This document shows positions 1-64,000 of a DNA stretch of 64,000 nucleotides, one piece after another (positions within the stretch are counted from its first letter, which is position 1; each line of letters starts with the position of its first letter). A model generated the notes under the pieces. It had not been told where the DNA came from, did no database searches, and saw only the letters and a list, made by a program, of their open reading frames with translations. The DNA is from a virus. The stretch is taken from the IMG/VR virus record IMGVR_UViG_3300049846_001717, positions 34,056 to 98,055 of that record. The stretch is one strand, 5' to 3'. Made by a program: the position numbers and the translations under genes.

Positions 1-55
1 TTGAACCATCACTTATCGAAAGGTAATGAGCCTCTCAGTTGACATGTTCACCAGC
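1..55 (-). tRNA. tRNA with CAT anticodon (Met/Ile2), reduced D-arm, 3' end cut off by window edge
   Basis: revcomp GCTGGTG...GAGAGG-CTCATTA-CCTTTC...GATGGTTCAA. Confidence 0.5.
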
Positions 56-248
56 TGTGTGAACACCGCTTCTTCCAATTGAGCGACACCGGCATTTCTA
101 TTTCTTCTTTGCGACGTACTTGTGATTTGGATGAAACCACGTGCAGGCACACGGTTTACCAATCGTGCTATGACACTGACCTTCACTTAAGTGGTGATAT
201 TTGGCCGTATGACCACAATCACACTTCACGTTCTTTGGAATCGTCATA

Positions 249-331
249 TGCGGATGAAGGGAGTCGAACCCTTAACCTATTCAGTACTAGATCCTAAGTC
301 TAGCGCGTACTGCCAATCCCGCCACACCCGC
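249..331 (-). tRNA. tRNA-Leu(TAG)
   Basis: cloverleaf; anticodon arm CTAGA-CTTAGGA-TCTAG; long variable arm; GGTTCGACTCC. Confidence 0.93.
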
Positions 332-552
332 GTATCGTACGTTTTTGGTAGAACGTACAAACTATCCGAGAGATGCCCCTCCGGCCAATCCATTTTGACG
401 GAATGGATAAACCGTGTTGTTTCCCCGCTACCAAATGATGGTCCTGTCTATCGGATGCCTTGTCAGTGCGCCGTCATTACGGCGTGCGTCAGAATCGATG
501 AACGTTTCCTAGGACATTCATAAACCCCTCGGCCCTTACTCCTATAAGTATA

Positions 553-1935
553 CTACATCACCGCGTTTTTGGCAAGCCCCGGTCGATTTTTCAGTTTATT
601 CCGAAATCGAAATATTGGAGTTTGCTGTTCCACCGGGGTCGGTTCAACCGTGGTCGGTGGGGTTGCCACGAACTCGACGGGTTGAAGGGCTTCCGTTACC
701 GTATCTCGCATCATTATGAACAGTTCACCCTGTGCGGCCGCCATGCTGATCTCTCGTTCCTTGTACTTCTGGCTGAACCGTTCTGCGCCGTCGGTATCAC
801 CAGGAAAGAACTTCAAATAGAGCTTGACGAGTTGTTGCCGTGATGCGTTGTCCACCAGAATCCGTCGGTCAATGCGACCAGGTCGAATCAACGCCGGATC
901 CAAATGTTCGATATGGTTGGTGGTCATGATGATGATACGGGGCGAATCGGACACCATAACACCATCGATGGAATTCAAGACTTCACTGAACGAGGCCGTG
1001 CGCTTCTTTGGCGCGTCCTCTTTCTTATCACCAGAAGAGGGTTCGGGCTCTTCGTTCATCAAAATCGTTGACGACCGCGAACTCATACCCAACAACGTGG
1101 CGTCTACATCTTCAATCAAGAGGATGCTATTACCCGGCAAACTACTCAACGACACATCCATTTTCATCATCTGTTCCGACGTATATCGGCAGATGGTCAT
1201 ATTGAGTTCAGATGCCAACGTTCGAACCAACGTGGTTTTACCGTTGCCCGGCGGGCCATATAGGATGTAGCCGCGGCGAAATGGCACACCCAATCCCAAA
1301 TACCAATCTTTCTTTGCAAGAAACTGACGAATGTCTGTGGCCAACATGTCGATGGTATTGTTGTCATCGATGACCGTTTCCTTGCTTCGTTTTGCGGTAT
1401 ACCCGACGACCACCCATCCGTTTTGTGACGTCCATTGCATGACCGGAACCGTGTCCGTTCGCAACGATGCATTGTATGCATCCGTCATGTGTTTGAGAAA
1501 CGATTCCACAATCTTTCGACTGTTGCGACCCGTTCGGGCCAGATGGATCTTTCGAACTTCCATTGTCGATTCTTTATTGGCTTTTTCCGAGGAGAACGAC
1601 ACGAAGATTCGTTTTCCTTCATGAAGAATCTTGAACGAACCGGTTTTTGGACGAAGACGGGGCGTATAGACGTAGGTACCGTTTTTCTGTCGTGTGTAAT
1701 CCCATGTGGTGTTCATCACGTTGATCCGTCGATCCGTGTGATGATTATCGAAATACCAATTGACGACTACGCTGACTTCCAGTTCGGTCGAAAATCGAAA
1801 GTACGAGAATGCTCTAGACCAATATTTGCTAAACGTCGATTTTGCCAGTGTAACGGCCGTACCCATCAATCCAAGAACAAAGCCACCTTGGAACAGTGGA
1901 TTCTGCGTCAATCCTTCAAATAACGGTAACGTCAT
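553..1935 (-). CDS. BCS1-like membrane-anchored AAA+ ATPase
   Basis: N-terminal TM; RRGYILYGPPGNGKT Walker A; LLIEDVD Walker B; TTNHIEHLDPALIRPGRID SRH. Confidence 0.9.
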   Translation of the reverse strand: MTLPLFEGLTQNPLFQGGFVLGLMGTAVTLAKSTFSKYWSRAFSYFRFSTELEVSVVVNWYFDNHHTDRRINVMNTTWDYTRQKNGTYVYTPRLRPKTGSFKILHEGKRIFVSFSSEKANKESTMEVRKIHLARTGRNSRKIVESFLKHMTDAYNASLRTDTVPVMQWTSQNGWVVVGYTAKRSKETVIDDNNTIDMLATDIRQFLAKKDWYLGLGVPFRRGYILYGPPGNGKTTLVRTLASELNMTICRYTSEQMMKMDVSLSSLPGNSILLIEDVDATLLGMSSRSSTILMNEEPEPSSGDKKEDAPKKRTASFSEVLNSIDGVMVSDSPRIIIMTTNHIEHLDPALIRPGRIDRRILVDNASRQQLVKLYLKFFPGDTDGAERFSQKYKEREISMAAAQGELFIMMRDTVTEALQPVEFVATPPTTVEPTPVEQQTPIFRFRNKLKNRPGLAKNAVM

Positions 1936-2098
1936 TGGTCCGTGTGTGTAGGGTTTTCAAATTCAGGAGCACCAAGCTCTGCCGCGAATTCCGGATCCAC
2001 CGCGGCTAATTGTCGATGGGCCGACACTTGTAGGAATATTGACTCTCGTTCTTTTTCAGTCATATCGTCTACATCGATATATTTGATCATATCGAACA

Positions 2099-2245
2099 TT
2101 AGTAACAGCCACCACACCAACTTTGATGATAACTATGACGGTCTTCCCATTCAACCGGCCGTGGTGCCGGACGTCGTTCTCGGTATTCTGCAACCCGTCC
2201 ACACCCGGGACATTCGTATACCGTGATGAAGTACCAGCATTTCAC
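2099..2245 (-). CDS. small Cys-rich (Zn-ribbon-like) protein
   Basis: CPGC...CGGC; GTG start overlaps stop of upstream ORF. Confidence 0.5.
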   Translation of the reverse strand: MKCWYFITVYECPGCGRVAEYRERRPAPRPVEWEDRHSYHQSWCGGCY

Positions 2246-2397
2246 GGCTTTTGATGTTTGTTTTTGGGTCGATGATGACAGCTTGAACACTTTTCCCCCG
2301 GCCGTACTTTGGCCATATCACATGAACACCACTGACTTCGAGCACCTTTCGGGGTGGTTTTCTTCACCCGATTTTCTTTTTTGAGCGGATATTTCAT
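2242..2397 (-). CDS. 51-aa basic Cys-rich protein (below ORF-track cutoff)
   Basis: MKYPLKKENRVKK...WCSCD...KCSSC; translated by hand. Confidence 0.5.
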   Translation of the reverse strand: MKYPLKKENRVKKTTPKGARSQWCSCDMAKVRPGEKCSSCHHRPKNKHQKP

Positions 2398-2398
2398 A

Positions 2399-2472
2399 CG
2401 CCCCCGGCAGGATTCGAACCTGCACTAATGGAGATTAGAAGTCTCCCTGACTGTCCTGTTGCCGACGGGGGC
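2399..2472 (-). tRNA. tRNA-Arg(TCT)
   Basis: GGAGA-CTTCTAA-TCTCC; GGTTCGAATCC; begins immediately after release-factor stop codon. Confidence 0.92.
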
Positions 2473-3145
2473 TTATTGTAATAGTTCGAGTTGACCTCGG
2501 AGTACGTCTTTCAACCGGACTTTCTTATCCGATCGATGATCGGTGACGATACCGTCCTGTTCCCGATACGTTCGAATCTTATCGCCTCGCATTCCCGAAC
2601 CTACAAGCTGTTTGCGGTCACCATCGGCTTGCCGTTTCGATTGTTCGGCCATATACGTGGCTACTCGATGTTCCAACAGTTCACGAGCAGTACGACGATT
2701 CTGATGTTGACTCTTCTCTGCGGCTTTCGCTTCGATCTTTGTTGGTTCGTGCCGCATGATGACACATGATTCAGTCTTGTTACGATGTTGACCGCCGGGG
2801 CCGGAATCCTTAGTGGTAAACGTCGTAATGTCTGATTCCTTCAATCGCCATGACGCAGGTTCTTTGATCTCAAAGACGGCTACGGTGACGGTTGATGTGT
2901 GAACCCGACCACGACGTTCGGTGGGCGGAATACGTTGCCATCGATGACCACCTGATTCATTCATCAATAATCGGAGCTTTGAATCGGTGCCTTCGATGAT
3001 CAGGTCAAAGACTACCTCGGTTCTCCGAAATCACGGACGCGCCGAGACGAGAGGCAAACGACAGATAGATGTTGGCTTGGTTGGACACGAGCAGTTTTGC
3101 ATCAGTGCCACCTTCACCAGGTCGGATTTCTACGAGGTATTTCAT
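2473..3145 (-). CDS. class I peptide chain release factor, RF1-like (PxT), lacking domain 1; about 223 aa via programmed +1 frameshift at 3004-3010
   Basis: frame 0 (3145-3008) MKYLVEIRPGEGGTDAKLL...RGSL then TGA; +1 frame DLIIEG...NESGGHRWQRIPPTERRGRVHTS...SGPGGQHRNKTES...EKSQHQN...RGDKIRTY. Confidence 0.9.
3004..3019 (-). promoter_or_regulatory. prfB-type +1 ribosomal frameshift cassette
   Basis: CGAGGT-AGT-CTT-TGA-C: internal SD, 3-nt spacer, slippery CTT, UGA-C. Confidence 0.88.
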
Positions 3146-3167
3146 CGAAATTCTCATTAAAGGAAAG

Positions 3168-3244
3168 TGCTCCTAGTGGGACTCGAACCCACACTTGACG
3201 GCTTCTCGAACCGTTGACTCTGCCTGAGATTGGTCTACAGGAGC
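3168..3244 (-). tRNA. tRNA-Leu(GAG), short variable loop, C at position 33
   Basis: ACGGT-TCGAGAA-GCCGT; 5-nt variable loop; GGTTCGAGTCC. Confidence 0.75.
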
Positions 3245-3288
3245 ATTAATGTCGGTTTTGAGAGAACCGACAAACTCGTATGACTCGC

Positions 3289-3558
3289 TTAGGCGATCGT
3301 CCATTCGGAAATGGAGCGGCCCTTTGCAGCGGGACGGCTCGAGTACGTATACCCGACCTGTTCGAAGCCATTGCTGAATGCAGCATTGATGAAGCTCAAA
3401 CGAGTACGGACCTTCATTTCATCGATGCCGTTCTTGCCGAGGTAGTTGTGCGCGTCATCGGCCGTTACAACGCCCGACGAACGACGATTTGCGAGGCTAC
3501 GTAGATAGCCACGGAGGCCCGATACCATCTTTTCACGCTTCTGATTTGACATAGACAT
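3289..3558 (-). CDS. hypothetical basic protein
   Basis: ORF with AGGAG SD before ATG. Confidence 0.65.
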   Translation of the reverse strand: MSMSNQKREKMVSGLRGYLRSLANRRSSGVVTADDAHNYLGKNGIDEMKVRTRLSFINAAFSNGFEQVGYTYSSRPAAKGRSISEWTIA

Positions 3559-3665
3559 TAGTGTCTCCTTGATTACAATGTGAAGGTGATTCTCCACATC
3601 ATACCGAAAGATAGTTCACATGTCGTCTTCTGTCAAGTCGTTGATATTACCTAGATTGTAGACAA

Positions 3666-3739
3666 TGCACTCGGTGGGACTCGAACCCACAAGATTTCGC
3701 TTCTGAGACGAAAATGTCTGCCAATTGCATCACGAGTGC
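3666..3739 (-). tRNA. tRNA-Leu(CAG), short variable loop
   Basis: TTCGT-CTCAGAA-GCGAA; 5-nt variable loop. Confidence 0.85.
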
Positions 3740-3742
3740 GTA

Positions 3743-3816
3743 TAGCGCTTATGGGAATCGAACCCATCATCAACTGATTGAAAGTCAGTGGTCCAGAACC
3801 GATAGACGGAAGCGCC
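3743..3816 (-). tRNA. tRNA-Glu(TTC)
   Basis: ACTGA-CTTTCAA-TCAGT. Confidence 0.92.
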
Positions 3817-3887
3817 GTGCAGGGTTGTTGTTCGCTAGTCATCGGCCGATGGCATCGCTCCCGCCAGTAACTCCCCAAACTGGCTCA

Positions 3888-3959
3888 TAGCTCTAACGGG
3901 AATCGAACCCGTCTTTGCGCCTTGAGAGGGCGCCGTCCTCGCCGATAGACGATAGAGCC
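3888..3959 (-). tRNA. tRNA-Glu(CTC)
   Basis: GCGCC-CTCTCAA-GGCGC. Confidence 0.94.
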
Positions 3960-3975
3960 ATACATTAATACATAG

Positions 3976-4050
3976 TCGAAGTGGCGAGATTTGAACTCGC
4001 ATGATGTCCTGTATCCGAAACAGGCGACTTGCCAATTAGTCCACACTTCG
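3976..4050 (-). tRNA. tRNA-Pro(CGG)
   Basis: CCTGT-TTCGGAT-ACAGG; C1:G72. Confidence 0.9.
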
Positions 4051-4346
4051 ATTTGGTGTAATAAACCATCCGGCGGCGAATTCTGCCCCACAACCACCGA
4101 CGCTAGACCGAGAGGAGTTGCCATGCCGTAGGTAAAGAATCTCGGATCTCCCACGAGTTTAGCTGAGCACCCGGCATTGGGAGTGGACTAAGTTGCCCGT
4201 ATCGAAGGCGAGAAACTGGATTCGACCGACACGACCTCGGTATACAGTGACTAACGCGTGCTAAACTCGTATCCATTGCATGTTTCTGCGGTCTTCATAT
4301 CTACTACACCAATTACTTGGAAACTTCAAACGTTATTCCAAATAAG

Positions 4347-4421
4347 TCGGAGTGGTGAGAATCGAACTCACTCGAATACCCTGATTCCAAGTCAGGGAGG
4401 CTCCCGGCGCCTTTCACTCCG
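4347..4421 (-). tRNA. tRNA-Pro(TGG)
   Basis: CCTGA-CTTGGAA-TCAGG. Confidence 0.88.
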
Positions 4422-4498
4422 ATACTACTCTAGATAGATCTTCACTACTTCTCCGATATTCCGCCTCGGGCAATGTCGCCTCGGTACCGTGCGTTCCG

Positions 4499-5185
4499 CT
4501 ATGCCGCATCCTCGTGAAGATCAAAATCGGACTCCAACATCGCTGCGCCGTACTTATTCTGCATTTTCGGATTTCGGGAGTTGTCCTTGTTGTGCTGACT
4601 CCATCCCATCGACTTGCTGACCTTCCCGTACAGACCACCCTTGAAAATCTTGTTGTGCAACTCCTGGTGCCGGCTATCGTAGGTCGTGTCCGGAATCCAA
4701 TGATGGGTGATGATGTTCGGCGTGATCGCCAACACGAACCAATAGTCATGTTTGACGAAGTAGCCTTTCTTGTCGATCTTTTTCTTGTACGGAAATCCGA
4801 CGTAGTCGGACCACTCACGATATTGAAAATACGACTTCAACTTCTCGCTCAGCGATTCGTATTTCTCGACTGTGATCCATCCCAACTTCTGGTTCCGAGG
4901 TTCCAACTGGCCGGTACGCCAGTTCATCCACAGAAAATCCTCACGACGCGAGAACTGATCGCTGTTGACCAAATCCAACGCCTGCCGAATGTCTCGAGCA
5001 TCCGTGCGATTGCGGATGTCTTCCCGCAACACGAATCGCCGTGTCCATCCGTTCTGATAATGCTCCACCGGTTCCCAGTGTCCTGCGCTTTCGTCACGCG
5101 CCCATCGGTTTCGGCGCGTCTTTTCGTACTCCGCCCACAACTTCCGCAACTTCTTTTCTTCTTCGTCCTTATGTGTACGTTTCAT
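4499..5185 (-). CDS. hypothetical protein within tRNA array
   Basis: about 228-aa ORF with GAGG SD. Confidence 0.75.
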   Translation of the reverse strand: MKRTHKDEEEKKLRKLWAEYEKTRRNRWARDESAGHWEPVEHYQNGWTRRFVLREDIRNRTDARDIRQALDLVNSDQFSRREDFLWMNWRTGQLEPRNQKLGWITVEKYESLSEKLKSYFQYREWSDYVGFPYKKKIDKKGYFVKHDYWFVLAITPNIITHHWIPDTTYDSRHQELHNKIFKGGLYGKVSKSMGWSQHNKDNSRNPKMQNKYGAAMLESDFDLHEDAA

Positions 5186-5203
5186 AGAACCTCGTAAAGA
5201 AAG

Positions 5204-5277
5204 TGCCAACTCTCGGAATCGAACCGAGCCATGCGGCTCTTCAGACCGCCGTTCCGCACCACGTAAACTTAGTTGGC
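5204..5277 (-). tRNA. tRNA-Phe(GAA)
   Basis: GCGGT-CTGAAGA-GCCGC. Confidence 0.9.
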
Positions 5278-5493
5278 TTGGAGCGGGACCGGCTTTTCAT
5301 TCCGTCAAGGGCTCCCGCTGGACCTGTATATGTGAATGATGGGCGGTCTTTTGACGGGCCGTTCACAAGAGGCGCCCTGAATCTCGTTACTGAGCCGATT
5401 TCACCCATCAAAATGGTGTTCGTATGGTAGTCGGGACCACGCATAGTGGGCATCGGTCATCCTCCCACAGCTAATCACTACCATACGAACAAG

Positions 5494-5570
5494 TCCGCCC
5501 AGTAGGAGTTGAACCTACGTGCAACCAACTAGCCTTTCTACCGTGTATCAGACGGAGGGCATATGGGCGG
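5494..5570 (-). tRNA. D-armless tRNA-Ile(GAT)-like RNA
   Basis: acceptor CCGCCCA/TGGGCGG; CCGT-CTGATAC-ACGG; T-arm GTAGG-TTCAACT-CCTAC; D-arm replaced by TATGCCCT. Confidence 0.75.
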
Positions 5571-5626
5571 TTATCTGAGTTACATGCGGATATACTTCAA
5601 TCTACTACGATCCATCTTGTGTGGCA

Positions 5627-5699
5627 AGCTCCCACCCGGTTCTGACCCGGGCTCTCTGCTTTACCAAAGCAGAATGTCAACCACGATCACTATAGGAGC
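5627..5699 (-). tRNA. tRNA-Thr(GGT), atypical T-loop
   Basis: CTGCT-TTGGTAA-AGCAG; T-loop GTCAGAA. Confidence 0.82.
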
Positions 5700-5718
5700 G
5701 TTCGTGAAACCATTGTAA

Positions 5719-5790
5719 AGCTCCATATGGGAGTTGAACCCATTTATCCCGCTTACGAGGCGGGTACATCACCCTTTATGCTTATGGAGC
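5719..5790 (-). tRNA. tRNA-Thr(CGT)
   Basis: CCCGC-CTCGTAA-GCGGG. Confidence 0.92.
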
Positions 5791-5863
5791 ATGTGGCTGT
5801 GAGATTTTGCACGTTCCCACATTTACTCTCCTCGACTGCTTCTTCGGAGTACCATCGAACCGC

Positions 5864-6000
5864 GGGCGTGTTCTGCCATTGAACTATATGTGTACGAGAA
5901 GCTGGGCACGGACTGGCACTAAGTATTCCATATTATTCCACACCGCGTGGCACCGTCTTCAAACTACTCATACGAGGAATTGAACCTCGATCTCACCCTC
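5864..6000 (-). ncRNA. circularly permuted tRNA-like RNA (YrlA/Y-RNA-like topology)
   Basis: T-arm and 3' acceptor strand precede 5' acceptor strand and D-arm. Confidence 0.6.
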
Positions 6001-6001
6001 A

Positions 6002-6074
6002 CGCTAACGGTCAGATTCGAACTGACGGCATCCTCATTACAAGTGAGGTGCATTGGCCTCTATGCTACGTTAGC
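6002..6074 (-). tRNA. tRNA-Thr(TGT)
   Basis: CCTCA-CTTGTAA-TGAGG. Confidence 0.93.
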
Positions 6075-6077
6075 AAG

Positions 6078-6153
6078 TCGGCCCGACTGGAGTTGAACCA
6101 GTGTGCACCGTCTAACCTTTCAACCGCTTATCAGGCGGAGGGTATACGGGCCG
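6078..6153 (-). tRNA. D-armless tRNA-Ile(GAT)-like RNA, second copy
   Basis: acceptor CGGCCCG/CGGGCCG; CCGC-CTGATAA-GCGG; D-arm replaced by TATACCCT. Confidence 0.75.
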
Positions 6154-6300
6154 GTAGCCGCCTTTTACTGTGGGCCTTCCCACACCGGCTCATGGCCGGA
6201 GGTACTCTACGGTTGCCTAATTGGTTGAATGTGGCCAGGTCACTGATACGTAGGCACAGCCCTTTCGGGCATCAATACGCACTTCCTCACTGCACATTCA

Positions 6301-6374
6301 TGGACACCACGGGAATCGAACCCGTCACATCGTCATTGCGAATGACAATCGCCACCCTTGGTACATTGGCGCCC
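6301..6374 (-). tRNA. tRNA-Ala(CGC)
   Basis: TGTCA-TTCGCAA-TGACG; G3:U70. Confidence 0.88.
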
Positions 6375-6444
6375 GAGCCCGCAACCGGCGATGTCCCGGC
6401 GAGTTGACCTCCCTTCAACTCTTTCATGCGGCGGATTATTTCAA

Positions 6445-6566
6445 CGGCGATGGCAGGATTCAAACCTGCATTCGTGTAACTCAAAGCGCTTTGAGAAAGA
6501 CCATACGGCCACCATGCATAGCAACCGAACGTTCGAACCACGTCTTATCAGTTAGATGACACCGCC
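6445..6566 (-). ncRNA. tRNA-like RNA with about 60-nt insertion in place of anticodon loop
   Basis: acceptor GGCGGTG/CATCGCC; D-arm-like segment; T-arm GCAGG-TTTGAAT-CCTGC. Confidence 0.6.
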
Positions 6567-6569
6567 AAA

Positions 6570-6640
6570 TGGACCGAGTGGGAATCGAACCCACGAGTGC
6601 GCCATGCCATGGCGCCAGTTTCCCGTTAGCTTACCGGCCC
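6570..6640 (-). tRNA. tRNA-Ala(GGC)
   Basis: GCGCC-ATGGCAT-GGCGC; G3:U70. Confidence 0.92.
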
Positions 6641-6660
6641 GAACAATGCTTCTAATTTCA

Positions 6661-6731
6661 TGGACCCGGGGAGAATCGAACTCCCATTATCTCGGTGCAA
6701 GCGAGATGTCCTCCCATTAAACGACGGGCCC
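6661..6731 (-). tRNA. tRNA-Ala(TGC)
   Basis: TCTCG-CTTGCAC-CGAGA; G3:U70. Confidence 0.93.
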
Positions 6732-6838
6732 AAATATCTAAACAAACTGGACTGCCTTGTGGAACACCAGTCCGCCCTCCATGTTATTTTTCTCGACTTT
6801 CATCGGCCACCTATTGATGGGGCAATCCATTTAGACAA

Positions 6839-6913
6839 CGCACCGTAGAGGAATCGAACCTCTCTATCACTGTTTAACAGACAGTCGTAATCTACCAGAC
6901 ATACCAACGGTGC
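6839..6913 (-). tRNA. tRNA-Asn(GTT)
   Basis: ACTGT-CTGTTAA-ACAGT. Confidence 0.88.
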
Positions 6914-6940
6914 ATAATTCATTACATTTTCTACGGTTAA

Positions 6941-7021
6941 ATCACCGGGTGGGAATTGAACCCACGTAGGCTTGCGCCACTGATTAACAGTCAGTTGCCT
7001 GAACCATTAGGCTACCGGTGA
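6941..7021 (-). tRNA. tRNA-Asn(GTT) with long variable arm
   Basis: ACTGA-CTGTTAA-TCAGT followed by GGC-GCAA-GCC variable hairpin. Confidence 0.82.
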
Positions 7022-7324
7022 GTAACTACCTCTTGACCCCATTAAACGATTCGGTTCTAAACCGAGGGAACTCTTGCGAGAAGAAGTACAGATCGTGTGT
7101 CGTGTGTAAATGGTGGACCCTGGGATTTCTCAATCCCACAAGTAACGTAACCTCGGGACACGACTCCCATTACGGTGCTTGACATGAAACATTCTTGGAG
7201 CCCTTAATTCATGTGTCGTGCGACAGTGGAGGCCCGTGTTCAACCTACTTCAAGGCACGACCCTTGATACAGTGATTGACTCGGTCTTGTAAAATCTTCT
7301 TAGGACTCTACACACAGGCCATAT

Positions 7325-7396
7325 AACCGCACTCGGATTCGAACCGAGATTCAGAGGGTCAAAGCCTCTTGTCCTAAACCGTTGGACGATGCGGCA
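7325..7396 (-). tRNA. tRNA-Gln(TTG)
   Basis: AGAGG-CTTTGAC-CCTCT. Confidence 0.92.
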
Positions 7397-7397
7397 G

Positions 7398-7470
7398 TTG
7401 CTCTTCTAGGGATCGAACCTAGAGTTTCCTGGGTCAGAGCCAGGCGTGTTGCCAGTTACACTAAAGAGCA
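7398..7470 (-). tRNA. tRNA-Gln(CTG)
   Basis: CCTGG-CTCTGAC-CCAGG. Confidence 0.92.
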
Positions 7471-7793
7471 AAATGTTCTTTTCTATGACAGTTGGAACAT
7501 AGTACAATACATTTTTCAACTTCTTGTAAAATTCTTGTCTTACCCCACGATCCCGCAGAAACCATTGATCCGATGTTACCGTGTTTAATGTTTGGATCTG
7601 TATGATGAAAATCTAGACATGCCGGATGTGATTCGGGGCATCGTTCACATTTCAATGTAGACTTGAATTGTTTCCACCATTCTTGCATTTCCTTACGACG
7701 GGTCTGTTTTCTTTGCAAGTACGAATCTTTATTGTTCAGATAATGTTGTTTGTTATACTGATCTTTCTGTTTTTTGGACCACTTATTTGACAT
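7461..7793 (-). CDS. HNH endonuclease
   Basis: CERC...LDFHH...CIVLCSNCHRKEH; GGAG SD before ATG at 7793; stop overlaps tRNA-Gln 5' end. Confidence 0.85.
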   Translation of the reverse strand: MSNKWSKKQKDQYNKQHYLNNKDSYLQRKQTRRKEMQEWWKQFKSTLKCERCPESHPACLDFHHTDPNIKHGNIGSMVSAGSWGKTRILQEVEKCIVLCSNCHRKEHFAL

Positions 7794-7860
7794 AATACTC
7801 TCCAATTTTGAGAGGTTGTTATGTATAAGTAGTCTGACCCAAACAGTTTCAGTCAGATAA

Positions 7861-8046
7861 TTACAACTCACTACATGGGATACAGAATGGTGCTGCGACC
7901 TGACGTTTCTTTTCTTCATCGAATCCAACGTCAATGAATTCGATTTTGTCTTCCGGGATGAAATCCGAACAGTTGACGCAAATCCACGAAATCTGTGATT
8001 TACCGTTTTCGATGACCTGCTTCACATTGCGTTTACGAACCAACAT
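7861..8046 (-). CDS. small Zn-ribbon protein
   Basis: CVNC...CIPC. Confidence 0.55.
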   Translation of the reverse strand: MLVRKRNVKQVIENGKSQISWICVNCSDFIPEDKIEFIDVGFDEEKKRQVAAPFCIPCSEL

Positions 8047-8070
8047 ACGACCTTTCTACGTTAAAGTTGA

Positions 8071-8146
8071 TACCAGTGATGGGTGCCGACCCCATTTCAA
8101 TTCCGCTTATGAGGCGGACGCCGATGCCGACCGGCTTCCCACTGGC
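8071..8146 (-). tRNA. tRNA-Met/Ile2(CAT), atypical T-loop
   Basis: TCCGC-CTCATAA-GCGGA; T-loop GTCGGCA. Confidence 0.75.
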
Positions 8147-8183
8147 GTAATGCTATTCCACCCAGGGTATTGCAGAGTAACAG

Positions 8184-8263
8184 TGGTGTGGGAGGGATTC
8201 GAACCCACAGGCCGAAGCGCCGGTTTTACAGACCGGTGTTAATTCCAACATAACTTCCACACC
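8184..8263 (-). tRNA. tRNA-Tyr(GTA)
   Basis: CCGGT-CTGTAAA-ACCGG; variable arm. Confidence 0.9.
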
Positions 8264-8692
8264 ATAGATATGTGAGTGCAGTCTCGTTCACCAGTTCCCT
8301 GCACTTTCGTTTCACACGTTACGTCACTACAAAGAGTGATGGATTTTGTTTTCTCACGTTCTCAGAGGAGTATCAGTCCTCTGAGTGCTAAGACATATGA
8401 CACAACCTACTCTCTAGAATTCCTTTGTGCCACTTCCGGTTCCATCAACCGGTCGTCTTGTGTGTTGAATTACGTGGTGATGATCCCTCGTTACGAATCG
8501 CACGTAACATTGCAATTTAGATGAGTCGCCACCGTCAATCAACTAGTATGTACGCTGAAAGTGGCCAGCATTTATTTGGTCTGCACATTTAAGACTCTCG
8601 CCCAAACTACTTCCCGGCCTTTGCCGCCTTACGGGTATCTCCGGTTTTCGCCTCATCACCTAGTCATTGCCCAGGTATACTACGTAATTCAA

Positions 8693-8766
8693 GGGTGATA
8701 TACCGGTATCGATCCGGTACTCGCGGAGTCACAGTCCACTGTGCAGGCCACTACACTAATATCACC
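8693..8766 (-). tRNA. tRNA-His(GTG)
   Basis: GTGGA-CTGTGAC-TCCGC; G-1:C73. Confidence 0.9.
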
Positions 8767-8877
8767 ATAGGTGCAACCCCTAGGCCATCAGTTATTCACC
8801 GGCTGGGATGACTCCGCGCAGTGCCGGTCCAGATGCTCTCGTTGTCAGGGTTGCTGGAGAGCCCACGCTATGCTACA

Positions 8878-8951
8878 TGCTTCGGCTGAGATTCGAACTC
8901 AGAAGACTTCCGATTAAGAGTCGGATGCTTTACCTGATAAGCTTACGAAGC
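8878..8951 (-). tRNA. tRNA-Lys(CTT)
   Basis: TCCGA-CTCTTAA-TCGGA. Confidence 0.92.
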
Positions 8952-8990
8952 GTAGGAAGGTTGTTTACGGTCTAACCTACAAAGACCACA

Positions 8991-9064
8991 TGCCTCGGGT
9001 GGGACTCGAACCCACAACTTACCGCTTAAAAGGCGGCTACTCTGCGCTATTGAGTTACCAAGGC
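8991..9064 (-). tRNA. tRNA-Lys(TTT)
   Basis: GCCGC-CTTTTAA-GCGGT. Confidence 0.93.
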
Positions 9065-9068
9065 GTTA

Positions 9069-9140
9069 TGCTTCCGGCCGATCCTGACACGGCAACGTGC
9101 TGTTTAAAAGACAGCTGTGATTCCTTTTCACCACGGAAGC
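9069..9140 (-). tRNA. tRNA-Lys(TTT), atypical T-arm
   Basis: GCTGT-CTTTTAA-ACAGC; T-loop GTCAGGA. Confidence 0.75.
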
Positions 9141-9346
9141 GCTGGTGCCTCAATGTCGCGGTCACGTTGAGGCGCCGTGAGTGTGCAATATTGCATTTCT
9201 GGGACCGCTCACACACGGTCGTGCAATACTGTCCGCTGCTTCTTCGATTAACCAGTTTTGATGCCCGAAATAAATCCGACGTTCGTTATAGGAACGTTCG
9301 GGAAGCAGACTATCGACCTGAACAGAAGTCGGCTCGTACTGCCTAA

Positions 9347-9418
9347 TGCCCACGGAAAGATTCGAACTTTCTCGGAGAGTTTCGTAGACTCTAATGCTAT
9401 CCGTTACATCACGAGGGC
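9347..9418 (-). tRNA. tRNA-Arg(ACG)
   Basis: AGAGT-CTACGAA-ACTCT. Confidence 0.92.
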
Positions 9419-9500
9419 GTTGACGGTGTTTAGTGTGGTTCGCCGTCACCACTCAATATACAACATCTGTCTTCAGTTGTCAAGTAGCAAACTTCAAAAG

Positions 9501-9586
9501 CGGAAACGATAGGAATTGAACCTACAAGTGCTTATTAGGCACCGACTGTTTTCGAGACAGCTTATCGCACCAATGATCGCGTTTCC
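9501..9586 (-). tRNA. tRNA-Ser(CGA)
   Basis: GCTGT-CTCGAAA-ACAGT; long variable arm; G73. Confidence 0.9.
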
Positions 9587-9700
9587 AGATTGCAGCAACA
9601 AGCACCAACTTTGTATGCATCCGGTGTGCATACCCTTTAATTCGGCTCCCGTCAGGGGTTGGTTAAAGCTCGACGCCCTCCCCATTCTTGTTACTACAAA

Positions 9701-9787
9701 CGGAAAGTAAGGGATTCGAACCCTTTCCCCGAATTAACGGGGCTGGTTTAGCAAACCAGTGTAGCGCACCGACTCTACCGACTTTCC
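9701..9787 (-). tRNA. tRNA-Ser(GCT)
   Basis: CTGGT-TTGCTAA-ACCAG; long variable arm; G73. Confidence 0.9.
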
Positions 9788-9839
9788 TTCGCCCGAAGAG
9801 GGACTTTCACCCTCTCTTTCCGTTCGGGCAGGACGGAAG

Positions 9840-10004
9840 TTACTTTGTAGCTACCCGTTCTGCGTGCTGACACGCTTTACGATATGCCTCTACGGCTCGT
9901 TTGATTCGTTTTACATCTTCCGGCTTTGCAAACTCGTCGATCATCGTATAGATTTTCTTACGCGCCACAACTGCCTTATGTACTGCCTGCTCTCCGGCGG
10001 TCAT
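9840..10004 (-). CDS. 54-aa hypothetical helical protein (below ORF-track cutoff)
   Basis: GAGG SD; MTAGEQAVHKAVVARKKIYTMIDEFAKPEDVKRIKRAVEAYRKACQHAERVATK. Confidence 0.65.
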   Translation of the reverse strand: MTAGEQAVHKAVVARKKIYTMIDEFAKPEDVKRIKRAVEAYRKACQHAERVATK

Positions 10005-10019
10005 ACAACCTCATTAAGT

Positions 10020-10102
10020 TGGAGTCCAGAACGAGTTGCGGTCATGAGCCTTCTCGTATCTCCGCTCGATGGAGCGGTATTCTTCATTTAAACTATCCGG
10101 AC
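10020..10102 (-). ncRNA. aberrant tRNA-like element (expanded T-loop, shortened anticodon loop, CCA end)
   Basis: acceptor GTCCGGA/TCTGGAC-TCCA; CCGCTC/GAGCGG; ACGAG-17nt-CTCGT. Confidence 0.5.
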
Positions 10103-10103
10103 A

Positions 10104-10175
10104 TACCCTCGGAGGGAATTGAACCCCCTATACTTGGTTCGAAGCCAAGCGTGATATCCGGTCCACTGCGAGGGC
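10104..10175 (-). tRNA. tRNA-Arg(TCG)
   Basis: CTTGG-CTTCGAA-CCAAG. Confidence 0.9.
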
Positions 10176-10213
10176 GTAGTTTGTTACACTTTGATCAAAA
10201 CGTTCACCTACAA

Positions 10214-10288
10214 CATGTCCGACAGGATTCGAACCTGCAACAACTCGTTTTGGAGGCGAGCACCATTAGCCAGTTTGGTTCCGGACAT
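10214..10288 (-). tRNA. tRNA-Trp(CCA)
   Basis: CTCGC-CTCCAAA-ACGAG; GGTTCGAATCC. Confidence 0.85.
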
Positions 10289-10524
10289 ATACTACGATGG
10301 GAGGCGGGCTGGGCACGGGCCGTCAATCGATGCGTCCATCGACGGTGAGCATTCGCGAAAATACTCACTTCCCGATATTAGTTTGTAACGTACAACACCG
10401 TCCCGACACTCCACTAACTTTGAGACGCGTCCACACTCGGACCACAAGGCATAGCTGGGGTCGCATCGCCTTGACGGGGAGTAGGCACCCCGTTCTCGTC
10501 TCCACTGCGGATCTTACGATCCAG

Positions 10525-10600
10525 AGCCGCTAACCGGATTCGAACCGGTACTTCTACATTGGCAATGTAGCGTGCTCAATCCGTTGAACACTATAACGAC
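10525..10600 (-). tRNA. tRNA-Gly(GCC)
   Basis: CTACA-TTGCCAA-TGTAG. Confidence 0.9.
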
Positions 10601-10607
10601 TTACTTA

Positions 10608-10679
10608 CGGTGTATGCGGGTATCGATCCCGCTTCCTTCCCGTGACAGGGGAAGATCCTAGCCAGTAGACGAATACACC
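10608..10679 (-). tRNA. tRNA-Asp(GTC)
   Basis: TTCCC-CTGTCAC-GGGAA; G73. Confidence 0.92.
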
Positions 10680-10687
10680 AACGTATC

Positions 10688-10738
10688 AAAAAACAAGAAA
10701 CCCCATTCACGGTTTTCAAGGCCGGTGAAGGGGGTTTC
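10688..10738 (-). terminator. intrinsic terminator between leader ORF and tRNA array
   Basis: GAAACCCC-C-TTCAC...GTGAA-T-GGGGTTTC followed by TTGTTTTTT. Confidence 0.85.
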
Positions 10739-10762
10739 GGGAAAACTTCGGGCGGTTACTGC

Positions 10763-10885
10763 TTAGTTTGCGCCGCCACCCATCCCATCCCCTTCGATTG
10801 TATCTTCAATACTGCGCGTACCGAAGGCTTGCTTCGATGCGGGCATTGTATTGACTTTATACTGCCAAGTGGTATGGGTAAACAT
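10763..10885 (-). CDS. putative 40-aa attenuator leader peptide
   Basis: MFTHTTWQYKVNTMPASKQAFGTRSIEDTIEGDGMGGGAN; AGGA SD; stop about 25 nt before terminator. Confidence 0.65.
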   Translation of the reverse strand: MFTHTTWQYKVNTMPASKQAFGTRSIEDTIEGDGMGGGAN

Positions 10886-10966
10886 AGGGAAATCCTAGGA
10901 GTTGGGTGATTCTGGACTATACATAGTGAGCACGTTCAGAAAACGGTCACTTTCTTCATATGGTGA

Positions 10967-10995
10967 AGTCTAACACATCGGCCGCCGTTTGGCAA
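10967..10995 (-). promoter_or_regulatory. sigma70-type promoter for leader/tRNA array
   Basis: TTGCCA-17nt-TAGACT. Confidence 0.6.
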
Positions 10996-11012
10996 GCGTC
11001 AGTTTTAACTAG

Positions 11013-11085
11013 TTGGCCCGGAGGGATTTGAACCCCCGCACTTTCCATTATGAGTGGACCGCTCTGACCGCTGAGCTACGGGCCA
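11013..11085 (-). tRNA. tRNA-Met/Ile2(CAT)
   Basis: TCCA-CTCATAA-TGGA; canonical D and T arms. Confidence 0.9.
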
Positions 11086-11088
11086 ATA

Positions 11089-11451
11089 TCACCCGATTGG
11101 AATATTCGGGGATTTGGATTTGAGTACGTCAATGACACGATCAAAGCCCCATCGACCGAACATGATGCCACAACATAGGAACAACAACCAGAACATCGGC
11201 CAGGTCCAGACCTCATCCATATTACGAACAGACCGAACGATGCCGGTAAACAACACCGTACATGAAATGCCAAATGCCATCATTTTCGTCGCACTGGGCC
11301 GCCCATCAGTTCCGAGCAGGTCCGCGAGGGCCAAGATTTGACGCCATCGGGCGTAGATCCATCGAAACACCGGACCGCCACGACTATATGGTCGTTGTAC
11401 GGAAGGTACTTCAATGGTCTGTTGTCCAACTGGTCGATAGGTCACGTTCAA
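11089..11451 (-). CDS. small two-TM membrane protein (holin-like possible)
   Basis: two hydrophobic segments. Confidence 0.6.
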   Translation of the reverse strand: MNVTYRPVGQQTIEVPSVQRPYSRGGPVFRWIYARWRQILALADLLGTDGRPSATKMMAFGISCTVLFTGIVRSVRNMDEVWTWPMFWLLFLCCGIMFGRWGFDRVIDVLKSKSPNIPIG

Positions 11452-11489
11452 CTCCCGTGTGGGGAATGTAACCGACTATGACCGTTTTA

Positions 11490-11580
11490 TACTCCCGGTG
11501 GGACTCGAACCCACATATTGCGTATCTCAGACGCTGACCGTATCATAAGTACGGGGGCTTAACCATTAACCGACAGGAGC
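11490..11580 (-). tRNA. tRNA-Ile(TAT) with long variable arm
   Basis: CCGTA-CTTATGA-TACGG; variable hairpin GCGT-CTGAGAT-ACGC. Confidence 0.82.
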
Positions 11581-11652
11581 GTACATCCATAAGTATACCC
11601 TATGGATGATTATTTGGCAAGCGTGGATTTTCTAGCCATGTCCAGCTTGTCA

Positions 11653-13275
<1,623 letters not shown>

Positions 13276-13322
13276 TTAGAAACCTTTGAGGGAAGTAATA
13301 CTGAAATCTATATTACCAGTTG

Positions 13323-13688
13323 TTATCTGGCAAGAGCAGTGATGTATTCGAACTGTGCTTTGTTTTCGATAATCACCGTTCGCTGCTTTACATCGAACTT
13401 CATCGGAAACAATTCACCTGACGGCACAACGATGGTAGTTCGGGCTTTCGTTGGTCGAGATACCTTGTTATTTCGTCGATATTTGTAGTAACTACTCTTC
13501 ATCGTTGCAATTCGCTTCGTCTTGTTGTCTTCCGAAACGTTATAGAGACCTGACTTGACTGGATTGTTGAGAATGCCGGTGACGAATTTATCGACTACGT
13601 CTTCGACTGATTGATTATCAGCCCGCGCATCCACCAACTTGTAAATCACATCCATATCTTCGTGAGCAACTCTTGGCTTCTTTTTCAT
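13323..13688 (-). CDS. hypothetical protein
   Basis: ORF in co-oriented run; not GroES. Confidence 0.65.
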   Translation of the reverse strand: MKKKPRVAHEDMDVIYKLVDARADNQSVEDVVDKFVTGILNNPVKSGLYNVSEDNKTKRIATMKSSYYKYRRNNKVSRPTKARTTIVVPSGELFPMKFDVKQRTVIIENKAQFEYITALAR

Positions 13689-13701
13689 TGAAATGATTGG
13701 A

Positions 13702-14037
13702 TTAAGGGAATTCTAGCAGATAGTGACGCAGTCGATGGCACGTTGCACATCGTAGTTCACACTTGTCGAGTTCTTTCTTGAGTTCTTCCCATCGGAAGAT
13801 GTACTTACCACTGATCTTGAATTCTTTTACCGTGGGATCCATATGGTCAAAATCGTAACAGACCGGATGGAAGGTTTTCTTGCAGTCCACGCAGATGCCG
13901 CCGAGATAAGCAACGGCTTTGATTTTGACCTCGGCGGACCTTGTAGCTTTGATACAGGTCGAACATTTGACACGAGTGTCGTGGTACTTGGGCTTAGGAA
14001 TGTATTCCTTGCCACAATCACATCGATATAGTTTCAT
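13702..14037 (-). CDS. HNH endonuclease
   Basis: YLGGICVDC...YDFDH...ELDKCELRCATCHRLRH. Confidence 0.85.
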   Translation of the reverse strand: MKLYRCDCGKEYIPKPKYHDTRVKCSTCIKATRSAEVKIKAVAYLGGICVDCKKTFHPVCYDFDHMDPTVKEFKISGKYIFRWEELKKELDKCELRCATCHRLRHYLLEFP

Positions 14038-14081
14038 GCGACTCCATATAGAGAATCCAACCTCTATACGTATCGCCGAAA

Positions 14082-14335
14082 TTACGCGGAAATGACCATT
14101 GTTTGATCACCACAAGTCAAATTGATTGACTGAGTGATTTCCTTGGCAACTTCGTGGAGCGTGGCGAAATCCGTCATGTCAAGATCGCCATACCAGAAAT
14201 CACCTGACTCGGTAGTTGAGAGCACCGAATTCGGGTAAACCGTCTCGGTGAGTGGATGAATGATGCGTCCCTGGGTCAGCCCCTTGGACTTCATGGAACG
14301 GCTGGCCTGGTCCTGCACGTGTTCGTCGTACAATT
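14082..14335 (-). CDS. hypothetical protein
   Basis: ORF adjacent to upstream gene; start uncertain. Confidence 0.5.
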
Positions 14336-14664
14336 TACACCTCGTTAATGAATGTTGCGTAGTGAGTGATGCAGAGCGGCGGTTTGCCGTCATGTTCTTT
14401 GCGTCGGATGCCGAATTTTCCACAGACCATACAGGTACGAGCGGTTTCTTGAAGAATCGATTTAGCAAACCGTTTGAAGATTTCTGAATGGGGTGATGTA
14501 CCATCATCTTCCAGATACAACACCCCGTCCTTGATTTCCACCCGCGTCAATCGTACTTGTAACGTCTGTACTGCATCACGAATGACGTCAACGGTATGGG
14601 CCCATCCCGGTGGCAACGTACCGAGTGTGTGATGGGTTTGAAGATAGCTCTTGATAGTAGACAT
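14335..14664 (-). CDS. hypothetical phage protein with C-terminal CxxC
   Basis: TCMVCGKFG...LCITH. Confidence 0.7.
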   Translation of the reverse strand: MSTIKSYLQTHHTLGTLPPGWAHTVDVIRDAVQTLQVRLTRVEIKDGVLYLEDDGTSPHSEIFKRFAKSILQETARTCMVCGKFGIRRKEHDGKPPLCITHYATFINEV

Positions 14665-15494
14665 TACGCCAACGTCTTGAATCGAGTTTTGATCTCACGA
14701 ACCGTGTCAGCGAAATTCGGCTGTTTGTCCGGTTCGGGATGCCAACAAATGTTACGTTCGATCAGATTGTATTCTTCCACGATTCGAGCACCGGGAATCG
14801 ATGATCCATCGGGATTGTGATCTCGACCCAACAACCAGATATGATCGGCAACTGACACGGCGGCCGTAACGTCGTGGGTGACCACAACAATCGTGTTGAA
14901 ATCCGCAACGTTACCTAGTGCATGGATCATATCCATAACCTGTCGTTGAACAATCAAGTCCAGTCCAGAAAACGGTTCGTCCATGGACAAGAAATGTTCG
15001 GAACACATCATCTGCTGGGCGATGGACACTCGTTGGCGCTGACCACCCGACAACTGTGCCGGATATACGTCTCGCTTATCGGTCAGTCCAAATCGTTCAA
15101 GGAACGATTGAATTTTGTCTCGAAGCGCCGCGCCCTTCAATCCTGCTTGTGCACCAGCAATAGCAAGATTGTCATAGACTGTACGCCAATCGAACAACAG
15201 ATAATTCTGTGGCACCTTGCCAACGAGGCCTGCTCGTACCGGCACGCCGTCCGGTCCCAACAAGACTTCACCCGATGTGGGCGCCCGAAGACCCGTGAGT
15301 ACCTGTAATAGCTGGGTTTTGCCGATGCCACTGGGTCCGAGCAATCCAATGATCTGTCCTTGTGCCATGTCCGGCCGTTTGATATCCCGAACGGTTAGAT
15401 TGACATCACGAAGGATCGGATTACCACCCAACGTCAAATTGACATTGCGGACTTGGAGAATGGTGGCGTCATATTTGTATGCAAAGTCACTCAT
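14664..15494 (-). CDS. ABC transporter ATP-binding protein (NitT/TauT-like)
   Basis: GPSGIGKT; LSGGQRQRV; MDEPFSGLD; VTHD. Confidence 0.95.
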   Translation of the reverse strand: MSDFAYKYDATILQVRNVNLTLGGNPILRDVNLTVRDIKRPDMAQGQIIGLLGPSGIGKTQLLQVLTGLRAPTSGEVLLGPDGVPVRAGLVGKVPQNYLLFDWRTVYDNLAIAGAQAGLKGAALRDKIQSFLERFGLTDKRDVYPAQLSGGQRQRVSIAQQMMCSEHFLSMDEPFSGLDLIVQRQVMDMIHALGNVADFNTIVVVTHDVTAAVSVADHIWLLGRDHNPDGSSIPGARIVEEYNLIERNICWHPEPDKQPNFADTVREIKTRFKTLA

Positions 15495-15495
15495 A

Positions 15496-16287
15496 TTACT
15501 TACGTCCTGCTGTAGTTAGTGACGCGTGTGGACAGAGTTGCCGTTTGAGATAGACGAAGAATCCATCCTGCAACAAGCCGAACAATAGAAACATGAGTTG
15601 AATGGCGAAGATGATTTCGAGATTCAAATGTCGTTCTTGATTTGCAAGAACCACACCTACACCACCCTCGTATCGAACCAATACCTCAACACTGGTCAAC
15701 ATCATCCAGACCATTGCGGCATTGCCTCGAATCAAGTCAAGCATTTTGTCCAGTGTGCCTAGTACGAGAACTTCCCACACAATATGCCACTCCGACATGC
15801 GAAGGGTTCGGGCGTGTTCGAATCGTTCAGTCGGCACATTTTGAAGTACATCATCCACCGACGGCAACAGGAATACGACACCGAAGAAGGTCAGAAGGAA
15901 GATTTTCAACTCATGTCCGTCGGCCGCGAGGAAATTAAAGAGCAATCCAAGGCCTGCCATTGCGAGAAATCGACCCAGCGAAATGGCTTTGACAATCGGA
16001 CGAAACACTGGCAGTGCCGTAAGATACCCGAGCGCCAGTGAAATACCAACGACAAGGCCCACCGCTTCGAAATTTGTCCATAGACTACTGAGCATGGACG
16101 CGGCGAAGCTCGTGTTATCCAGTTCAAGACTCCATAACTGAGTCCATGTAACGAGAATGGCCCACGGAGACGGAAAAATCGCCGGGAGCAACGTCCAGGC
16201 CAGCAGAAATGCGGCCAGCTCGACCATGGCGATCTTAGTGAATGTTACTTTGTTGATGCTTTGATTTGGAACAAACCATCCACGCAT
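15496..16287 (-). CDS. ABC transporter permease (NitT/TauT-like)
   Basis: multiple TMs; EAA-like loop ERFEHARTLRMS; GGVG motif. Confidence 0.88.
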   Translation of the reverse strand: MRGWFVPNQSINKVTFTKIAMVELAAFLLAWTLLPAIFPSPWAILVTWTQLWSLELDNTSFAASMLSSLWTNFEAVGLVVGISLALGYLTALPVFRPIVKAISLGRFLAMAGLGLLFNFLAADGHELKIFLLTFFGVVFLLPSVDDVLQNVPTERFEHARTLRMSEWHIVWEVLVLGTLDKMLDLIRGNAAMVWMMLTSVEVLVRYEGGVGVVLANQERHLNLEIIFAIQLMFLLFGLLQDGFFVYLKRQLCPHASLTTAGRK

Positions 16288-16350
16288 TATGAAACTCGGA
16301 ATGAGGCGGTGTAGTGGGGCCGTGGAATACGACCCCACTCACCAACCAGT

Positions 16351-18168
16351 TTACTTGCCTTCGCCGATGACGATTTCGACACGGCGATTGAGAGCACGAC
16401 CCTCGCTGGTGTTGTTGTCAGCACGCGGCGCACGTGATCCCATACCAAGAGCACGGAGTCGGCCCGGCGGGAAGTCCGACGGCGACTTCTGTTCCAACCA
16501 CTCCTGTACCGCATTGGCACGAAGCTGTGACAACGCCTCGTTCGTCGCATCACTGCCCACATTATCCGTGTGTCCGTTGATCTGGACATAGGAACCACGT
16601 GCGATAACCAAATGATTGTACAGTTCATTCAATACACGGATCGACTGCGGCGTGAATTCTGCCGATCCGGTTCGGAACGTGATGGTATACGAACCACGAG
16701 CGAACACATTGGTCATCTGTGCGGCGCCTGAGTACGTAACCTGTTCGGCCGAGGCGGTAACCGTCGGCGTCATGGCACGCGCCGCATTCACCGCGCCGAG
16801 ATAGACCACCGATTCCAACGGTGGATAACTCGGATACAAATTCGGATACTGCTGAACTACGATATCACCGAACGTAATGTAGGTCGCGGCGAACGAACCA
16901 TTACGAAGACCCGTCTCCAGGCCGAAGGCATCGATGTTGTCCGCGAGATTGGCAACACGACTTCCGCCGAGTTCCACCATCAATCCCTGTACGTCCTTCT
17001 CTACGACGCCCTTGAAATACTTCTCCCAATACTTGTAATCATTTTCGGCGTAAAGGGCGGCCGACGCCTTCATTGCGGCCGTGAGAGCGGACGGATAGGC
17101 ATTGATCTGATCCGCGGCTTCCCACGTTGCGGCCAACATTTCGGCCACCGCCTGAGTATTCTCCACCGCCACCTTACGGATCATAATGACCGTAGTCGGC
17201 ATCTGCAACGTCCACTGACGGGTAGACGCGATATTCACCAGTCCACCCTTTTGACGGGCCACATTCACATCGCCCGGCGTCCACGTTACCGTGCCGTCAA
17301 CACAAACACGCTTCCGTTCACCGGTACGCTTACCTTCCCGTACCACAGGACGTTCTTCGCAGTAGCCAGCAATGTACTTGGCCGGCGCATCAAGGAAGTC
17401 CTTCGCGTTGACCCAGTTCACAGCGTCCGGATCATAGGTGGTCATGTCCGGGTTGTTTCGAAGGTCATTTGCCTGACTATATCGCATTGCGATATTCCAG
17501 TCACCATCGGGTACATAACCCGAAATCAATGCACCACGCATCGACTGTGGATTATCACGCCAAATCTGCGGTCCCATCAACTTGTCTTCACCGTGTGAGT
17601 AGCCGATGATACCAACAACATTGGCTACGTATTCCGGTCCAATCTTCTCCAACTGTGGATTGATGCCAGCAAGAAAAGCGCCGGCACCGTCACCCATGAT
17701 GGTGACAAACGCCACACCATCCGACTGCGCGGCCCGACCTGCTTCGAGATCGGTCGCGTACTTCAATAGATCCTGCTGCATCTTCGCGACGTCATCCTGT
17801 CGGCGGAGAGACACGTTGACTCCTCGACGTTCGGCGATACTACCCTTCATCGGCACCGCGCCACCAAGGGCACCGATGAGTGCAGCGTTGCCGTTCCACG
17901 CCCAGATTTCACCAGGAATACGAGGCGTGGATAGAGCCGCCGGCACCGAGCTTGGGAGCGGGAGCTGTGCGACCTGTGGTCGGACTCGACGAGTCGTGCC
18001 TGAATCGGTCAACGCCTCGGCCGCGATACGGTTCGGCACCAGCGATGCCATGGTCTGTCCAAGGTATCCGCGTTCCGCGCCGAACTTGATACCGGCGCCG
18101 ATGAGGGCGAGGACGGCGATGAGCCCAAGATTCTTGAGCAACTTGTGAGCCTTCGGAGTTAATGCCAT
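16351..18168 (-). CDS. substrate-binding (NMT1/TauA-like) domain fused to C-terminal OmpA-like peptidoglycan-binding domain
   Basis: N-terminal anchor; INGHTDNVG...NEALSQLRANAV...GRALNRRVEI. Confidence 0.88.
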   Translation of the reverse strand: MALTPKAHKLLKNLGLIAVLALIGAGIKFGAERGYLGQTMASLVPNRIAAEALTDSGTTRRVRPQVAQLPLPSSVPAALSTPRIPGEIWAWNGNAALIGALGGAVPMKGSIAERRGVNVSLRRQDDVAKMQQDLLKYATDLEAGRAAQSDGVAFVTIMGDGAGAFLAGINPQLEKIGPEYVANVVGIIGYSHGEDKLMGPQIWRDNPQSMRGALISGYVPDGDWNIAMRYSQANDLRNNPDMTTYDPDAVNWVNAKDFLDAPAKYIAGYCEERPVVREGKRTGERKRVCVDGTVTWTPGDVNVARQKGGLVNIASTRQWTLQMPTTVIMIRKVAVENTQAVAEMLAATWEAADQINAYPSALTAAMKASAALYAENDYKYWEKYFKGVVEKDVQGLMVELGGSRVANLADNIDAFGLETGLRNGSFAATYITFGDIVVQQYPNLYPSYPPLESVVYLGAVNAARAMTPTVTASAEQVTYSGAAQMTNVFARGSYTITFRTGSAEFTPQSIRVLNELYNHLVIARGSYVQINGHTDNVGSDATNEALSQLRANAVQEWLEQKSPSDFPPGRLRALGMGSRAPRADNNTSEGRALNRRVEIVIGEGK

Positions 18169-18198
18169 TTGAAACTGTTCTCCTATTGGAGTGAAAGA

Positions 18199-19197
18199 TT
18201 ACTTCTTGACGGAAAGGAAATCGGAAAGTGCTGCGTCCGGAGTTGATACAACCAACTGGGCAGGAACATTCGACGGGGTTCCGGCAGTCAGGAGACCCTG
18301 ACTTCCCATCGTACCCAACTGCTTCTTAAGGTCGGCAAGACCTTCGTTACGAAGGGCTCGCTTGTTCAGGTCAATAGACCCAGCGGCCGTTCGTGACGTT
18401 TCTACGAGGATTTCGAGCTTCGCACGCTTCTCATTGTACTGCGTACGGATTCGATCGGTCGCGGCGTCATACATTTCACGCTTGGCACCACCCGCAAGAA
18501 CGGCCGAGATCTTGTTGTTCGCGGAACCCATCGCCTGGGCCGCCGCATGTCGCTGCGTCTCCAGCTGAACCTGTGTCTTGGTCGTGCTGATTTCGTAGTC
18601 CACACGCTTCAGCGCTTCGATGAGGTCTGCAATACCACTGTCCAGATCGACGCTCATTTCGGCCAGTTCATCACTGGCTCGCTTGATGGCCGCGGCGTTT
18701 TCCAACGCGGCGTTCACCGAGAGGTCTTCTTCCACCGATGTACCAGCAGCGGCGTGATCGCGAATGCCGGCTTCGGCCTGACTCTGATATTCCTTGATAT
18801 TCTTCCGATACGCGGCGACCTGCATATCCAACGTACGCTTGGCGCCCTGTACTTCGGAAATCGCTTCCACCAACTTCGCCCGCTGGTCGATGGCGAACGC
18901 AAGGAAGGACTGCATGATGGACACCGGGTCCAAATCAATGACGAGACTCGTCATCCATCGGCTGATCATCTGAAAGAGATACCAGGCCGTGTCACTTGTC
19001 ACGATCTTGTAAATCAGACCCAGTCCCGCCAACAGACCACCCAACATATAGATGTTGGTGGCGGCGGTGATGAGAATCGGAAATACGAGATTGATCAATA
19101 GTGCGGCCGGTACGGCTAACACAGCGAGTAGAATGTAACCCGCTTTACCTTCCGGACGCTTCCAAAAGGACGTAGTGTTCGTATCAGAAGTGTTCAT
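18199..19197 (-). CDS. two-TM coiled-coil protein (PspA/IM30-like)
   Basis: SFWKRPEG then two TMs and long helical region. Confidence 0.7.
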   Translation of the reverse strand: MNTSDTNTTSFWKRPEGKAGYILLAVLAVPAALLINLVFPILITAATNIYMLGGLLAGLGLIYKIVTSDTAWYLFQMISRWMTSLVIDLDPVSIMQSFLAFAIDQRAKLVEAISEVQGAKRTLDMQVAAYRKNIKEYQSQAEAGIRDHAAAGTSVEEDLSVNAALENAAAIKRASDELAEMSVDLDSGIADLIEALKRVDYEISTTKTQVQLETQRHAAAQAMGSANNKISAVLAGGAKREMYDAATDRIRTQYNEKRAKLEILVETSRTAAGSIDLNKRALRNEGLADLKKQLGTMGSQGLLTAGTPSNVPAQLVVSTPDAALSDFLSVKK

Positions 19198-19817
19198 GAA
19201 ATGAGATTGGCTGAAATGAGGTCGCGGTCGTGTTCAAGTTGAGACGCCACTACATTCGCCGCCATCTGTAGTTGCGCTTGTTTCGTACGAAGTTCAGCAT
19301 CGATCGATTGACGCTGGGATTCTGCCGTAGCCACCTTCACTCGAAGTTCGGTGATGGCCACTTCCAACTTTGCCCGTTCTGCGTTCAACGTATTGATTTC
19401 GGTGGTCTTCGCCGTAATCTGGTCGGTCAGTAGATTGGACAAACTGGACTGTAGATGTTCCGTTGCTGACTTCAGCAACCGGATTCGATCGGTGACCGAA
19501 TCGAGAATCTGTTGTGCCGTGAGCGATCGGAGGCGCATCACGCTCTTCATCGCGGTTCGTGCTCGGACATTTGGATCGGCGATGTCCTGTGCCAGATCAC
19601 CATTCATCGTGACGAAATCGGTATATCCGGGAACCGAAGACTGATTGATCTTGTCTTGGATGATTCGTAGCGCCCGGTCATCCATTGGAACACTAGACGT
19701 CGTTGCGGCCGTTACCGTTGGCGGTAACGTCGAGGAAGGAATAGACGAAACAGGCTTCGGAGCCGGCACATCATCCGTCACTAATCCCTGATCACGAAGA
19801 AAATCTCTGATACCCAT
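19194..19817 (-). CDS. coiled-coil protein, first gene of ABC/OmpA operon
   Basis: ATGA coupling to next gene; heptad-rich C-terminal half. Confidence 0.75.
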   Translation of the reverse strand: MGIRDFLRDQGLVTDDVPAPKPVSSIPSSTLPPTVTAATTSSVPMDDRALRIIQDKINQSSVPGYTDFVTMNGDLAQDIADPNVRARTAMKSVMRLRSLTAQQILDSVTDRIRLLKSATEHLQSSLSNLLTDQITAKTTEINTLNAERAKLEVAITELRVKVATAESQRQSIDAELRTKQAQLQMAANVVASQLEHDRDLISANLIS

Positions 19818-19840
19818 ATAACTCGTTGTTGAAGTGAATC

Positions 19841-20063
19841 ATGTAAAACTGAGTGATCCGACTATACTGTAGTGTTGTGAGCAAGCGACGGTTCAAAAAT
19901 CAACAGTCAACATGCAAATGACAATGTCAGTATACGGAAAAACCCCGTGTCAATCAAAATCTGAGTGATGGGATACTCGTAGGTCAACGACATTCCGCCT
20001 CGAATATTTAAGAGCCGTTGCTCTCCAAGACTGCAATACACCCGAATCACTCAGTTTTACATG
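19841..20063 (-). ncRNA. 223-nt long-hairpin candidate ncRNA
   Basis: 18-bp terminal inverted repeat CATGTAAAACTGAGTGAT/ATCACTCAGTTTTACATG plus nested stems. Confidence 0.6.
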
Positions 20064-20066
20064 ACG

Positions 20067-20648
20067 TTAGATCATGCGTTCGGCTTGAAGTACCGCCAAT
20101 TCCGCATCGGATAGCAGAATGGTTGTAGTCGCGTTGAGAGACTCCAACGCATCCTGCAACAGATCAATGTTCTTTTGTAGAGTGTGTGCCATTTCCGCCG
20201 CAGCGTTGATGGTGTCCTGTGACAGGACCGAATACGACGCAATTTCCGGCGATGCGCCGTAGGATAGGGACTGGGCATTTCGGGCAGCTTCAACGCGAGC
20301 GCGGAGCTGTTCTTCGGTCGGCACCACTGATGCCATAGCGAGGGACCGATACGTGGCCAGGCGACCCGCAAGAGCGGCCTGACGCGTGAGAAGGTCCGTA
20401 ATGCCTGAGGTGGCATTGGCCTGACCAATTTTGATACGAACGATTTCCAACGTGGAACTGAGCGTCTCGTACTGCGCGATCGCCGCACGATGCTTTTCTT
20501 CGGCCTCACGAACCTGTGTTAGAAAATCAGGATCGTGGATATTGAACCGGACCATCGACGACTGCGACTCACGTTGCAGTTCCTGCAGACGAGCGGCAAT
20601 ACGGTTACGAATCTTGGCGGCGCGGCGGAGCGAAACGGTCTGTGTCAT
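20067..20648 (-). CDS. coiled-coil protein (DIP1984-like possible)
   Basis: VSLRRAAKIR...IGQANATSG...LESLNATTTI. Confidence 0.75.
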   Translation of the reverse strand: MTQTVSLRRAAKIRNRIAARLQELQRESQSSMVRFNIHDPDFLTQVREAEEKHRAAIAQYETLSSTLEIVRIKIGQANATSGITDLLTRQAALAGRLATYRSLAMASVVPTEEQLRARVEAARNAQSLSYGASPEIASYSVLSQDTINAAAEMAHTLQKNIDLLQDALESLNATTTILLSDAELAVLQAERMI

Positions 20649-20914
20649 GAAACCTGTTGGGTTGATGTTGCGGATTGTGGTTCGAATGATTGAAGTCTAG
20701 TACCGAACGTCTAGAAAATCAAGTCCCTTCTAACTGTACACATTGTGTCTATTTGAGCTGTTTTAACCATTTCAGTACAATAGCCCGAGCTACTTCTCTG
20801 GTCAAATCATATTTGGCCTGTAACGCACACCGGAGCGTGCCTACGGTAAGCTTTTCAGATGCGTGCAAGTTATCCAAAAACTCGAAGTATTGTGTATCGG
20901 TGTTCATACAAGAC

Positions 20915-21229
20915 TCAGTTGGAAATATTGTCAGCCAATCTGCACAGAATGTTTCGAACCTGTCGTGGGGTCAACTTGGCAACGATTTTGCTTTCCATAC
21001 GAAGGATCCACGCTTCCGATGCCTCAGGATAGAAATAGTGCAGCGTTTCATGTACTAGGGTAGAAATAATCTCATCCCGTGGATCAAGCCAGATTTCCGT
21101 TGGGAAAATATTCGTATAAACGTGGCCCCGAGAATTTCGCATCTTTCGGAACGATATTTTATGACCGTCGGCCAGAAATCTATACAGCCGTTGTGTATAT
21201 CGATCGACATAAGGCTTGGTTACCGTCAT
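20915..21229 (-). CDS. small HExxH metallopeptidase-like protein
   Basis: IWLDPR...TLVHETLHYFYP. Confidence 0.7.
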   Translation of the reverse strand: MTVTKPYVDRYTQRLYRFLADGHKISFRKMRNSRGHVYTNIFPTEIWLDPRDEIISTLVHETLHYFYPEASEAWILRMESKIVAKLTPRQVRNILCRLADNISN

Positions 21230-21540
21230 GGACGAATCTCCGGAAGAAGAACAGCCCATAGATATCAGTGGTCCAGCCTTACCACCCAAAGTAGTAAAAT
21301 CTACTATCAGATTGTACAAATTCTAGAGAATTGTGCCTCACAGAGGTTTTAACTCTTTATCGGTGGTCTTTAATGTATGGAGAGTTGTTGGAATGTTAGC
21401 ACATTCTTTCTTTGGCCGCACCTTTCTTTCTTGGAGCCGGGAAAGACGCGCAGGCGGGAGTCGAGAATGTAAGAACTCAATATTACATACTCGGAACCGG
21501 CCACAAACAAAGCGTCTAGAACGTAAGTTGTGGTTATGTT

Positions 21541-21825
21541 TTAGTGCAACTGGCTAACTTCGGACCGCATCCACAATGACCATCCAGCGTCGGGAATCTT
21601 CACCGACCATAAGGTATCATCGTGTGTGGACCGGGACCAGCCATCCAGCGCCGGTAGAATCGTGGCGACCTCATCGGTCCACGCGTGTTCCACCAGCCAT
21701 TCGTTCATATGGTGTACCAACTTACTACGGGTCGGGGCCACAAATGTTTCCGTGGTGCCGTCCTGATGTACAGCGCCGCCGACATAGATACGTTGGGTTT
21801 CAGTCATATCAGTTACTTCTGCCAA
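21541..21825 (-). CDS. hypothetical protein
   Basis: ORF in co-oriented run. Confidence 0.6.
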   Translation of the reverse strand: MAEVTDMTETQRIYVGGAVHQDGTTETFVAPTRSKLVHHMNEWLVEHAWTDEVATILPALDGWSRSTHDDTLWSVKIPDAGWSLWMRSEVSQLH

Positions 21826-22190
21826 TTTTCGGTGGGTTCATCATCGTCCTCATCCGGCATTTGCATGATTTTGTCGAACACAGATTGAATCGTTTCGATC
21901 TCATCTTTACTGAGCGGACCATCCGGATCGGCAGACATTTGTTGTAACAGCTCGTCAAAGCTGTTCGCTTGGTATTTGCCGTCAGCACTACGCCAGATTT
22001 TGGTATTTGCGCCATTCAGCTCCATACCAACGTCCGCAACCAATTGTTGGGTCAGCATCTCCACGTTCAACAATCGGGAGATGATTTCTGGCGTCTTGGA
22101 TGTTTCCTTGGACAACAACAGGATAGCGATGAACAACACGCCGAATCCAAACAACATCACCATCAGCAATGCTAATGTATCTGTAGACAT
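21813..22190 (-). CDS. membrane-anchored acidic protein
   Basis: N-terminal TM; GAGG SD. Confidence 0.7.
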   Translation of the reverse strand: MSTDTLALLMVMLFGFGVLFIAILLLSKETSKTPEIISRLLNVEMLTQQLVADVGMELNGANTKIWRSADGKYQANSFDELLQQMSADPDGPLSKDEIETIQSVFDKIMQMPDEDDDEPTENWQK

Positions 22191-22392
22191 ATGTCAACCT
22201 CGTTGAATTGATGCATATAACTATCAGTTACGCTGGGTCAAATATGCTGTATAGAATGCGTGTGGCGTAATACGAAATGATGGGTAATACATCTTGCGAT
22301 GCAAAAACCAGTGGAATGATGATGATCGCGGTTCCCATCCACCACAAATTTCGTTGGATAAACGGGCGAGCGGTGGATATAGATACCATAGG

Positions 22393-22764
22393 TTACTCCT
22401 TGTCGAGAGATTCGTTTGCGATCAACGTTTCAATCTTGGTTTGTAGGGTTCGCACGGTATCCGTCAACTCGACGATTTTGTGTTCATCCGAGTCGGAGAT
22501 CGCGTACGCTTCCCAATACTTCTTCTGCCATTTGGCGGCCGCACGACGAGCTGCATCAAGTTCATCACGTAATGCATCGACTTCCAATTGATGGGTTTTA
22601 TCGATTTCTTGACGTAGTGCCGTGATTTCTGACTTATGTTCTTCCGTTTCTTTCGTCGGTCGTGAGGCGATCCATTTTTCAAAACCTTTGACGATTACTG
22701 CGCCAACGGCGGCCGCGATGGCCGCTAACACTTCCGGTGATGCAGATTGAAGACTTGACATCAA
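22393..22764 (-). CDS. TM plus coiled-coil protein
   Basis: N-terminal hydrophobic helix; GGAG SD. Confidence 0.7.
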   Translation of the reverse strand: MMSSLQSASPEVLAAIAAAVGAVIVKGFEKWIASRPTKETEEHKSEITALRQEIDKTHQLEVDALRDELDAARRAAAKWQKKYWEAYAISDSDEHKIVELTDTVRTLQTKIETLIANESLDKE

Positions 22765-22843
22765 TGGCTCCCATCCATCTGATGAACATAACGTCTATAA
22801 ATATCAAAACGTGATAGGAACCCGTAATAACTACTATGAACTA

Positions 22844-23116
22844 CTATTCAATAAAATCCGTCACCACACGTGCCGCGGCTTTGCCCACCGTTTTGAATGT
22901 GGCGAGTGGTGTTAGTGTGTCGTTGACTTTGCGTCGTGCTTCATATTGTCGCTTGCCCACCACTTCAATCGTACCAATTTCCTTGCCATTCAAGAACACC
23001 ACTCCGGTATTCGGAATGTCCGGTGCGACTTCAATACTCACATGTAGATGTTCGTAAATGCCATGATCCTTGACCACGCCATATTGAATGTAATGATCTC
23101 CAAATTTCTTTAACAT
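22844..23116 (-). CDS. hypothetical protein
   Basis: TAATG coupling with upstream gene. Confidence 0.6.
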   Translation of the reverse strand: MLKKFGDHYIQYGVVKDHGIYEHLHVSIEVAPDIPNTGVVFLNGKEIGTIEVVGKRQYEARRKVNDTLTPLATFKTVGKAAARVVTDFIE

Positions 23117-23472
23117 TATGATTTATCCGGAAGAGGAAATAGCCACCACATAGTGCCTGCCTTATCAGCGTATGCCCACAGAATCGTGCCGGGCAATTCA
23201 TATTGAAACACAGGAATTACCTCGGTTGGAATAGAGGGTCTATAGATCATACGATTCGATGTATTCAATGGAATGAACCGAGCGAGTTCACCGACATACC
23301 ATTTACTATGGAGACTTATACGTATGTCTTTTTGTATGCGAACGATGGCTGGCAACGGTACTTCGAGGGGAACATCACTGTGGATCATGCTATTGACCAA
23401 TACATTGATTATATGTTTGGATGAGATCGTATCGAAGGTTGACATATCAAATCGCCCCGTCGGTGTCTTCAC
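23116..23472 (-). CDS. hypothetical protein
   Basis: ORF in co-oriented run. Confidence 0.6.
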   Translation of the reverse strand: MKTPTGRFDMSTFDTISSKHIINVLVNSMIHSDVPLEVPLPAIVRIQKDIRISLHSKWYVGELARFIPLNTSNRMIYRPSIPTEVIPVFQYELPGTILWAYADKAGTMWWLFPLPDKS

Positions 23473-23992
23473 CCGGCCCGTCCGTCAGATATAGGTCTTC
23501 TGGTAACAGGGTACCATCAAGGGCGGATCGCAATGGATTCTGTCGAGCATCAGTTCGCGTGTTCGTTTGTTTATGTAAGATGTCGAGTGTCGCGGCAGCA
23601 ATGGAAATCGGATTATCCGACAGCGTCTCCCGGCCGGCGGCCGTACGAATCGATTCCACTTCTGCCGCATGTTGAGTTTGTAGTTGATCTAACATCGACT
23701 TGGTTATTTTTGAAATATTCGCGCGCAGTTTCTGCTCATGAATTTTACGAATTGTGTGCATGATGTTCACGGCCACCAAATCAATGGTGAACAATGTCAT
23801 CAACATAACCATAACAATGGATAACACCGACCGTGGAATGACCGACCATGCATAATATATTATATACACTGGCGGCAGAACATACCAAATGGATTGTATG
23901 ATCAGTTTGGCCCACAACGTGAGATTTTCTTTCCGGGTTTCATGCGGCCATAGCATAACACGAAGTTCGGGCCACGAGATTCGCAGGTTCAT
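23447..23992 (-). CDS. two-TM membrane protein
   Basis: hydrophobic segments; ATGA coupling. Confidence 0.65.
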   Translation of the reverse strand: MNLRISWPELRVMLWPHETRKENLTLWAKLIIQSIWYVLPPVYIIYYAWSVIPRSVLSIVMVMLMTLFTIDLVAVNIMHTIRKIHEQKLRANISKITKSMLDQLQTQHAAEVESIRTAAGRETLSDNPISIAAATLDILHKQTNTRTDARQNPLRSALDGTLLPEDLYLTDGPGEDTDGAI

Positions 23993-24334
23993 ACCAACCC
24001 CAAGAGTTTACGTTCAAGCATCGTATATTTCTGTACCACGGTGCCGGAACCGTCTCGAACGAATTCTCGAAGTTCGGCCAACAGTTTGGCGTTCTGTTCA
24101 TCTGCCGTGGTAGATGTGCCGACGGAAGTATACGACGAATTCGTCGAATCCATCGTATAGTAGGTGATTTTATAATCGGTCATTAATACTCTCCTCGAAA
24201 GAACATCACTACGTAGGGAATCCAGTTCCATGCCACCGGATGCAGGTCTGCACGTGGGATATGGTCACAATACACCAACCCCCATGCTATACAATATCCC
24301 GTGGTTATATACCAGCCTATCAGAAATATGAATG

Positions 24335-24766
24335 TCATCCAAAATATTCAGTGTCGAAAAAGACGAATCGATTGTTGTGAAATCCTACATTTCCTGGCCC
24401 AATGTCGAACAGAGACAACTTATCCGACAACCGGTGAATCGCAGACGCATGACGAAGATATTGACTATCCGTCAACACCGTCACACGTTGTTGTACCAAT
24501 ACGCCGTCAATCAACGTCGTATAGGGCACATGATCTCGATATTTGGACCGTCGGACGGATTGAATGAAGTACAGTTCATCCTCTAATGGTTGATGTGCAC
24601 CATCCCATCGGGTCTTCAATACCCAGTGGTCATTCATTACACAATACCGACTGACCCCAGCTGCAAATTCGGTGAATCCTAATCGTTGTAATGTTGGATC
24701 GGCCACCGGATCCGACGACTGTCGAACATGGGGCGCAGCCGAACGAACGTGAACAGGTAAGTACAT
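24335..24766 (-). CDS. minimal protein-kinase-fold protein
   Basis: GVSRYC...WVLK; LVQQRV hinge; DIGPGNVG catalytic loop; FVFFD. Confidence 0.65.
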   Translation of the reverse strand: MYLPVHVRSAAPHVRQSSDPVADPTLQRLGFTEFAAGVSRYCVMNDHWVLKTRWDGAHQPLEDELYFIQSVRRSKYRDHVPYTTLIDGVLVQQRVTVLTDSQYLRHASAIHRLSDKLSLFDIGPGNVGFHNNRFVFFDTEYFG

Positions 24767-24825
24767 GAAGGAAAGATAGTGGAAGGAACGAACGAAATCA
24801 AGAGCAGTTTAACTGTGTCAAATGC

Positions 24826-25080
24826 TTAGATCACACATTTGAACTGATCGGCTATAATATTTTTCCGTACTGGAAAGGACGCACGATGTATAAGTCGATT
24901 ACCATCCCGGCTCTGCACAGAATCCTCCACAATATAGTTTGGAATCTTATTGGTGAACACGTTCGCCACATAGTTGATCGTGCCGCTACCCAGGTAAAAC
25001 TCCACGTAACACCGGCCATCCGTCACATACAGATCGTACGGTAACACACCGGCGCTACAAGCAATGATGTATTCAGTCAT
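24826..25080 (-). CDS. tandem paralog family member 1
   Basis: Y-I-I...VANV...IP...FPVRKNI..DQF. Confidence 0.8.
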   Translation of the reverse strand: MTEYIIACSAGVLPYDLYVTDGRCYVEFYLGSGTINYVANVFTNKIPNYIVEDSVQSRDGNRLIHRASFPVRKNIIADQFKCVI

Positions 25081-25331
25081 GGTAATATGATTTCAAAGTC
25101 TGCCGCCGTGATACCAGGTCTGACCGGAAAACTCACGACATATCGTCGTAGACCGGCGATCGGGCTAACCTCATATAGTTGCATCTCAAGATCCGGGATT
25201 TCACCAAAGTCCACGTTCGCAACGGACCAGATGGTACCCGTATCGATTTCAAATTCCAAATAGCACCGATTGTTGTAAACTTCTATATCCGATGGCGGAT
25301 TGTCGGTACATGCAATGGGATAGGGTTTCAT
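25077..25331 (-). CDS. tandem paralog family member 2
   Basis: YPI...SVANV...IP...FPVRPGITAADF. Confidence 0.82.
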   Translation of the reverse strand: MKPYPIACTDNPPSDIEVYNNRCYLEFEIDTGTIWSVANVDFGEIPDLEMQLYEVSPIAGLRRYVVSFPVRPGITAADFEIILP

Positions 25332-25573
25332 TGGAGCACAATGTAAAAGTCCGCCGACGTCACTTCGGGACGAAGACTAATCGTCACAATGACGTCACTT
25401 GGTGAACGCGTGATCGTTTTGACTTGGTCCGGGATATCAACCCAATCAATCCCCGCGATCGAATATAAACACGGATTCCCCGTCAGCGGTTTGGTCCATC
25501 GCAGATATAACGTGTGAGTACCCACGGACATATAGTCAGGACGAATGCCGCATACAATTTTGTATTTGCTCAT
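25328..25573 (-). CDS. tandem paralog family member 3
   Basis: YKI...SIAGIDWVDIP...LRPEVTSADF. Confidence 0.82.
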   Translation of the reverse strand: MSKYKIVCGIRPDYMSVGTHTLYLRWTKPLTGNPCLYSIAGIDWVDIPDQVKTITRSPSDVIVTISLRPEVTSADFYIVLQ

Positions 25574-25830
25574 ATGATATGATATGTAAAATCATCCAAT
25601 GTAATACCGGGACGAAGTCGTAAGATTGCGGTCATGTCGATGCCACGCGACTTGGATACATACGTCATTCCAAACGAGTTGGAGGGAATATCACGCCAAT
25701 GAACACCCGCGATCGACGCCAATGGATCCACGCCAGGGGCTAGATGCAGCCATTCAATAATCAGTAGATTCTCTTCGGTTCTGATACTGATCGGATACCG
25801 GGTCATGAGAATTTCGTAACGACCGTTCAT
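25570..25830 (-). CDS. tandem paralog family member 4
   Basis: YEI...SIAGVHWRDIP...LRPGITLDDF. Confidence 0.82.
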   Translation of the reverse strand: MNGRYEILMTRYPISIRTEENLLIIEWLHLAPGVDPLASIAGVHWRDIPSNSFGMTYVSKSRGIDMTAILRLRPGITLDDFTYHII

Positions 25831-26087
25831 TAGTATAACCGAAATTGAAAATCGGATAGTGTCACGCCAGTACGAAGATGCAGCATCATCTGCAAATGTC
25901 CCGTGTCATCGTACTGTTGTTGTCGTATCAATCGGGACTCCGGAATTCGATGTATCGGCACTTCGGCAATCGACAGTAATGGTTCTATCTTTGATGATAT
26001 GTTGAACCATGACAAGATCAAGTATCCATTTGTCACCTGACAATGATCCGGCATGTGTTTGACGACAATCGTGTATTTGCCGATCAT
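25830..26087 (-). CDS. tandem paralog family member 5 (start corrected to MIGKY)
   Basis: SIAEVPIHRIP...LRTGVTLSDF; ATGA coupling. Confidence 0.8.
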   Translation of the reverse strand: MIGKYTIVVKHMPDHCQVTNGYLILSWFNISSKIEPLLSIAEVPIHRIPESRLIRQQQYDDTGHLQMMLHLRTGVTLSDFQFRLY

Positions 26088-26347
26088 ACGACCACCATTG
26101 TGAAATCGTACTGGGTCACAGTTTCTCGAAGGTATACGAACATTGTAATTTGTACACTCCCGTCGGCAAATGCCACACGACGGACGAATCGACAATGTCG
26201 AGGAATATGCGTGAACGGCACTCCAGCGATCGTCACGGCCGGAAATGTACGATCCGGTAATCGTTCCCAATTCAAAATTAATTGATGTTGCCACACCGCC
26301 CATCGATCGATGGCGTGTGACGTGCGAATTTCATACGGACCATTCAT
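26084..26347 (-). CDS. tandem paralog family member 6 (start corrected to MNGPY)
   Basis: TIAGVPFTHIP...LRETVTQYDF. Confidence 0.8.
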   Translation of the reverse strand: MNGPYEIRTSHAIDRWAVWQHQLILNWERLPDRTFPAVTIAGVPFTHIPRHCRFVRRVAFADGSVQITMFVYLRETVTQYDFTMVVV

Positions 26348-26604
26348 ACAATTTTCACGATGAAATCGTCGTTGGTCAATCCCACACGGAGGTTCAGAAT
26401 CATGACAGAATTCACCAGACCGTCCGAACGGAGGGCCGTGTGTGTTCGATACACGGAGAACGGAATGTCCATGACAGACACACCGGCAATGGAAAGCACC
26501 GGTACGGTAGGATCGGATAATGCGAACCACATCAACTTCAATTGCTGCTGATCTACCCAACCTTGTGTCGGCGATATCGTACATCGAATCTCATAAGGCT
26601 TCAT
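26344..26604 (-). CDS. tandem paralog family member 7 (start corrected to MKPYE)
   Basis: SIAGVSVMDIP...LRVGLTNDDF. Confidence 0.8.
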   Translation of the reverse strand: MKPYEIRCTISPTQGWVDQQQLKLMWFALSDPTVPVLSIAGVSVMDIPFSVYRTHTALRSDGLVNSVMILNLRVGLTNDDFIVKIV

Positions 26605-26883
26605 ACCAGCTCCATAATGAAATCCGCCGTCCGGATTCCCGGTCGCACCGGAAAGGCAACCAGCCATCGATAGTGATAGGGGGAGCCGTTCGAGCAGACG
26701 ACCCCGTCGCGGAACGGCGATTCGATCCACACCACATCCGGAATATCCGTAATTGGAATACCACACACTGTGCGCCGGACACGGGCCAGACCGTGTGGAC
26801 CACCATGTGAGATACATCACGCCGCTGATAATACTGGTGGCATGGGGTGACCGGGTACACCGGACCGGATATCGTGCGGTCAT
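26601..26883 (-). pseudogene. tandem paralog family member 8, frameshifted near 26772
   Basis: MTARYPVRC...CPA, then in shifted frame TVCGIPITDIP...FPVRPGIRTADFIMELV. Confidence 0.75.
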
Positions 26884-27143
26884 ACCACCACCAATTCGAA
26901 ATCCTTCGACAGAACTCCCGATCGCACCGGAAAGCCGAGAGTCCATCGATATCGATTGGGTACGCCAAGGATCAGAGTCTCATCACACTGTACACCCGGG
27001 ATATCTTCGATCGGGATCCCACAGACCGAGATCGCCGGACACCTTACTTGGCCCGTGAAATACCAAATGAAATAGACATTGTCGTTGAGCTTATATCGGG
27101 AGTCCGGCAGTCGGATACACCGGACCGGATATCGTGCGGTCAT
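26880..27143 (-). CDS. tandem paralog family member 9
   Basis: MTARYPVRC...SVCGIPIEDIP...FPVRSGVLSKDF. Confidence 0.82.
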   Translation of the reverse strand: MTARYPVRCIRLPDSRYKLNDNVYFIWYFTGQVRCPAISVCGIPIEDIPGVQCDETLILGVPNRYRWTLGFPVRSGVLSKDFELVVV

Positions 27144-27397
27144 ACAATCCTCACTTCGAAATCCTCTGGCATCACGCCGGCCCGGACTGGAAAACCCACC
27201 GTCCACCGATGTGAGTCCGTGATCACGCTGGATTGCGGATCTTCATGGCACCACACCCGTGGAATATTTGCAATCGGAACATCACAAACCGTGAGTGCCG
27301 GACACGGGCTGCGAAATTTAGTCCACCACACGAAATAGATACAGTCTTCGAGCTTATATCGAGTATAGGGGACTTGGGTACAATGGAGAGGGTACAT
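27140..27397 (-). CDS. tandem paralog family member 10
   Basis: TVCDVPIANIP...FPVRAGVMPEDF. Confidence 0.82.
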   Translation of the reverse strand: MYPLHCTQVPYTRYKLEDCIYFVWWTKFRSPCPALTVCDVPIANIPRVWCHEDPQSSVITDSHRWTVGFPVRAGVMPEDFEVRIV

Positions 27398-27500
27398 ATT
27401 TACCTAAATGTGTATAACAGTTCTGGCTGATTTTACCTATCGCCTACAGGAAAACGGACTAGGTCGGGGTATTCGCAATGCGATCCTGTTTGGGCCCTAT

Positions 27501-27785
27501 TTATTCAACACCGAAATCCTGGATGGTCAAGCCCTCACGGATCGGAAATCTGATTTTGATGCCGATCCGATCCTGAACGGCCCGATCCTGAACGGCGAAC
27601 TCCGGCAGGCCGTCAATGTAGTATGTGATCTCACATCGGGGGATCTGATCCACAATCCGGCCACAGACCGTCACGATCCATGCGTCGTTTGGCTTCATAC
27701 CCAACACGATCTCGGCCCATCCCTCACAAAATGTGCATCGCCACAGGCTCGTGCCGATGATGCGTACTGGATATTTGACTACCAT
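27501..27785 (-). CDS. tandem paralog family member 11
   Basis: KYPV...TVCGRIVDQIP...FPIREGLTIQDF. Confidence 0.8.
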   Translation of the reverse strand: MVVKYPVRIIGTSLWRCTFCEGWAEIVLGMKPNDAWIVTVCGRIVDQIPRCEITYYIDGLPEFAVQDRAVQDRIGIKIRFPIREGLTIQDFGVE

Positions 27786-28018
27786 GAGAAATCCTTAAAT
27801 TGAACGCCGGGCCTCACATTGAAGAAGAAAATATAGCCGGAGTGATCGGTCGAGGGCCGCCAGGTGCCGCGTGGGATCAGGTTGGCATCGACATCACAGA
27901 CGGTCAGGATGATCTCATGTGGATCGCCGATATGTTCGATCAGGATGGCGGCGACGCCGTTAAAGACGTCCATTTCAAGGATCCGCTTATTGCAGACGAC
28001 CGGATATTTGGCTACCAT
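27779..28018 (-). CDS. tandem paralog family member 12
   Basis: KYPV...TVCDVDANLIP...FNVRPGVQFKDF. Confidence 0.8.
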   Translation of the reverse strand: MVAKYPVVCNKRILEMDVFNGVAAILIEHIGDPHEIILTVCDVDANLIPRGTWRPSTDHSGYIFFFNVRPGVQFKDFSW

Positions 28019-28266
28019 GTGAAATCATCCGCGCCGACGCCGGATCGGACCGGAAATGCGATGGTGACCGTATTGGTGCCGTAGATATTCCAATTCGGGA
28101 TATCAACGAATGACACGCCACACACGGTCAATTCGATCTTATTCATGAGCCGTGCGGCCAAATGCACCATGATGTGCGTGCGTTCGACGCCGCGACTGAA
28201 TGAGGTCTTGACCGTTTGTGAGACGCCCAGAATGGGGTGATTGGCAACGATCGTGTACTGTTTCAT
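28012..28266 (-). CDS. tandem paralog family member 13
   Basis: QYTI...TVCGVSFVDIP...FPVRSGVGADDF. Confidence 0.8.
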   Translation of the reverse strand: MKQYTIVANHPILGVSQTVKTSFSRGVERTHIMVHLAARLMNKIELTVCGVSFVDIPNWNIYGTNTVTIAFPVRSGVGADDFTW

Positions 28267-28613
28267 TACATGTCCAGTGCTTCCCGATCCGGGTAGCGGG
28301 CCTCGCTCGAGATATGGGAGAACATCGGCAGGTCGATGGCCTCGGCCAACTGGCCTCGCAGGGCGATCAGGTCCGCCAGATGTTTGTCGAACTTGACCAG
28401 ATGCGCTCGTGCCTTCGCCGAATCACTGGCGGATGCGGACAGGTTGGCATCAAAGGTATTTTCGTCGCCGCGCCGAGCTGACTCGGATGCCATCTGATCC
28501 GTTTCGATAGACCAGGTCAGGCAGGCATCCAGCTTCCCTGCGGCTTCGTGGAGATAAGAGGCCTTCGAGGTCATGGCCGAGATCAGTTTCAGGTCCGGAT
28601 AGGATCGGGGCAT
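28266..28613 (-). CDS. hypothetical helical protein
   Basis: TAATG coupling on both sides. Confidence 0.65.
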   Translation of the reverse strand: MPRSYPDLKLISAMTSKASYLHEAAGKLDACLTWSIETDQMASESARRGDENTFDANLSASASDSAKARAHLVKFDKHLADLIALRGQLAEAIDLPMFSHISSEARYPDREALDM

Positions 28614-28861
28614 TAGTACACTTCCTCGTATTCGACGTTGGTGAAGCCCAGATCCGTGAAGACCTGCTTCAACAGTTCGTGTGACTCTTCCTGATCGATG
28701 GAATATCGCTTGTTGTTGACCATGATGGCAACGCGGCCGGCCTCATCCTCGATCCGGATGGGGGTTGTCATTCGTGCCCGCAACGCGATCAATTCGGCTC
28801 GATCATCGTTCTGGGCTTTGATGTTGGCGGCGTTGATCGCCGTACGCTTGGGATTGGACAT
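28613..28861 (-). CDS. hypothetical protein
   Basis: ORF in co-oriented run. Confidence 0.65.
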   Translation of the reverse strand: MSNPKRTAINAANIKAQNDDRAELIALRARMTTPIRIEDEAGRVAIMVNNKRYSIDQEESHELLKQVFTDLGFTNVEYEEVY

Positions 28862-28863
28862 GG

Positions 28864-29118
28864 TTACACGATCTCCACTTCGAAGTCATCCTCAGTGAGG
28901 GATGGACGGACGGCAACGCTATGTTGGGGGCCTTCCATATAACGGCCGAGTGCGTCCGGGTTGATCACACTCGACATCACGGGAATGTCATCATACGCCA
29001 CCCCGGCAATGGAAATGATCCGATGTCGGCGTTCGGCGATCGAAATCCAGAACCGTCGCATTGATGCCGAGCGCTCGAACAACACTCGGCCCGTTGCTAC
29101 GATCTTGTACTTAGGCAT
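28864..29118 (-). CDS. tandem paralog family member 14
   Basis: MPKYKIVATG...SIAGVAYDDIP...AVRPSLTEDDFEVEIV. Confidence 0.82.
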   Translation of the reverse strand: MPKYKIVATGRVLFERSASMRRFWISIAERRHRIISIAGVAYDDIPVMSSVINPDALGRYMEGPQHSVAVRPSLTEDDFEVEIV

Positions 29119-29380
29119 TGACGATCTCCACTTCGAAGTCCTCGAGCGTGAGGGATGACCGGATGGCCAACGCCGGCTCGCCGTTGAAGGTAACGGTCCT
29201 GCCGAACATGCCACGCCTTCGGAAGGAGAAATCCCCTACTTTGGGAATGTCCTCCCACAGAACACCAGCCACCGAAATGATTTTGTCGTGGTGAACGGCC
29301 GGCGCGACCCATACCCGTTCACTTCTGACGGATGGTTCGATCTTGATAGGGCCAGTGGCGACGATCTTGTATCTAGGCAT
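29111..29380 (-). CDS. tandem paralog family member 15
   Basis: YKIVATG...SVAGVLWEDIP...AIRSSLTLEDFEVEIV. Confidence 0.82.
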   Translation of the reverse strand: MPRYKIVATGPIKIEPSVRSERVWVAPAVHHDKIISVAGVLWEDIPKVGDFSFRRRGMFGRTVTFNGEPALAIRSSLTLEDFEVEIVNA

Positions 29381-29645
29381 TCACGATCTCCACTTCAAAG
29401 TCATCGGCCGTGAGCGACCAGCGAACGGCGACGTATTGCCACGGACGGCCCACCCGATCTTCATCACGCCGACCCAACCACGGCGGCGACTCCAATGACA
29501 GAAGTTCGGGAATATCTTCCCACATCACGCCCGCCACCGAAATGATCCGGTAATCTACCCTGTCCGGGTAGATCCACAGTCGGTTCACATTGTCGGAATA
29601 TGCAAAGGACACCGGGCCAGTGGCCACGATCTTGTACTTAGCCAT
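29373..29645 (-). CDS. tandem paralog family member 16
   Basis: YKIVATG...SVAGVMWEDIP...AVRWSLTADDFEVEIV. Confidence 0.82.
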   Translation of the reverse strand: MAKYKIVATGPVSFAYSDNVNRLWIYPDRVDYRIISVAGVMWEDIPELLSLESPPWLGRRDEDRVGRPWQYVAVRWSLTADDFEVEIVNA

Positions 29646-29904
29646 TGACGATCTCGATCTCGAAGTTCTGCTGCGACAACATGGGTCGGACTGCCACGCC
29701 CTGCCGGTCTACGTAGCCTGTGACATCGCGGCCATAGACCCTTTCATGGCCGTTCAACGTGGGGATCTTATCCCACGGCACTCCAGCGATCGACAGAATA
29801 CGAACGTCGGCCGATTCCGCCTCGATCCACGTGCGTTCTGATGTGCTCGTGAATCGGAGCTCACCGGTGGCGACGATCTTGTACTTACGCGTCCGGATCG
29901 TCAT
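29638..29904 (-). CDS. tandem paralog family member 17
   Basis: KYKIVATG...SIAGVPWDKIP...AVRPMLSQQNFEIEIV. Confidence 0.8.
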   Translation of the reverse strand: MTIRTRKYKIVATGELRFTSTSERTWIEAESADVRILSIAGVPWDKIPTLNGHERVYGRDVTGYVDRQGVAVRPMLSQQNFEIEIVNG

Positions 29905-30130
29905 CGTCCATCCCCTCGAAGTCCTGCTCATCGAACGGGACGAACGGACTGCACTCCACGCACTCGTCCGAATCGATCTCGAAGGGCACGCCGCATTCGG
30001 GACAAACTTCCGTCAACGAGTCGAACAGATCCGCCAGTTCGGCATCATCCGGCAACTCGGCCGGCGACGGGCCATCGCCCACTTCCTCGAGCAAGGCGTC
30101 AGACAGTTCGATATCGGTCTTTTTCGGCAT
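29885..30130 (-). CDS. highly acidic protein with CxxC-CxxC
   Basis: very D/E-rich; CPEC...CVEC. Confidence 0.65.
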   Translation of the reverse strand: MPKKTDIELSDALLEEVGDGPSPAELPDDAELADLFDSLTEVCPECGVPFEIDSDECVECSPFVPFDEQDFEGMDDDDPDA

Positions 30131-30643
30131 GGGAAGGAATTCAGTGAAAGGGTTATCGCGTCAGCTCGAGGATAGCTCGAACCCCACGGATGGTCCGCTC
30201 GAGCACATACGACTCGATCAGTCGGGTGACCACGCGCTCCAGCAGTGCCTCCTGCTCGGGATACGACGGCACGGGCTCGACCTTCTGCTCGCAGATGGCG
30301 AGATAGAGCATTTCCATCGTCTCGCGCGACTGCTCCAGTTCCCGCAGCAGTTCGGTCACACGTTCGGGACTGGATGCACTGGCCCGATCCCATCGACTTC
30401 CGGCGTCGGGACCGTCTCAGCGTGGTCGCGGATTTCCTTGAGCGTGAGCATTAGAGCATCTCCATCATGTAGGCGACTTCCTTCTCCAACTCGGTCATCT
30501 GCGCGATCTCGGACTGCGACATAGGGACTCCGGGATGAAGGGATGAATCAAAGGTAGGATATACGAAGTTTCGTGGCAAGCGTGAGAAGGGTGTTACAAT
30601 CCACGGCGTATCGCCTAACCCGTTGCCAGGTCAGGCGATACAC

Positions 30644-30976
30644 CTACTTCGTCGCGTCGATGAGGTCGGCGAGGGCCCGAAGGAACATCGCTTCCTCCTT
30701 CCCATTCGTCAGCCCCATCGAAATCAGGTCCTCGATCGCGAACGGGTCACCTTTGGAGTGGATCTCTTCGAGCGTGACGTGTGAATGGAACTCGATGCCG
30801 CCGTCGTCCGTCTTGCGACAGGTGACGATCGGCTCGGACATCGAGCCGTGGCTCGAGAAGATCTCATCGAGATCGATGTACTTGGCGGCCGGCGGCGCCT
30901 TGGGCACGTAGGTCTTGACGTGCGAGACCTGACGAGGCCGGGCGGGCTTGGCCTTCGGCCGGTTACGGCTGACCAT
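30644..30976 (-). CDS. hypothetical protein
   Basis: TAATG coupling; high GC3. Confidence 0.65.
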   Translation of the reverse strand: MVSRNRPKAKPARPRQVSHVKTYVPKAPPAAKYIDLDEIFSSHGSMSEPIVTCRKTDDGGIEFHSHVTLEEIHSKGDPFAIEDLISMGLTNGKEEAMFLRALADLIDATK

Positions 30977-31749
30977 TACTTGGCCCTCCGGCTGATCTGG
31001 AAGGTGACCGCATCGGCCGCCTCCATCACGGTGTCGCCCTCGCCGTACGTGCCATCCTCGGCGGTGACGGCGTACCGGCCCGTCTTGGGGTCCTGCCCGA
31101 CCTCGGCGACCTCGGCGACCTCGGGGACGCCATGGCGCACAACCATCGTCTTGCTCATATTCGATGCAACTCCGAAAAGGGGTTAACTGAAAGATACCAC
31201 AGCCAGAGCGAAAGTCAAGCGTCTAATTGGGCCGCTCGAGGGGTCCAGAGGGACGGCCGGCCGCGTTTCAATGGGCCTGGTGACCAGCCAGGCGCAGCCA
31301 GGCCCTAGCCCAGAACGGCCAGCCATCCAAGGGCGGCCAAGATCAACAGCGCGTAGATCGTGGCTTCGAACCGAGGCCGCCGGCTCATGGCCGGACCTCC
31401 ATGGCGATATGCAGGTTGTCGCGGGTGAGCTGCTCGGCTTCGATGGCCGCCGCGGCGTCCTGGGGCGTGTCGTAGTCGCCGGTCAGGATTCGTTCCGTCG
31501 AATCGTAGCCATCCCATCGCTCGACCCGACGCAGCCGGCCGTCTTCAATCAGCTCATAGATGCAGAAGACGATGCGGGCCATTATGCGTCCCCGAAGTCA
31601 CACGGTGTGCCGAAATACTTGCTCCGTCCACACTTGGGACAGAGATCGAGCTTGTAATACACGACCTCGGCGAGTTGGTGGATGATCCACGCTAGCAGTG
31701 CGAACGGGCGCAGAGCCTTGGCCTTCATCTGATTGTACGTCATATGAAC

Positions 31750-32055
31750 TCAACGAGGCGTGAGAAGGAACGATGCGACCGTGATCTCTTCGTATGAAGC
31801 GAACGTGTCCACGAAGCTCGAGAGTCGGAGATTCAACACCAGGATTCGTCCATCCTCGAGCAGACCGGCGACGCCATTACCAGTCGGTGCTCCGGCGTAA
31901 CGATTGAATACACGTTCACCCTCACACTTGAGCATGTTGAGCTTCTTGAGCGTGACGTTCTCGACCAACGCCACCGGCCCATCGGCGAACAAGTCCGCCA
32001 CGGTTTCGATACGACGAACATCGAAGTTGCCCTTGGATACGTCAATGACCTTCAT
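31750..32055 (-). CDS. hypothetical early protein
   Basis: follows cassette promoter and CGGAG SD. Confidence 0.7.
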   Translation of the reverse strand: MKVIDVSKGNFDVRRIETVADLFADGPVALVENVTLKKLNMLKCEGERVFNRYAGAPTGNGVAGLLEDGRILVLNLRLSSFVDTFASYEEITVASFLLTPR

Positions 32056-32366
32056 GCGTCTACTCCGTTGGGGATATGGAGAATATAGGGGATTGAGCCG
32101 ATAAGGCAATACCCACGAATTTTCGTTACAATCGACGGCGGATCACGACTCGGCCGCATCCCGAAGGTCGTAGGCCGCGTGCCACAGCTTGTACAGGTCC
32201 ACCATCGACGGAATATTCCGCAGATTCATATAGCCGAGAACACCCTCGACGATCACCGTACTATACGAGCCTGCCTCGAGTCCCTCGTACACTTGACCGC
32301 TCATGAACACGACGGCGAAGAAATTGATGCCGCAGGTCACGGCGTAGACATAGGGTTGCCATCGCA

Positions 32367-32672
32367 TCAGAACGGCACCTCACGTGCGGCGATGGCCGAT
32401 TCCATCGCTCGAGTGATGTTGCGGGCCCCGACCGGGTTACCGCTGTGAACAGTGTAGCTCGGCACGTTGAATTCGGGGTTGGTGTAGGCCTGTTCCTCGA
32501 TCCATCGGGCTACATCGTAGCCGGTGCCGGCCCGATACGAGCCCAGGTCGTGATCGAAGCTGATGAACGTGATCTCGCCCGTCTTGAGCAGGCCGATGGC
32601 TTCGTGGGCGGTGTGACACCGAACATCGAAGCCATCCGGCGTGACCCGTTCATCGTCAAGGTAGAGTCGCAT
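32367..32672 (-). CDS. cyclic-phosphate-processing receiver-domain protein
   Basis: MRLYLDDER...ISFDHDLG...TGYD...VHSGNPVG. Confidence 0.85.
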   Translation of the reverse strand: MRLYLDDERVTPDGFDVRCHTAHEAIGLLKTGEITFISFDHDLGSYRAGTGYDVARWIEEQAYTNPEFNVPSYTVHSGNPVGARNITRAMESAIAAREVPF

Positions 32673-32741
32673 CAGAACACGAGCACCCAGACGGTGACGG
32701 TGAAGGTCCAGAACAGGAGGGCGGACCAGAAGCGTTTCATA

Positions 32742-32975
32742 TCAGTCCATCTCCCAATAAGCGGAACCATCCTCGAACGTCCAGTAGACCCGGCGATTGC
32801 CACACTCACACCGCGCGTCGATGCCGTTCCATCCGGCACAGTCCTCATCACAGCCCGAATCCCCGAGATCGACGGTGCCTTCACCGAGGTCCGGCATCGC
32901 CTTGAGAACATCCGTGATCTGCTTGGGCGTGAAGCCTCGCAGTTCCAGTTGGGTGATAGCCTGTTCGGTGGTCAT
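32742..32975 (-). CDS. Cys-rich hypothetical protein
   Basis: C..C.GW...RCECGNRRVYW. Confidence 0.65.
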   Translation of the reverse strand: MTTEQAITQLELRGFTPKQITDVLKAMPDLGEGTVDLGDSGCDEDCAGWNGIDARCECGNRRVYWTFEDGSAYWEMD

Positions 32976-33006
32976 GGATTGAATCTAGTGGACGGGTACG
33001 CGTCTG

Positions 33007-33492
33007 TCAATAGGCCGGATAGGCTTTTGCCATCGCCTGGAACTGAGCGGCGAAGAACCACATGACCTGCTTGGTGCCACACTGGATCCCATCGAATGGG
33101 GCATTACGAACCATAATCGTCGTGATATCCCACGGCGAGGGCTGACAATTGCCTTCATTGTGAGTGTGGATCGTCGGCTGGGGCTTGCCGTCACGATCCA
33201 GACACGACCGTTCGACGTCCGGAATCGTGCGGCGGCCGGCCGCCGTGTAGACCTCGACATCGTGGATCGTGATCTGATCGATGCCGTTGGTGAGTGGCCG
33301 CTTCGTCCAGTCCACCACACACCAGAGCAGCTCTCGTTCGCCCGAGTAGACGCGATACAGATCACCGATCTCCTTCAAGGCCGACCGGTCGAGCTCGATC
33401 ATGGTGACGGTGAACGGCAGCGACTGTTGGGCCTGGGCCGGCGTGGTCACGAGCCCGAGGACTACGATGAGGACGAACAGGAGGTTTTTCAT
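33007..33492 (-). CDS. signal-peptide protein with JAB/MPN+-like motif
   Basis: AQA signal-peptidase site; E...HTH-x7-S-x2-D (IHTHNEGNCQPSPWD). Confidence 0.6.
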   Translation of the reverse strand: MKNLLFVLIVVLGLVTTPAQAQQSLPFTVTMIELDRSALKEIGDLYRVYSGERELLWCVVDWTKRPLTNGIDQITIHDVEVYTAAGRRTIPDVERSCLDRDGKPQPTIHTHNEGNCQPSPWDITTIMVRNAPFDGIQCGTKQVMWFFAAQFQAMAKAYPAY

Positions 33493-33600
33493 ATCAGAAA
33501 TATGGGGGAATGACCAATATTTGGCAATAGGTCGTTACAATCGACGGGGTTGGTGGGCCGGCACCACCCGACCCACCCCATCGGAGCGCCCCCCGATGGA

Positions 33601-33816
33601 TTAGAACATGTTGCGGATCACGATGAGGTTGTACGCGACGTAGAACCAGCCGAAGAACATGTGCAGGATGGCCCAGAGGATGGAGCCGTTGGCCTTCCAG
33701 CTCAACGCGAGCGCGAGCGCGTGACCGATCGTGCCGAGTTCGCTGCCGAGTGACGCGGATTCCGCACCGACTCGCCAGTTGGTACCGTTCTTGGTCTTGC
33801 CGTTGATGTGCGGCAT
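33601..33816 (-). CDS. small membrane protein
   Basis: LALSW..NGSILWAILHMFFGWFYVAY. Confidence 0.75.
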   Translation of the reverse strand: MPHINGKTKNGTNWRVGAESASLGSELGTIGHALALALSWKANGSILWAILHMFFGWFYVAYNLIVIRNMF

Positions 33817-33960
33817 CAGTTGCTCCGCTTGAGGTATTCGACGGGGATCTGCACCGACCGAAGGGCCTTGGCGATCACCGTGACGAAAGCCTCCGGCTTG
33901 CCGATGTCGCCGATGGCGAACTTGATGGCTCTCACTTGTCCCCCTTCGCCGTACATGTGG

Positions 33961-34581
33961 TCAGTCACCTTGCGGCGTCTCCCGGAGCCGGTCGAGCAGG
34001 GCGGCGAGGGCCGCGTTGTGCGCGTCATTGTCGCGCTCGATGAAACACCCCGAGCACTCCCCGTAAGGACACGACGGTTCGTGCTTCACGCCGTCGCCGG
34101 ACTTTCGCATCCCCTCCACGATCCCGGCGATGCGCTCCCGTTCGGCGCGGCGACCGCGCTCGTACTCCACGGCGGCGACGGCGGCGCGGTAGGCGTCGCG
34201 GGCGTGGTCGTACTGCTCGCCTGTTTCCGCCGGACCGTTCGGATGCGACTCGACGTGCAATCCAGCGTACACGTAGTCGAACGCCCGCGACGTGACCGCC
34301 TCCCACGCCTCGCGCTCGGTCGCCGCGTCTGCGCTCGCCGTCAGTGGCTCGCTCCCGCTCCCCTCGACCGAGGCGCGGGGGGCAAGATGCGCGGACGCGG
34401 GGTTGCCGGGGCAGCCGTTGGAGATGCACAGCCCGTTGATGAGTTCGAGCTTGCAGAACTCGCAGTCCTTCCTCTCGTCACTCGGTTCACTCGGCACGGT
34501 CGGCGCTGCCGGGATGTACGTCTGCGAATCCTGATGCACCGGATAGCGCAACGGGTCCGGCTTGTTCGTCTCACTCGGCAC
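33961..34581 (-). CDS. hypothetical protein, shares module with 35669-35986
   Basis: YRAAVAAVEYERGRRAERERI...LAALLDRLRE. Confidence 0.7.
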   Translation of the reverse strand: MPSETNKPDPLRYPVHQDSQTYIPAAPTVPSEPSDERKDCEFCKLELINGLCISNGCPGNPASAHLAPRASVEGSGSEPLTASADAATEREAWEAVTSRAFDYVYAGLHVESHPNGPAETGEQYDHARDAYRAAVAAVEYERGRRAERERIAGIVEGMRKSGDGVKHEPSCPYGECSGCFIERDNDAHNAALAALLDRLRETPQGD

Positions 34582-35888
34582 GGTCGGCCTCGGGGGTGAT
34601 CATCAGAGCGTCACCCCGATACGCTTCCCCGCCATCAGGCGGGCCGTGCGGGACAGCTGGACCTCGACCTCACGCTTGGCCTGCTCGAGACGGACGGTCG
34701 CGAACTGCTTGCGAAGGGCGGTCATCACCTGCGTCTGCACCTGCGTGGCCTTGGTCTGCATTGTCGAAGCTCCGTCAGAGGGTGTGAATGAAAGATACTA
34801 CGAACGGCCCAGAAGTCAATACCCCAAAAATTTCGTTACAATCGGGGTCGTGGGCCTCCGTACACGGTCCCGGTCGTAGCGACCGGAGTGCATGACCTTC
34901 CTGTGTTCACAGCATCGACACCACACATCCCATCCACCCCTCCGTCAACCCAGTTTCTATCGCTCATAACTGCCCCCCCTCCGGTGCTTGGTGACATAGC
35001 GTGCCCTCCACTTGTCAATCCGGTAGACGAGATTAATCCCGTTCATCCCCGGCGCGTTCGGTGATACAGCCATCACAATGACAAGTGCCATCGGTCCGAG
35101 GAGCGTGCCGATCAACGGCATCGCGTTCGTGATCGAGCATTCCCACCGCGCCGATAGAAGCCAAGCCAGTACGCCGCACAGAAGCCACGCGGCAAAGAGG
35201 CCAGCGTCATCGTACCCGTTCATCGTCCACCTCGTCAAAAGGGGTGAGGTCGCTCGGGGTGACGATGGCACACTTGGCCGGGTTGTCGGCGAGGTGGATG
35301 ATGACGACGGCGCGGTCCATCGGGCTGTCGGCGATGACGTCTACAGCTTCCAGAGGCGTGACGCCCCAGAAATCCGCGATTCTGGGTTCCGGGGTGTATC
35401 GGAACTTCGACATGTCTACTTCTCCTTTTGTGACAGGGTGAGCGTGGGGCGGTCAACGGACGTCATGCGAATCTCCGCTTTAGCAAGTGGAATACCACGA
35501 CCAGCGCCACCAGCAACCAGAACAGGGGCCACATGACCGCGCCCATCAACCAGAAAAGCGCCGACTTGCCACCATCGTCGCGCATTTCGTCCTCATCCCA
35601 CACGATGCCGAACGCCAGCGTGGCGCACGCAACGACGATGTAGGTAACCAACTGCCAGAAAACGGTGGTCATGCCTCCCCCTCCCGGAGCCGGTCGAGCA
35701 GGGCGGCAAGAACTGAATCCACCGTCCCGCAATGGCAGAACGACGAATACTGCTCGCACACGTCGCACACGCCGTTCGTGTATTCGGGCCTGCGCTTCAT
35801 CCCCTCCACGACCTGAACGATGCGCTCCCGTTCGGCGCGGCGACCGCGCTCGTACTCCACGGCGGCGACGGCGGCGCGGTAGGCGTCG
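34128..35888. repeat. 71-nt exact direct repeat (34128-34198, 35818-35888)
   Basis: identical CGATGCGCTCCCG...AGGCGTCG. Confidence 0.9.
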
Positions 35889-35986
35889 AGGTACTCATCG
35901 CAGGTTCGACAGCGAATCGCCCCGCTCCCATTGCAGACCTCGCAGGTCATGCGGTTCGATACCGCCTCCCGCTCCGCGTCGCTCAT
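35669..35986 (-). CDS. Cys-rich hypothetical protein, shares module with 33961-34581
   Basis: CEVC..CRTC; shared repeat. Confidence 0.7.
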   Translation of the reverse strand: MSDAEREAVSNRMTCEVCNGSGAIRCRTCDEYLDAYRAAVAAVEYERGRRAERERIVQVVEGMKRRPEYTNGVCDVCEQYSSFCHCGTVDSVLAALLDRLREGEA

Positions 35987-36281
35987 GCGTCCTCCAGCAA
36001 CGCGGCGAGCGCGGCGGGGATGTTGTCCGCGTTCACGGTGGCCCCCGCGTCGAGCCACACCACGGTGCCCCACTTGTGAAGCGTCACGTCCTCCCGCTCC
36101 TGCATCGTCGCCACGGCCAGCGCGAGCGCGGCGGCGCGGCGCAACGGTCCGCGCGCAATCCCCATCCTGTCGCCTTCGGGATAGGCTTCCCGTGCGGCGA
36201 ACGCGGCCAGTGCCTCCGCATCCTCGCGCAACTGCTCCGGCGTGGCGTCCCGCAGCGCGTCGGCGAGCGGCGCGTTGATTG

Positions 36282-36644
36282 TCACGCGTCCTCCGTAAGT
36301 AGTTCGCGCCCCGCGTTCAGCACCGCATCGAACGCATCCCGATGCACCTCGGTCGGCGTCTCGTCGTTTGCAGGCACGGCGTCCATCGCGTCCCAATGCG
36401 CGAGGATGGCTCTCAGCGCGGCCCGGTAGCGGTCGGCGCGTTGGCGTTCCTCGTCGTGCATCTGCTTGACCATCGAGTAAATGGCCAGCGCGGCGCTTGC
36501 CGCCTCGTAGGCCGCGAGCAGGGTGCGGAGGTCGGTGATGTTCACGATGACTTGCGAGAGCGGGTCGAACCCGTATCCCGCATCCTCCTCGCCGTTGGAA
36601 ATCGCCGTGAGGCGCGCCACCGTCTCGCTGATCCCGTCGCTCAT
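36282..36644 (-). CDS. hypothetical protein
   Basis: ATGA coupling; GC-rich block. Confidence 0.65.
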   Translation of the reverse strand: MSDGISETVARLTAISNGEEDAGYGFDPLSQVIVNITDLRTLLAAYEAASAALAIYSMVKQMHDEERQRADRYRAALRAILAHWDAMDAVPANDETPTEVHRDAFDAVLNAGRELLTEDA

Positions 36645-36991
36645 CGCGCACCCCCACGCAGGGCGGCGGTGAGAGCATCACGCATCGCTGTCGCGTGCGA
36701 ACGCGGAGCGTGACCGTCGCCGCCCGGACCAGACACCGAGCGGAAGAACTCTGCGACAGCGACCTCCACCATCGCCTCCGTCACCTCCGGCGCGGGGGCG
36801 GGGAGGGCGGATTCGATGCGGTCGGCCAGCGAGCGCACCTTCGCGTTGAACTCCGCCATGCCGAACGCGGGGTCCGTGTCCGTCTCAATCATTTCGCGCA
36901 AGAATGTCACATCGTCCGCACTGAACTCCCCCCGCTCACGCGGGTCGGGGGTGGGCGGGGTGCAGAGGGTGTCGGGAGTGCGGTCACGCAT
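36641..36991 (-). CDS. hypothetical protein
   Basis: EVTEAMVE...ALTAAL motif common in phage ORFans. Confidence 0.65.
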   Translation of the reverse strand: MRDRTPDTLCTPPTPDPRERGEFSADDVTFLREMIETDTDPAFGMAEFNAKVRSLADRIESALPAPAPEVTEAMVEVAVAEFFRSVSGPGGDGHAPRSHATAMRDALTAALRGGAR

Positions 36992-38552
36992 TGGAACCTC
37001 CGGTGATGGTCAGGCGAGCCATCAACAGCGCCGCGGCCTCGGCGTCGTCAGTGTACGCTGCGATATTTCCGATGGTGAACCCCTCGTGCTCCACATCCAG
37101 CCACGCGGGGGTGCCCTCGCGGTAGCGCGGGCACGTCAGCGCCACGTCCAGCACCGCGGCGAGCTCGGGCGTCATGTCACGCCACAGAGACTCGTCTCGG
37201 CCGTCAAGCGCCGGATTGAGCCCCGCGAGACAGTGGAGCACGGTCCCGTCGATGGTGAGGTTCGAGTGCCCCTCATCCTCGCGGAGACAAAGAACACAGG
37301 TCGTGCAGGCCGGCGTCGTCATCGTGTGCTCCTGTACCGTGGTCATTAAGACTGTTCCATGCGCTTGTGTGAACCATCTCGACGCGGTTTGATGTACCGT
37401 GACTGATCTGCTCGAGAACCCACCGGCCTCGTTGGCTTGGCGACCGGCTGAAAGGTCGGCGTATCGTCGTATTCGGCCTCGAGCGCGTCGAAATCGATCT
37501 TGGAAGTCATGGGTTGAGTATAGTTGGTCATGAAACAAAAGTCAAGCGAGAAAATGTCTAATTGGATCAAATGTGAGCAATAGTGGACCGAAACTCCCCG
37601 TATTGTAACAAATCTCCACAAATGAGATTTATAGAAGTTCGATACGAGTCCGCACGACGACCTGTTCGAGAAGCTCCACTTCCTCGGTCGGAGCAGTCCG
37701 CTTCAGCTCCTCGGCGTGCAGCTTCGCTTCGTTGTAATATCCGAAGATAGTGTGCACGTTGCGGCCGACGTAGCCGACAAGGAAACATCCGGCTCGATTG
37801 GTCATCGGTCAGTTCTCCATGTCGATGTAGGTATTGTGTCGGGTGAGCATCCAGAGGTCTGCATCGAGCGTCGGATTATGCTCACGAACCTCGTCGAAGA
37901 TCTCGTTGTCGGCACGGACCATCGTGTGATTCGCGTCGCCCCATGTCACATTGTTGGCGCATTCCTCGATGACCTCGATTTCCGCGTGCGAAAAGACATC
38001 GCTCGCGCGGACAAAGGTGATGGTGTGAACGAGAGGCATTTTCTTGGCACGACGGGTCATAAGAAACTCTGTTGAGGTATGACTGCAATATATATCAGTT
38101 CCCAAAAATAAGGCAAGCGTTCGTTACAATCCGTGGCCTTTCGGCCTGGTCCTAGATATACCAGCCCTCCATCGGATCGATCTCCGGTTCCTCCTGGTCG
38201 TCATCGTACCCGAAGTTGTCGTCCCAGGCTTTCCGGAGCTCCTTCTCGAGCTCCAGCGTCATCGCCTGCTCGTACTCCTCGGCGGTGATGAAGCCGTACT
38301 GGATCCAGTGGGCCGCCTCGGGGACATGGAGGAAGAACGCCGAGGCCGGGACCGCCGCGCGGATCCGGTCGTTGAACGCCGCGATGTGGTTCGAGACCGG
38401 GATCGAGGCGAGCGTGGCGACGGCGAGGCAGGTCATGAGGAGCTCCGGTTGGGGTGACCGAAATATGCCACGGGACCGCCGCCGTGGCAACTCCCACAGG
38501 TTTCGTTACAATCGACGGACGGTGGTGACCTTTTGAGTCACCACCGGCGAAC

Positions 38553-38924
38553 TTACTTCAACATCTCGATCACCGACTGCAGCGCCATGTACTCCGGGGA
38601 AAAGATGCCCATCGCCGCATCGTATCCGGAAATGAAGGCGACGATACTGAACATCACACCACCGAAAAGGCCCAGAATGATACGCCACTCTCCGTAGGGG
38701 TCGTCGCCGCACGTCGAATAACTCTTGGTGAACTTGACGCAGAGAACCACCATCACGATGCTGACGATGAAGAGGAAGGCGGAGTACACGCCGAAGGCGA
38801 ACTCGCCACGCACGAGGATGAGCCAGAGGCCTTCGACGGTGGAACCGAACTTCGCCGCAAGCACGGAGAGAATATCCTGCACGTTCTTGGCGATGGTAGT
38901 GGTAACGCTGGTGGTATCGAACAT
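38553..38924 (-). CDS. membrane protein
   Basis: two TMs; own cassette promoter. Confidence 0.7.
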   Translation of the reverse strand: MFDTTSVTTTIAKNVQDILSVLAAKFGSTVEGLWLILVRGEFAFGVYSAFLFIVSIVMVVLCVKFTKSYSTCGDDPYGEWRIILGLFGGVMFSIVAFISGYDAAMGIFSPEYMALQSVIEMLK

Positions 38925-39028
38925 CGTGATTTGTCCTATGAAAGGGTATGTGAGTAATATAGACCATATGAAGGATAAGTCAATCCTCTTGATTTTTCGT
39001 TACAATCCGTGGCCTTTCGGCCTGGCGG

Positions 39029-39562
39029 TCAGAACGACACCACCTTGCCGAGGGCCTTACGGACCCTGGTCCGGCCGGCCGCACCGGAGTTCGACATCAT
39101 CCAGAGTGCCCAGTCGAGCAGCGTGAGCGGGATACCCGTCTTTCGGTCCTTGAACCCCATCGGGTGCGGCATCCCATTGAGGGCCGTCCGCAGGTCCGAG
39201 TCGTTCGCCAGACGCCAGTTGAGTTCGTCGCTGGCCGTCCGCTCCCGGTCGTGCTTGGCCGCGAGCACCATCTTGCGACGGTCCCGCTCGAGAGGCGAGT
39301 CATTCGACTCCTTGGCGGCCTTCCCGACGCACACGTTCCCGACGATGAATTCCTTGCCGTTGGCGTCACGGATGATGCAGCACTCGGCGATCCCCTGCGA
39401 GCAGTAGGCGCAGGTGCCCATCGGCTGGCCGGGAGCGCCGACTTCGCACGTGACCCCTGGGAACTTCGGATCGATGTACTTGATCGGCCCCACGCGATAC
39501 TCGACCCCGACGCAGCGGAAGGGGGCGACACCGAGGCCAGCACGCTCGAACGGATGGGTCAC
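39029..39562 (-). CDS. Zn-binding hypothetical protein
   Basis: HPFERAGLG...GTCAYC...FIVGNVCV. Confidence 0.7.
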   Translation of the reverse strand: MTHPFERAGLGVAPFRCVGVEYRVGPIKYIDPKFPGVTCEVGAPGQPMGTCAYCSQGIAECCIIRDANGKEFIVGNVCVGKAAKESNDSPLERDRRKMVLAAKHDRERTASDELNWRLANDSDLRTALNGMPHPMGFKDRKTGIPLTLLDWALWMMSNSGAAGRTRVRKALGKVVSF

Positions 39563-39980
39563 AAGAGGCTCCAGTAGGGTGTGAATGAAATATAATAATA
39601 CCAGGGACACTGGCAACAGCGAATTTTTCCGTTACAATCGACGGTGCGTCCACGAGGACGCTGGTTCATTTATTTTACGAGTTTCCGGATTCTCGACTTC
39701 ACTCGGTTCACATCACGGTCGATCTCATCCCACGACCGGTCCTCACCCAGCTCGAACTCGACGGCCAGCGACATCAGTGCATCCATCAGTTGGTCGAGTG
39801 ACATTTCCTGGATGGGGATGGTATACCCAGGAATGTAATGTTGGATGGCCATGTTGAGACTCCGTGGAGGTGTGACTGTAATATAATAAAAGATGTGGTC
39901 AGGTCAAGCGGTCGTTACAATCGACGGACGGTGGTGACCTTTTGAGTCACCATTAAGGGCCACGCCCGCCGTCGTACGAC

Positions 39981-40292
39981 TTAGATACCGGTCCGCATCA
40001 CGGCATCCTCGAGCTCCGCCTTCGTGGCCTTGACCGTGTTGCCCGACCGATCGTTCTCGGCGACGAGGACGAGGTCGCCGAAGATCGGCGAACCATAGTC
40101 GTTATGGTAGGTCAACGGCAGGTTGAGTGCGATACCGTCCTCGTTGCAGTAGATACTGATCATGATGCCCGGTCGTGCGGTCGGGACGCGATCGGCCGTC
40201 TCGATATAGCCACCGACGATGGCCTGCATTTCCTCGAGCGTCGGCACGCCCTCGTGGAACTCGGTCACACCATTCTTGATCGTCGCGTACAT
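39981..40292 (-). CDS. DUF3846-like protein
   Basis: TLEEMQAIVGGYIE...IYCNEDG...LPL...IFGDLVLV. Confidence 0.8.
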   Translation of the reverse strand: MYATIKNGVTEFHEGVPTLEEMQAIVGGYIETADRVPTARPGIMISIYCNEDGIALNLPLTYHNDYGSPIFGDLVLVAENDRSGNTVKATKAELEDAVMRTGI

Positions 40293-40377
40293 CGTCGTAC
40301 TCCGTTGGGGTGTGACTGTAATATAGGGCCATTCTGAAATAAGTCAAGCGGTTGTTACAATCGACGGTGACGCGCAA

Positions 40378-40409
40378 GAAAAACGGCCATTCCGTCGAAT
40401 GGCCGCTTT
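40378..40409 (-). terminator. intrinsic terminator
   Basis: CGGCCATTC/GAATGGCCG stem followed by T-run on - strand. Confidence 0.8.
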
Positions 40410-41222
40410 CCCGGCGGTGGTTCCTTGCCGCCTCGCTCTTCCCGTATGACCCTTAGACTTATGTTTCGCGGCGTCACGAGTCTTGGCGCCTTCTGCTCGA
40501 TCTAGCTCGGAGGGACTGCGATTTCAGTCAATACGTAAAGAACTGGTGATTCCTCTTTTGTTGGTACACTTTATTTTTTCGTTCCGATATTTTTACTGTG
40601 CCTCGGAACGGGCGGCCCGACTACTCTGGTCAGTTCCTACAGATTCAATATCTCATTGATGTACCCGTTGGTGAGGGGTGTCAGTTGAGGTTTACGACAG
40701 GAATGTACCACGGGGACGAATGAAAGTCAAGAGGCGTGACGCTTCGTGTTCACGCTCGAGATGATCGACGAGATCCAGTGCGAGCTCCTTCGCCACCGTC
40801 ACGTTGTCCTCTTTCATGTGTCGGATGCACCGGTTGAGGTCACGGATCTGCTTGCGGAGTCGCTTGATCTTCCGCACGTGCTCCGGGTACTTCATGAGCC
40901 GCTTCTCGTCCATCAACTTGTCCGCACGTTCTCGAGCGTTCATCAGATCCTCTCGATCAGGAGATCGGCCTTGAGCAGTTCCGGCGTGGTCATGCGGAGT
41001 CCCTGCTTGCGGAGCGCCTTGAGCCGACCCACGAGCGTGGTACGGATGGCCGGCATCGCGTCACGCTCATTCTTGACCTTGACACCGTAGACGAACGTGC
41101 TGATCACATCGATCGACAGATCGATCGTCTGCTTCGTCTTGATCTCGCGGGGCTGTTCGATCGTCACCTTGAAGTTCATATGCTGCTCAGTTGGGGTATG
41201 GGAGAAAGCTACTGCGGTTCGG

Positions 41223-41669
41223 TCAGGAAGTCAAGCGGTCCCATTCGATCATCCGTTCGTGGATAGGCAGGTGCCGGCACTTCGGGCACGCCCCACGGAT
41301 CCGGCGGTGACGCTTAACTGTGAAGTTACAGTGACGACATGTACCGACGACAGTACGTTCGACATTCATTACGCCACACCGTTCTCCCGTATCGCCGAGA
41401 GCGATGGCCTTCGCCCGCCACACTGCGTCGTGCCCGTGGCCATGACCGACGATGGCATGTGCGAGCTCATGCGCCACGACCTGGGTGGCTCGCTTGAGGC
41501 CCATCGGAAGCACGTGCACCGAAACTTCGATGGTCTTACGGTCGTATCGGCAGACCCCGAGTCGTGTCTTGTTCGTGTTGAATCGGAAGCGCCACCCGAC
41601 GAGGTTGTGGCGCTTGATCTCGGCTTCGGCGAGCTTGGTCACGGTGCGCTGCAGGGCAAGGTTTTCCAT
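41223..41669 (-). CDS. SprT-like Zn metalloprotease
   Basis: TRLGVCRY...HELAHA...GHGHDAVW; C-terminal CxxC...CxxC. Confidence 0.88.
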   Translation of the reverse strand: MENLALQRTVTKLAEAEIKRHNLVGWRFRFNTNKTRLGVCRYDRKTIEVSVHVLPMGLKRATQVVAHELAHAIVGHGHGHDAVWRAKAIALGDTGERCGVMNVERTVVGTCRHCNFTVKRHRRIRGACPKCRHLPIHERMIEWDRLTS

Positions 41670-42751
41670 GTCCGTAATATACAGTGATGTCCGATTAAGT
41701 CAATAGTGACTTTTGATTTCGTTACAATCCGTGGCCCTTAGCTCGTGCACAACCGGCACGAGCAGACCACTGGCGGACTGAACCCCACCGCGGCATTCAT
41801 CGGATCCTCTTCGGCGGCGAGCTTGCATCCGGCCTCGCGCATTTCCGTCTCCTGTTCCGTGATGTGCCGGTTGTAGTCTCGGCACTGCTGTGAACAGAGG
41901 ATGTCCCCATGTGGCTCGCCGTCCGTCTCGACCCAGGTTCCGCAGATGATGCACCGTTCCATGTTCGATGGTCCTCAGCAGGCGTTGGCCGCGCGGTGGT
42001 ATTCCTTGGCGATTCGAAGCAGACGGATCGATTCGTCCTCACGACCGGCAGCATTCTCCAGGTCGGCCCACCGAAGGTATTGGTTCCCCAGTCGCTCGAG
42101 TTGATCGCGGGTCATGTTAGGCCTCCAGGCCACAGGCGGTGAGGAACTTGTTCCGGTCGAACCGCGGGTTCTCCCGCTCGAGATCGTCGGCCACTTCCTC
42201 GACCGTGGTTTCCCACTGATCCTTCGCGCCGGCCTGACGTTCGTCGTTCGACGGCAGGTGAAGACGGGAGGACCGAAGGGCCGAGGCGATGAGTTCGTAA
42301 TCCTTGCGAGTCATTCGATACTCCGTGTGGGGTGTGAAAGAAATATAATAGACTCTGGCGGGCTGGCAACAGCAAGTTTCGTTACAATCGACGGACCATC
42401 GTGAGACTATCTCACGATGATACGGGCGTCATACCCATCGTGATCGATGAGCGACCGCCGAACTTCCTCGATCGTGTATCCCGTGAACCACACCGTATCG
42501 ATGTGGCGACCGTTCAGATACACGGTATAAGCACGAGTGTTGGGTTTCATATGGCCCGTCCGATGATTTTGATCGTGGTACGGGGCGAGTTCAGGCCGAG
42601 GCTTTCACGTGCGATGATCTTGGCGTAATCGCACCGAGTCCGCACCAGATCTTCGGCATACTGCTCCGATTCGGTATCGACGGTGAATACCTCGGCCGTT
42701 TCGGCGACTTCGCCTTCGTGTCGATGGCCGCCGACGACGATGTAGAACACG

Positions 42752-43069
42752 TTAGTCCACCTTGAGCGAGAGGTACGCGGGACCGACATCGTACATCACC
42801 GTACGACCCTTCCGCGTCTGCGTCACGAACCCGGCCTCGGTCGCGGCGGAGAAGATGTACGCACCCCATCCCCGCACCGACGAAGTGTTCTGCGAGTTGA
42901 TCCCGAAGACGTCCTGCAGGATCTGGGCACGGGTGCGGGGACCGTTGACGTAGAGGTAGAACGTGATCCGACGAAGACGGGACTTCGGGTTCGACGGCGA
43001 CTTGGCGAGGTTCAGGCCGTTGTGCTTGATGAAACCGAAGGGGCGGTTCGTGCGACGGGTCGGGTACAT
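42752..43069 (-). CDS. small wHTH-like basic protein
   Basis: GPRTRAQIL...GFVTQTRKGRTVMY. Confidence 0.55.
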   Translation of the reverse strand: MYPTRRTNRPFGFIKHNGLNLAKSPSNPKSRLRRITFYLYVNGPRTRAQILQDVFGINSQNTSSVRGWGAYIFSAATEAGFVTQTRKGRTVMYDVGPAYLSLKVD

Positions 43070-43193
43070 TGTAGCTCCGTGTCGGGTGTGAGTGTAATAT
43101 AATAGGGTCTATCGGTCTGGCAACAGCGAATTTTGCAAAATCCGATTTTCGTTACAATCGACGGAGTGCCAGGCACCCCGACGGAGTGCCCTT

Positions 43194-43412
43194 TCATCGA
43201 GTCCTCAGACAGGAGATGTCGGTGTCGTAGATGATGTAACAGACCACGCCTTCCGATCGGTCGTACACCTTCCGAAGCGCGCTGTCCTCGAACCGTTGGA
43301 CCGCGTGGGATCGACGCGTCGGACCATCGACGAACTTCGGGATCGTGATCGCGGCGAGGATGCCGATGATGACGACGACGATGAGCCACTCGAGCGGTGG
43401 GAGATTCTTCAT
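43194..43412 (-). CDS. type IV pilin-like peptide lacking the G|F prepilin cleavage site
   Basis: LEWLIVVVIIGILAAITIPKF matches the pilin alpha1-N helix. Confidence 0.7.
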   Translation of the reverse strand: MKNLPPLEWLIVVVIIGILAAITIPKFVDGPTRRSHAVQRFEDSALRKVYDRSEGVVCYIIYDTDISCLRTR

Positions 43413-43504
43413 ACGGTACGGTCCTCATTGGTGGAGTTCATAGTCGTAATATACCACATATGCTGAAGAAGGCAACAGCGAGTTTCGTTACAATCGACGG
43501 GAAC

Positions 43505-44160
43505 ACGCACGACAACGGGCACCAGCCTCGTGCCGATGCCCGTTGCGTTTCTTTAATCTCGGATTCTTAGGATTGACTACCCGCGGATCACCGAGCCAAA
43601 TCCGATCCCATTGTAGTATGGGCCTGCTCAGTAGACTGCGGCGCCTACTGAACGATTGAGTGACGGTTTCTCGATCTACCGCCAACGTCCTGCATTGTGA
43701 AGTCTGCCCCTGCGGGGACTTGAACCCCGATTCTTTCGATATCACCGTACTCGCTCGCGCTTCTGCAGAGCCCTTCGAGCTTTCGGTATTAATGAGACTG
43801 TGGGGGACGATCCCACCTACCCACGGCACTAGCCGATATATCGACCGAATCGATACGGTCATAGGGTTGCTCCAACCGTTTCGAGGACGGTTTCAGAGTC
43901 TCACTACAACTTAGTGTTCGGGTTAGGCGGCGTTCCCTTGACCACTTCGGGATTGCTCTTACCTCCATGTCCCACTAGCCTGAGCGGTAGTGTGGTGGAC
44001 CCGATCGGACCACCCGAACACCTACAAGTTACTGCGTGGTGTTTCGATTGTCAAGTGTGACGGATGGCTCGAAAGACTCACGGCCGCCGCGCTTACCCCA
44101 TCCCCTTTCCGTTTCTTTCAACGGGTGTCTAGTGGGTTCCGTTCACACCTATCACACTGG
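43505..44160 (-). ncRNA. ORF-less cassette with several structured RNA domains
   Basis: own promoters; closing stems AGTGTGA/TCACACT, GTGTTCGGG/CCCGAACAC, TGAGACT/AGTCTCA; T-arm CGGGG-TTCAAGT-CCCCG. Confidence 0.55.
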
Positions 44161-44258
44161 TAAATATATAGTGGAGACTGCCAGTGGCAACAGCGAGTTT
44201 CACCCTTGACTTTTTGTTACAATCGACGGAAATCAGATTTCTCCGATTTCGTTGGACG

Positions 44259-44783
44259 TTACTTAACGGCCCACTTGAACCACGCCGAACGAGCCTCGTC
44301 CTCGGGCAGAACATTGAGGATCACACCCCCGGCCGCCCACGACGGCACGTACTCCGCCTGCAACACCTCACGAAGTCGAGTCGGTTCCATCGAACGAGAT
44401 GAGAGAATCTGATTGTCGGGCATGAGCACCAACAGCTTGGTGCTCAGTTCCTTTCTGAACACACGCTCGAGACGAATCTGCTCCTTGCGCAGCACCTGTT
44501 CGTGTACGAGGTTGTCGATCACATCCTCGGCGGACTCGGACTGATGGACGAACGGCGAGCCGTCCTCGTCGAGGATGTCCGTGACGACTGGCGGCAGTGA
44601 CTTCGCGTAGGCCACGAGATCGGCACGAACAGGGTTCGAAATGCTGAGTTCGGTGGGTCCGCCGCGACCGTAGTTCCTCGCGGACCCCGCCAGCTTTCCA
44701 TCGATCAAGATGGAGGCGCGGAACGCGTACGTTTCCTCGGAGAGCGATGGGAAGTGTCGGAAGTTTCTCAGGCTGACATTCAT
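44259..44783 (-). CDS. hypothetical phage protein
   Basis: SEETYAFRASI...NYGRGGP motif. Confidence 0.75.
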   Translation of the reverse strand: MNVSLRNFRHFPSLSEETYAFRASILIDGKLAGSARNYGRGGPTELSISNPVRADLVAYAKSLPPVVTDILDEDGSPFVHQSESAEDVIDNLVHEQVLRKEQIRLERVFRKELSTKLLVLMPDNQILSSRSMEPTRLREVLQAEYVPSWAAGGVILNVLPEDEARSAWFKWAVK

Positions 44784-45365
44784 TGCGGCTCCATGTGGGT
44801 ACGACAGAAATCTATATCAATGATTATGGAAGTCAAGCGATTGTTACAATCGACGGGAAAACCAAATGGGCCATCCTCCGTATTCCAGAGGATGACCCAT
44901 ATCGCTGAATCGGGCGGGCCCATGGTCCCATTTCGTCCATCACTGGCCCGACACTCTAGCGTGGCGACACCGCTGTTCCATCCTAGCCACATCACATTGT
45001 CCCCGTGGGACAAATCCCATGGCTTCGGTTTGCCGTGAAACCCGACACCGACCTTGCGCCATCGATTTATATACCGATATGGGCATTAGCGGTGACAATC
45101 TTGTGTCACTCGACTTCGATCCAACATCGCTTTACCCACTACCTCGATCCGTCGGCTACGAGGGGCTCATCGGTTCCCACACTACAAGTATATAGCGGTG
45201 ACGCAGGGAAGTCAAGCGGTCGTTACAATCGACGGAAAGTGAAACGGGACGCTTCCCCGGATGAGGTAGAAGCGCCCCGACTGATTTGGCCGATCAGTTT
45301 ATCCGTTTCGTGGATTAGTCGTCGGAGTCATTCGCTATCGCAGGGCGACTCGGGAAGTAAACCCA

Positions 45366-45605
45366 TTACTTCGGTGCCAACATTGCCATGAAATCCGAGA
45401 CGAGTCGGTTTCGAACGGCTTCGGTGATCCACACCGTGTAGACGTTCTGATCGTCATCCACGAACACGAGCTTGGTGTTGCCGTTCGGCTTCTGCTTGAG
45501 GACGACGACCTCGACCATCGTGTGATCCAGCGCGACCACCTGATTGATGTGTCCACTGACCGCCGAGTCGAGAGACACAGGGACATCTTGGCTGATCTTG
45601 AGCAT
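45366..45605 (-). CDS. hypothetical protein
   Basis: GAGG SD; MLKISQDV start. Confidence 0.6.
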   Translation of the reverse strand: MLKISQDVPVSLDSAVSGHINQVVALDHTMVEVVVLKQKPNGNTKLVFVDDDQNVYTVWITEAVRNRLVSDFMAMLAPK

Positions 45606-45858
45606 TTGCTGAATTCCTCGAATGGTGATCTCGTTCACCAAGTAGACGGTTCGAGTTGAACGCCCCCGAACGAGCGTGAAATTAGTTGACCGACTTGCTG
45701 AATTTGTAGCTTCACGAGCAAGATTATCACTCTTGTGGGATATACCCAAATCGGCTTGACGGCGATGAACCCGTTGTTCCGATAACCCGATCCGATGAGC
45801 TGACCGTGATGGACTTCGAACCCCCACATCACTTTCCGGCATTTGTCTACACGGTCAA

Positions 45859-45931
45859 TAGCTCTTACGGGAATCGAACCCGTCTCTGCTCCTTGAAAGG
45901 GAGCCGTCCTCTACCGATAGACGAAAGAGCC
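45859..45931 (-). tRNA. tRNA-Glu(TTC), outside main array
   Basis: GCTCC-CTTTCAA-GGAGC; canonical arms. Confidence 0.93.
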
Positions 45932-46279
45932 CTGCAATGGTCAGTGAAGGATTTGAACCCTCGAGCGCCTGACGGGCGATTCCGGCTTACGCCTGACCGT
46001 GGTGGTGTGGGGACTGGTGACCTATCAAGTCACCAATCTTATTTTACTTCCGTCACACCCCGGAAGGTCTGATCTAGGCTCAGACTTTGAAACCCTATCG
46101 ACATTTTCGTTCTTCGACAGTATACGCCGCTGATGGTCGCGGATCACCTTGGGTTTGATTTTACGTCCCAACCCTGAGACGGATATAGGGAACGGTACCT
46201 GTCGGCTTCGAAGGCATAACGACTTCCCGCCCCACACCTTCAATCTACCCTCATGCCTCCGAAAAGGCAAGTGGGTCGA

Positions 46280-46585
46280 TTACTTCCGGCCCGTCGCCGC
46301 CCGATACGCGTCGGCGATCAGGAGCACCAGCTCGATCGTCTGGAACTGATCGGGCACGTAGTCGTCGAGCAGCGTCTTGAGGCGCGTATCGTGGTTGACG
46401 TTACCATCGGCGTCATCGAAGACCCACTGATCCGTGAACCACGGACCGACCCTATCGCCGTCCTGCGTGAGATAGGTCAGACCCCTGGGCACGAACGCGA
46501 TCTTGTTATGGAACTTGGCCACCTCGGGCGGCATCACGATCACGACGACCTTTGCGGCACGGGGACGAGCGGTAGAACGGGGCAT
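46280..46585 (-). CDS. hypothetical protein
   Basis: ORF with high GC3. Confidence 0.6.
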   Translation of the reverse strand: MPRSTARPRAAKVVVIVMPPEVAKFHNKIAFVPRGLTYLTQDGDRVGPWFTDQWVFDDADGNVNHDTRLKTLLDDYVPDQFQTIELVLLIADAYRAATGRK

Positions 46586-46607
46586 GAGGAACTCTCGGAA
46601 AAGGGTT

Positions 46608-46880
46608 TTATGGCAGAGGAAGGATCATGATGCCGTCCGTATTACAGACGGTACTCGATGTGGCACGTTTGCCGCACTGATTATCCACACCACCACCGAA
46701 CGACTTGGCGATCTTCACTATCGTGCTTCTACGGCCGTATCCACCACCGATCAGTTTATGAACGCTGATGTGAGTGATGCGACCGACGGCGATGGCACCG
46801 CTCTGATTGTAGACGACCTCTTGGTCCACTTCGAGTGGACGACCGAGAACATCGACGGCGGCATCAGTGGCGGATTTCAT
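46608..46880 (-). CDS. hypothetical SH3-like protein
   Basis: DVLGRPLEVDQEVVY; leaderless start. Confidence 0.6.
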   Translation of the reverse strand: MKSATDAAVDVLGRPLEVDQEVVYNQSGAIAVGRITHISVHKLIGGGYGRRSTIVKIAKSFGGGVDNQCGKRATSSTVCNTDGIMILPLP

Positions 46881-46992
46881 AGAAGAATGATAGTGTGGGG
46901 CGTCCTAGAAGTCAAGCGTTCGTTACAATCGACGGACACCGTCACCGCATCCTCTAGGGGGACACGGTGACGGGCGGGACGGGAAACCGATT

Positions 46993-48189
46993 TTACGGCG
47001 TTTCCTCATCCCACGGCAGATCCGACATCTGTTCCTCGGCCATGTCGAACGGCGTGGACTTCGCGCCATCGACCGGGATGTACTTCTGCGCCATCTTGCG
47101 GACGAACGACCGCGGGGACGTTGCGCCACCGGCGTCACTGTACTGCGGGTACACCGTGACCTCGAGCGCGTCCACGAGCGAGAAGCCGTCGTACAGCAGC
47201 TCCGACAGCTCGATGGTGGTGCGCGTCGAGACACCATCGGGGATGTTCGATTCCTCACCGGCGGCCTCGGTACGCGTGGCGACGGCGATGTTCACGACCG
47301 CCTGCAGCAGTCGGTCCTCCACACCATCGGCGAACCGTTCCCGCAGGAGTTCCAGCTCATCGTCGCGGCCGAGCGGTTCCACTTCCACGATGCTGAATCG
47401 GTCGGCGAGGGCGCCGTCGAGCACGCGCGTGGCGGTGTACTGCGACCCGATATTGGCCGTCGCGATGAACGTCACGCCGTCCGCAACGTCGATCGTCGGC
47501 GTCTTGGGATCCTCGTCCACGCGAAGGAACCGCTGCTTCTGGTCGAGGACCGGCATCAGGAGGTTCCACGCGTCGGGATGGGCACGCGTCAGCTCGTCGA
47601 GCAGGACGATGGCGTTCGGCGTCTGGATCGCCTTAGCGAAGTACGACAGCGCGGTGAAAGTGCCCTCACCGGCGGCGAAGTGCGTGTTGCCGATGATGAC
47701 CGAACGCGGGTCCTGTGTGGACCCGAGCGGAATGTTGAAGAGCGGACGGTCGAGCACCTTGGCGAGCGTGAACGCGAGCACCGTCTTGCCGGTGCCCTTC
47801 GGTCCCGTCACCATGATGTTCTTGCCGCGAAGGACGGAACGAACAGCGAACCGCCACTTCACATCGCTCATCTTGTACTCGGTGGGCCGGATCGCCGACG
47901 CGTTCGTGATGAACTTCACGATCTCGGCGTGGTCGGTGTCGCCGGCACGCGTCGGCGTGGTGAGCTGTTCGTTGAACTCGGACACGGGGCAGTTGCGCCA
48001 CTGGGCGCCACCCGCCGGCATCTTCGTCAGCTTGACACAGCCGGTATTCTCCACGGCGCGGCGCAGCTGATGATTCTCGAACACGGACGTCACATCCTTG
48101 CCGTCCGGCGTGATGGCGAGGTAGTCGCCGGCATCGCTCTTCGTGATACGAACGACGGTGTTGAAGGCGAGCGAGATCTTCTCGGACAT
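46993..48189 (-). CDS. MoxR/CbbQ-family AAA+ ATPase
   Basis: GPKGTGKT; VLLDELTRA; FIATANIG; DGALADRF; STR sensor II. Confidence 0.92.
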   Translation of the reverse strand: MSEKISLAFNTVVRITKSDAGDYLAITPDGKDVTSVFENHQLRRAVENTGCVKLTKMPAGGAQWRNCPVSEFNEQLTTPTRAGDTDHAEIVKFITNASAIRPTEYKMSDVKWRFAVRSVLRGKNIMVTGPKGTGKTVLAFTLAKVLDRPLFNIPLGSTQDPRSVIIGNTHFAAGEGTFTALSYFAKAIQTPNAIVLLDELTRAHPDAWNLLMPVLDQKQRFLRVDEDPKTPTIDVADGVTFIATANIGSQYTATRVLDGALADRFSIVEVEPLGRDDELELLRERFADGVEDRLLQAVVNIAVATRTEAAGEESNIPDGVSTRTTIELSELLYDGFSLVDALEVTVYPQYSDAGGATSPRSFVRKMAQKYIPVDGAKSTPFDMAEEQMSDLPWDEETP

Positions 48190-48911
48190 TGATTGGGCTC
48201 CCTAGAAGCCTTGAGGTAACTACGACTTACGATGAATGACGAAAGGTATAGCGGTCCCCTGGTAAAGTCAAGGGGGTCAAACGGACCGATTGTAACGAAA
48301 AATCGGGTATTGCTCAAAATGATGACATTGCCGTAGTGCTGTTGGAGTAGCCGCGATAAATATGATAGTATTATCGCTCACCAACCCTTCGACTCCGCAT
48401 CCTCATTATCTGAGAGAGATCTATCGATCCCCCCTCGGACTTGCACCGAGATTGTACGGGTTAAAAGCCCGCAAGATTAGCTACGGATACAGATTCGTGT
48501 GCGCTCTACACCTACACTACGGCAATATCGACATCTCAAAAAACACTGCTTTGAAACATCCAACCTACCACATCTTTCAACACATAGTAATCACAATATA
48601 ACCGAGCTGCTGAATCCGGTGCACAGGGGCCGGGCTAGGTACGTGTGACTGACTCCATTCGCACAGTCGGGCGGCACTTGAAGGGTGTGCCGTGCCCTAT
48701 CGTCGATCGTTACGTCATGGGAATGATTCTCCAGGGTTCCTACTTGGCTGGCCGAGGCGTTCGGGCCGCCGTCCTACACTCACATCAGATCGGTCGAGCA
48801 GGGGACTCGACATGCCGATCATTGGTACGATACTATCTGTGGCGCGGTGACGCGCGCGTCCACTCGTACCTACTGGTGCTCCGCTTGGACTGAGCCGAGC
48901 CGTGTGAGCGG

Positions 48912-49271
48912 TTAGCGTGCTTGCGGCACCTTCAAGTAGTGAATGAACGTGCCGTACTTCTTGGCGGCCATCACGGTCGTATCGCTGACGGGCACGGGTC
49001 GATCGCCGGTCCAGTCCCATTGCGTACAGTTGACGAGATTGCCGAAATACCATCGCATGTTCGGGGCGAGCTTGGACTTGGCGCCGAAGATATCGCCGGC
49101 GTCACACCGACCGGGCAGTGCATGACGAGCGACGAAATACATCACTTCGGGCGTGCCATCCACGGTCAGGATGATCTTGTCGAACTTGCGACCGGTTTCG
49201 ATATAGGGCTGACGCGCTGGGTCGATTAGACCCAGCAACGTCTGCAGCAACTGATTGTGATTCTCGAGCAT
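48912..49271 (-). CDS. hypothetical phage protein
   Basis: GRKFDKI...GDIFGAKS..AP....GN. Confidence 0.7.
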   Translation of the reverse strand: MLENHNQLLQTLLGLIDPARQPYIETGRKFDKIILTVDGTPEVMYFVARHALPGRCDAGDIFGAKSKLAPNMRWYFGNLVNCTQWDWTGDRPVPVSDTTVMAAKKYGTFIHYLKVPQAR

Positions 49272-51332
49272 TTATTCTCCCGTCAAAAGACGATTGAGCG
49301 TGCGGACGATGCCGTTGACCTGGTCCGCCTTCACGAACGCCGCCGACTTGCCGTACATCTGACGGAACCCGGCGTGCGTGGTTTCGTGGTCACTGATGAA
49401 ATACGACAACACGTTGATATCCGCGAGGCGGAACTGGTTCATGAGACGGCGCGTGTGATCCCACGCCGGCTGACCGCTGTACGAATACGACCGACTCTTG
49501 TGGATGAACTGGAACATCGGTTCGCCGTCGGACAGATTGATGAAATACTTCGTCCCCGCGGCCTTGCCCATCGCCAGCAGCTCATCCTTCACCGCCTCAA
49601 AGCACAGGCCTTCCGGCGTGCCACCTGCGACCGAGATATACGGCACGACCGACCGCAACTGATTGAACGTGTGCCGGCGCGAATCGTAGAGAATCGCGAG
49701 GTTCGCCGCTTCGTGATCGGCATCCCGCACCGCGACCACGCAGTTGAGGGTCCGCGTCTTTTCGGCGGCGTAAGCAATCGCCACGGCCACCGCCATCGCG
49801 TTGATGTACTTGTCCCCGTCCATCGATCCCGACAGGTCAACGTCGATCCAGACGGTGCAGGGTTCCTTCCGTTCCACGAACGTATGCGAGAACACCGAGG
49901 ACTGGCCGTAACCGAGGCCGGCGATCAGGCGCTTGTCCAGCCGGCCCGACTGCTGACGGGTGAACGTCAACGGCGATTCGTCCTGCGTCACCGCGATTCG
50001 TGCCGCGAGGATCTGACCCATCCGCATCCCCTGCGACAACGCCTTCACCGAGTCGGGATTCTTGTTCCCGCCACGATAGTTCCGCGTGTAGGAGAACGGG
50101 AACACCTTCGACTGCGCCGTCTTCGCGGACACATCCCGATAGATGATGACCTTCGCCTTGACGTCCTTGGCAATGAAATCGCCGTCAACTTCCTTGATAT
50201 CCGCCTTCGTATCCGAGAGCTGATCGAGCTGCGCCTGGACCTCGGCGGACGCCTTCTTCTTGTCGGTGTCGTGGTTGAGGAACTTGCGCTGCCGATCGAT
50301 GGCCCGGCCGACACGACCGAAATCCATATTGGGCAAATCGCCGATCTGGTTGCCGTCCTTCCCCTCACCCTTGCCCTTCGTCGGCCTGTTCTGGTTCTCG
50401 TAGGTGAGGCTATGCTTGAGCATGATCTCCACGATCTTCACCGCATCCACGAACAACGACGGCAACTGATCCGCGGTCGCGGCGGACGGATTACGGAACG
50501 GGAACATCTTCCACTTCGGGTCCGCATCGCCACGACCCTCCAGGCCCTTCGGCGTGAGGTTGGCGATCTTGCGGATCTCCGCGAGGCCCGGCATGACGGC
50601 GGGATTATAATGCTTATTCGTCATATTGATGACGAACAGCATATAGTTCTCGACGCACAGGGTGTGGAACCGCGGATCCTGCATCGCCTTGTCGATATCG
50701 GCGGAATGCCAATACTTGTCGTACATCGAATCGTAGTAGGGCTGGTAGCCCGGCGCCGACTGGTACATCCAGTAGTCGATGCGACGATCCTCGAGCACGT
50801 TCATCGCCATCTGCACGAGCTCGTACACCGAACCCTTCTCATTGGCACCGAGCGCCGACGCGGCGACCGGCGCGGCCGCCGGCCTCATCGGAATACCGAG
50901 TCGATTCGCGTCCGATTCGATCGACGTCTTGAGCTCCCGCACAAACGCCTCGAAGAGCGCGGACATCTCCGGCAGGAACTTGAACACGTAGTTCGACAGG
51001 AGACAGTGCGCCGCTTCGTGCAGCGCCGTGCCGACGAGCGAGTCCATGCTCGTCGGGTCCGTATCGGCCGAGATCACGATGGTCTTGCCGTCCGTGTAGG
51101 ACTGCTGACCACCCGAGAACACGACCGGATATTCCTGACCCGTAGCGATCTTCACGAACCCGGCGACCGAGCGCTGAATGCTGCGCAGATGCTCGAGGTA
51201 TTCGATGGACCCTTCGCTCACCTTCGACTGCAGGCCGGTGCCCGACTTCCCCATCCAATAGGACGAGTGCGAGGCCTTCACCGCGTCGGCCTTCGCCTTG
51301 AGGCGGGCCGCGATATGGGGGTTGCTATTCAT
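49272..51332 (-). CDS. vWA-domain protein with N-terminal HExxH metallopeptidase-like domain (MoxR partner)
   Basis: ALHEAAH, NVLEDRRID; DLSGSM, GGTPE, LSDGEP MIDAS. Confidence 0.9.
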   Translation of the reverse strand: MNSNPHIAARLKAKADAVKASHSSYWMGKSGTGLQSKVSEGSIEYLEHLRSIQRSVAGFVKIATGQEYPVVFSGGQQSYTDGKTIVISADTDPTSMDSLVGTALHEAAHCLLSNYVFKFLPEMSALFEAFVRELKTSIESDANRLGIPMRPAAAPVAASALGANEKGSVYELVQMAMNVLEDRRIDYWMYQSAPGYQPYYDSMYDKYWHSADIDKAMQDPRFHTLCVENYMLFVINMTNKHYNPAVMPGLAEIRKIANLTPKGLEGRGDADPKWKMFPFRNPSAATADQLPSLFVDAVKIVEIMLKHSLTYENQNRPTKGKGEGKDGNQIGDLPNMDFGRVGRAIDRQRKFLNHDTDKKKASAEVQAQLDQLSDTKADIKEVDGDFIAKDVKAKVIIYRDVSAKTAQSKVFPFSYTRNYRGGNKNPDSVKALSQGMRMGQILAARIAVTQDESPLTFTRQQSGRLDKRLIAGLGYGQSSVFSHTFVERKEPCTVWIDVDLSGSMDGDKYINAMAVAVAIAYAAEKTRTLNCVVAVRDADHEAANLAILYDSRRHTFNQLRSVVPYISVAGGTPEGLCFEAVKDELLAMGKAAGTKYFINLSDGEPMFQFIHKSRSYSYSGQPAWDHTRRLMNQFRLADINVLSYFISDHETTHAGFRQMYGKSAAFVKADQVNGIVRTLNRLLTGE

Positions 51333-51472
51333 ACGGGTAAGTTACCTAGATTTGGGTCAAAAGTCAAGGGGTCACCCGTAAGATGGTGCCCGGCAATCAC
51401 TTACGTTTGTTACAATCGACGGATTTTGGGGTTCGGCCAGTCCAGCACCGAACCCCAACCCCGAAATCCGTA

Positions 51473-52528
51473 TTACGAGAGATCCTCGATCTCCTGCTCG
51501 AGCTCGTCCGCGAGATCCTCATCGTCCATCTGCTCATCCGAGAGGTTCGTCGCGTCACCACCGAGGGCGATGATCTGGTTGATGCGGTCGGCGCGATCGA
51601 GGATCCGCGCCTCGACCTTCGCGAGCACCTTGCGCTTGCGCTCGAGTTCGGCGGTGTTGTCCACCGCCTTCACACCGACACCGTTCGCCAGATCCTGCGG
51701 GGTGTAGACTTCCTTGTGCGGGAGCTTGGCGAAGTCCCCGATCTCCGCGATCGGCGTGACCACGGCGGCGCGACCCTTCTGGTTGTTGTAGTCGGACGGG
51801 ATGCTGACCACGTTCGCCGGGTTGACGAGCATGACGAGCAGGCGGTGCGACCCACGACCCGCCCACGTGCTCGCGTACTCATGCGAGGCGAAATGGAGGC
51901 CGTACGAGCACGTGCGGTCACGGTCATCATCGACCGCGTTGCGCGGCATCGACACCTGCAGTTCGCCGTCCACGATCTGCATCGTGACGTTCCCGGCGGT
52001 CTTGGCGGTCGCGTACTCCGCCTTCTCCGCGTCGGTCATGAGCGACACCGGCTTGTAGAACACGCGACCCGAGTGGATATCGCGGTACGACTCCTGGACC
52101 GACTTGTACGCGACGATGTTGCCGTCGAGATCGATGAGGAACCCGTTGGCGACGCAGAACAGGAGCAGTTCGTTGCGGGCCGCGGCGGACGGGTTCTGCT
52201 CCACCTTCCGGAGAAACTTGAAGATGGGATCCGCCGAGTGACCGGCATCGATCATCGCGAGCACCTTGCTCGTGATCGCCGGGGAATACGGCGTCCCCTT
52301 GAAGGTGATCAGGTCGTTGACGAGAGCGAAATCCTTGTCGGTCGCGAGGAAGTTCCGCACCGAGGTCCGCAGGTCGGACAGCGCCGGGATGGCACCGAAG
52401 TCCTCGTTCTTGAGCGCGTCGAGGATCTTCGCGTAGTTAGGGTGGTCGGTCGGGATGACCGAGAGGACGCCGGCGAGGAACAGGGAAATACCGGCGGGGG
52501 TGATGAGGTACGCGGGCTTGCTGGACAT
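51473..52528 (-). CDS. rIIB: rIIB-like protein
   Basis: DGNIVAYK; MPRNAVDDD..RTCSYGLHF; VNPANVVSIPSDYNNQKGR. Confidence 0.85.
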   Translation of the reverse strand: MSSKPAYLITPAGISLFLAGVLSVIPTDHPNYAKILDALKNEDFGAIPALSDLRTSVRNFLATDKDFALVNDLITFKGTPYSPAITSKVLAMIDAGHSADPIFKFLRKVEQNPSAAARNELLLFCVANGFLIDLDGNIVAYKSVQESYRDIHSGRVFYKPVSLMTDAEKAEYATAKTAGNVTMQIVDGELQVSMPRNAVDDDRDRTCSYGLHFASHEYASTWAGRGSHRLLVMLVNPANVVSIPSDYNNQKGRAAVVTPIAEIGDFAKLPHKEVYTPQDLANGVGVKAVDNTAELERKRKVLAKVEARILDRADRINQIIALGGDATNLSDEQMDDEDLADELEQEIEDLS

Positions 52529-52577
52529 TGTGTTGCTCCGATTGTGGGAAAGAGAATGGAACGGGGTTATCTGAATA

Positions 52578-54803
52578 CTAACGCATCGACGCGATATAGT
52601 CAAGTACCACCTGCCGGTTTCCCGGCACGTTATGGCGGTAGCTATTCGCCCACATGGTTCCGATGAGCTGAAACATGGGAAACTCGTCGATCACGGACCG
52701 ATACGCCTCCGCCATCGTCTGCGGCGGCGTCTTGAGCGTCATCGACTTATGCACCTTCGCCTGATTGGCCGGATCCCGACGCAGGAACCGATTCACCAGT
52801 TCCATCGTCTTGTCCGACTTCGCGGTGTGCGTCCGTTCGCAGACCGTGTGCAGATTCGCGAACAACGGATGCACCTTGCCCAACTGCCAATGCTTGTACG
52901 CCAGCTCATCGAAGTAGATCGCGTCGGCATTGAGCGAGGAATAATAGTAAAACACCGTTTCCCTATTATTCTGCATCCACGATTTCACTTCGGCCTCGAG
53001 CGTGTCCGGCAACGACTTCCACACCGTCGCGTCGAAGTTCGGGATCTCCGCCGACTTGATCCCGTACACGGCCTCCGTGGCACCGAGGATCTTCAGCTGT
53101 CGCGCCAACACGATCATGTCGGTCATGTAGTCGAGACTGATATACCCGTACCGATTGGAGTAGGTGTCCAACGTGAGCGGAACGTAGTAATACATCTTAG
53201 CGCCCGTCGGCACGTTGACGCGAGACTCCCATCGCTGGCTTGCCGTCGAGAACCGATACAACGTGTCCTTGCCGACGCCCCGCAACGACGGCGGCACCTT
53301 GTACCCCGTGAGGGCCGAGGCCTTCACGATGAGATCCGCCGGCATCCCGCCGAAGAAATCCTGAATCTGCGCGTCCGTGATCTTCGTGGACTTGATGATG
53401 ATGGCGTGACCGACCTTGTGCCCGTACCGTGCGGTACGACCGCCCATCGTCTTGTTGACGAGCCGATCGTAGAGCAACGCCTTGGTCGCCGTGACGGTGC
53501 CCTTCGTCAGGTCATCCCGCACCACCACCGTCTCATTGCCCGGCCGCATCGAGATCTTGTCCACCGTCCGCTCGATGATCGCGGACTTGTCGCTGTTCTC
53601 CGTACCGTACACCGTGATCGTCGCCGAGGGGTCCAACGCCTTGAGCGCCTTGAGCGACCGCACCACGCCTTCCGTGTGGTTCACCGTAGACTGCTTCCAC
53701 TGCATCGTCGGCACCACCGACGCCAGGTGCGGGATCTCATTGAACGCCAACATCATCGTGAGCGCCTCCCATTCCGTCGCACACGCCGCGCACGACTTGG
53801 AGACTTCGACTGCCAGCTCCGGCAGTAACGTGGCGATCGCCCGACGAATGGCGTCCACCGTGCGGTCGGTGTATTTCAGATTATCACGCGATGGCACGAT
53901 ATCGACCGACCCGACCGGCAGGAACAGATCGATATGGTTGTACGAGAAGAAATATCGCTTCTCGTAATCGCCGTGATGCACCGCGCGGGGGAACATGGCG
54001 TCCGTCACCTGCACCGTGTACGGCACATTGCCCATGATCACGGTGAGATTGCCGGCGTTCCCGTACGGGTAGTGCGGACGGCGCGGGCGCTCCATCTTCC
54101 GCAGACCCCACCCACCGGCACGAAACTGATACGCGACCGGCTGAATCGGCGTGTGCGTACCTTCGACCGTGAGTGCGATGGGGAAATGCGGCGCGTACTT
54201 ACGCGCGGCCTGATGCACCTTGTCGAGATCGCCACGACGGATGGGGATACGAATGGTGACGCCGGTGTGCGCCATCGTCGGCGTGGACTGCACGTGATCG
54301 AGGCGCGGGACACTATCGGTCCCGATCGCCGCCATGAACAGATGCGACTGTCCATCCTTGCGGGCTTCCACCGTCCACGTTGCACCACCGTTGTAGCAGA
54401 ACGCCGTCTTGGAGCCGAGGCCGAAACCACCAACCTCATCGTTCGATCCGCTCTTGGTGCTCTCACCGTAGGACGTATAGACGTTCCACACGGTTTCCAT
54501 GTCCATGCCGATGCCGAAGTCCTGGAACACCAGCTCCGGTGCCATCGTCGTCGGCAGACTGAGCACCGGCGCCGTGAAGTCCGGCGACTTGACCAGCTGC
54601 TCGATCGTCATCCCACGGACCCGTGCGAGCGCGAGATACGCGTCGTACATATTCGTGAGATATTCTCGCACCATCGCGTCGATAGGATCGGCGTAGAGGC
54701 CGGAGAGCACCGTCATGATATGTGCACCGGCCTTCACCGTGAACGCACGACTGGCCTGCATCCCTGCGGCCGTGACCTTCCGAGCTTCCGTGATGATCTG
54801 CAT
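52578..54803 (-). CDS. rIIA: rIIA-like protein (GHKL ATPase)
   Basis: LY.DPIDAMVREYLTNMYDA; QDFGIGM; YGESTK..SN..VGGFGLGSK; PSRDNL. Confidence 0.88.
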   Translation of the reverse strand: MQIITEARKVTAAGMQASRAFTVKAGAHIMTVLSGLYADPIDAMVREYLTNMYDAYLALARVRGMTIEQLVKSPDFTAPVLSLPTTMAPELVFQDFGIGMDMETVWNVYTSYGESTKSGSNDEVGGFGLGSKTAFCYNGGATWTVEARKDGQSHLFMAAIGTDSVPRLDHVQSTPTMAHTGVTIRIPIRRGDLDKVHQAARKYAPHFPIALTVEGTHTPIQPVAYQFRAGGWGLRKMERPRRPHYPYGNAGNLTVIMGNVPYTVQVTDAMFPRAVHHGDYEKRYFFSYNHIDLFLPVGSVDIVPSRDNLKYTDRTVDAIRRAIATLLPELAVEVSKSCAACATEWEALTMMLAFNEIPHLASVVPTMQWKQSTVNHTEGVVRSLKALKALDPSATITVYGTENSDKSAIIERTVDKISMRPGNETVVVRDDLTKGTVTATKALLYDRLVNKTMGGRTARYGHKVGHAIIIKSTKITDAQIQDFFGGMPADLIVKASALTGYKVPPSLRGVGKDTLYRFSTASQRWESRVNVPTGAKMYYYVPLTLDTYSNRYGYISLDYMTDMIVLARQLKILGATEAVYGIKSAEIPNFDATVWKSLPDTLEAEVKSWMQNNRETVFYYYSSLNADAIYFDELAYKHWQLGKVHPLFANLHTVCERTHTAKSDKTMELVNRFLRRDPANQAKVHKSMTLKTPPQTMAEAYRSVIDEFPMFQLIGTMWANSYRHNVPGNRQVVLDYIASMR

Positions 54804-54893
54804 GAAGTTCCTTGTTGGGGTTATGTCGGAACGTAATCGAATGTAGGGCGGTTGGCAAGCTCAGATTCGTTACAATCGGTGGGGTCTATATTC

Positions 54894-55262
54894 CTATCGG
54901 AACATATCCCATTCCGGTGGATAGATCACATTCGAGAGGCGCGGCTGGAACAATGGCGCGATTTCGGCATCTGTGAACCCCGCGAAACCACACGCGATCC
55001 GTGTGAGGAAGAACGTTCGATCCGGCGTCATCATCGCGACGAACATGAACGTACGCACATGGCGAGCAATGTCCTCGAGCGTCAGGCCCACCCCAGGCTC
55101 AGAGCACGTGGGCAGTGCATAGCTTTCGCCGGATATGCCACGTTCCTGTCCCCAGGTCGCACCACAGTTCTCGAGCGCGAACTTTGCGGCGCCGGCGCCG
55201 TGGATGCCAAGTAGATTGGATCCGAAGACGAAGATTTGACCAGGTTGCCACTGGTGCGTCAT
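54894..55262 (-). CDS. A1S_2505-like phage protein (macro-like fold)
   Basis: IFVFGSNLLGIHGAGAA...SYALPT...TRIACGFAG. Confidence 0.85.
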   Translation of the reverse strand: MTHQWQPGQIFVFGSNLLGIHGAGAAKFALENCGATWGQERGISGESYALPTCSEPGVGLTLEDIARHVRTFMFVAMMTPDRTFFLTRIACGFAGFTDAEIAPLFQPRLSNVIYPPEWDMFR

Positions 55263-55530
55263 GGAAGCTCCTCGATCACGCCGGCGACACGGAACACGAC
55301 CCACTCGCCATTTCGTGGCGGCAGCGGGTTCATCGCGTTCGCCCAATACTTCTGTTGCCGCTGGATCATCTTGGTCATGTAGGTACGATATCTGCGTGCC
55401 GGACCGCTCTTGCTGTAGAGTCGGATCCCGTGCAACGGTCCCGTACGATCACCGTTGGGGTCGAGGTTGTAATAGCCGACGCCGTAAATCGTCATCGTAC
55501 CATTGACGATATCCTTGGTATCGATCTTCA

Positions 55531-56052
55531 TCAGAGCACCTTTTTGATGGACGGAAGGAACGGGACGAACTTCTTGGCTTCGTGCAGCATCATCGTCGCT
55601 TGGATGAATCGATCATCCTTTTTGTGAACGGGGAGGTCCACCATGCGAGCGAACAGGAGACCCCCTCGAGCACGACCCGTGATGTTGACCGCGAGCAGGT
55701 CGAAATCTGTGCGTCGATACGCCTTGTAGAGATCACTCTTGCGAGTCGGACACATATGGAGTGACCCCTTCCCATCACGAAGCGTGAGCGTCTTGATCTC
55801 CATCGTGTAGGTCACGCCGTTGTAGACGAAGGAAACGTCTCCACCGTGACCATCGGCGTTGTCCGGCACTCGGCGAATATCCACGATATCCGGCTGTCGG
55901 TCGAGGTATTCGATGACACGATTCTCGGAAATGTATCCCTGAATCGTGTAATACTGGATGGCGCTACGGATCGCTGATTCGTGCAGTCGATTCAGTTCTC
56001 GGATTGGGATTTCGGGGAACCGAGGGGAGCCGTAGATCTTGTTGAAGTTCAT
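55531..56052 (-). CDS. PD-(D/E)xK endonuclease-like protein
   Basis: QGYISE...GGDVSF...MEIKT...YRRTDFDLLAV. Confidence 0.6.
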   Translation of the reverse strand: MNFNKIYGSPRFPEIPIRELNRLHESAIRSAIQYYTIQGYISENRVIEYLDRQPDIVDIRRVPDNADGHGGDVSFVYNGVTYTMEIKTLTLRDGKGSLHMCPTRKSDLYKAYRRTDFDLLAVNITGRARGGLLFARMVDLPVHKKDDRFIQATMMLHEAKKFVPFLPSIKKVL

Positions 56053-56566
56053 AGACGGAAGGTACTGGGTGGTGTAACGATTGTCAAGTGCTACTTGACG
56101 TTTCGTTACAATCGACGGCGACCATCATTACAGATGAGGATTGTAGTATCGGGCGACGTCACGCGGGAGCACACTCCCAAATTCGTCCTCACGTTCGGTA
56201 TATAGTGCACCGGCACGCTCCACACCGTCCCGTCCCCCGAGCGTATTACGGAATTCGTTGATCAGATTCACCGAATCTTCCAGGTCGGCGATCATACGTT
56301 TGATCTCGTTCCGCTCCCGTCGAAGGGCGCGCAGCATCGCGTTCTTATTCGGCTTTCGCCGATTGACGATGTAGGTCACTTGTTCGACTCCACGATCTTC
56401 TCCGCCCCTTCCTGCAGGGCGAGGCGAACGAGCTCCCGCATGTCGGCGAGATCGATGGGATTGCGACCCGTCTTGAGCTGCATCATGTAATTCTTGACGC
56501 GAGGGGAATCGCAGACGTCTCGCACGATGTAGTCGGGCACGAAATTCTTCATACTGGTGTCTCCGG

Positions 56567-57286
56567 TTATTTGACAAACCCACTGGTGTCACGCTTCGCC
56601 TTGCCCTTCGCCTTGAGTCCGACGATGACGCCGGTATCATCGAGGAATCGCAGGTCCGACTTGTCACCGTCAATGACGGGATGACCGAGGTAGACCTTCG
56701 GCACCTTATGGAATACGGCCGCGACGTTCATCCCATTCTTGAGCGCGGCGATGGCGGCGGGTTCGTTGGACTCCGCGAGGGAGAACGTCAGGTGGTAGTT
56801 CTTCGGAAGATTCCGACGATTCACGATTTTGGTGTAATCGTAAAACTGCACGTCAGGGAACAGCGTCATGAGATTACGAACGGACACGATGCTACCGTCC
56901 TTCATCGTATACTCAATGGGAATCGTCTCCCACCGAATGTCACTGGTCCCGTTCAGTCGGATGGCCGGGGTGAGTCCGTGCTTCGCGGCGAGCTTGACGA
57001 AGTTCGTGATCTCTTTGGCGAGATCAATCATGAACATATCCCGATTTTCGTAAAACATTTTCGTCTTACGAATACGGGCCTTTTGTATCACATTCGTCGT
57101 CTCGCCCGGCTTGAAGATACCGCCACGACCGGCGGTATTGAGACAGGCGGCCGAGCACCCCGCCGTCGCCATGGGACACACATTGTACCCCGACAGACGA
57201 GCCGGCGCAAGGTGGAGAATGGCGGTCAGGTATCCGAACCCCTGGCCCTTCATCGTCTTAGGGTTGCCCGTGGTGAGTAGAGTCAT
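56567..57286 (-). CDS. Gp88-family protein
   Basis: NPKT.K; LAPA...CP.A..GC..ACLNTAGRG; RLNGTSDI.WE; FYDYTK; DGD.SDLRFLD; GLKAKG. Confidence 0.85.
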   Translation of the reverse strand: MTLLTTGNPKTMKGQGFGYLTAILHLAPARLSGYNVCPMATAGCSAACLNTAGRGGIFKPGETTNVIQKARIRKTKMFYENRDMFMIDLAKEITNFVKLAAKHGLTPAIRLNGTSDIRWETIPIEYTMKDGSIVSVRNLMTLFPDVQFYDYTKIVNRRNLPKNYHLTFSLAESNEPAAIAALKNGMNVAAVFHKVPKVYLGHPVIDGDKSDLRFLDDTGVIVGLKAKGKAKRDTSGFVK

Positions 57287-57586
57287 ACACCAAAGATACA
57301 CGAGAACGGGATGGAGTCAAGCGCTCGAGATTTTCGTTACAATCGACGGGTTTTACCGAATATGTGCCCGCTGGACGAGAAACCCGATTACGGATGTCTT
57401 GGTGGACAGCTTGACGATCAGATGACTGTCCTTGCTCGCGACCATACCCAGCGGAGTCGAGATTACCTGATTCGGTGCCACGGGGACGTCGCGGGTGAGC
57501 TTGACAGGCGGAGCGCACCACATCCGACCATCGGATACGTTACGATGCACCGGCCACACGCGCGTCCCCGTGGACACCTTCATCGG

Positions 57587-57826
57587 TTACGCCTCGGCCG
57601 CGACCTTCGCCGGGCGACCACGATGGGTGATCTCGAACATCGCCGGCTTGGCGGTGAGACGGAGATCCGACGCGGGCTCGCCGGCCTTGGCCTGCGGACG
57701 GACGGTGACGAGGCCATCCTTGACGTTCACGACCACGACGCGCGAACCCTTGGAGATGGTCTGGCGGGGGGAAGTGCCGGTGCGGAGCGACTGCGTGGTA
57801 CGAAGGACCTGCTGCGGCTTGAACAT
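57587..57826 (-). CDS. small basic protein with C-terminal AT-hook-like RGRP
   Basis: AGGAG SD; HRGRPAK. Confidence 0.6.
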   Translation of the reverse strand: MFKPQQVLRTTQSLRTGTSPRQTISKGSRVVVVNVKDGLVTVRPQAKAGEPASDLRLTAKPAMFEITHRGRPAKVAAEA

Positions 57827-57942
57827 GCGAACTCCTGAGAAGGAAGGGTGGTTTGGACTACGCCCATAATCTAATACGACCGGCGGAAAAGTCAATAGGG
57901 AATTGTAATTCCAGCTTTTGTTACAATCGACGAGGGACGCTG

Positions 57943-58266
57943 TCAAAGCCGTCCGATCACCATTTCCACGAAATCCTTCGATTCCTTCAAGTTCGCGTTG
58001 TATTCCGTACGAAGACGCCGGATGAGCTCGATCACCGGATAATACCAGTTGCCTCGCTGGAAGAATGACCCACTCGTCATTCCGGGCGTCCGCAACCGAA
58101 TGGCTTCGGCGGCCACGAACGACTCGGCTTCGTCACGATGGGTGGTCAACGACTTAGCCCGTGACGCCGTGAGCCGGCGGAATTCCGCCAACTGCAGTTC
58201 GTAGACCTCGGCCGCGACGTTCTTCGTCGCCAGGATCCAGAGTCGGGTACGTTCGTCAGAGTTCAC
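57943..58266 (-). CDS. hypothetical protein with L7/L12-C-terminal-like motif
   Basis: IELIRRLR...NLKESKDFVE. Confidence 0.55.
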   Translation of the reverse strand: MNSDERTRLWILATKNVAAEVYELQLAEFRRLTASRAKSLTTHRDEAESFVAAEAIRLRTPGMTSGSFFQRGNWYYPVIELIRRLRTEYNANLKESKDFVEMVIGRL

Positions 58267-58643
58267 GCAGACGTCTCCGCGATTCGATGAGTTCGGTGGC
58301 GAGGACCGCCGGCGCGATCAGCGTGATGCTGAAAAAGATGATCTGCTTCCAGCTCGCGGTGCCGGCCCACACCATGAGGGCCAGTGGCGAGGTCGTGAGC
58401 GTGAACATCATGGTGGAGATCACCAGCATCCATGAGATCAGCAGGAAGAACTCCCACACCACGCGCTTCAGCATGATAGATCCTCGAGCATCTGCTCGAG
58501 TTGAGTGTTGAGCTTCATGAGCCGCTTCCGCTGGGCATTCGTCGGTTCATCGGTGGGGGACTTCGCAGAAGTGTACCCCGCCTGATACGACAGTTCAGCG
58601 ATGGCCTGTACGAGGCCCAGAATCTTGTTCGCCGTTGCTCGGG

Positions 58644-58865
58644 TCACGACAGCACCCCCTGTTCCCGCAGGTACGACTCGAACAGCGGGATCATGTCGCG
58701 GGCCGTCTTGGCCTTGAGGCCGGTGATCGACTTGACCTGCGAGAACGCCGAGGCCCCACGACCCTTCATCCCGAGCGCCTCGAGCTTGAGCCGACCCTTG
58801 AGCGAGAGAAGGGCGAAGGCGTTGATCTGGTCCGGCGAAGTGAGGATGATTCCGTTGTCCGACAT
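58644..58865 (-). CDS. hypothetical early protein
   Basis: cassette promoter and CGGAG SD. Confidence 0.7.
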   Translation of the reverse strand: MSDNGIILTSPDQINAFALLSLKGRLKLEALGMKGRGASAFSQVKSITGLKAKTARDMIPLFESYLREQGVLS

Positions 58866-58954
58866 TGTTTAGCTCCGTTGGGGATATGGGAAATATATGG
58901 ATTTCCCATTCGGTGGCAATAGTGGGAAATTTTCGTTACAATCGATGGACTTCG

Positions 58955-59221
58955 TCACACTTCGGTGATCTCGAAGTCCTCGAGCGTGACGTTCTCACGG
59001 ACCCGAAACCAGATGCCGGGGTTGTGATTCATCTCCCTGTATTCGTGAAACATCTTTCCACAGATCGAAATGATACGTCCTTGCGGCGACGGCATTGCCC
59101 GATACTCTTTCGGCACGAGTGTGGAATAGATCCCGATCGTCCAAAACTCGTGCAACGGGTTGTAGGTTTTATACAACACCGTGCCTTTCGTCACGGTGAC
59201 GGTGTATTTCGGCTTTGTCAT
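58955..59221 (-). CDS. dispersed paralog family member 18
   Basis: KYTV...IISICG...FRVRENVTLEDFEI. Confidence 0.75.
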   Translation of the reverse strand: MTKPKYTVTVTKGTVLYKTYNPLHEFWTIGIYSTLVPKEYRAMPSPQGRIISICGKMFHEYREMNHNPGIWFRVRENVTLEDFEITEV

Positions 59222-59499
59222 TTTTCGATGATCTCGAAATCTTCCAATCGAACGTTGTCCCGAACCCGGAACCATCTACCGGTGTGAAAATCCACGAATC
59301 CTGTTTCTCGTCGGTATTCATCGAGGGTCTTTCCACAGACCTGCAGGATTCGGCCGGATGGCTGCAGGATTCGGCCGGATGGCGATCTGGCGGACAATAG
59401 ATCCGGCAGCGTTGCAATCGTCCAAAACCTATACGTGGGATTATACGTCCGATATAGATCGGTACCACAAGTAACGGTAATGGTGTATTTCGGCTTCAT
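59218..59499 (-). CDS. dispersed paralog family member 19 (internal 21-bp duplication)
   Basis: KYTI...ILQVCG...FRVRDNVRLEDFEI. Confidence 0.75.
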   Translation of the reverse strand: MKPKYTITVTCGTDLYRTYNPTYRFWTIATLPDLLSARSPSGRILQPSGRILQVCGKTLDEYRRETGFVDFHTGRWFRVRDNVRLEDFEIIEK

Positions 59500-59591
59500 G
59501 TGAGTAATATACCGTGACCTCGGTCAAAGTCAAGTATTTCGTTACAATCGACGGGTTCGGGGCCTCACAAATCTGCGAGGCCCCTTGCCTT

Positions 59592-60479
59592 TTAGAGTCG
59601 GGGATCGTCCGCGAACGCCGTCACGCGAGCCATCATCTCCCATTCGGTCGGGAAGGTGAGGACGTACCCGGCGATCTTGCCGAGGAGACGGAGCGAAACG
59701 GCCGGGATCTGGGTGTAGTGCTTCTCCACCCACGCGACCACTTCTTCCTGCTGACCTTTGGTCAGTCCCTTCTGGATGAGGATACCGTGCTTCCGCGTCA
59801 TGTGCGAGATCCACGCCACCACATCCTCACGCGAATGCAGCTTGAGGTCGAGGTAGACGGCGCGGTCCATGATGGCGCGGTAGTGGACCGCCGCACCCTT
59901 GCGGTCGAGCAGCGCCTCGCCCTGCAGGTCCTTATTCGTGATGAAGATCATCGACCCCTTATACTCGAACTCGGGTTCGATATCCCCAAGCGCCGCCGTC
60001 TCGGACAGCCACGAGATCTTGCGGGTGTCGCCGGTGTCGAGCGCCGCCTTCAGGAGGTTCATGGAATCTTCATCCTCGTACACCGAATCGGTATCGTCCA
60101 GGAGGATGACGTCGTTCTCGCCCTTGAACTTGTAGAGAAGCTTATACAGGCTGATGGGCGTCATCTTGCCGTGAACGTACGTGAAATTGATCTTGTTGCG
60201 TTCCTTCGCCTGATAGAGCAGCGCCTTGATGGTGTGGGACTTACCGACACCCGGCGCCCCTGAGATCACCAACCCACGGGTGCTCCCCTCGATCGCGGTG
60301 ACCGCGAGCTTATACATGACGGAGAACCGCTCCGAGATCTTCGTGATGCGTTCCGCGGGCGTCTCGGTGGACTTGGCGTTGATGATTCGCATGAGCTCCG
60401 CGACCTCATTTGCCGAGGGGCGGCCCCGACGACCTGGGACACCCGCCTTCGCTCGCAACGCCTTGATATCGACCGTCAT
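59592..60479 (-). CDS. phage AAA-family ATPase with N-terminal AT-hook-like motif
   Basis: RRGRP; SGAPGVGKS; LLDDTD; NLLKAALD; FITN. Confidence 0.85.
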   Translation of the reverse strand: MTVDIKALRAKAGVPGRRGRPSANEVAELMRIINAKSTETPAERITKISERFSVMYKLAVTAIEGSTRGLVISGAPGVGKSHTIKALLYQAKERNKINFTYVHGKMTPISLYKLLYKFKGENDVILLDDTDSVYEDEDSMNLLKAALDTGDTRKISWLSETAALGDIEPEFEYKGSMIFITNKDLQGEALLDRKGAAVHYRAIMDRAVYLDLKLHSREDVVAWISHMTRKHGILIQKGLTKGQQEEVVAWVEKHYTQIPAVSLRLLGKIAGYVLTFPTEWEMMARVTAFADDPRL

Positions 60480-60805
60480 GTTTTCTCCGTTTAGGTAATA
60501 TGGGGAATATAATCGATTATCCGACAAAGGGAAGTCCCGTTACACGTTCGTTACAATCGACGGTTTAAGGGCAATTCAATTGCCCTTATTCCTTATCGCC
60601 AGCCGTAGCCGGACTCGAGCGGTCCAAGTTCACCGTTCTCGAGCACCTCGCGCCACTCCCAGTAGTTCGACATCGGCGGATAGCCGAGATCCCGCCGAAC
60701 GGCGATTCAGCTCCTTCGCGTAGGCGTCCCGATTGCCGGGGAAGAGCATTCCGGCTCGAAGTTGTGCGTCCGTCAGTGAACGCGGGTCGTTGGCGTCGGA
60801 CATGA

Positions 60806-61006
60806 TTAGTTCTCCTCCTTGAACGTCTCGGCCCATTCCTCGGGCGTGATGCCGGTCATGATGAACTCGCGGTCATCCGCCGAGACGTTCCACATGACGT
60901 CCTGGATCTTCCGGCCGCTCTGCCAGGCCTCGAGCTGTTCCGGCGTGACGTTGATCTCGCGAGTGTTCGTCTGGCCAGAGAACGGGCTGGTGCGGGTCAC
61001 CTTCAT
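60806..61006 (-). CDS. conserved small phage protein
   Basis: IQDV...S.DDREFIMTGITPEEW. Confidence 0.75.
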   Translation of the reverse strand: MKVTRTSPFSGQTNTREINVTPEQLEAWQSGRKIQDVMWNVSADDREFIMTGITPEEWAETFKEEN

Positions 61007-61072
61007 CGTATTGGACTCCGTTGGGGTATGACCGAAATATACTACGGGACTCGCCCGTGGCAACAACGAATG

Positions 61073-61327
61073 TTATTGATCCCGTTCCGTGATCTCAAAG
61101 TGGTCCGGCATGACGTTATTCCGTACACAGAACCAGGTCCGTCCGTTATGCTTGGTCGGGTCCAAGTCCATTAACGATCGGCCACACAATTCCAGTATCG
61201 TTCCCGTCTCGTCACCACGCGCGGCGCTCGAGAGGCGCGCCGCCGTCGAGATCACTGAACCGTAAAAGCTATGATGACACCGGAACAGTCGGGTACCGGG
61301 AGTCACGACGATGGAATATTTCTTCAT
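61073..61327 (-). CDS. dispersed paralog family member 20
   Basis: KYSIVV...ILELCG...FCVRNNVMPDHFEI. Confidence 0.7.
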   Translation of the reverse strand: MKKYSIVVTPGTRLFRCHHSFYGSVISTAARLSSAARGDETGTILELCGRSLMDLDPTKHNGRTWFCVRNNVMPDHFEITERDQ

Positions 61328-61593
61328 AGAGGCAGCAACGTCCGACCGATCAGGACGATCCGATCCTTCGGCACGCCAATGTTCATCAGGGTACGAATGA
61401 ACGCACGAGCGCGAGAGGCGGTATCGAACTCGACTCGGTCGATTCCGGTGTCCGTCACATTCCGTTCGAATCCGACATTCTTGTAGCGCACGCCGTCTCG
61501 AACGTCGAACATGATTTCCTCATACGACTGACCGACGTGCGGTGGGAACCAGTGTTCGATCTGCACATCGTACTGATAGCAGTGACAGGTCAT
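61324..61593 (-). CDS. hypothetical protein
   Basis: ATGA coupling; cassette promoter. Confidence 0.6.
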   Translation of the reverse strand: MTCHCYQYDVQIEHWFPPHVGQSYEEIMFDVRDGVRYKNVGFERNVTDTGIDRVEFDTASRARAFIRTLMNIGVPKDRIVLIGRTLLPL

Positions 61594-61950
61594 GATTTTA
61601 CTCGGTTGGGGATACGTACAATATAGAACGATTCGTGGAGAAAGTCAAATTCCGCGTTTGTTACAATCGACGGATTTGTAACGAGTTTAGGAGGTTTATA
61701 AGCCGCTTGAAGCGCCGAGCGACATCGCACGCACCGCTTCGATATATAACGTCGCCCCGAACAAACGGCAACTAGTTTCCACGGATTGTAACGATTGTGT
61801 AACGAGCACCCCAACCCCTTGTCCCATAAGCGTTTAAGCGGTATCTTGTCAGGTTCAATGTGAAAGGGGATCTATATTTTAGATGATGTAAAACATTCCA
61901 AGTCGATATCCGATATGCGCTTATACGATTTTCCACAATACGCGATCGGT

Positions 61951-62520
61951 AGGGTTTTCTCCGACACGGGAAATCCCCTAGGGGAAACCCTTACACGGAT
62001 GTCGGAGAAACCCTCACACGCGCGTAAGGGAAACCCCGACCGGGGTGTAGGGGAAACCCTTACATGCGCGTCGGGGAAACCCCTAGGGGAAACCCGTAAG
62101 GGAGTCAAAAAGACACAAGCGAAGAAATCCCGAATGTCACAAATCGACACAAGCGGGTCGGTCCGTGCCGAAACGACACAAGCACGCCACGCGAAACGCC
62201 ACAGTCCCGGGCGATTAGTGGACCGATCGGGGTGGCGGGTCAAAAGGTCACAAGCAAATTGAGATCCGAAACGCCACAAGCAGCGAACCCCATATAGTAC
62301 GTCAGAATATGACGGCTATATGGGGTTTCGTGTAGGCATGGGAAGATGCTGAATTAGGCTGGGGTGCCTAGGGAAGATGCTGAATTAGAATCTCCGCTGG
62401 GCAGGAGATGCTGAATTAGGCTATGGGGTAGCAGTCAGGCTGACGCGAAATTCAGCGGGTCCACCCTTCCGAGGTGACGATGCTGAATTGGGCCGTCCCC
62501 ATAGGATGCTGAATTAGAAC
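61951..62520. repeat. three clusters of iteron-like repeats
   Basis: about 7x GGGGAAACCC-like; about 6x (G)ACACAAGC-like; 5x GATGCTGAATT. Confidence 0.85.
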
Positions 62521-62827
62521 AGCACCCACCAGATCACGAACAGAACGATGACCGCCTGCCAGAATAGCCGACGTCGTACGGTCATCGCTTACCCGATTTG
62601 GTGACAAAGAAATAGATGATCGTACCTACGAGCAATAGAGTCATGGAATTATCCAAAGAGAATGTAGAAGCCCAAGTAGTACGCGATCACCCAGAGCACG
62701 AGCAGTCCCAGCCGTGCCCACCGGGTGGACCGGGATTCCACCCGTTCGTAGAATCCAAGGCACCACGACTGTTCCAGTGCCCCGATGAAACAGGCCACCA
62801 TCGCGATGACCGGAATGATGACCTGTA

Positions 62828-63178
62828 TCATGACTTCAAGCTCTTGCGAATCTTGAGCATCTCCGCCTCGGTGATCGGCTGACCCTTGCTATACCACTGG
62901 CCATCGTGCTCGAACAGGATCTTGAAGTGCCAACCCTTGCCCTTGCCAGACTTCGCCGTCTTTGCGGCCTGCAATTTGGCGGCCTTTTTGGCGACCCTCG
63001 CTTCCTTTCGTGCCTTCTTTTCCTCAGGCGTGACCACAGGCGCAGCCACAGGCTGTTTCGGAGGGTCCGTCAGGCGGGCGACGCAATGATCGCACAGTCC
63101 GGCGGCCGAATCGATCGCAACCTTCATATCCGACTTGCACCAAATGCAGCGAATCCACTTCGTGTTGACCTTGGCCAT
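62828..63178 (-). CDS. Lys/Ala-rich Zn-finger protein
   Basis: CIWC...CDHC; basic C-terminus. Confidence 0.7.
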   Translation of the reverse strand: MAKVNTKWIRCIWCKSDMKVAIDSAAGLCDHCVARLTDPPKQPVAAPVVTPEEKKARKEARVAKKAAKLQAAKTAKSGKGKGWHFKILFEHDGQWYSKGQPITEAEMLKIRKSLKS

Positions 63179-64000
63179 TATTCGGGATCCAGTGGAAGAA
63201 GTTCATCGACAACCGTAGTAGTCCGTTTGACCACTCGGTGTGGGGCATGCCCCGGCAAATCCTCGTCAAACTCGGCGGCCAGGGATCGGGCCGATCGTTC
63301 GGTCATGAACGATCCGCTCTGGCCATGTCGAAGTTGTACGTAGAAGGTGACCGTCGTACCGGTACGAGCGTGCGTCATACCGAAAGATACCCAGATCGCC
63401 CCCGGAAGTCAAGGGGGTATGAGTACATGTTACATAACAGGAGATCACCCCGAATACGAGCGATATCGCACACAGGACGTGACCGTTTGGTCATAACCCA
63501 ATATCAACCCATAACCATTACATAGATTTGAGCGAAAATCAGGCAGCCCATCGACGTTCACAAGAGTCCCATAGGCGACTACGCTCGTGCCCATGAGTAT
63601 ATGACGCAAAAACACCTGCGCATATGCCACGAAATTTACTATAGGTTCATAGCAAAAGGGGCAGTGGCGCGTCTTCCGCGGCACTACCCCATTTCCAATC
63701 GTGAACACCAGATGTGGTCGGCTACTTTCTACATTTAGTACAACACAATTTCAAGCTCTATACCACCCTGGCACATGCAGATATCCCTGTTCGTCGGCAT
63801 AATCTGCCGTGGCCGTGCGCCCCATGCCTACTAGGATCTGATATTTGGTATCATGCCAGACTAGGCTGGTGTACCCCGGTTCCCCGAACAAGGCATCCTT
63901 GGTCAGGGGCAGGGCCGGATCATAATAAAATGCCAGCGGGTTGACGGGACCACCACGGTACAAGCGGAGGTGCCGGCTCGGTTCGGATCGTAGGGCGTTG

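Follow-up and report, generated by a model that had tools for sequence, protein, structure and literature searches.

Frameshifting by +1 at CUU-UGA is the textbook autoregulatory device of release factor 2 (RF2). The locus described here raises the question of whether the same device operates in a virus on a short release factor of the RF1 type and, if so, what such a gate would sense and what it would control. The locus lies near one end of the window, the whole stretch of 64,000 nucleotides that was analysed, which is part of an IMG/VR virus record (98,055 bp, linear, about 45% complete by CheckV) carrying RIIA and a phage GroEL as phage markers. Two minus-strand ORFs are listed at the locus (Table 1), the downstream one starting with TTG. 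The upstream ORF, read from the first ATG given in the table, comprises 46 sense codons, MKYLVEIRPGEGGTDAKLLVSNQANIYLSFASRLGASVISENRGSL, and encodes the start of release-factor domain 2, including the alpha-5 tip motif EIRPGEGG. It ends at a sequence in which CTT is the P-site slippery Leu codon and TGA is the RF2-specific stop, with an SD-like stimulator upstream. When CTTT is decoded in one step, the two reading frames yield a joined protein of 223 aa with the junction NRGSL/DLIIEG, embedded in the peptide ...ENRGSLDLIIEGTDSK... Re-reading of the sequence with CTTT joined reproduced the coordinates, the motif and the junction peptide reported in an earlier note on this DNA, which had also placed a prfB-type cassette at an internal position of the gene. 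This position is confirmed and lies in domain 2, at codon 46 of a protein without domain 1. The bare heptamer CTTTGAC is found 13 times in the 98-kb contig; the present site is the only CTT-stop there to bring together an upstream ORF, a long +1 frame, an SD-like element and a C at +4, and a search across the 98-kb contig yielded no further gene with the same cassette.

Table 1. Positions in the window of the elements of the short release-factor gene and of the tRNA genes on either side of it
Feature	Position	Strand	Remarks
Upstream ORF, as listed	3005..3157	-	ATG 3145-3143; alternative ATG at 3157
ORF1, frame 0	3008..3145	-	codons 1-46, MKYLVEIRPGEGGTDAKLL...NRGSL; aligns with RF1 residues 87-130
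SD-like stimulator GAGGT	3014..3018	-	3 nt 5' of slippery codon; spacer AGT 3013-3011
Shift site CTT TGA C	3004..3010	-	CTT 3010-3008, TGA 3007-3005, +4 C 3004
+1 frame, residues 47-223	2473..3006	-	rest of domain 2, reading head, GGQ, domain 4
Downstream ORF, as listed	2473..2967	-	start TTG
PPT, +1 frame	2928-2920	-	
GGQ, +1 frame	2796-2788	-	
Terminal TAA, +1 frame	2475-2473	-	
tRNA-Leu(GAG)	3168..3244	-	Rfam tRNA model 45.3 bits; missed by ARAGORN; ends 22 nt before ATG
tRNA-Arg(UCU)	2399..2472	-	5' end abuts release-factor TAA, zero spacer

The identity of the joined protein was assessed with NCBIfam profiles, which gave 185 and 174 bits for the two RF1 models (PrfA, TIGR00019 and NF001859), 109 bits for RF2, 67.6 bits for PrfH (TIGR03072) and 33 bits for ArfB. 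Both RF1 scores fall below the curated cut-offs of 400 and 423 bits because the match starts only at model position 107-115, domain 1 being missing. In Pfam, only the C-terminal part of PCRF (positions 102-194) and the RF-1 domain were matched, so that, judged by its sequence, the joined protein lacks domain 1 (about 110 residues). Against solved structures, residues 2-220 align in one stretch with residues 87-314 of Thermotoga RF1 (E 3.5e-38). Since this single RF1 alignment is unbroken, homology crosses the shift site, and RF1 domains 2-4 are colinear with the joined protein. The reading head, HRWQRIPPTERRGRVHTS, retains the PxT tripeptide as PPT and contains residues that we take to correspond to Gln181, His193 and Thr194 of Thermus RF1. 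The tripeptide is thus of the RF1 type and not SPF, whereas the gate codon is UGA. By these motifs the joined protein would be a codon-dependent UAA/UAG factor, predicted to be RF3-independent; the product should not read its own UGA gate, and direct negative feedback should consequently be absent in this gene. Domain 1 is dispensable for stop-codon recognition and hydrolysis (Baranov et al. 2006, PMC1586002); interaction with RF3 needs domain 1, and a truncated RF1 is functional in vivo (PMC1586002).

Profiles, Pfam and alignment therefore bear out the description of the protein, made originally from the letters alone, as RF1-type with PxT and GGQ and without domain 1. That description had left the choice between a UAA/UAG-type and a rescue-type factor; the motifs favor the former, and a rescue role is unlikely with the whole RF1 reading head conserved. 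Membership in the PrfH family was rejected (67.6 bits against a cut-off of 166.65, with RtcB not found in the contig). ArfB/ICT1 membership was rejected as well: the match to the ArfB model is confined to residues 98-133, domains 2 and 4 are present in the joined protein, the codon-reading domain among them, and the basic C-terminal tail was not seen.

Evidence that the shift is programmed came from a survey of homologous loci. The closest relatives were identified in a search of 5.8 billion proteins, and the majority of the nearest database proteins (60-84% identity) are gene calls short at the N-terminus, 163-197 aa long, that cover 72-83% of the joined protein, while those relatives that extend upstream show xFDL(I/V)EG, the reading of (C)TTT GAC in the +1 frame. 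A set of 245 loci from IMG/VR, metagenomes and GTDB genomes, to which the window was added, was classified by script. Among these 246 loci, 100 need a +1 shift at a stop codon (73 TGA, 23 TAG and 4 TAA), 120 carry an in-frame stop (119 TGA and 1 TAG), 10 are uninterrupted, 1 is an odd +2 case and 15 could not be classified. A stop-codon gate within the same short stretch is thus present in about 95% of the 231 classifiable loci. The slippery codon before the stop is CTT in 100/100 frameshift-type loci, and the +4 base is C at 82 of these sites. An SD-like match of at least 4 nt precedes 68 of 94 distinct frameshift sites, most commonly at a spacing of 3 nt (42/68), and is missing at the other 26; at in-frame-TGA control sites a match of at least 5 nt was seen in just 1 of 107, all of these codon-context counts ignoring shared ancestry. 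The SD-like element, with its 3-nt spacing, is peculiar to the frameshift class, and the arrangement SD-NNN-CTTTGAC singled out in the earlier note is conserved to this extent, with the stop codon varying. For the very closest relatives (P0003, P0005 and others), the cassette was deduced from the +1-frame "FDL" reading together with 13 loci gated at the same site as the window gene (site B, see below).

Conservation of the protein extends over both reading frames. ORF1 is about as well conserved as the rest of the protein (57% vs 60% identity in relative L007), and GGQ and the Gln181-equivalent residue are found in 211/211 distinct family members, with PPT in 169 of the 211. These data bear on the view that the locus is a pseudogene, the result of a sequencing or assembly indel, or two genes, one for a small peptide and one for a short factor starting at TTG 2967. 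Automatic gene callers do annotate the downstream ORF alone, as expected of two genes or an indel. However, 100 diverged loci that were assembled independently have exactly this cassette, ORF1 carries conserved domain-2 residues and is conserved like ORF2, and the product from 2967 (164 aa) would have neither the alpha-5 tip nor the initial strands of the domain that reads the codon. Continuous ORFs free of the motif, which had been raised as the finding to expect of a pseudogene or sequencing error, are not the rule among the homologues, being limited to the 10 uninterrupted loci; this contradiction led us to set aside a pseudogene or sequencing error, and we regard the whole group of artifact and two-gene explanations as scarcely credible. 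The gate is under selection throughout the family and, by comparison of the sequences, the frameshift in the window gene is programmed.

The data presented above have led us to propose a model, which we consider probably correct, whereby a +1 slip of the prfB type gates the synthesis of an RF1-type UAA/UAG factor without domain 1. After reading 46 codons, ribosomes would pause, CUU occupying the P site and the weak UGA-C the A site, and the SD-like GAGGT 3 nt upstream would pair with the tail of 16S rRNA. Two outcomes could follow: RF2 would terminate and release a useless 46-aa peptide, or the peptidyl-tRNA-Leu would slip from CUU to UUU, with the remainder of the protein made in the +1 frame. 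The yield of the factor would fall with rising RF2 activity at UGA, the signal by which host prfB expression is likewise set, and the phage supply of UAA/UAG termination would thereby be dosed against the RF2 state of the host. The proposal that the phage makes this factor only during slow termination at UGA goes too far. In normal E. coli, shifting at the prfB cassette amounts to tens of percent, and this leakiness in healthy cells makes a restriction to termination stress an overstatement; a gate that sets dose or homeostasis is as likely as an on/off stress switch.

The stops of the family fall at two sites. Site A lies 30 codons past the [IL]R.G.GG motif and site B, to which the window gene belongs, 40 codons past it; the in-frame stops of the 120 loci are found at A and B as well. 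In the Thermotoga RF1 alignment, site A coincides with the Trp of "KGW", and near-cognate reading of a site-A UGA by tRNA-Trp would restore the normal residue. The base following the in-frame TGA is T in 0/123 cases, and a U at that position reportedly makes termination stronger (PMC5289835). A change of the genetic code in these relatives was considered and rejected, as the gain in ORF coverage on reading TGA as sense (code 4) does not exceed that of the TAG control. A tRNA(UCA) is absent from the flanks of 116 loci, 69 of which have flanking tRNAs, and the other Trp codons of the in-frame-TGA genes are TGG (212 TGG vs 109 gate TGA).

A FastTree phylogeny of 211 distinct proteins gave three clades. 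Clade 1 contains frameshift gates at site A and is rich in Myxococcota genomes; clade 2 contains in-frame TGA at site A and is nearly all viral or metagenomic; clade 3, which includes the window gene, contains site B with both gate types, and its members come from viral contigs and from Betaproteobacteria-linked records (Thiobacillus, a Cupriavidus plasmid, Achromobacter and Methylophilaceae). Members that can be cultivated include the loci on a 306-kb plasmid of Cupriavidus sp. TMH.W2 and on an element of Thiobacillus denitrificans DSM 12475, and more than 500 loci of the family come from metagenomes. The tree requires at least 11 changes of gate type and at least 19 changes of the stop codon inside the frameshift sites. 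The chromosome of Archangium gephyra (L189:5890-6567) carries a frameshift-gated short RF1 among ordinary genes such as those for a glycosyltransferase and an MFS transporter, indicating that the family is not restricted to phages, and the other Myxococcota loci are likewise chromosomal and among ordinary genes, with no obvious prophage surroundings. The earlier note had framed the gene as a phage device; it belongs instead to a large family of phages and Myxococcota chromosomes, nearly all members of which are gated by a CTT-stop or an in-frame TGA. Tripeptides in the Myxococcota clade vary (PPN, PPS, PPG and SPT), which hints at altered codon specificity. Among family members, the tripeptide variants PPN, PPS and SPT do not track the gate codon.

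What the gate senses can be approached through its stop codons. The gate is TAG or TAA in 27 of the 100 frameshift loci, and this, together with the codon changes counted on the tree, means that the family as a whole is not constrained to a specific link with RF2. The cassette had been described as a sensor of UGA termination, and as a family-wide property this does not hold. Terminal stops were compared with those of flanking ORFs, shared ancestry being ignored: TAA ends 91% of the genes in the in-frame class vs 53% of flanking ORFs, and 50% vs 19% in the frameshift class, for which the comparison of TGA with non-TGA terminal stops gave a Fisher p of 4.5e-7 (uncorrected for phylogeny). This enrichment in TAA is consistent with a design that must terminate while the gate is open. 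Avoidance of a member's own gate codon as its terminal stop was not seen in the family.

The lability of the gate codon could also be read to mean that the gate is a fixed attenuator and not a sensor, simply lowering and fixing the output of a factor that does harm when overproduced, with RF2 competition carrying no regulatory information. Free switching among TGA, TAG and TAA and terminal stops without gate-specific avoidance would fit this explanation, as would the observation that overexpression of release factors lowers fitness in B. subtilis (PMC12421855). However, a weak promoter or ribosome-binding site would be a cheaper attenuator, a stop codon is used at all 100 shift sites and a rare sense codon at none, and nearly all in-frame gates are the leaky UGA followed by a base other than U. 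The restriction of shift sites to stops, together with the leaky UGA gates, suggests that the device exists for the sake of competition with release factors. We judge a fixed attenuator unlikely, though a serious rival.

The genomic surroundings of the gene are those of a phage rich in translation genes. The contig encodes 47 tRNAs, a tmRNA and one CUA-anticodon tRNA, and the release-factor gene is placed within this tRNA array, flanked by tRNA-Leu(GAG) and tRNA-Arg(UCU). The tRNA-Leu(GAG), which reads the slippery CUU, has a C in place of U at position 33, and its variable loop is short. A role for it as a dedicated shifty tRNA was considered and found to be unsupported, relatives having no consistent tRNA-Leu(GAG) neighbor. 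Processing of the flanking tRNAs by RNase P and RNase Z would leave an mRNA nearly without UTRs and with its stop codon at the 3' end; such punctuation by tRNAs is seen in few loci only and finds no support as a family feature. An ARAGORN call of a 96-nt tRNA with unassigned identity and a four-base anticodon (acca), at 6301-6396 on the minus strand, could be an intron-containing tRNA, a frameshift-suppressor-like tRNA or a false call.

Two further members of the same array lie outside the window: a tmRNA with the tag ANTALPLAA (G000:C1:24842-25194) and the CUA-anticodon tRNA, which is well formed and of the amber-suppressor type (G000:C1:29531-29602). A UAG suppressor tRNA and a UAG-reading factor thus coexist in one phage. 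Stop recoding in this phage is unsupported, TGA being the commonest stop among ORFs of at least 150 aa. In the contig, the phage genes gave no evidence of TAG in frame, in-frame continuation past stops is not enriched, and the sole candidate for a TAG-interrupted ORF (56498-57838) had no Pfam match.

Large arrays of tRNAs together with tmRNA are typical counter-defence cargo. The array therefore raises the possibility that the short RF1 acts in conflict or rescue, whether as a PrfH- or ArfB-like rescuer, as an RF3-resistant blocker of host termination or as a counter to suppressor tRNAs. Besides its sharing an array with tmRNA and very many tRNAs, in a phage that also has the CUA-anticodon tRNA, the absence of domain 1, as in PrfH, is in keeping with such a role. 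Yet the PrfH score is far under its cut-off and RtcB had no match in the contig, the complete RF1 reading head and GGQ vary little, if at all, among family members, and the ArfB-type C-terminal tail is missing. We consider a role in conflict or rescue improbable, and retain the gated UAA/UAG factor as the preferred reading. A second RF-domain gene, like RtcB, was not found in the 98-kb contig of this record of about 45% completeness.

Elsewhere in the window, minus-strand genes encode a phage GroEL (11653-13272; PHROG 5725, E 8e-178), a RIIA-like protein (52578-54803), a BCS1-like AAA ATPase (553-1935) and a 605-aa protein with a C-terminal OmpA domain (16351-18168). Between about 20000 and 46000, just short ORFs (about 100-260 aa) occur on both strands under any stop assignment tried, and this stretch either holds many small genes or is largely non-coding.

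Taken across the family, the gated factor may be part of a cross-wired termination circuit, in which the gate would read the release-factor load of the host and set the supply of a minimal, RF3-independent RF1. As the gate, some members would use a +1 slip at CUU-stop and others a leaky in-frame UGA, presumably decoded as Trp, and gate types and gate codons would have been swapped repeatedly among phages and Myxococcota chromosomes. The phage studied here, through the cassette that host prfB also has, would track host RF2 homeostasis, with the factor providing UAA/UAG termination for phage genes rich in TAA stops. In this full form the proposal is tentative, its chances being slightly below even.

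Published surveys place programmed frameshifting of this kind in prfB. It was shown for prfB and not for prfA in a 2025 survey of more than 12,000 genomes, which identified no persuasive example in prfA (Prince et al. 2025, PMC12421855) and in which TAG occurs in the prfB motif in 0/8164 genomes (PMC12421855). The GeneTack analysis has prfB as its sole release-factor cluster (PMC3711429), and a review of release-factor evolution mentions neither phages nor frameshifting (PMC6514570). Papers on huge phages and on recoded phages list phage RF1 and RF2 and do not mention a gate. A prior description of a gated short RF1 was not found in the literature searched, in which subscription journals are mostly lacking. 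We thus found no prior paper describing the prfB device on an RF1-type factor, at a new position and in a virus; it has been published for bacterial RF2 only.

The family is of interest in several respects. Relatives with TAG gates and those with interchangeable in-frame UGA gates offer naturally occurring variants through which the signal sensed by the gate can be explored. Most database entries of this family are truncated or split gene calls, a matter for annotation, and the translation toolkit of large phages gains a regulated termination factor. For synthetic biology, the family may be a source of compact release factors that do not depend on RF3, and of portable sensors for the activity of release factors.

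Among known systems, PrfH (RF-H) is likewise a release-factor paralogue without domain 1; its reading head is altered and, to our knowledge, it is always paired with RtcB. Unlike PrfH, the joined protein keeps the RF1 reading head, and its contig yielded no RtcB. The phage RF1 of "Jade" phages, proposed to boost UAA/UAG termination (bioRxiv 10.1101/2021.08.26.457843), is also an RF1-type factor encoded beside tRNA genes. The "Jade" code-change module, itself reportedly in standard code and gate-free, serves phages that read TGA as Trp (bioRxiv 10.1101/2021.08.26.457843), whereas neither the phage studied here nor its in-frame-TGA relatives give any sign of TGA being recoded beyond the gate. 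Canonical RF1 (PrfA) is the best-scoring family and shares with the joined protein the tripeptide, the reading head, GGQ and domains 2-4; unlike PrfA, the joined protein is without domain 1 and scores under the cut-offs, and its gene is gated by recoding. The shift site of prfB lies at about codon 26, in domain 1. It is described as early in the gene (PMC12421855), and its cassette has in common with the present one the SD-like element, the 3-nt spacer, CUU, UGA and the C at +4 (PMC12421855; PMC3711429). As with prfB, the product is a class-I release factor and the cassette is conserved across diverged homologues. Unlike prfB, the gene is of the RF1 type (185 bits vs 109 for RF2) with its site in domain 2, at codon 46; relatives may have TAG or a plain in-frame TGA as the gate; and by its motifs the product should not read its own gate codon, which would make the system cross-wired and not autoregulatory.

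Follow-up and report, generated by a model that had tools for sequence, protein, structure and literature searches.

The locus described here raises the question of whether two genes that encode an acceptor stem, a T arm and a GAU anticodon arm, and no D hairpin, are decayed tRNA genes, tRNA look-alikes with some other role or working tRNAs of a different architecture. The two genes, here called gene A and gene B, are located in a 98,055-bp IMG/VR virus record (IMGVR_UViG_3300049846_001717), the completeness of which was estimated to 45% by CheckV. We analysed a stretch of 64,000 nucleotides corresponding to bases 34056-98055 of this record, referred to as the window, the first 11.6 kb of which are part of a long tRNA array on the minus strand. 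The tRNAs called by ARAGORN number 31 in the window and 47 in the whole record, which also has a tmRNA, and include neither gene A nor gene B.

Two tRNA-Ile(GAU) genes without a D hairpin

The 5' part of both genes consists of a 7-bp acceptor stem, followed by U8 A9 and by the segment U, (G/A)CC and CU. The anticodon stem has four Watson-Crick base pairs and one U.U layer, and the 7-nt anticodon loop, CUGAUA(C/A), ends with C in gene A and with A in gene B and contains U33 and a purine at position 37. Another 20-21 nt separate the anticodon arm from the 5-bp T stem, with the sequence (U)WGAAA, GG(C/U) and UAG..GGU..CAC, and the genes end with a T loop UUCAACU, the 3' strand of the acceptor stem and a discriminator A. 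Where a D hairpin would be expected, between A9 and the anticodon stem, there are only 7 nt in both genes, and these pair with a strand located 3' of the anticodon arm to form a helix that we refer to as helix X. The sequence thus agrees with the original prediction in the placement of the two genes and in their 7-bp acceptor stem, T arm and GAU arm, including the end at position 6153 (Table 1).

Downstream of the discriminator A of gene B (position 6078), the trinucleotide CUU leads directly into a gene for tRNA-Thr(UGU), and gaps as short as these 3 nt are usual within tRNA arrays. The record also codes for an enzyme of the CCA-adding type, which agrees with the missing encoded CCA in the rewired genes. 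A second rewired type was found in the same record, namely an Arg(CCU) gene at record positions 28137-28209, outside the window.

The two genes are nearly invisible to standard models. With the Rfam tRNA model (RF00005), gene A obtained 29.6 bits against a threshold of 29, while gene B gave no match up to E = 10. Single-sequence folding was not unusually stable for either of them (z = -1.35 and -1.22). By comparison, a covariance model, R1, built from 46 distinct members of the family described below, gave 95.6 bits for gene A and 92.8 bits for gene B, both of which are in its seed alignment, and the corresponding scores with the family model R2 were 90.9 and 87.1 bits. Members scored 75-102 bits with R1, as compared to <31 bits for every ordinary tRNA of the record; the E-values of the family models are rough. 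That finders overlook or mislabel the class makes the tRNA sets of phages seem to be without Ile, and sometimes without Arg.

Table 1. Positions of the two rewired genes and their parts, numbered from the first base of the window; numbers of canonical tRNA positions are by analogy.
Feature	Position	Strand	Basis or remark
Gene A, rewired tRNA-Ile(GAU), 77 nt, without encoded CCA	5494-5570	-	Sequence and model scores
Gene A, acceptor stem 5' strand	5564-5570	-	Pairs with 5495-5501, 7/7 pairs; all seven family pairs covary
Gene A, discriminator A73	5494	-	
Gene A, U8 A9	5563-5562	-	U at 5561 is the position-22 equivalent (mapping by analogy)
Gene A, helix X 5' strand GCC	5558-5560	-	Pairs with 5532-5534; read as D-stem 23-25 equivalent
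Gene A, anticodon arm	5541-5555	-	Sequence; four stem pairs covary in the family
Gene A, anticodon GAU	5547-5549	-	U33 and A37 on either side
Gene A, 3' linker UAGAAA	5535-5540	-	First U faces U27; remainder bulged between anticodon stem and helix X
Gene A, helix X 3' strand GGC	5532-5534	-	Read as canonical 10-12 equivalent
Gene A, relocated D-loop U13-A14-G15-UU-G18G19-U20-UGC-A21-C48	5519-5531	-	Mapping by analogy
Gene A, T arm, 5 bp, loop UUCAACU	5502-5518	-	Sequence and family covariation
Gene B, rewired tRNA-Ile(GAU), 76 nt	6078-6153	-	Sequence and model scores
Gene B, helix X 5' strand ACC	6141-6143	-	Pairs with 6115-6117 (GGU); compensatory relative to gene A
Gene B, anticodon GAU	6130-6132	-	
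Gene B, helix X 3' strand GGU	6115-6117	-	U12-A23 pair under the mapping by analogy
Gene B, relocated D-loop UAG-AC-GG-U-GCA-C	6103-6114	-	

A covarying family in phage genomes

With a search pattern derived from genes A and B, 15 further viral contigs were matched; a more permissive pattern, which left the six putatively paired bases free, gave 67 viral contigs of 8.6-459 kb in size. Members with other anticodons were sought by model searches of the family loci and of 57 whole records. The anticodons found were Ile (GAU, UAU), CAU and Arg (ACG, UCG, CCU, UCU). For the analysis of the layout we parsed 83 distinct sequences, of which 72 had Ile or CAU anticodons and 11 had Arg anticodons. The members were gathered partly by patterns that fix some of the bases, with the exception of the UAU, CAU and Arg members, which were obtained from model searches, and since the sequences share ancestry, there were fewer independent events than the raw counts suggest. 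Three weak model matches (G014:69183, G037:98187 and Mildred21 86379) could not be parsed cleanly and were excluded from the counts.

The acceptor, anticodon and T stems of genes A and B differ in sequence, with the pairing kept, and helix X changes from GCC:GGC in gene A to ACC:GGU in gene B. In the 46 distinct Ile(GAU) members, 98.6% of the cells in the four helices were paired, and compensatory changes were observed at 18 of the 19 pairs. None of 500 shuffles matched the observed values, and only 32-48% of the cells were paired when the registers were slid. The same four helices were predicted independently by RNAalifold. Genes A and B thus belong to a real family, beyond what chance would give. 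A covariance model and a covariation analysis, of the kind suggested along with the original prediction, recovered homologues as well as compensatory change, and the view of a tRNA class that is not a cloverleaf is borne out by the 67 contigs and the four covarying helices.

Helix X itself was paired to 99.3% in the 46 relatives, with compensatory changes at all three pairs, which supports, in exactly the proposed register, the earlier suggestion that the replacement of the D arm pairs with the variable region (GCC:GGC versus ACC:GGU). It was paired to 100% in a mixed set of 34 members, and 15 different pair combinations were seen among the 83 members. When the bases were left free, all but one of 68 parsed instances were complementary, the most frequent combinations being CUC:GAG (29), CCC:GGG (17) and ACC:GGU (13), and the rest comprised another five Watson-Crick combinations and a single variant with G.U. 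An alternative register, CCU:AGG, was rejected, as the near-invariant C13 would then face an A in about 16 members, those in which the middle pair is U:A; the low pairing of 32-48% in slid registers also speaks against it. Covariation is no guide to the invariant U.U layers or to the GAAA bulge. For gene A, RNAfold suggested the additional pairs C14-G33 and U15-W32; since neither C14 nor G33 varies and either A or U is found at position 32, the alignment speaks neither for nor against them.

These data bear on whether the genes could be decaying pseudogenes that have lost the D arm by deletion, which is what the low Rfam scores and the missing ARAGORN calls might suggest. A pseudogene would not be expected to display compensation in each of its helices, as seen in dozens of phage contigs that are unrelated to one another, nor near-invariant bases at the tertiary positions, nor to be present in cultured phages of hosts from both Actinomycetota and Bacteroidota. 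Decay is excluded because the helices covary, as had been argued from the differing, still paired stems of the two copies, and we assign this explanation a negligible probability.

The cultured phages in question carry copies that have not been annotated: 38 records of Streptomyces phages of the Mildred21 type, the Microbacterium phage Magritte and the crAss-like Kehishuvirus 'tikkala' of Bacteroides, the copy of which has two U.U mismatches in the acceptor stem. These copies were found with short single-gene queries taken from other members; a blastn search with the 1.4-kb region against cultured phages yielded only a 47-nt match at the level of chance. Of the two rewired Arg genes of Mildred21, one is unannotated and one is listed as tRNA-Phe(gaa) in spite of its loop CUUCGAA, which gives the anticodon UCG and hence Arg. 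Matches of 25-30 nt in phages of Klebsiella, Serratia and Escherichia were located inside protein genes (E 0.2-0.6) and were not accepted as members.

The pattern was also run against a set of bacterial and archaeal genomes with one representative for each of 185,579 species, where matches were confined to 15 contigs, several of them 160-410 kb in size. All 15 came from metagenome bins, and no isolate genome among these species had a match. The best reading of the sequence data is that the genes represent a phage-specific tRNA class with a rewired core. Since Streptomyces, Microbacterium and crAss-like carriers are available in culture, the class is open to ordinary experiments.

A proposed relocation of the D arm

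We read the D arm as re-ordered rather than lost, with one strand of the D-stem and the D-loop placed 3' of the anticodon arm. With position numbers assigned by analogy to canonical tRNA, the order would be 8-9, [22-25], 26, the anticodon arm, a linker, [10-13], [14-21], 48 and the T arm. The D-stem would close around the anticodon arm as one long hairpin and the D-loop would serve as the connecting strand between this hairpin and the T arm, such that the usual tertiary contacts, U8-A14, 15-48 and G18G19 with the T loop, could still build an L shape. The description of the genes as D-armless accordingly holds for the hairpin, which is absent, and not for its components, as the D-stem helix, A14, R15, G18G19, position 20 and A21 are all present in a different order. 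Similarly, the presumed variable region of about 21 nt is indeed 20-21 nt long, and it would really consist of a linker, a D-stem strand and the D-loop.

Several features of the family are consistent with this mapping. All 83 members have a 5' linker of 2 nt, and the distance from the U after A9 to the end of the 5' strand of the anticodon stem is consequently fixed at 10 nt, the length of canonical positions 22-31. The 3' linker is 4-9 nt, with the consensus UWGAAA in the Ile(GAU) members. The pair of helix X that adjoins the anticodon stem is C:G in 44 of the 46 members, like G10:C25. The 3' strand of helix X is followed by U-A-R-N(1-3)-G-G-N, an A (82 of the 83 members), one base and the T stem; genes A and B have the UAG..GG motif with a C before the T stem. 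The R after UA covaries with the base before the T stem (G:C in 37, A:U in 28 and G:G in 14 members, with 4 others), which by analogy we read as the 15:48 pattern. The three new junctions look closable, given that position 9 lies next to 22, 44 next to 10 and 21 next to 48 in canonical tRNA, where the D-stem is stacked on the anticodon stem. By this analogy, the three-dimensional fold would be an L shape with a rewired core.

That helix X and the relocated D-loop hold everything needed for a normal D arm also fits a permutation confined to the DNA, in which cutting and rejoining of the RNA would restore an ordinary cloverleaf after transcription, as in some algae, and some carriers encode an RNA ligase and a polynucleotide kinase, for example gp113 and gp110 of Mildred21. 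Such a route would need an internal segment to be excised and re-inserted upstream through three junctions, and we know of no pathway for a rearrangement of this kind. The acceptor strands are already in the normal order, unlike in true permuted genes, no conserved processing motifs were seen at the junctions, and the always-exact 10-nt 5' strand suits a fold that functions directly. We consider rejoining very improbable; most likely, the mature rewired RNA keeps the genomic order.

We compared the rewired genes with four kinds of tRNA. With canonical tRNA-Ile(GAU), they share the 7-bp acceptor stem, an anticodon stem of five layers, a 7-nt loop with U33, GAU and A37, the 5-bp T stem with the usual T-loop consensus, the bases U8, A14, R15:Y48, G18G19 and A21, the elements A73, C4-G69 and C29-G41 and, under the mapping by analogy, U20, and the location in tRNA arrays. 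They differ from canonical tRNA in having no D hairpin after position 9, with the 10-13 strand and the D-loop behind the anticodon arm, and in that a bulged linker of 4-9 nt replaces the ordinary 44-47 variable loop.

The second comparison is with mitochondrial tRNAs that lack the D arm, in which pairing between the connector and the variable region can extend the anticodon helix. In mammalian mt-tRNA-Ser(AGY) and nematode mt-tRNA-Ser, the D arm is lost and the core is reduced and flexible (PMC7609411). The absence of a D hairpin and the short connector after the acceptor stem are common to both groups, whereas A14, R15:Y48, G18G19, position 20 and a standard T loop are all retained in the phage class, which is normal in length (76-77 nt) and occurs in phages rather than organelles.

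Circularly permuted tRNA genes in Cyanidioschyzon and other algae have the 3' half before the 5' half, and processing yields a normal tRNA (PMC3978253). The two systems are alike in encoding the tRNA parts in a non-standard order and differ in that only an internal segment has moved in the rewired genes, the ends of which are in the normal order. Allo-tRNAs and other tRNAs from metagenomes have altered acceptor and T stems (8/4, 9/3) or D-stem lengths, with the cloverleaf order kept (PMC5389517, PMC7609411). Like these, the rewired genes are natural tRNAs with a non-standard secondary structure that were found by sequence mining, and unlike these they have a relocated D-loop, of which none is described in PMC7609411, a review in which the word 'phage' does not occur.

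Our full-text search and the reviews consulted, a coverage that leaves most subscription journals outside, contained no description of the layout. To our knowledge, the order of the cloverleaf arms has been held to be universal outside organelles. The family would represent a natural and widespread tRNA class in which the strand order has changed with the helices and the tertiary signature bases kept. If charged and used, its members would mean that synthetases, EF-Tu, RNase P, the CCA-adding enzyme and the ribosome accept another backbone topology, which has a bearing on tRNA recognition and tRNA engineering.

Amino acid identity and the Ile(GAU) slot

The base that follows the GG motif differs with the anticodon: it is A in 11 of 11 members with an Arg anticodon and U in 72 of 72 members with an Ile or CAU anticodon (uncorrected Fisher p 6e-14, a value overstated owing to the relatedness of the sequences). 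In bacteria, A20 is the main determinant of Arg identity, and the Ile identity set includes U20, A73, C4-G69, C29-G41 and U12-A23 as well as G34-A35-U36, A37, G16 and A38 (PMC9976931, Table 1). Under the mapping by analogy, the base after GG matches the bacterial identity elements A20 for Arg and U20 for Ile.

The discriminator A73 is present in all 72 Ile-type members. Both genes contain G34-A35-U36, A37 and A73, and both have C4-G69 and C29-G41, neither of which is universal in the family. Positions assigned by analogy add U20 in both genes and U12-A23 and A38 in gene B only, the corresponding bases in gene A being C-G and C38, while G16, an identity element of the E. coli tRNA-Ile, is absent from both. 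No match to a class Ia synthetase or phage IleRS (PF00133) was obtained in five carrier records, and charging would thus have to be by a host enzyme; the idea of a phage-encoded IleRS as an orthogonal partner was dropped on the same result. The isoleucyl-tRNA synthetase of the host would charge both tRNAs, which would decode AUC and AUU.

No canonical Ile(GAU) gene was called among the 31 ARAGORN tRNAs of the window, as originally noted, or among the 47 of the whole 98,055-bp record. Canonical Ile(GAU) was also absent from four complete carrier genomes (G023, G036, G009 and G006) with 24-38 tRNAs each, and a fifth complete carrier genome had two such genes. Across 69 loci with a total of 945 ARAGORN tRNAs, canonical Ile(GAU) was called 5 times, as compared to 34-44 times each for Asn, Asp, Phe, Tyr and His. 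To judge from this gene content, the rewired genes fill an otherwise empty Ile(GAU) slot in most carriers. Rewired and canonical Ile(GAU) genes occur together in Mildred21, which also carries a canonical tRNA-Ile(gat), in G044 and in 5 of the 69 loci, and the rewired gene is therefore not always the sole supply.

On the sequence evidence, genes A and B very probably encode functional tRNA-Ile(GAU) molecules that belong to a phage-specific class with a rewired core, and these RNAs would then be transcribed, processed, provided with CCA, charged and used by the ribosome. The original prediction had also considered a decoy. More broadly, the genes might be tRNA look-alikes that act outside translation, either as a decoy or sponge for a host defence enzyme that cuts or modifies tRNAs, or in the role of a primer or regulator. 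The anticodon loop is a common target of nucleases, and its strong conservation here, the non-cloverleaf layout that makes standard finders miss the genes and the canonical Ile(GAU) alongside in some phages would all suit such a role. However, a decoy for an anticodon nuclease would have no need for A73 or for a switch between A and U at position 20 that tracks the amino acid of the anticodon. Moreover, most carriers would then be without any Ile(GAU) tRNA despite encoding nearly every other, and the conserved U8, A14, 15:48, G18G19 and T-loop bases favour a full L-shaped tRNA. With the position-20 base tracking the anticodon, A73 in all Ile-type members and the Ile(GAU) slot filled, the decoy is disfavoured and we regard a role outside translation as improbable.

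Provided that the genes are working tRNAs, the rewired core could conceivably be an adaptation that is accepted by the synthetases, EF-Tu and ribosomes of the host and evades a host defence or toxin that targets tRNAs by reading the face of tRNA-Ile and tRNA-Arg formed by the D arm and the variable loop; we put this forward tentatively, as a rather unlikely possibility, and the evasion of nucleases raised in the original prediction is likewise speculative. If true, the translation of AUH, AGR and CGN codons would continue after an attack on the tRNA pool of the host. Phage counter-defence would then have a new route at the level of structure, and nature itself would have proved that the tRNA fold is compatible with a changed strand topology. 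The coexistence of rewired and canonical genes is compatible with such an escape and equally with plain redundancy.

The array also contains a tRNA gene with a CAT anticodon that had been suspected of being similarly reduced from its appearance at window positions 1-55. It is cut by the edge of the window: the full gene, at record positions 34041-34148, is 108 nt long and has an acceptor stem, a D arm and a T arm, with an extra 8-bp hairpin before the anticodon arm. It gave no match with R1 or R2, scored 33.8 bits with the Rfam tRNA model and had a folding z-score of -3.0. The CAT gene is odd, but in a different way from the rewired class. In addition, the phage contains a GroEL-like gene, the best tblastn matches of which were to cellular GroEL-like genes.

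Rewired tRNA-Arg genes

The phage record carries a third tRNA of the rewired class, in which one D-stem strand and the D-loop lie 3' of the anticodon arm. This tRNA-Arg, with anticodon CCU, has a 4-bp helix (CGGU:ACCG) that encloses a 5-bp anticodon stem; the base after the GG, the proposed equivalent of position 20, is A and the discriminator is U. Two rewired Arg genes are present in the cultured Streptomyces phage Mildred21, of which the ACG gene lacks a GenBank annotation and the UCG gene is labeled tRNA-Phe(gaa), apparently through a misreading of the anticodon loop.

We also identified a second subtype of rewired tRNA-Arg, 80 nt in length, in other viral records. The order of its elements is UA, GC, the relocated D-stem helix (helix X), the anticodon arm, UAR..GGA, a second GC, UGAAAAY and the T arm. 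The two GC dinucleotides are invariant, show no covariation and could pair with each other.

Coordinates of tRNA genes and associated features (L, fetched loci; G, viral records searched)
Feature	Location	Strand
Rewired tRNA-Arg(CCU)	record 28137-28209 = L072:8238-8310, outside window	minus
Mildred21 rewired tRNA-Arg(UCG)	NC_042008.1 91367-91442 = L119:8668-8743	
Mildred21 rewired tRNA-Arg(ACG)	NC_042008.1 94857-94933 = L119:12158-12234	
80-nt rewired tRNA-Arg subtype	G027:30937-31016, 30713-30792, 90947-91026; G028:300536-300615; G045:73113-73192 (L138-L141)	
tRNA(CAU)-like gene, 108 nt	window 1-93, extending 14 nt past window start; record 34041-34148	minus
T-arm-like element	window 5965-5993	minus
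Unassigned tRNA, 96 nt	window 6301-6396	minus
tRNA-Asn(GUU), 81 nt	window 6941-7021	minus
tRNA-Ile(UAU), 91 nt	window 11490-11580	minus
tRNA with anticodon CUA	record 29531-29602, outside window	
Release-factor-like protein	window 2473-2967	
Nucleotidyltransferase domain	record 2838-3260, outside window	
tmRNA gene	record 24842-25194, outside window	

Other unusual elements of the tRNA array

The acceptor stem and the D and T arms of the CAU gene at the window start are normal. An additional hairpin of 8 bp separates its D arm from the anticodon arm, and position 37 is a pyrimidine. The gene scored 33.8 bits with the Rfam tRNA model, and its folding z-score was -3.0. Three array tRNAs are over-long, one of them unassigned by ARAGORN and another, tRNA-Ile(UAU), with a long extra arm. 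Immediately downstream of tRNA-Thr(UGU) is an element resembling a T arm plus acceptor 3' strand, where a complete tRNA was not evident.

Possible stop-codon recoding, tRNA-related functions and composition

The tRNA with anticodon CUA is of the amber suppressor type (labeled 'Pyl' by ARAGORN), and the release-factor-like protein contains the Pfam domains RF-1 and PCRF. The co-occurrence of these two genes hints that stop codons may be recoded or that such recoding is controlled. The record also encodes a CCA-adding-type nucleotidyltransferase domain within a 534-aa open frame and a tmRNA with the tag ANTALPLAA. At about window position 28000 the G+C content increases, from about 0.46-0.52 before this point to 0.57-0.64 beyond it, and it remains at the higher level through to the window end, so that the record is two-part in composition.

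Follow-up and report, generated by a model that had tools for sequence, protein, structure and literature searches.

Regulation of the dozens of tRNA genes carried by large phages is almost unknown, and the locus described here raises the question of whether a short transcription unit embedded in such an array controls the tRNA genes behind it and, if so, how many of them. The sequence analyzed (the window, 64,000 nt) makes up the right-hand 64 kb of an IMG/VR virus record of 98 kb, whose completeness is estimated at 45%. The record encodes rIIA, GroEL, a BCS1-like ATPase and a split release factor, and carries about 48 tRNA genes on the minus strand between window coordinates -6900 and 11580. 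A preliminary description had presented the spacer between tRNA-Met and tRNA-Asp as an attenuator in which a promoter, a 40-codon ORF and a strong intrinsic terminator precede tRNA-Asp and about 34 more tRNAs. Many tRNAs do follow, but our count is about 29 for the downstream part of the window and about 45 for the complete record. The promoter, the ORF and the terminator are all present in the spacer:

11085-11012, minus strand: tRNA-Met, upstream border of the 331-nt spacer
10967..10995, minus strand: predicted sigma-70-type promoter, TTGCCA (10995-10990), 17-nt spacer and TAGACT (10972-10967), with a TG-extended -10 and a predicted start near 10960
10886..10960, minus strand: 5' untranslated region of about 75 nt, carrying AGGA
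10763..10885, minus strand: ORF40, 40 codons plus TAA, from the ATG at 10885; AGGA at 10896-10893, 7 nt before the ATG
10688..10738, minus strand: predicted intrinsic terminator; 5' arm 10738-10722, loop 10721-10713, 3' arm 10712-10697, U-run 10696-10688
10680-10607, minus strand: tRNA-Asp(GTC), downstream border of the spacer

Promoter copies and the extent of the gated block

The 10995 promoter is one of a family. TTGCCA-N17-TAnAnT occurs five times in the window against 0.06 copies expected, and TTG[AC]CA-N17-TA[GT]A[CT]T has eight exact copies, all on the minus strand of the tRNA/GroEL region and always with a 17-nt spacer (13333, 11620, 10995, 9483, 5627, 575, -3378 and -7607, the last two being genome positions 30677 and 26448). 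The copy at 13333 drives GroEL, while the remaining ones split the array into blocks of 2, 6, 13, 9, 12, 5 and 1 tRNAs. For four of the six other block-heading copies, the first tRNA lies 5-63 nt away. Copies 575 and -3378 are followed by gaps of 209 and 472 nt, in which neither an ORF nor a terminator was found. The copy at 10995, with a gap of 280 nt to its first tRNA, is the only one with both an ORF and a terminator in between.

A second sequence, GTCGATTGTAAC, is confined to the protein-coding part and absent from the tRNA array. Twenty exact copies and one variant were found between window positions 32125 and 61671, all on the minus strand, against 0.56 expected, and each copy adjoins a downstream -35 (TTGACT or TTGCCA) and a TATATT -10. 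This element putatively represents a further promoter class, larger than the first, or else a binding site for a regulator.

The terminator ahead of tRNA-Asp is the strongest terminator-like site on the minus strand across 26 kb and one of four canonical terminators in the record. Its hairpin (10738-10697, -19.3 kcal/mol) is followed by the U-run TTGTTTTTT (10696-10688), and tRNA-Asp begins 8 nt further on with no promoter of its own; neither inspection by eye nor a scan revealed a promoter between the terminator and tRNA-Asp. The two terminators of the protein-coding part, at 44900 and 40406, each have a second-class promoter (GTCGATTGTAAC plus TTGACT) within about 40 nt after them, which makes a terminator between a promoter and promoterless cargo unusual in this phage. 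The terminator at the end of the array (genome 26255-26228) also adjoins a promoterless gene.

The DNA that the 10688-10738 terminator could gate is bounded by the next promoter copy:

9500..10680, minus strand: gated block of six tRNAs and ORF54, with no promoter copy inside
10680-10607, minus strand: tRNA-Asp(GTC)
10600-10525, minus strand: tRNA-Gly(GCC)
10289-10213, minus strand: tRNA-Trp
10175-10104, minus strand: tRNA-Arg(TCG)
10004-9840, minus strand: ORF54, 54 codons, gene-like codon usage
9787-9701, minus strand: tRNA-Ser(GCT)
9586-9500, minus strand: tRNA-Ser(CGA)
9455..9483, minus strand: next promoter copy, TTGACA-17-TATATT, heading an independent 13-tRNA block

Control of the whole array had been proposed, with the proviso that internal promoters driving it independently would speak against the idea. 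Exact promoter copies lie downstream at 9483, 5627, 575 and -3378, with 13, 9, 12 and 5 tRNAs behind them, so that most of the array does have internal promoters and the leader unit could gate at most six tRNAs and one small ORF. Whichever reading of the unit is adopted, a single switch for the whole array does not hold.

The array has several other peculiarities. Its final unit (genome 26448-26220; window -7607 to -7835) consists of a promoter copy, a tRNA-Ser(TGA) with a long variable arm, which was read by hand and falls below the Rfam threshold, and a terminator of -15.2 kcal/mol; the GGAGG and ATG of a GDIHG (metallophosphatase-like) gene lie 5 nt past the U-run. The release-factor gene is divided into two minus-strand ORFs (window 3005-3157 and 2473-2967), the N-terminal piece containing EIRPGEGGTDA and the other the end of the PCRF domain and the RF-1 domain, with a tRNA (3168-3244) directly upstream. 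The tRNA-Gly(GCC) at 10525-10600 (minus strand), which has two G-U pairs in its acceptor stem, scored 49.5 bits with Rfam and was missed by ARAGORN. A weak match to the Rfam wcaG RNA (324-416, minus strand; 28.9 bits, the gathering score being 42; E = 0.046) sits in the structured 209-nt gap between promoter 575 and tRNA-Leu.

ORF40 and the predicted folds of its transcript

The length of ORF40 is unremarkable, as 25% of shuffled spacers contain an equally long ORF. Its codon-usage score (0.151, compared to 0.193 ± 0.131 for real in-frame windows) is matched by 0.4% of ORFs in shuffled DNA and by none of 21 plus-strand ORFs, and the codon usage is gene-like in frame 0 only. The AGGA motif occurs at the same spacing before rIIA (54803) and other genes of this phage. 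Judging from these sequence features, ORF40 is probably translated. Among the small minus-strand ORFs of the array, five are gene-like and about 20 are not; the five include one genuine piece of the release-factor gene. Gene-like codon usage was also seen for the minus-strand ORFs 9840-10004, 1932-2099 and 6287-6427 (54, 55 and 46 codons), the last of which overlaps an ARAGORN 'tRNA' (6301-6396) with an odd four-base anticodon, so that one of these two calls is probably wrong. The region 10886-10960 has no structure above that of shuffles (z = -0.31). A 7-codon mini-ORF, MKKVTVF (10936-10959, minus strand), begins at the predicted transcript start and could be leaderless or a product of chance.

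The ORF40 peptide indeed uses 18 of the 20 amino acids, lacking C and L; this breadth, pointed out in the preliminary description, is reached by 8.6% of the 40-residue windows of this phage's proteins. As had been noted there, ORF40 contains no run of a single regulatory codon. The six gated tRNAs read 9 of 39 codons, which is no enrichment over the 19% background (P = 0.32), and D, G, W, R and S residues taken together show no excess either (12 of 39 against 26%, P = 0.32).

Three elements of the transcript, in addition to the terminator, enter the predicted folds:

10865..10879, minus strand: segment 1, codons 3-7; partner of segment 2 in the minimum-energy fold of the full-length RNA
10783..10795, minus strand: segment 2, GAAGGGGATGGGA, codons 31-35; its partner is either segment 1 or the terminator 5' arm
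10750..10781, minus strand: hairpin H (GGGTGG / CCGCCC), with the TAA stop in its loop; top of the antiterminator stem

The complementarity reported between GAAGGGG (10795-10789) and CCCCTTC (10733-10727) is real, and this pairing occurs in the nascent RNA's minimum-energy fold. The pairings are also mutually exclusive as claimed, the alternatives 1:2, 2:3 and 3:4 all existing in predicted folds. When the nascent RNA extends to 10740, segment 2 (10795-10783) is paired with segment 1 (10879-10865). Once the RNA ends at 10722 or 10716, segment 2 pairs instead with TCCCG (10742-10738) and CCCCTTC (10733-10727), and segment 2 and hairpin H (-13.1 kcal/mol alone) then extend into a long antiterminator hairpin of -25.9 kcal/mol alone. 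With the 3' arm present, the terminator conformer is favored at equilibrium by about 13 kcal/mol. The antiterminator forms in the model even in the absence of a ribosome, which implies that the logic would be one of termination when translation keeps pace rather than that of the trp scheme. The stop codon of ORF40 lies 24 nt from the terminator 5' arm.

ORF40 itself contains a long hairpin of -27.3 kcal/mol. The unit as a whole folds better than its shuffles (z = -3.17), whereas without the terminator z is only -1.8 to -2.0. Across positions 1-14000, Rfam returned tRNA-type matches and weak sub-threshold ones only, and no Rfam covariance model, including those for T-boxes, riboswitches and phage RNAs, matched within 10681-11011 at E ≤ 1.

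Ribosome position, chance expectation and relatives

Hiding of the terminator 5' arm was compared, with no ribosome on the RNA, with what shuffled or natural upstream sequences achieve, and 23-31% of these hide the arm equally well. This test is powerless, given that five real Escherichia coli attenuators score no better than shuffles in it. It was replaced by one in which a 28-nt ribosome footprint was masked at each codon of ORF40. With the ribosome on codons 1-3, pairing of the 5' arm contributed a stabilization of -12 to -13 kcal/mol; the values were -7 to -10 kcal/mol in mid-ORF and -4 to -5 kcal/mol with the footprint on codons 29-37. A footprint at the stop codon, which leaves segment 2 uncovered, barely weakens the pairing (-6.7 compared to -7.1 kcal/mol). 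Controls were shuffles, natural phage segments set before the same arm, and 32 ordinary ORF-terminator pairs from unrelated loci:

Early minus late: -6.1 kcal/mol, reached by 0 of 90 shuffles, 1 of 90 natural phage segments and 0 of 32 ORF-terminator pairs
First two-thirds minus last third: -4.1 kcal/mol, reached by 0 of 178 controls
Range across positions: 7.9 kcal/mol, reached by 3-8% of controls
Minimum: -12.0 kcal/mol, reached by 7-23% of controls
Minimum minus at-stop: -5.3 kcal/mol, reached by 3-11% of controls
First two-thirds minus at-stop: -2.4 kcal/mol, reached by 8-19% of controls

The smallest of these chance figures are optimistic because the early and late windows were picked after the profile had been seen. 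Folding with and without a footprint, the check suggested at the outset, thus gave a divided answer: pairing is stronger with an early ribosome and weaker with a late one, but chance matches this in anything from 0-1% to about 30% of cases depending on the statistic. When E. coli leaders were profiled in the same way, thrL and ilvL behaved like ORF40, hisL and leuL gave weak profiles and trpL none; the metric therefore has low power, detecting only one or two of five known attenuators.

ORF40 is known in three near-identical variants of 40, 40 and 41 residues, namely ORF40 itself and two relatives found as protein only. Their first 33 residues are identical in all three, while the last 7-8 differ (GMGGGAN, GMGGGYA and VGTQGGSF). 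Since the neighboring 120-residue protein is 98-99% identical in the three ORF40-bearing relatives (1-2 residues differing), the variable tail (10763-10786) is a local hotspot. The G-rich tract concerned has GGGAT repeats and codes for a portion of segment 2 and hairpin H. No homologue of ORF40 was found in Pfam, PHROGs or the ESM Atlas, nor among longer proteins. An exhaustive phmmer search returned its own cluster and a single further protein (P0020), a 1114-residue metagenomic protein made of tandem repeats of about 20 residues (AS.EAFGT.S[LI][ED]). Residues 16-35 of ORF40 (ASKQAFGTRSIEDTIEGDGM, 10781-10840) resemble this repeat with E = 6.6e-5 summed over seven repeats; single repeats reach only about 20-25 bits each, and P0020 was set aside as a relative because the resemblance is probably due to chance.

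ORF120 (11089-11451, minus strand), which is flanked by tRNA-Ile and tRNA-Met, encodes a small membrane protein with two helices, a member of a conserved family to which no Pfam or PHROG entry corresponds. Its 13 relatives in metagenomes share 47-98% identity, with DLLG.DGRPS.TK and MFWxLFLC..MFGRWGFDR nearly invariant. Searches for a comparable locus gave little. A blastn of 10400-11700 against 50,697 phage records returned tRNA matches only. No syntenic locus was found in IMG/VR with the ORF120 protein or its family profile, nor in GTDB genomes; GroEL retrieved 80 IMG/VR loci, none of the 32 checked having a tRNA array, and the BCS1-like ATPase gave one unrelated giant-virus match. JGI metagenomes yielded one distant locus, L083, which lacks the ORF40 cassette; a tRNA remnant and an HNH-like ORF lie downstream of its ORF120 homologue, in a region that is rearranged altogether. 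The HNH-like ORF of L083 (1413-1848) comes immediately after the ORF120 homologue, and an HNH endonuclease ORF is also found within the tRNA array of our record (7461-7934, minus strand; PHROG E = 7e-23). Together, these ORFs point to homing-endonuclease-driven mosaicism of such arrays.

Readings of the leader unit and comparison with known systems

Our tentatively favored reading of the unit is that of a promoter-proximal attenuator which serves a six-tRNA operon and whose action is coupled to ORF40 translation. It is the likeliest of the explanations weighed here, an ordinary small-gene cassette with a leaky terminator being nearly as likely. Under attenuation, the terminator would throttle transcription into tRNA-Asp, tRNA-Gly, tRNA-Trp, tRNA-Arg(TCG), ORF54, tRNA-Ser(GCT) and tRNA-Ser(CGA), for transcripts initiated at the 10995 promoter and at the two upstream promoters alike. 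The G-rich last third of ORF40 and the stop-codon hairpin would pair with the C-rich 5' arm to form the antiterminator. A ribosome keeping pace with the polymerase on codons 29-40 would melt this structure and let the terminator form, while a ribosome lagging or stalled in the first codons would free segment 2 from segment 1, so that the antiterminator persists and the polymerase reads through. The output would be more of the six tRNAs when translation is slow. The parts of this model lie in the DNA and its alternative folds are predicted ones; from these we infer the translation of ORF40, the kinetics and the effect on read-through. The leader and its switchable terminator could then conceivably act as a gauge of ribosome speed, a lag calling up six phage tRNAs as feedback on part of the supply, a role that we regard as possible though doubtful.

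Several observations argue for attenuation. Within its family, only the promoter at 10995 is separated from its first tRNA by an ORF and a terminator, and terminators elsewhere are followed at once by a new promoter, whereas here a promoterless tRNA comes after 8 nt. ORF40 has gene-like codon usage and the usual ribosome-binding site, and its length is held at 40-41 codons in the three variants despite their differing tails. Synthesis of the 5' arm changes the nascent fold from 1:2 to 2:3 pairing. The directional footprint statistics, the thrL/ilvL-like profile and the 24-nt stop-to-arm distance point the same way. Against attenuation stand the chance level of 23-31% without a ribosome and of 3-19% with the less tailored statistics, the advantage of the terminator conformer at equilibrium, the slight effect of a footprint at the stop codon and the low power of the metric. 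Codons of the gated tRNAs are not enriched, the gene-like composition would suit an ordinary small protein equally well, and the array-end terminator likewise adjoins a promoterless gene. The designation of the unit as established trp/his-type geometry was too strong: the layout and the exclusive pairings are borne out in silico, but there are no regulatory codons and the chance level depends on the statistic. As its codons do not match the gated tRNAs, the unit is not a member of the trp/his type and at most resembles a general stalling sensor.

The nearly equal contender is a self-contained 'moron' cassette, in which a promoter, ORF40 and a terminator have been inserted between tRNA-Met and tRNA-Asp; the terminator would also end the GroEL / tRNA-Ile / ORF120 / tRNA-Met transcripts, the six tRNAs would live on constant leakage and the pairing would be fortuitous. 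A promoter and a terminator of its own flank ORF40, and the cassette is missing from L083, where, however, the region is wholly rearranged and holds a tRNA remnant and an HNH-like ORF instead. The gene-like codon usage and usual ribosome-binding site, the lack of regulatory codons, a pairing within the chance range in several tests, the mosaic nature of the region downstream of ORF120 and the occurrence of ORF40 in near-identical relatives only are all consistent with such an insertion. Under this reading, however, the block of six intact tRNAs would be alone in lacking a working promoter, and the position-dependent pairing was matched by none of the 32 ordinary ORF-terminator pairs. A C-terminal tail that varies among relatives whose neighboring protein is 98-99% identical would be odd for a functional protein, and the peptide has neither a homologue nor a family match.

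The other explanations dispense with ORF40 as a switch or ask more of it. If the terminator were a timing barrier, early host-polymerase transcripts would end there and an antitermination factor of phage or host origin, or an unrecognized promoter type, would later express the six tRNAs, ORF40 being uninvolved. Two distinct promoter classes imply programmed transcription, the array-end terminator also abuts a promoterless gene, and regulators may lie outside a record that is about 45% complete; yet we recognized no antiterminator gene and, with Rfam over 1-14000, no antiterminator RNA, the array strand has no T4-type late promoter, and a promoter placed 270 nt ahead of the terminator would be left unexplained, making this explanation unlikely. 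A structured non-coding RNA of about 270 nt with its own promoter and terminator, in which the ORF is incidental, would agree with the z of -3.17 for the whole unit, with the -27.3 kcal/mol hairpin in the ORF and with the structured look of other array spacers. The drop in z once the terminator is removed, the gene-like codon usage in frame 0 only and the lack of an Rfam match speak against it, and we consider it quite improbable. Least probable by our estimate is the original proposal of a pan-tRNA 'codon sampler' that switches on some 34 replacement tRNAs after host anticodon nucleases have cut tRNAs. It draws on the general support for attenuation and on the breadth of the peptide's amino acid usage; the latter is reached by 8.6% of ordinary 40-residue windows, and the four exact promoter copies downstream head blocks of their own. 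The counter-defence circuit built on it rests on no evidence, as nothing ties the unit to anti-phage defence or counter-defence.

If the attenuation that we tentatively favor is true, classical attenuation would reach beyond amino-acid genes to tRNAs themselves, and a phage would prove able to adjust part of its decoding capacity to the condition of the cell it infects. If the unit is only a leaky small-gene cassette, the map of eight promoter-headed blocks and the second promoter class with its 21 copies remain useful. Our literature search found no paper on leader-peptide attenuation of phage tRNA genes, nor on such control of tRNA genes.

The general plan of a promoter, a short ORF (here predicted), an intrinsic terminator and then structural genes is that of the thrL, ilvL, leuL, trpL and hisL attenuators. 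As in these enterobacterial systems, three mutually exclusive pairings are predicted here; the stop-to-arm distance of 24 nt compares with 21-22 nt in thrL, leuL and ilvL, and footprint masking gives a profile like that of thrL or ilvL. Unlike them, the phage leader has no run or enrichment of regulatory codons, the genes to be regulated are tRNAs and not biosynthetic enzymes, and without translation one would expect read-through, not super-attenuation. The predicted leader is also long, at about 270 nt including 75 nt of 5' untranslated sequence.

Units delimited by a promoter and a terminator are found in phages as the morons of lambdoid phages and in the T5 tRNA region, and a moron's terminator normally insulates it from neighbors that have their own expression. 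Like a moron, the phage unit has a small gene set between a promoter and a terminator of its own; it differs in that its terminator stands directly before six tRNAs without another promoter.

Leader ORFs that respond to stalling in general precede vmlR in Bacillus subtilis (PMC9226507), msrD (10.1101/2021.11.29.470318), topAI-yjhQ in E. coli, where the leader is toiL (PMC12121999), and hflXr in Listeria (PMC6310831). There, as here, a slowed ribosome on a short upstream ORF, and not the shortage of a single amino acid, is proposed to induce genes that aid translation. Those leaders act on bacterial protein genes in response to particular antibiotics or arrest contexts, whereas ORF40 has no known arrest motif, its cargo is six phage tRNAs and its link to stalling is inferred.

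In Anabaena PCC 7120, a long and normally silent tRNA array, the trn operon, is induced under translational stress; control acts on the promoter, where the repressor TrcR binds direct repeats (PMC8421152, PMC10272220). The terms 'attenuat', 'leader' and 'terminator' are absent from the main text of the 2021 paper on this operon. The likeness to the phage unit is that of an accessory tRNA array whose expression is tied, in our case by proposal, to impaired translation.

Follow-up and report, generated by a model that had tools for sequence, protein, structure and literature searches.

Why does a large phage keep some twenty copies of one small gene, and what would so many copies do? Tandem families of tiny proteins recur in the variable regions of large phages, and the function is known for almost none of them. 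The locus described here lies in the window, a 64,000-nucleotide stretch of a 98-kb virus record. The source phage is large, uncultured and of the myovirus type, with a genome of about 220 kb, of which the record represents about 45%. Twenty family genes, all on the minus strand, are found in the window: 17 are arranged head-to-tail at 24826-29904, and three distal copies are located at 58955, 59218 and 61073. Judged from their sequences, the genes form a multigene family of stand-alone small proteins that is old and has been retained by selection. It is proposed, at a probability of roughly 45%, that each copy binds a different host protein, or a different variant of one, through a variable surface, as a repertoire for host takeover or counter-defence.

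The 20 copies in the window are 79-94 aa in length, and the whole family including outside relatives ranges from 76 to 104 aa. An all-versus-all BLASTP comparison of the copies yielded a single connected network, including the pairs m01-m02 (1e-12), m02-m03 (1e-7), m04-m05 (1e-11), m09-m10 (1e-28), m14-m16 (1e-23), d1-d2 (1e-29) and m14-d1 (1e-4). A profile of the 19 intact copies, searched against the 98-kb record, retrieved exactly those 19 and both halves of the frameshifted copy m08, with no match in the first 34 kb of the record. A six-frame translation of the window contains 22 instances of the C-terminal motif [VIL]R-x2-[VIL]-x3-[DNQH]F, of which 20 belong to the family. The earlier sequence-only reading had grouped 17 plus 3 genes into one family, and the BLASTP network and the profile agree on the common family and on the positions.

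Listed from its low-coordinate end, the array comprises m01 (24826-25080, 84 aa; open reading frame (ORF) and profile match), followed by m02 (25077-25331, 84 aa, with an ATGA overlap with m01), m03 (25328-25573, 81 aa) and m04 (25570-25830, 86 aa), the last three each recognized by ORF, BLASTP and profile. The next three were assigned with the profile: m05 (25830-26087, 85 aa), which starts at an internal ATG of a 157-aa ORF, m06 (26084-26347, 87 aa) and m07 (26344-26604, 86 aa). They are followed by the frameshifted m08 (26601-26883), m09 (26880-27143, 87 aa; BLASTP and profile) and m10 (27140-27397, 85 aa; ORF, BLASTP and profile). Beyond an intergenic gap are m11 (27501-27785, 94 aa), which has the longest V3 segment of the window, m12 (27779-28018, 79 aa) and m13 (28012-28266, 84 aa), all three with ORF and profile support. 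Next are m14 (28864-29118, 84 aa; BLASTP and profile), a member of the YKIVATG subgroup, and m15 (29111-29380, 89 aa) and m16 (29373-29645, 90 aa), both with ORF, BLASTP and profile support. The last, m17 (29638-29904), encodes 88 aa if its start is the ATG at 29904, which leaves a 20-nt overlap with the upstream gene at 29885-30130. The distal copies are d1 (58955-59221, 88 aa; BLASTP and profile), d2 (59218-59499, 93 aa; profile) and d3 (61073-61327, 84 aa; profile), the second gene of a two-gene operon with 61324-61593.

At 15 of 16 junctions, neighbouring family genes overlap by 1-8 nt, in nine cases as ATGA; the sole non-overlapping family junction is a 103-nt gap at 27398-27500, the only one in the array. 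Two features of the earlier description require correction. The location and the family of the 17 array genes stand, but one of them, m08, is frameshifted, leaving 16 intact genes in the array. The array is also not continuous, being split between m13 and m14 by two coupled, unrelated genes of 115 aa and 82 aa (28266-28613 and 28613-28861), with a 1-nt overlap on the m13 side and a 2-nt gap on the m14 side. This inserted pair (28266-28861) corresponds to no known family and does not match the family profile.

AlphaFold2 predicts m01 as a seven-strand all-beta domain (pLDDT 92.7), and the divergent member d2 shows the same strand order (pLDDT 83.9), which upholds the small beta-rich scaffold previously suspected. 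The conserved core consists of strand 1 (Y-x-I-V), a W closing strand 3, strand 4 and the I-P turn after it (I-x-S-V-A-G-V...I-P), the last part of strand 6 (V-R) and strand 7 (D-F-E-x-I). Y4, R72 and F80 (m01 numbering) are invariant or almost invariant across 38 sequences. On this core stand three exposed polar segments, V1, V2 and V3, with lengths of 2-26, 4-22 and 8-40 residues, whose sequence and length diverge almost totally between copies. S, N, H, G and Q are over-represented in the variable parts, and I, V, F and K are under-represented. In the YKIVATG group the identity is 53-79% in the core versus 14-29% in the variable part, and over the compared pairs it is 41-79% versus 5-37%. 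The pN of the variable parts is 0.40-0.73 (at least 0.56 in 14 of 16 pairs), near pS, with synonymous sites saturated. The notion of a conserved scaffold with variable loops therefore holds for the constrained core and the near-randomised segments, but not for the restriction of variation to loops: the variable parts include the whole of the predicted strands beta2 and beta5 and the first half of beta6, and the mean column entropy is about equal in predicted strands and loops.

No family in Pfam, PHROGs or NCBIfam was matched by more than one of the 38 members (best E-values 0.0006-0.01), and the family profile has no match among PDB sequences. The predicted structures have no match at E≤0.001 with Foldseek in PDB or BFVD, and nothing was found in the ESM Atlas. 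VIA-align against 48,161 PDB chains gave a best Z of 4.1 for m01, with EIIB, CS and ACT domains tied, and 2.2 for d2; neither this search nor Foldseek against PDB and BFVD revealed likeness to a known anti-defence or takeover protein. Thus, the family, which had not been recognized from its sequence, is new and matches no described family or solved fold; tandem small-gene arrays in large phages are already known. Engineered and natural beta-scaffold binders such as FN3 monobodies and Ig-like domains are small beta domains with a fixed core and exposed variable segments. By analogy, the array proteins appear similar in combining a fixed beta core with exposed segments variable in sequence and length, but they gave no clear structural match (the Z scores above), and their variation spans whole predicted strands as well as loops.

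The family is rare. Outside the 98-kb record, relatives numbered only about 18 in an exhaustive search of 1.84 billion proteins, and the 10 that were looked up are all on metagenome contigs of 0.5-3.2 kb. A word-indexed search returned the window's own proteins and three external members, all three also present in the exhaustive search. No relatives were found in IMG/VR, in GTDB genomes, in GenBank phages (tblastn with three members) or in JGI metagenomes, where the sole match, L014, was rejected because the similarity is confined to 18 N-terminal residues and the family profile does not recognize it. Among the matches of the exhaustive search, P0019, P0035 and P0037 were also rejected; they are long repetitive proteins whose scores are sums of 2-7 bits per repeat.

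The duplications are old and retained, because the closest pair of copies shows 56% amino acid identity, synonymous sites are saturated (dS >1 in every pair), and outside sequences fall within the paralogue tree, where the external P0038 is sister to d3 (99/91) and P0032 is sister to d1+d2 (97/83). All 19 full-length copies are open despite this divergence, with whole-gene dN/dS of 0.2-0.5; therefore, the frames have been kept by selection. Each subfamily has its own counterparts among environmental sequences from elsewhere, and thus the copies are not redundant. The accordion-style expansion suggested earlier, taken as a recent local amplification, is not supported by these data, as a recent gene accordion needs near-identical tandem copies, while the longest DNA repeats here are 73-80% identical over 80 nt. 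Variation driven by a diversity-generating retroelement was also set aside: there is no near-identical template/variable repeat pair at or near the family genes, and no RVT_1 match in the 98-kb record, about 45% of the genome.

Gene accordions are represented by poxvirus K3L (Elde et al. 2012, as cited in PMC13359090) and by the amplification of T4 tifA (Srikant et al. 2022, PMC9391042). They resemble the present locus in that a virus carries, in tandem, several copies of a gene with a possible role against host defence; their copies are recent, near-identical and unstable, whereas the array here is ancient and diverged. Phage G and 121Q have more than 30 similar genes in tandem arrays (Hua et al. 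2017, PMC5646251). As in these jumbo phages, several kb are occupied by head-to-tail copies of one small gene of unassigned function, read as tandem duplication, but the copies there are described as very similar, and the array family itself is related to no described family.

A 16-kb stretch at 24-40 kb of the window, which holds the array, has no counterpart in the closest complete relative, the collinear phage G001, whose 217.7-kb genome has direct terminal repeats, although the flanks of the stretch match G001 at 52740-53201 and 38892-39218. G001 encodes no family member but has a tandem family of unrelated proteins at the corresponding place; homology between the two families was rejected (hhalign probability 0.1%). 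The presence of a different tandem family at the same spot suggests that the site itself is a nursery for tandem small-protein families. The block collinear with G001 and the identified baseplate gene precede the window, at 1-30 kb of the record, while rIIA and other early-type genes are in the same region as the family genes. A variable block between conserved collinear genes, which characterizes the hyperplastic regions of T4-type phages (Arbiol et al. 2010, PMC2839356; Comeau et al. 2014, PMC4122927), is thus found at 24-40 kb.

About 26 hairpin/promoter cassettes are distributed at 32.1-61.7 kb, and three cassettes were read base by base. Each is composed of a stem-loop and a sigma-70-type promoter at a gene boundary, like the PeSL cassettes described in the same two studies, and both operons carrying d1-d3 begin at such cassettes. 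The d2 cassette (59506-59584, minus strand) has an 8-bp GC hairpin at 59584-59559, CCGTCGATTGTAACGAA at 59554-59538, a -35 element TTGACT at 59533-59528 and, after 16 nt, a -10 element TATATT at 59511-59506, with the ATG 6 nt on. In the d3-operon cassette (61620-61673, minus strand), the conserved element is at 61673-61657, the -35 at 61648-61643 and the -10, after 17 nt, at 61625-61620. Of the candidate promoters on the upstream side of the array, the nearest is a degenerate hairpin with CCGTGGATTGTAAC and TTGCCA/TACCTT (30551-30640, minus strand); small ORFs come next, then m17. The main array contains no cassette. Therefore, its timing can be given with less confidence than that of d1-d3, and cassette-mediated shuffling cannot explain its internal structure. 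A generic promoter/terminator scan of 23-32 kb gave nothing above the shuffled expectation, and T4-type late promoters are absent from the gene strand in the region. The likeness to T4-type phages thus comprises variable genes grouped between conserved blocks and a stem-loop with an early sigma-70-type promoter recurring at gene boundaries. It differs in that the conserved 17-nt element is this phage's own and the main array is without cassettes.

The host-binder reading fits this anatomy and genomic setting. The genes sit in the variable (hyperplastic) region of the phage, and the main array forms a translationally coupled polycistron downstream of early-type cassettes, with the distal copies directly behind such cassettes; this setting points to probable early expression. 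The predicted seven-strand domains, each with a fixed core bearing V1, V2 and V3, most likely act in the cytoplasm of the infected cell, because the family proteins lack both a signal peptide and a membrane segment. There, the copies may bind different host proteins, or different variants of one, by their variable surfaces. A point against this reading is that the invariant Tyr, Arg and Asp-Phe, instead of serving only as scaffold, might belong to an active or docking site common to the copies. A bolder and less probable version makes the family a natural binder library on a beta fold new to solved structures, with about 20 anciently diverged copies each neutralising a different host defence or factor and possibly sharing an invariant docking face (Y4, R72, D79-F80). 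The locus suits experiment: it offers 19 intact copies long kept apart, sharply separated constant and variable parts, and a confident, compact predicted fold without a solved neighbour. If the copies bind distinct host proteins, they would provide a new small beta scaffold together with a set of novel inhibitors.

Alternatively, the invariant face (Y4, R72, D79-F80 and I46-P47) may dock one common machine, such as a host protease or chaperone or one of the phage's own AAA+ ATPases, while the variable segments pick clients. Polar and aromatic positions that never vary would be unusual in a pure scaffold, several AAA+ proteins and a GroEL are among the phage's gene products, and d2 and d1 are directly downstream of a 311-aa ATPase gene. 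However, G001 keeps that ATPase at 51% identity without any family member, and d2 has its own predicted promoter, with the hairpin separating it from the ATPase gene. An adaptor library is rather unlikely on this evidence; one common partner would mean a new adaptor system.

Cargo or accessory structural proteins of the virion, either internal proteins that enter the cell with the DNA or decoration proteins, are a less likely explanation. T4-type phages do load their heads with small proteins from diversified arrays, the internal proteins IPI-III, and the array proteins share a conserved N terminus, M-x-K-Y. The T4 capsid targeting sequence is a detachable N-terminal tag of about 10 aa that ends in an L/I-x-E protease site. 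In contrast, the conserved N terminus here forms strand 1 in the high-confidence fold prediction, the alignment shows no L/I-x-E cleavage motif after it, and no conserved Glu is near position 10, so a tag of the T4 type was rejected. The family genes are also distant from the baseplate-containing block, and their region has sigma-70-type cassettes before d1-d3 and no T4-type late promoter.

It is improbable that the copies are antidotes to diverse toxins (of host abortive infection or competitors' effectors) or superinfection-exclusion factors. Polymorphic toxin systems are known to carry small, diversified immunity genes in tandem arrays (PMC3482391), and the small size and predicted cytoplasmic location agree with such a role, but no toxin gene or toxin domain adjoins the array, no immunity family in Pfam, PHROGs or NCBIfam is matched, and the idea overlaps with the counter-defence version of the host-binder reading. 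Functionless duplication leftovers or ORF artefacts, to which the frameshifted m08 and the lack of a known function might point, are very improbable and already disfavoured, given 19 open frames at saturated dS, conserved core motifs, relatives in other samples and a confidently predicted fold.

Two minor observations concern the interior of the array. The N half (26764-26883) and the C half (26601-26765) of m08 are in different frames and match profile positions 2-40 (E 1e-4) and 39-87 (E 1e-9), respectively. The break is inside a GTGTGTG run, the N half now reads through into m07, and the frameshift looks like the loss of one TG unit. The 27398-27500 gap contains no convincing promoter or terminator, and third-position GC steps at this gap, from 0.45-0.58 in m01-m10 to 0.65-0.74 in m11-m17.

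The tandem expansion of about 20 paralogs proposed in the sequence-only reading was confirmed. Seventeen family genes (m01 to m17) lie head to tail on the minus strand at 24826-29904, and three distal copies are encoded on the same strand at 58955-59221 (d1), 59218-59499 (d2), and 61073-61327 (d3), all matched by the family profile. The proposed homology also holds in all-versus-all alignment, as BLASTP joins all copies into a single network. A profile built from the 19 intact copies matched only family copies in the whole record, and the C-terminal motif is nearly exclusive to the family (20 of 22 six-frame matches). The family is by far the largest paralogous set of the record; every other set is a pair. 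The array junctions overlap by 1-8 nt, except for a 2-nt gap beside two unrelated genes inserted between m13 and m14 (28266-28861) and a 103-nt gap at 27398-27500. The broken copy m08 (26601-26883, minus strand) has its two halves in different frames. The frame break is at a GTGTGTG run, as though one TG unit were missing, and the N-terminal half reads on into m07.

Third-position GC is 0.45-0.58 in m01-m10 and 0.65-0.74 in m11-m17, with the step at the 103-nt gap. It agrees with the flanks, where the genes left of the array show about 0.5 and those right of it about 0.7 or more. The compositional boundary of the genome cuts through the array at 27398-27500, and the clade boundary of the family lies elsewhere. 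In the m14-m17 block, the best-conserved DNA is at the gene junctions (29088-29167, 29350-29429, and 29615-29694). There, GGAG is found within the codons for the C-terminal E-V-E-I-V, about 8-10 nt ahead of the next ATG, and therefore some of this conservation may be due to a ribosome-binding site for the gene that follows.

The family alignment includes 38 sequences, 19 from the window and 19 external. Tyr4, Arg72, and Phe80 (m01 numbering) are invariant or nearly so, and Trp28, the I-x-S-V-A-G-V strand, Ile46-Pro47, Val71, Leu75, and Asp79 are strongly conserved. In three segments (V1, 2-26 aa; V2, 4-22 aa; V3, 8-40 aa), the copies differ almost entirely in both sequence and length, and Ser, Asn, His, Gly, and Gln are enriched there. 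With the family alignment as input, AlphaFold2 modelled m01 as an all-beta domain of seven strands (pLDDT 92.7, pTM 0.81). The model of the divergent d2 (pLDDT 83.9) shows the same strand order, with a long low-confidence insert in V2 and a helix replacing strand 5. The suggested small beta-rich scaffold is thus supported in prediction. The suggestion of variable loops is only partly correct; the hypervariable segments of differing length exist, but variation also reaches into the predicted strands, covering strands 2 and 5 and the first half of strand 6. The proteins have a net charge near zero, and neither a signal peptide nor a hydrophobic segment was found in them. Foldseek searches against PDB and BFVD gave no match at E ≤ 0.001. 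VIA-align of both models against 48,161 chains revealed no structural neighbour, with best Z of 4.1 for m01 and 2.2 for d2; both are below the Z of 7-8 that the tool states as typical for orphan models. From these models no known fold can be named for the family, and the absence of neighbours is no proof of a new fold.

The copies are old. The closest pairs share 48-56% identity, NG86 dS exceeds 1 in every pair and is often saturated, and whole-gene dN/dS is 0.2-0.5. In the YKIVATG group, the subfamily that includes m14, identity is 53-79% in the core versus 14-29% in the variable part, where pN is about 0.6 and roughly equal to pS. In the IQ-TREE phylogeny, external sequences branch as sisters of individual window copies: P0038 beside d3 (99/91), P0032 beside d1 and d2 (97/83), and P0021 beside m15 (89/71). 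The copies therefore arose before the lineage parted from other phages not yet sampled. The low identity, the high dS, and this interleaving do not support the accordion-style expansion suggested earlier, in the sense of a recent local amplification. As nineteen frames have stayed open since these old duplications, the family is a retained repertoire, not a fresh amplification.

About 26 copies of a promoter cassette were found on the minus strand at 32-62 kb. They consist of CCGTCGATTGTAACGAA, followed by TTGACT, 16-17 nt, and TATATT, and are often preceded by a GC hairpin. They match the PeSLs of T4-type phages, in which stem-loop and early-promoter cassettes mark hyperplastic regions (PMC2839356, PMC4122927). 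The cassettes ahead of d2 and the d3 operon were read base by base. A degenerate cassette (30551-30640, minus strand) can be read in the sequence ahead of small genes running into m17. This arrangement suggests early, host-polymerase-driven expression of the family. The case is stronger for the distal copies d1-d3, because no cassette is present inside the main array. At the d2 cassette (59497-59511), TATATT ends only 6 nt ahead of the ATG, and therefore the d2 transcript would have little or no leader; the other cassettes leave 20-26 nt with GAG or GGAG. The stretch at 30360-30522, after the degenerate cassette and ahead of the genes that run into the array, contains two mini-ORFs (about 23 and 31 codons) linked by TAATG.

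HMMER was run over all 1.84 billion representative proteins and returned 39 matches, 18 of which are the window's own. Three long repetitive proteins among the 39 matches were rejected as spurious, because their scores are sums of repeats at 2-7 bits each. About 18 outside relatives are stand-alone proteins of 76-104 aa. Ten of these, together with two additional cluster members, were traced to contigs of 0.5-3.2 kb in ENA or Logan, and the longest outside contig seen is 4.1 kb. No relatives were found in IMG/VR, JGI metagenomes, GTDB genomes, or GenBank phages. The closest complete relative phage, G001 (217,729 bp, with direct terminal repeats), was reached via the 311-aa ATPase gene at 59592-60527 and is collinear with the record. 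G001 has no counterpart of 24-40 kb of the window and lacks the small-protein family. Its matching gap contains five translationally coupled paralogues of 208-248 aa (G001 48376-52242), which share the motifs YATEYTRW, CPxC, and GMT and have no Pfam match. Their kinship with the small-protein family was ruled out (hhalign probability 0.1%). Jumbo phages have already been reported to carry small genes in tandem arrays (PMC5646251), and for large phages accordion dynamics have been discussed (PMC13359090, PMC9391042). The family itself is new, while such arrays are known as a kind; further points of interest are its orphan fold and the unrelated tandem family that G001 carries at this position.

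The most economical reading, with a probability of roughly 45%, is that the copies form a set of binders serving host takeover or counter-defence. It draws together a fixed core bearing polar, length-variable surface segments and the retention of many distinct copies over the long term. The predicted cytoplasmic location, the apparent placement in an accessory early region, and the lineage-specific presence point the same way. Since Arg, Asp-Phe, and Tyr are invariant, an adaptor model, in which all copies dock to a single common partner, is conceivable, although rather unlikely. Slightly less probable still are proteins carried as virion cargo; the gene position speaks against this, as do the promoters and the N terminus, which is strand 1 of the predicted fold. 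An immunity-type array is improbable, as no toxin adjoins the genes. Junk or artefact is at odds with the evidence for selection and can hardly be entertained.

The window covers positions 34056-98055 of the 98,055-bp IMG/VR record, which is about 45% complete by CheckV, and the genome is therefore roughly 220 kb. Genes for a T4-gp6-type baseplate wedge protein and a tRNA nucleotidyltransferase lie before the window; window genes include GroEL, rIIA, several AAA+ ATPases, an ABC ATPase, and an OmpA-domain protein, nearly all genes being coded on the minus strand. In GenBank, the phages closest to it are Microcystis phage Mel-JY01 and an uncultured phage of 484 kb, at a protein identity of only 27-28%. 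One paralogous pair (7461-7934 and 13702-14037, minus strand; BLASTP E < 1e-5) has homologues of both genes in G001. A second pair (ORFs 33808-34599 and 35732-36079 on the plus strand, or minus-strand overlaps) contains a 94-nt repeat with 94% identity (34108-34201 versus 35798-35891), far younger than any duplication of the small-protein family. At 61979-62082, four or five 23-nt units stand in tandem, each composed of TAGGGGAAACCC and a variable part; the arrangement is reminiscent of iterons or of an array bound by a protein.
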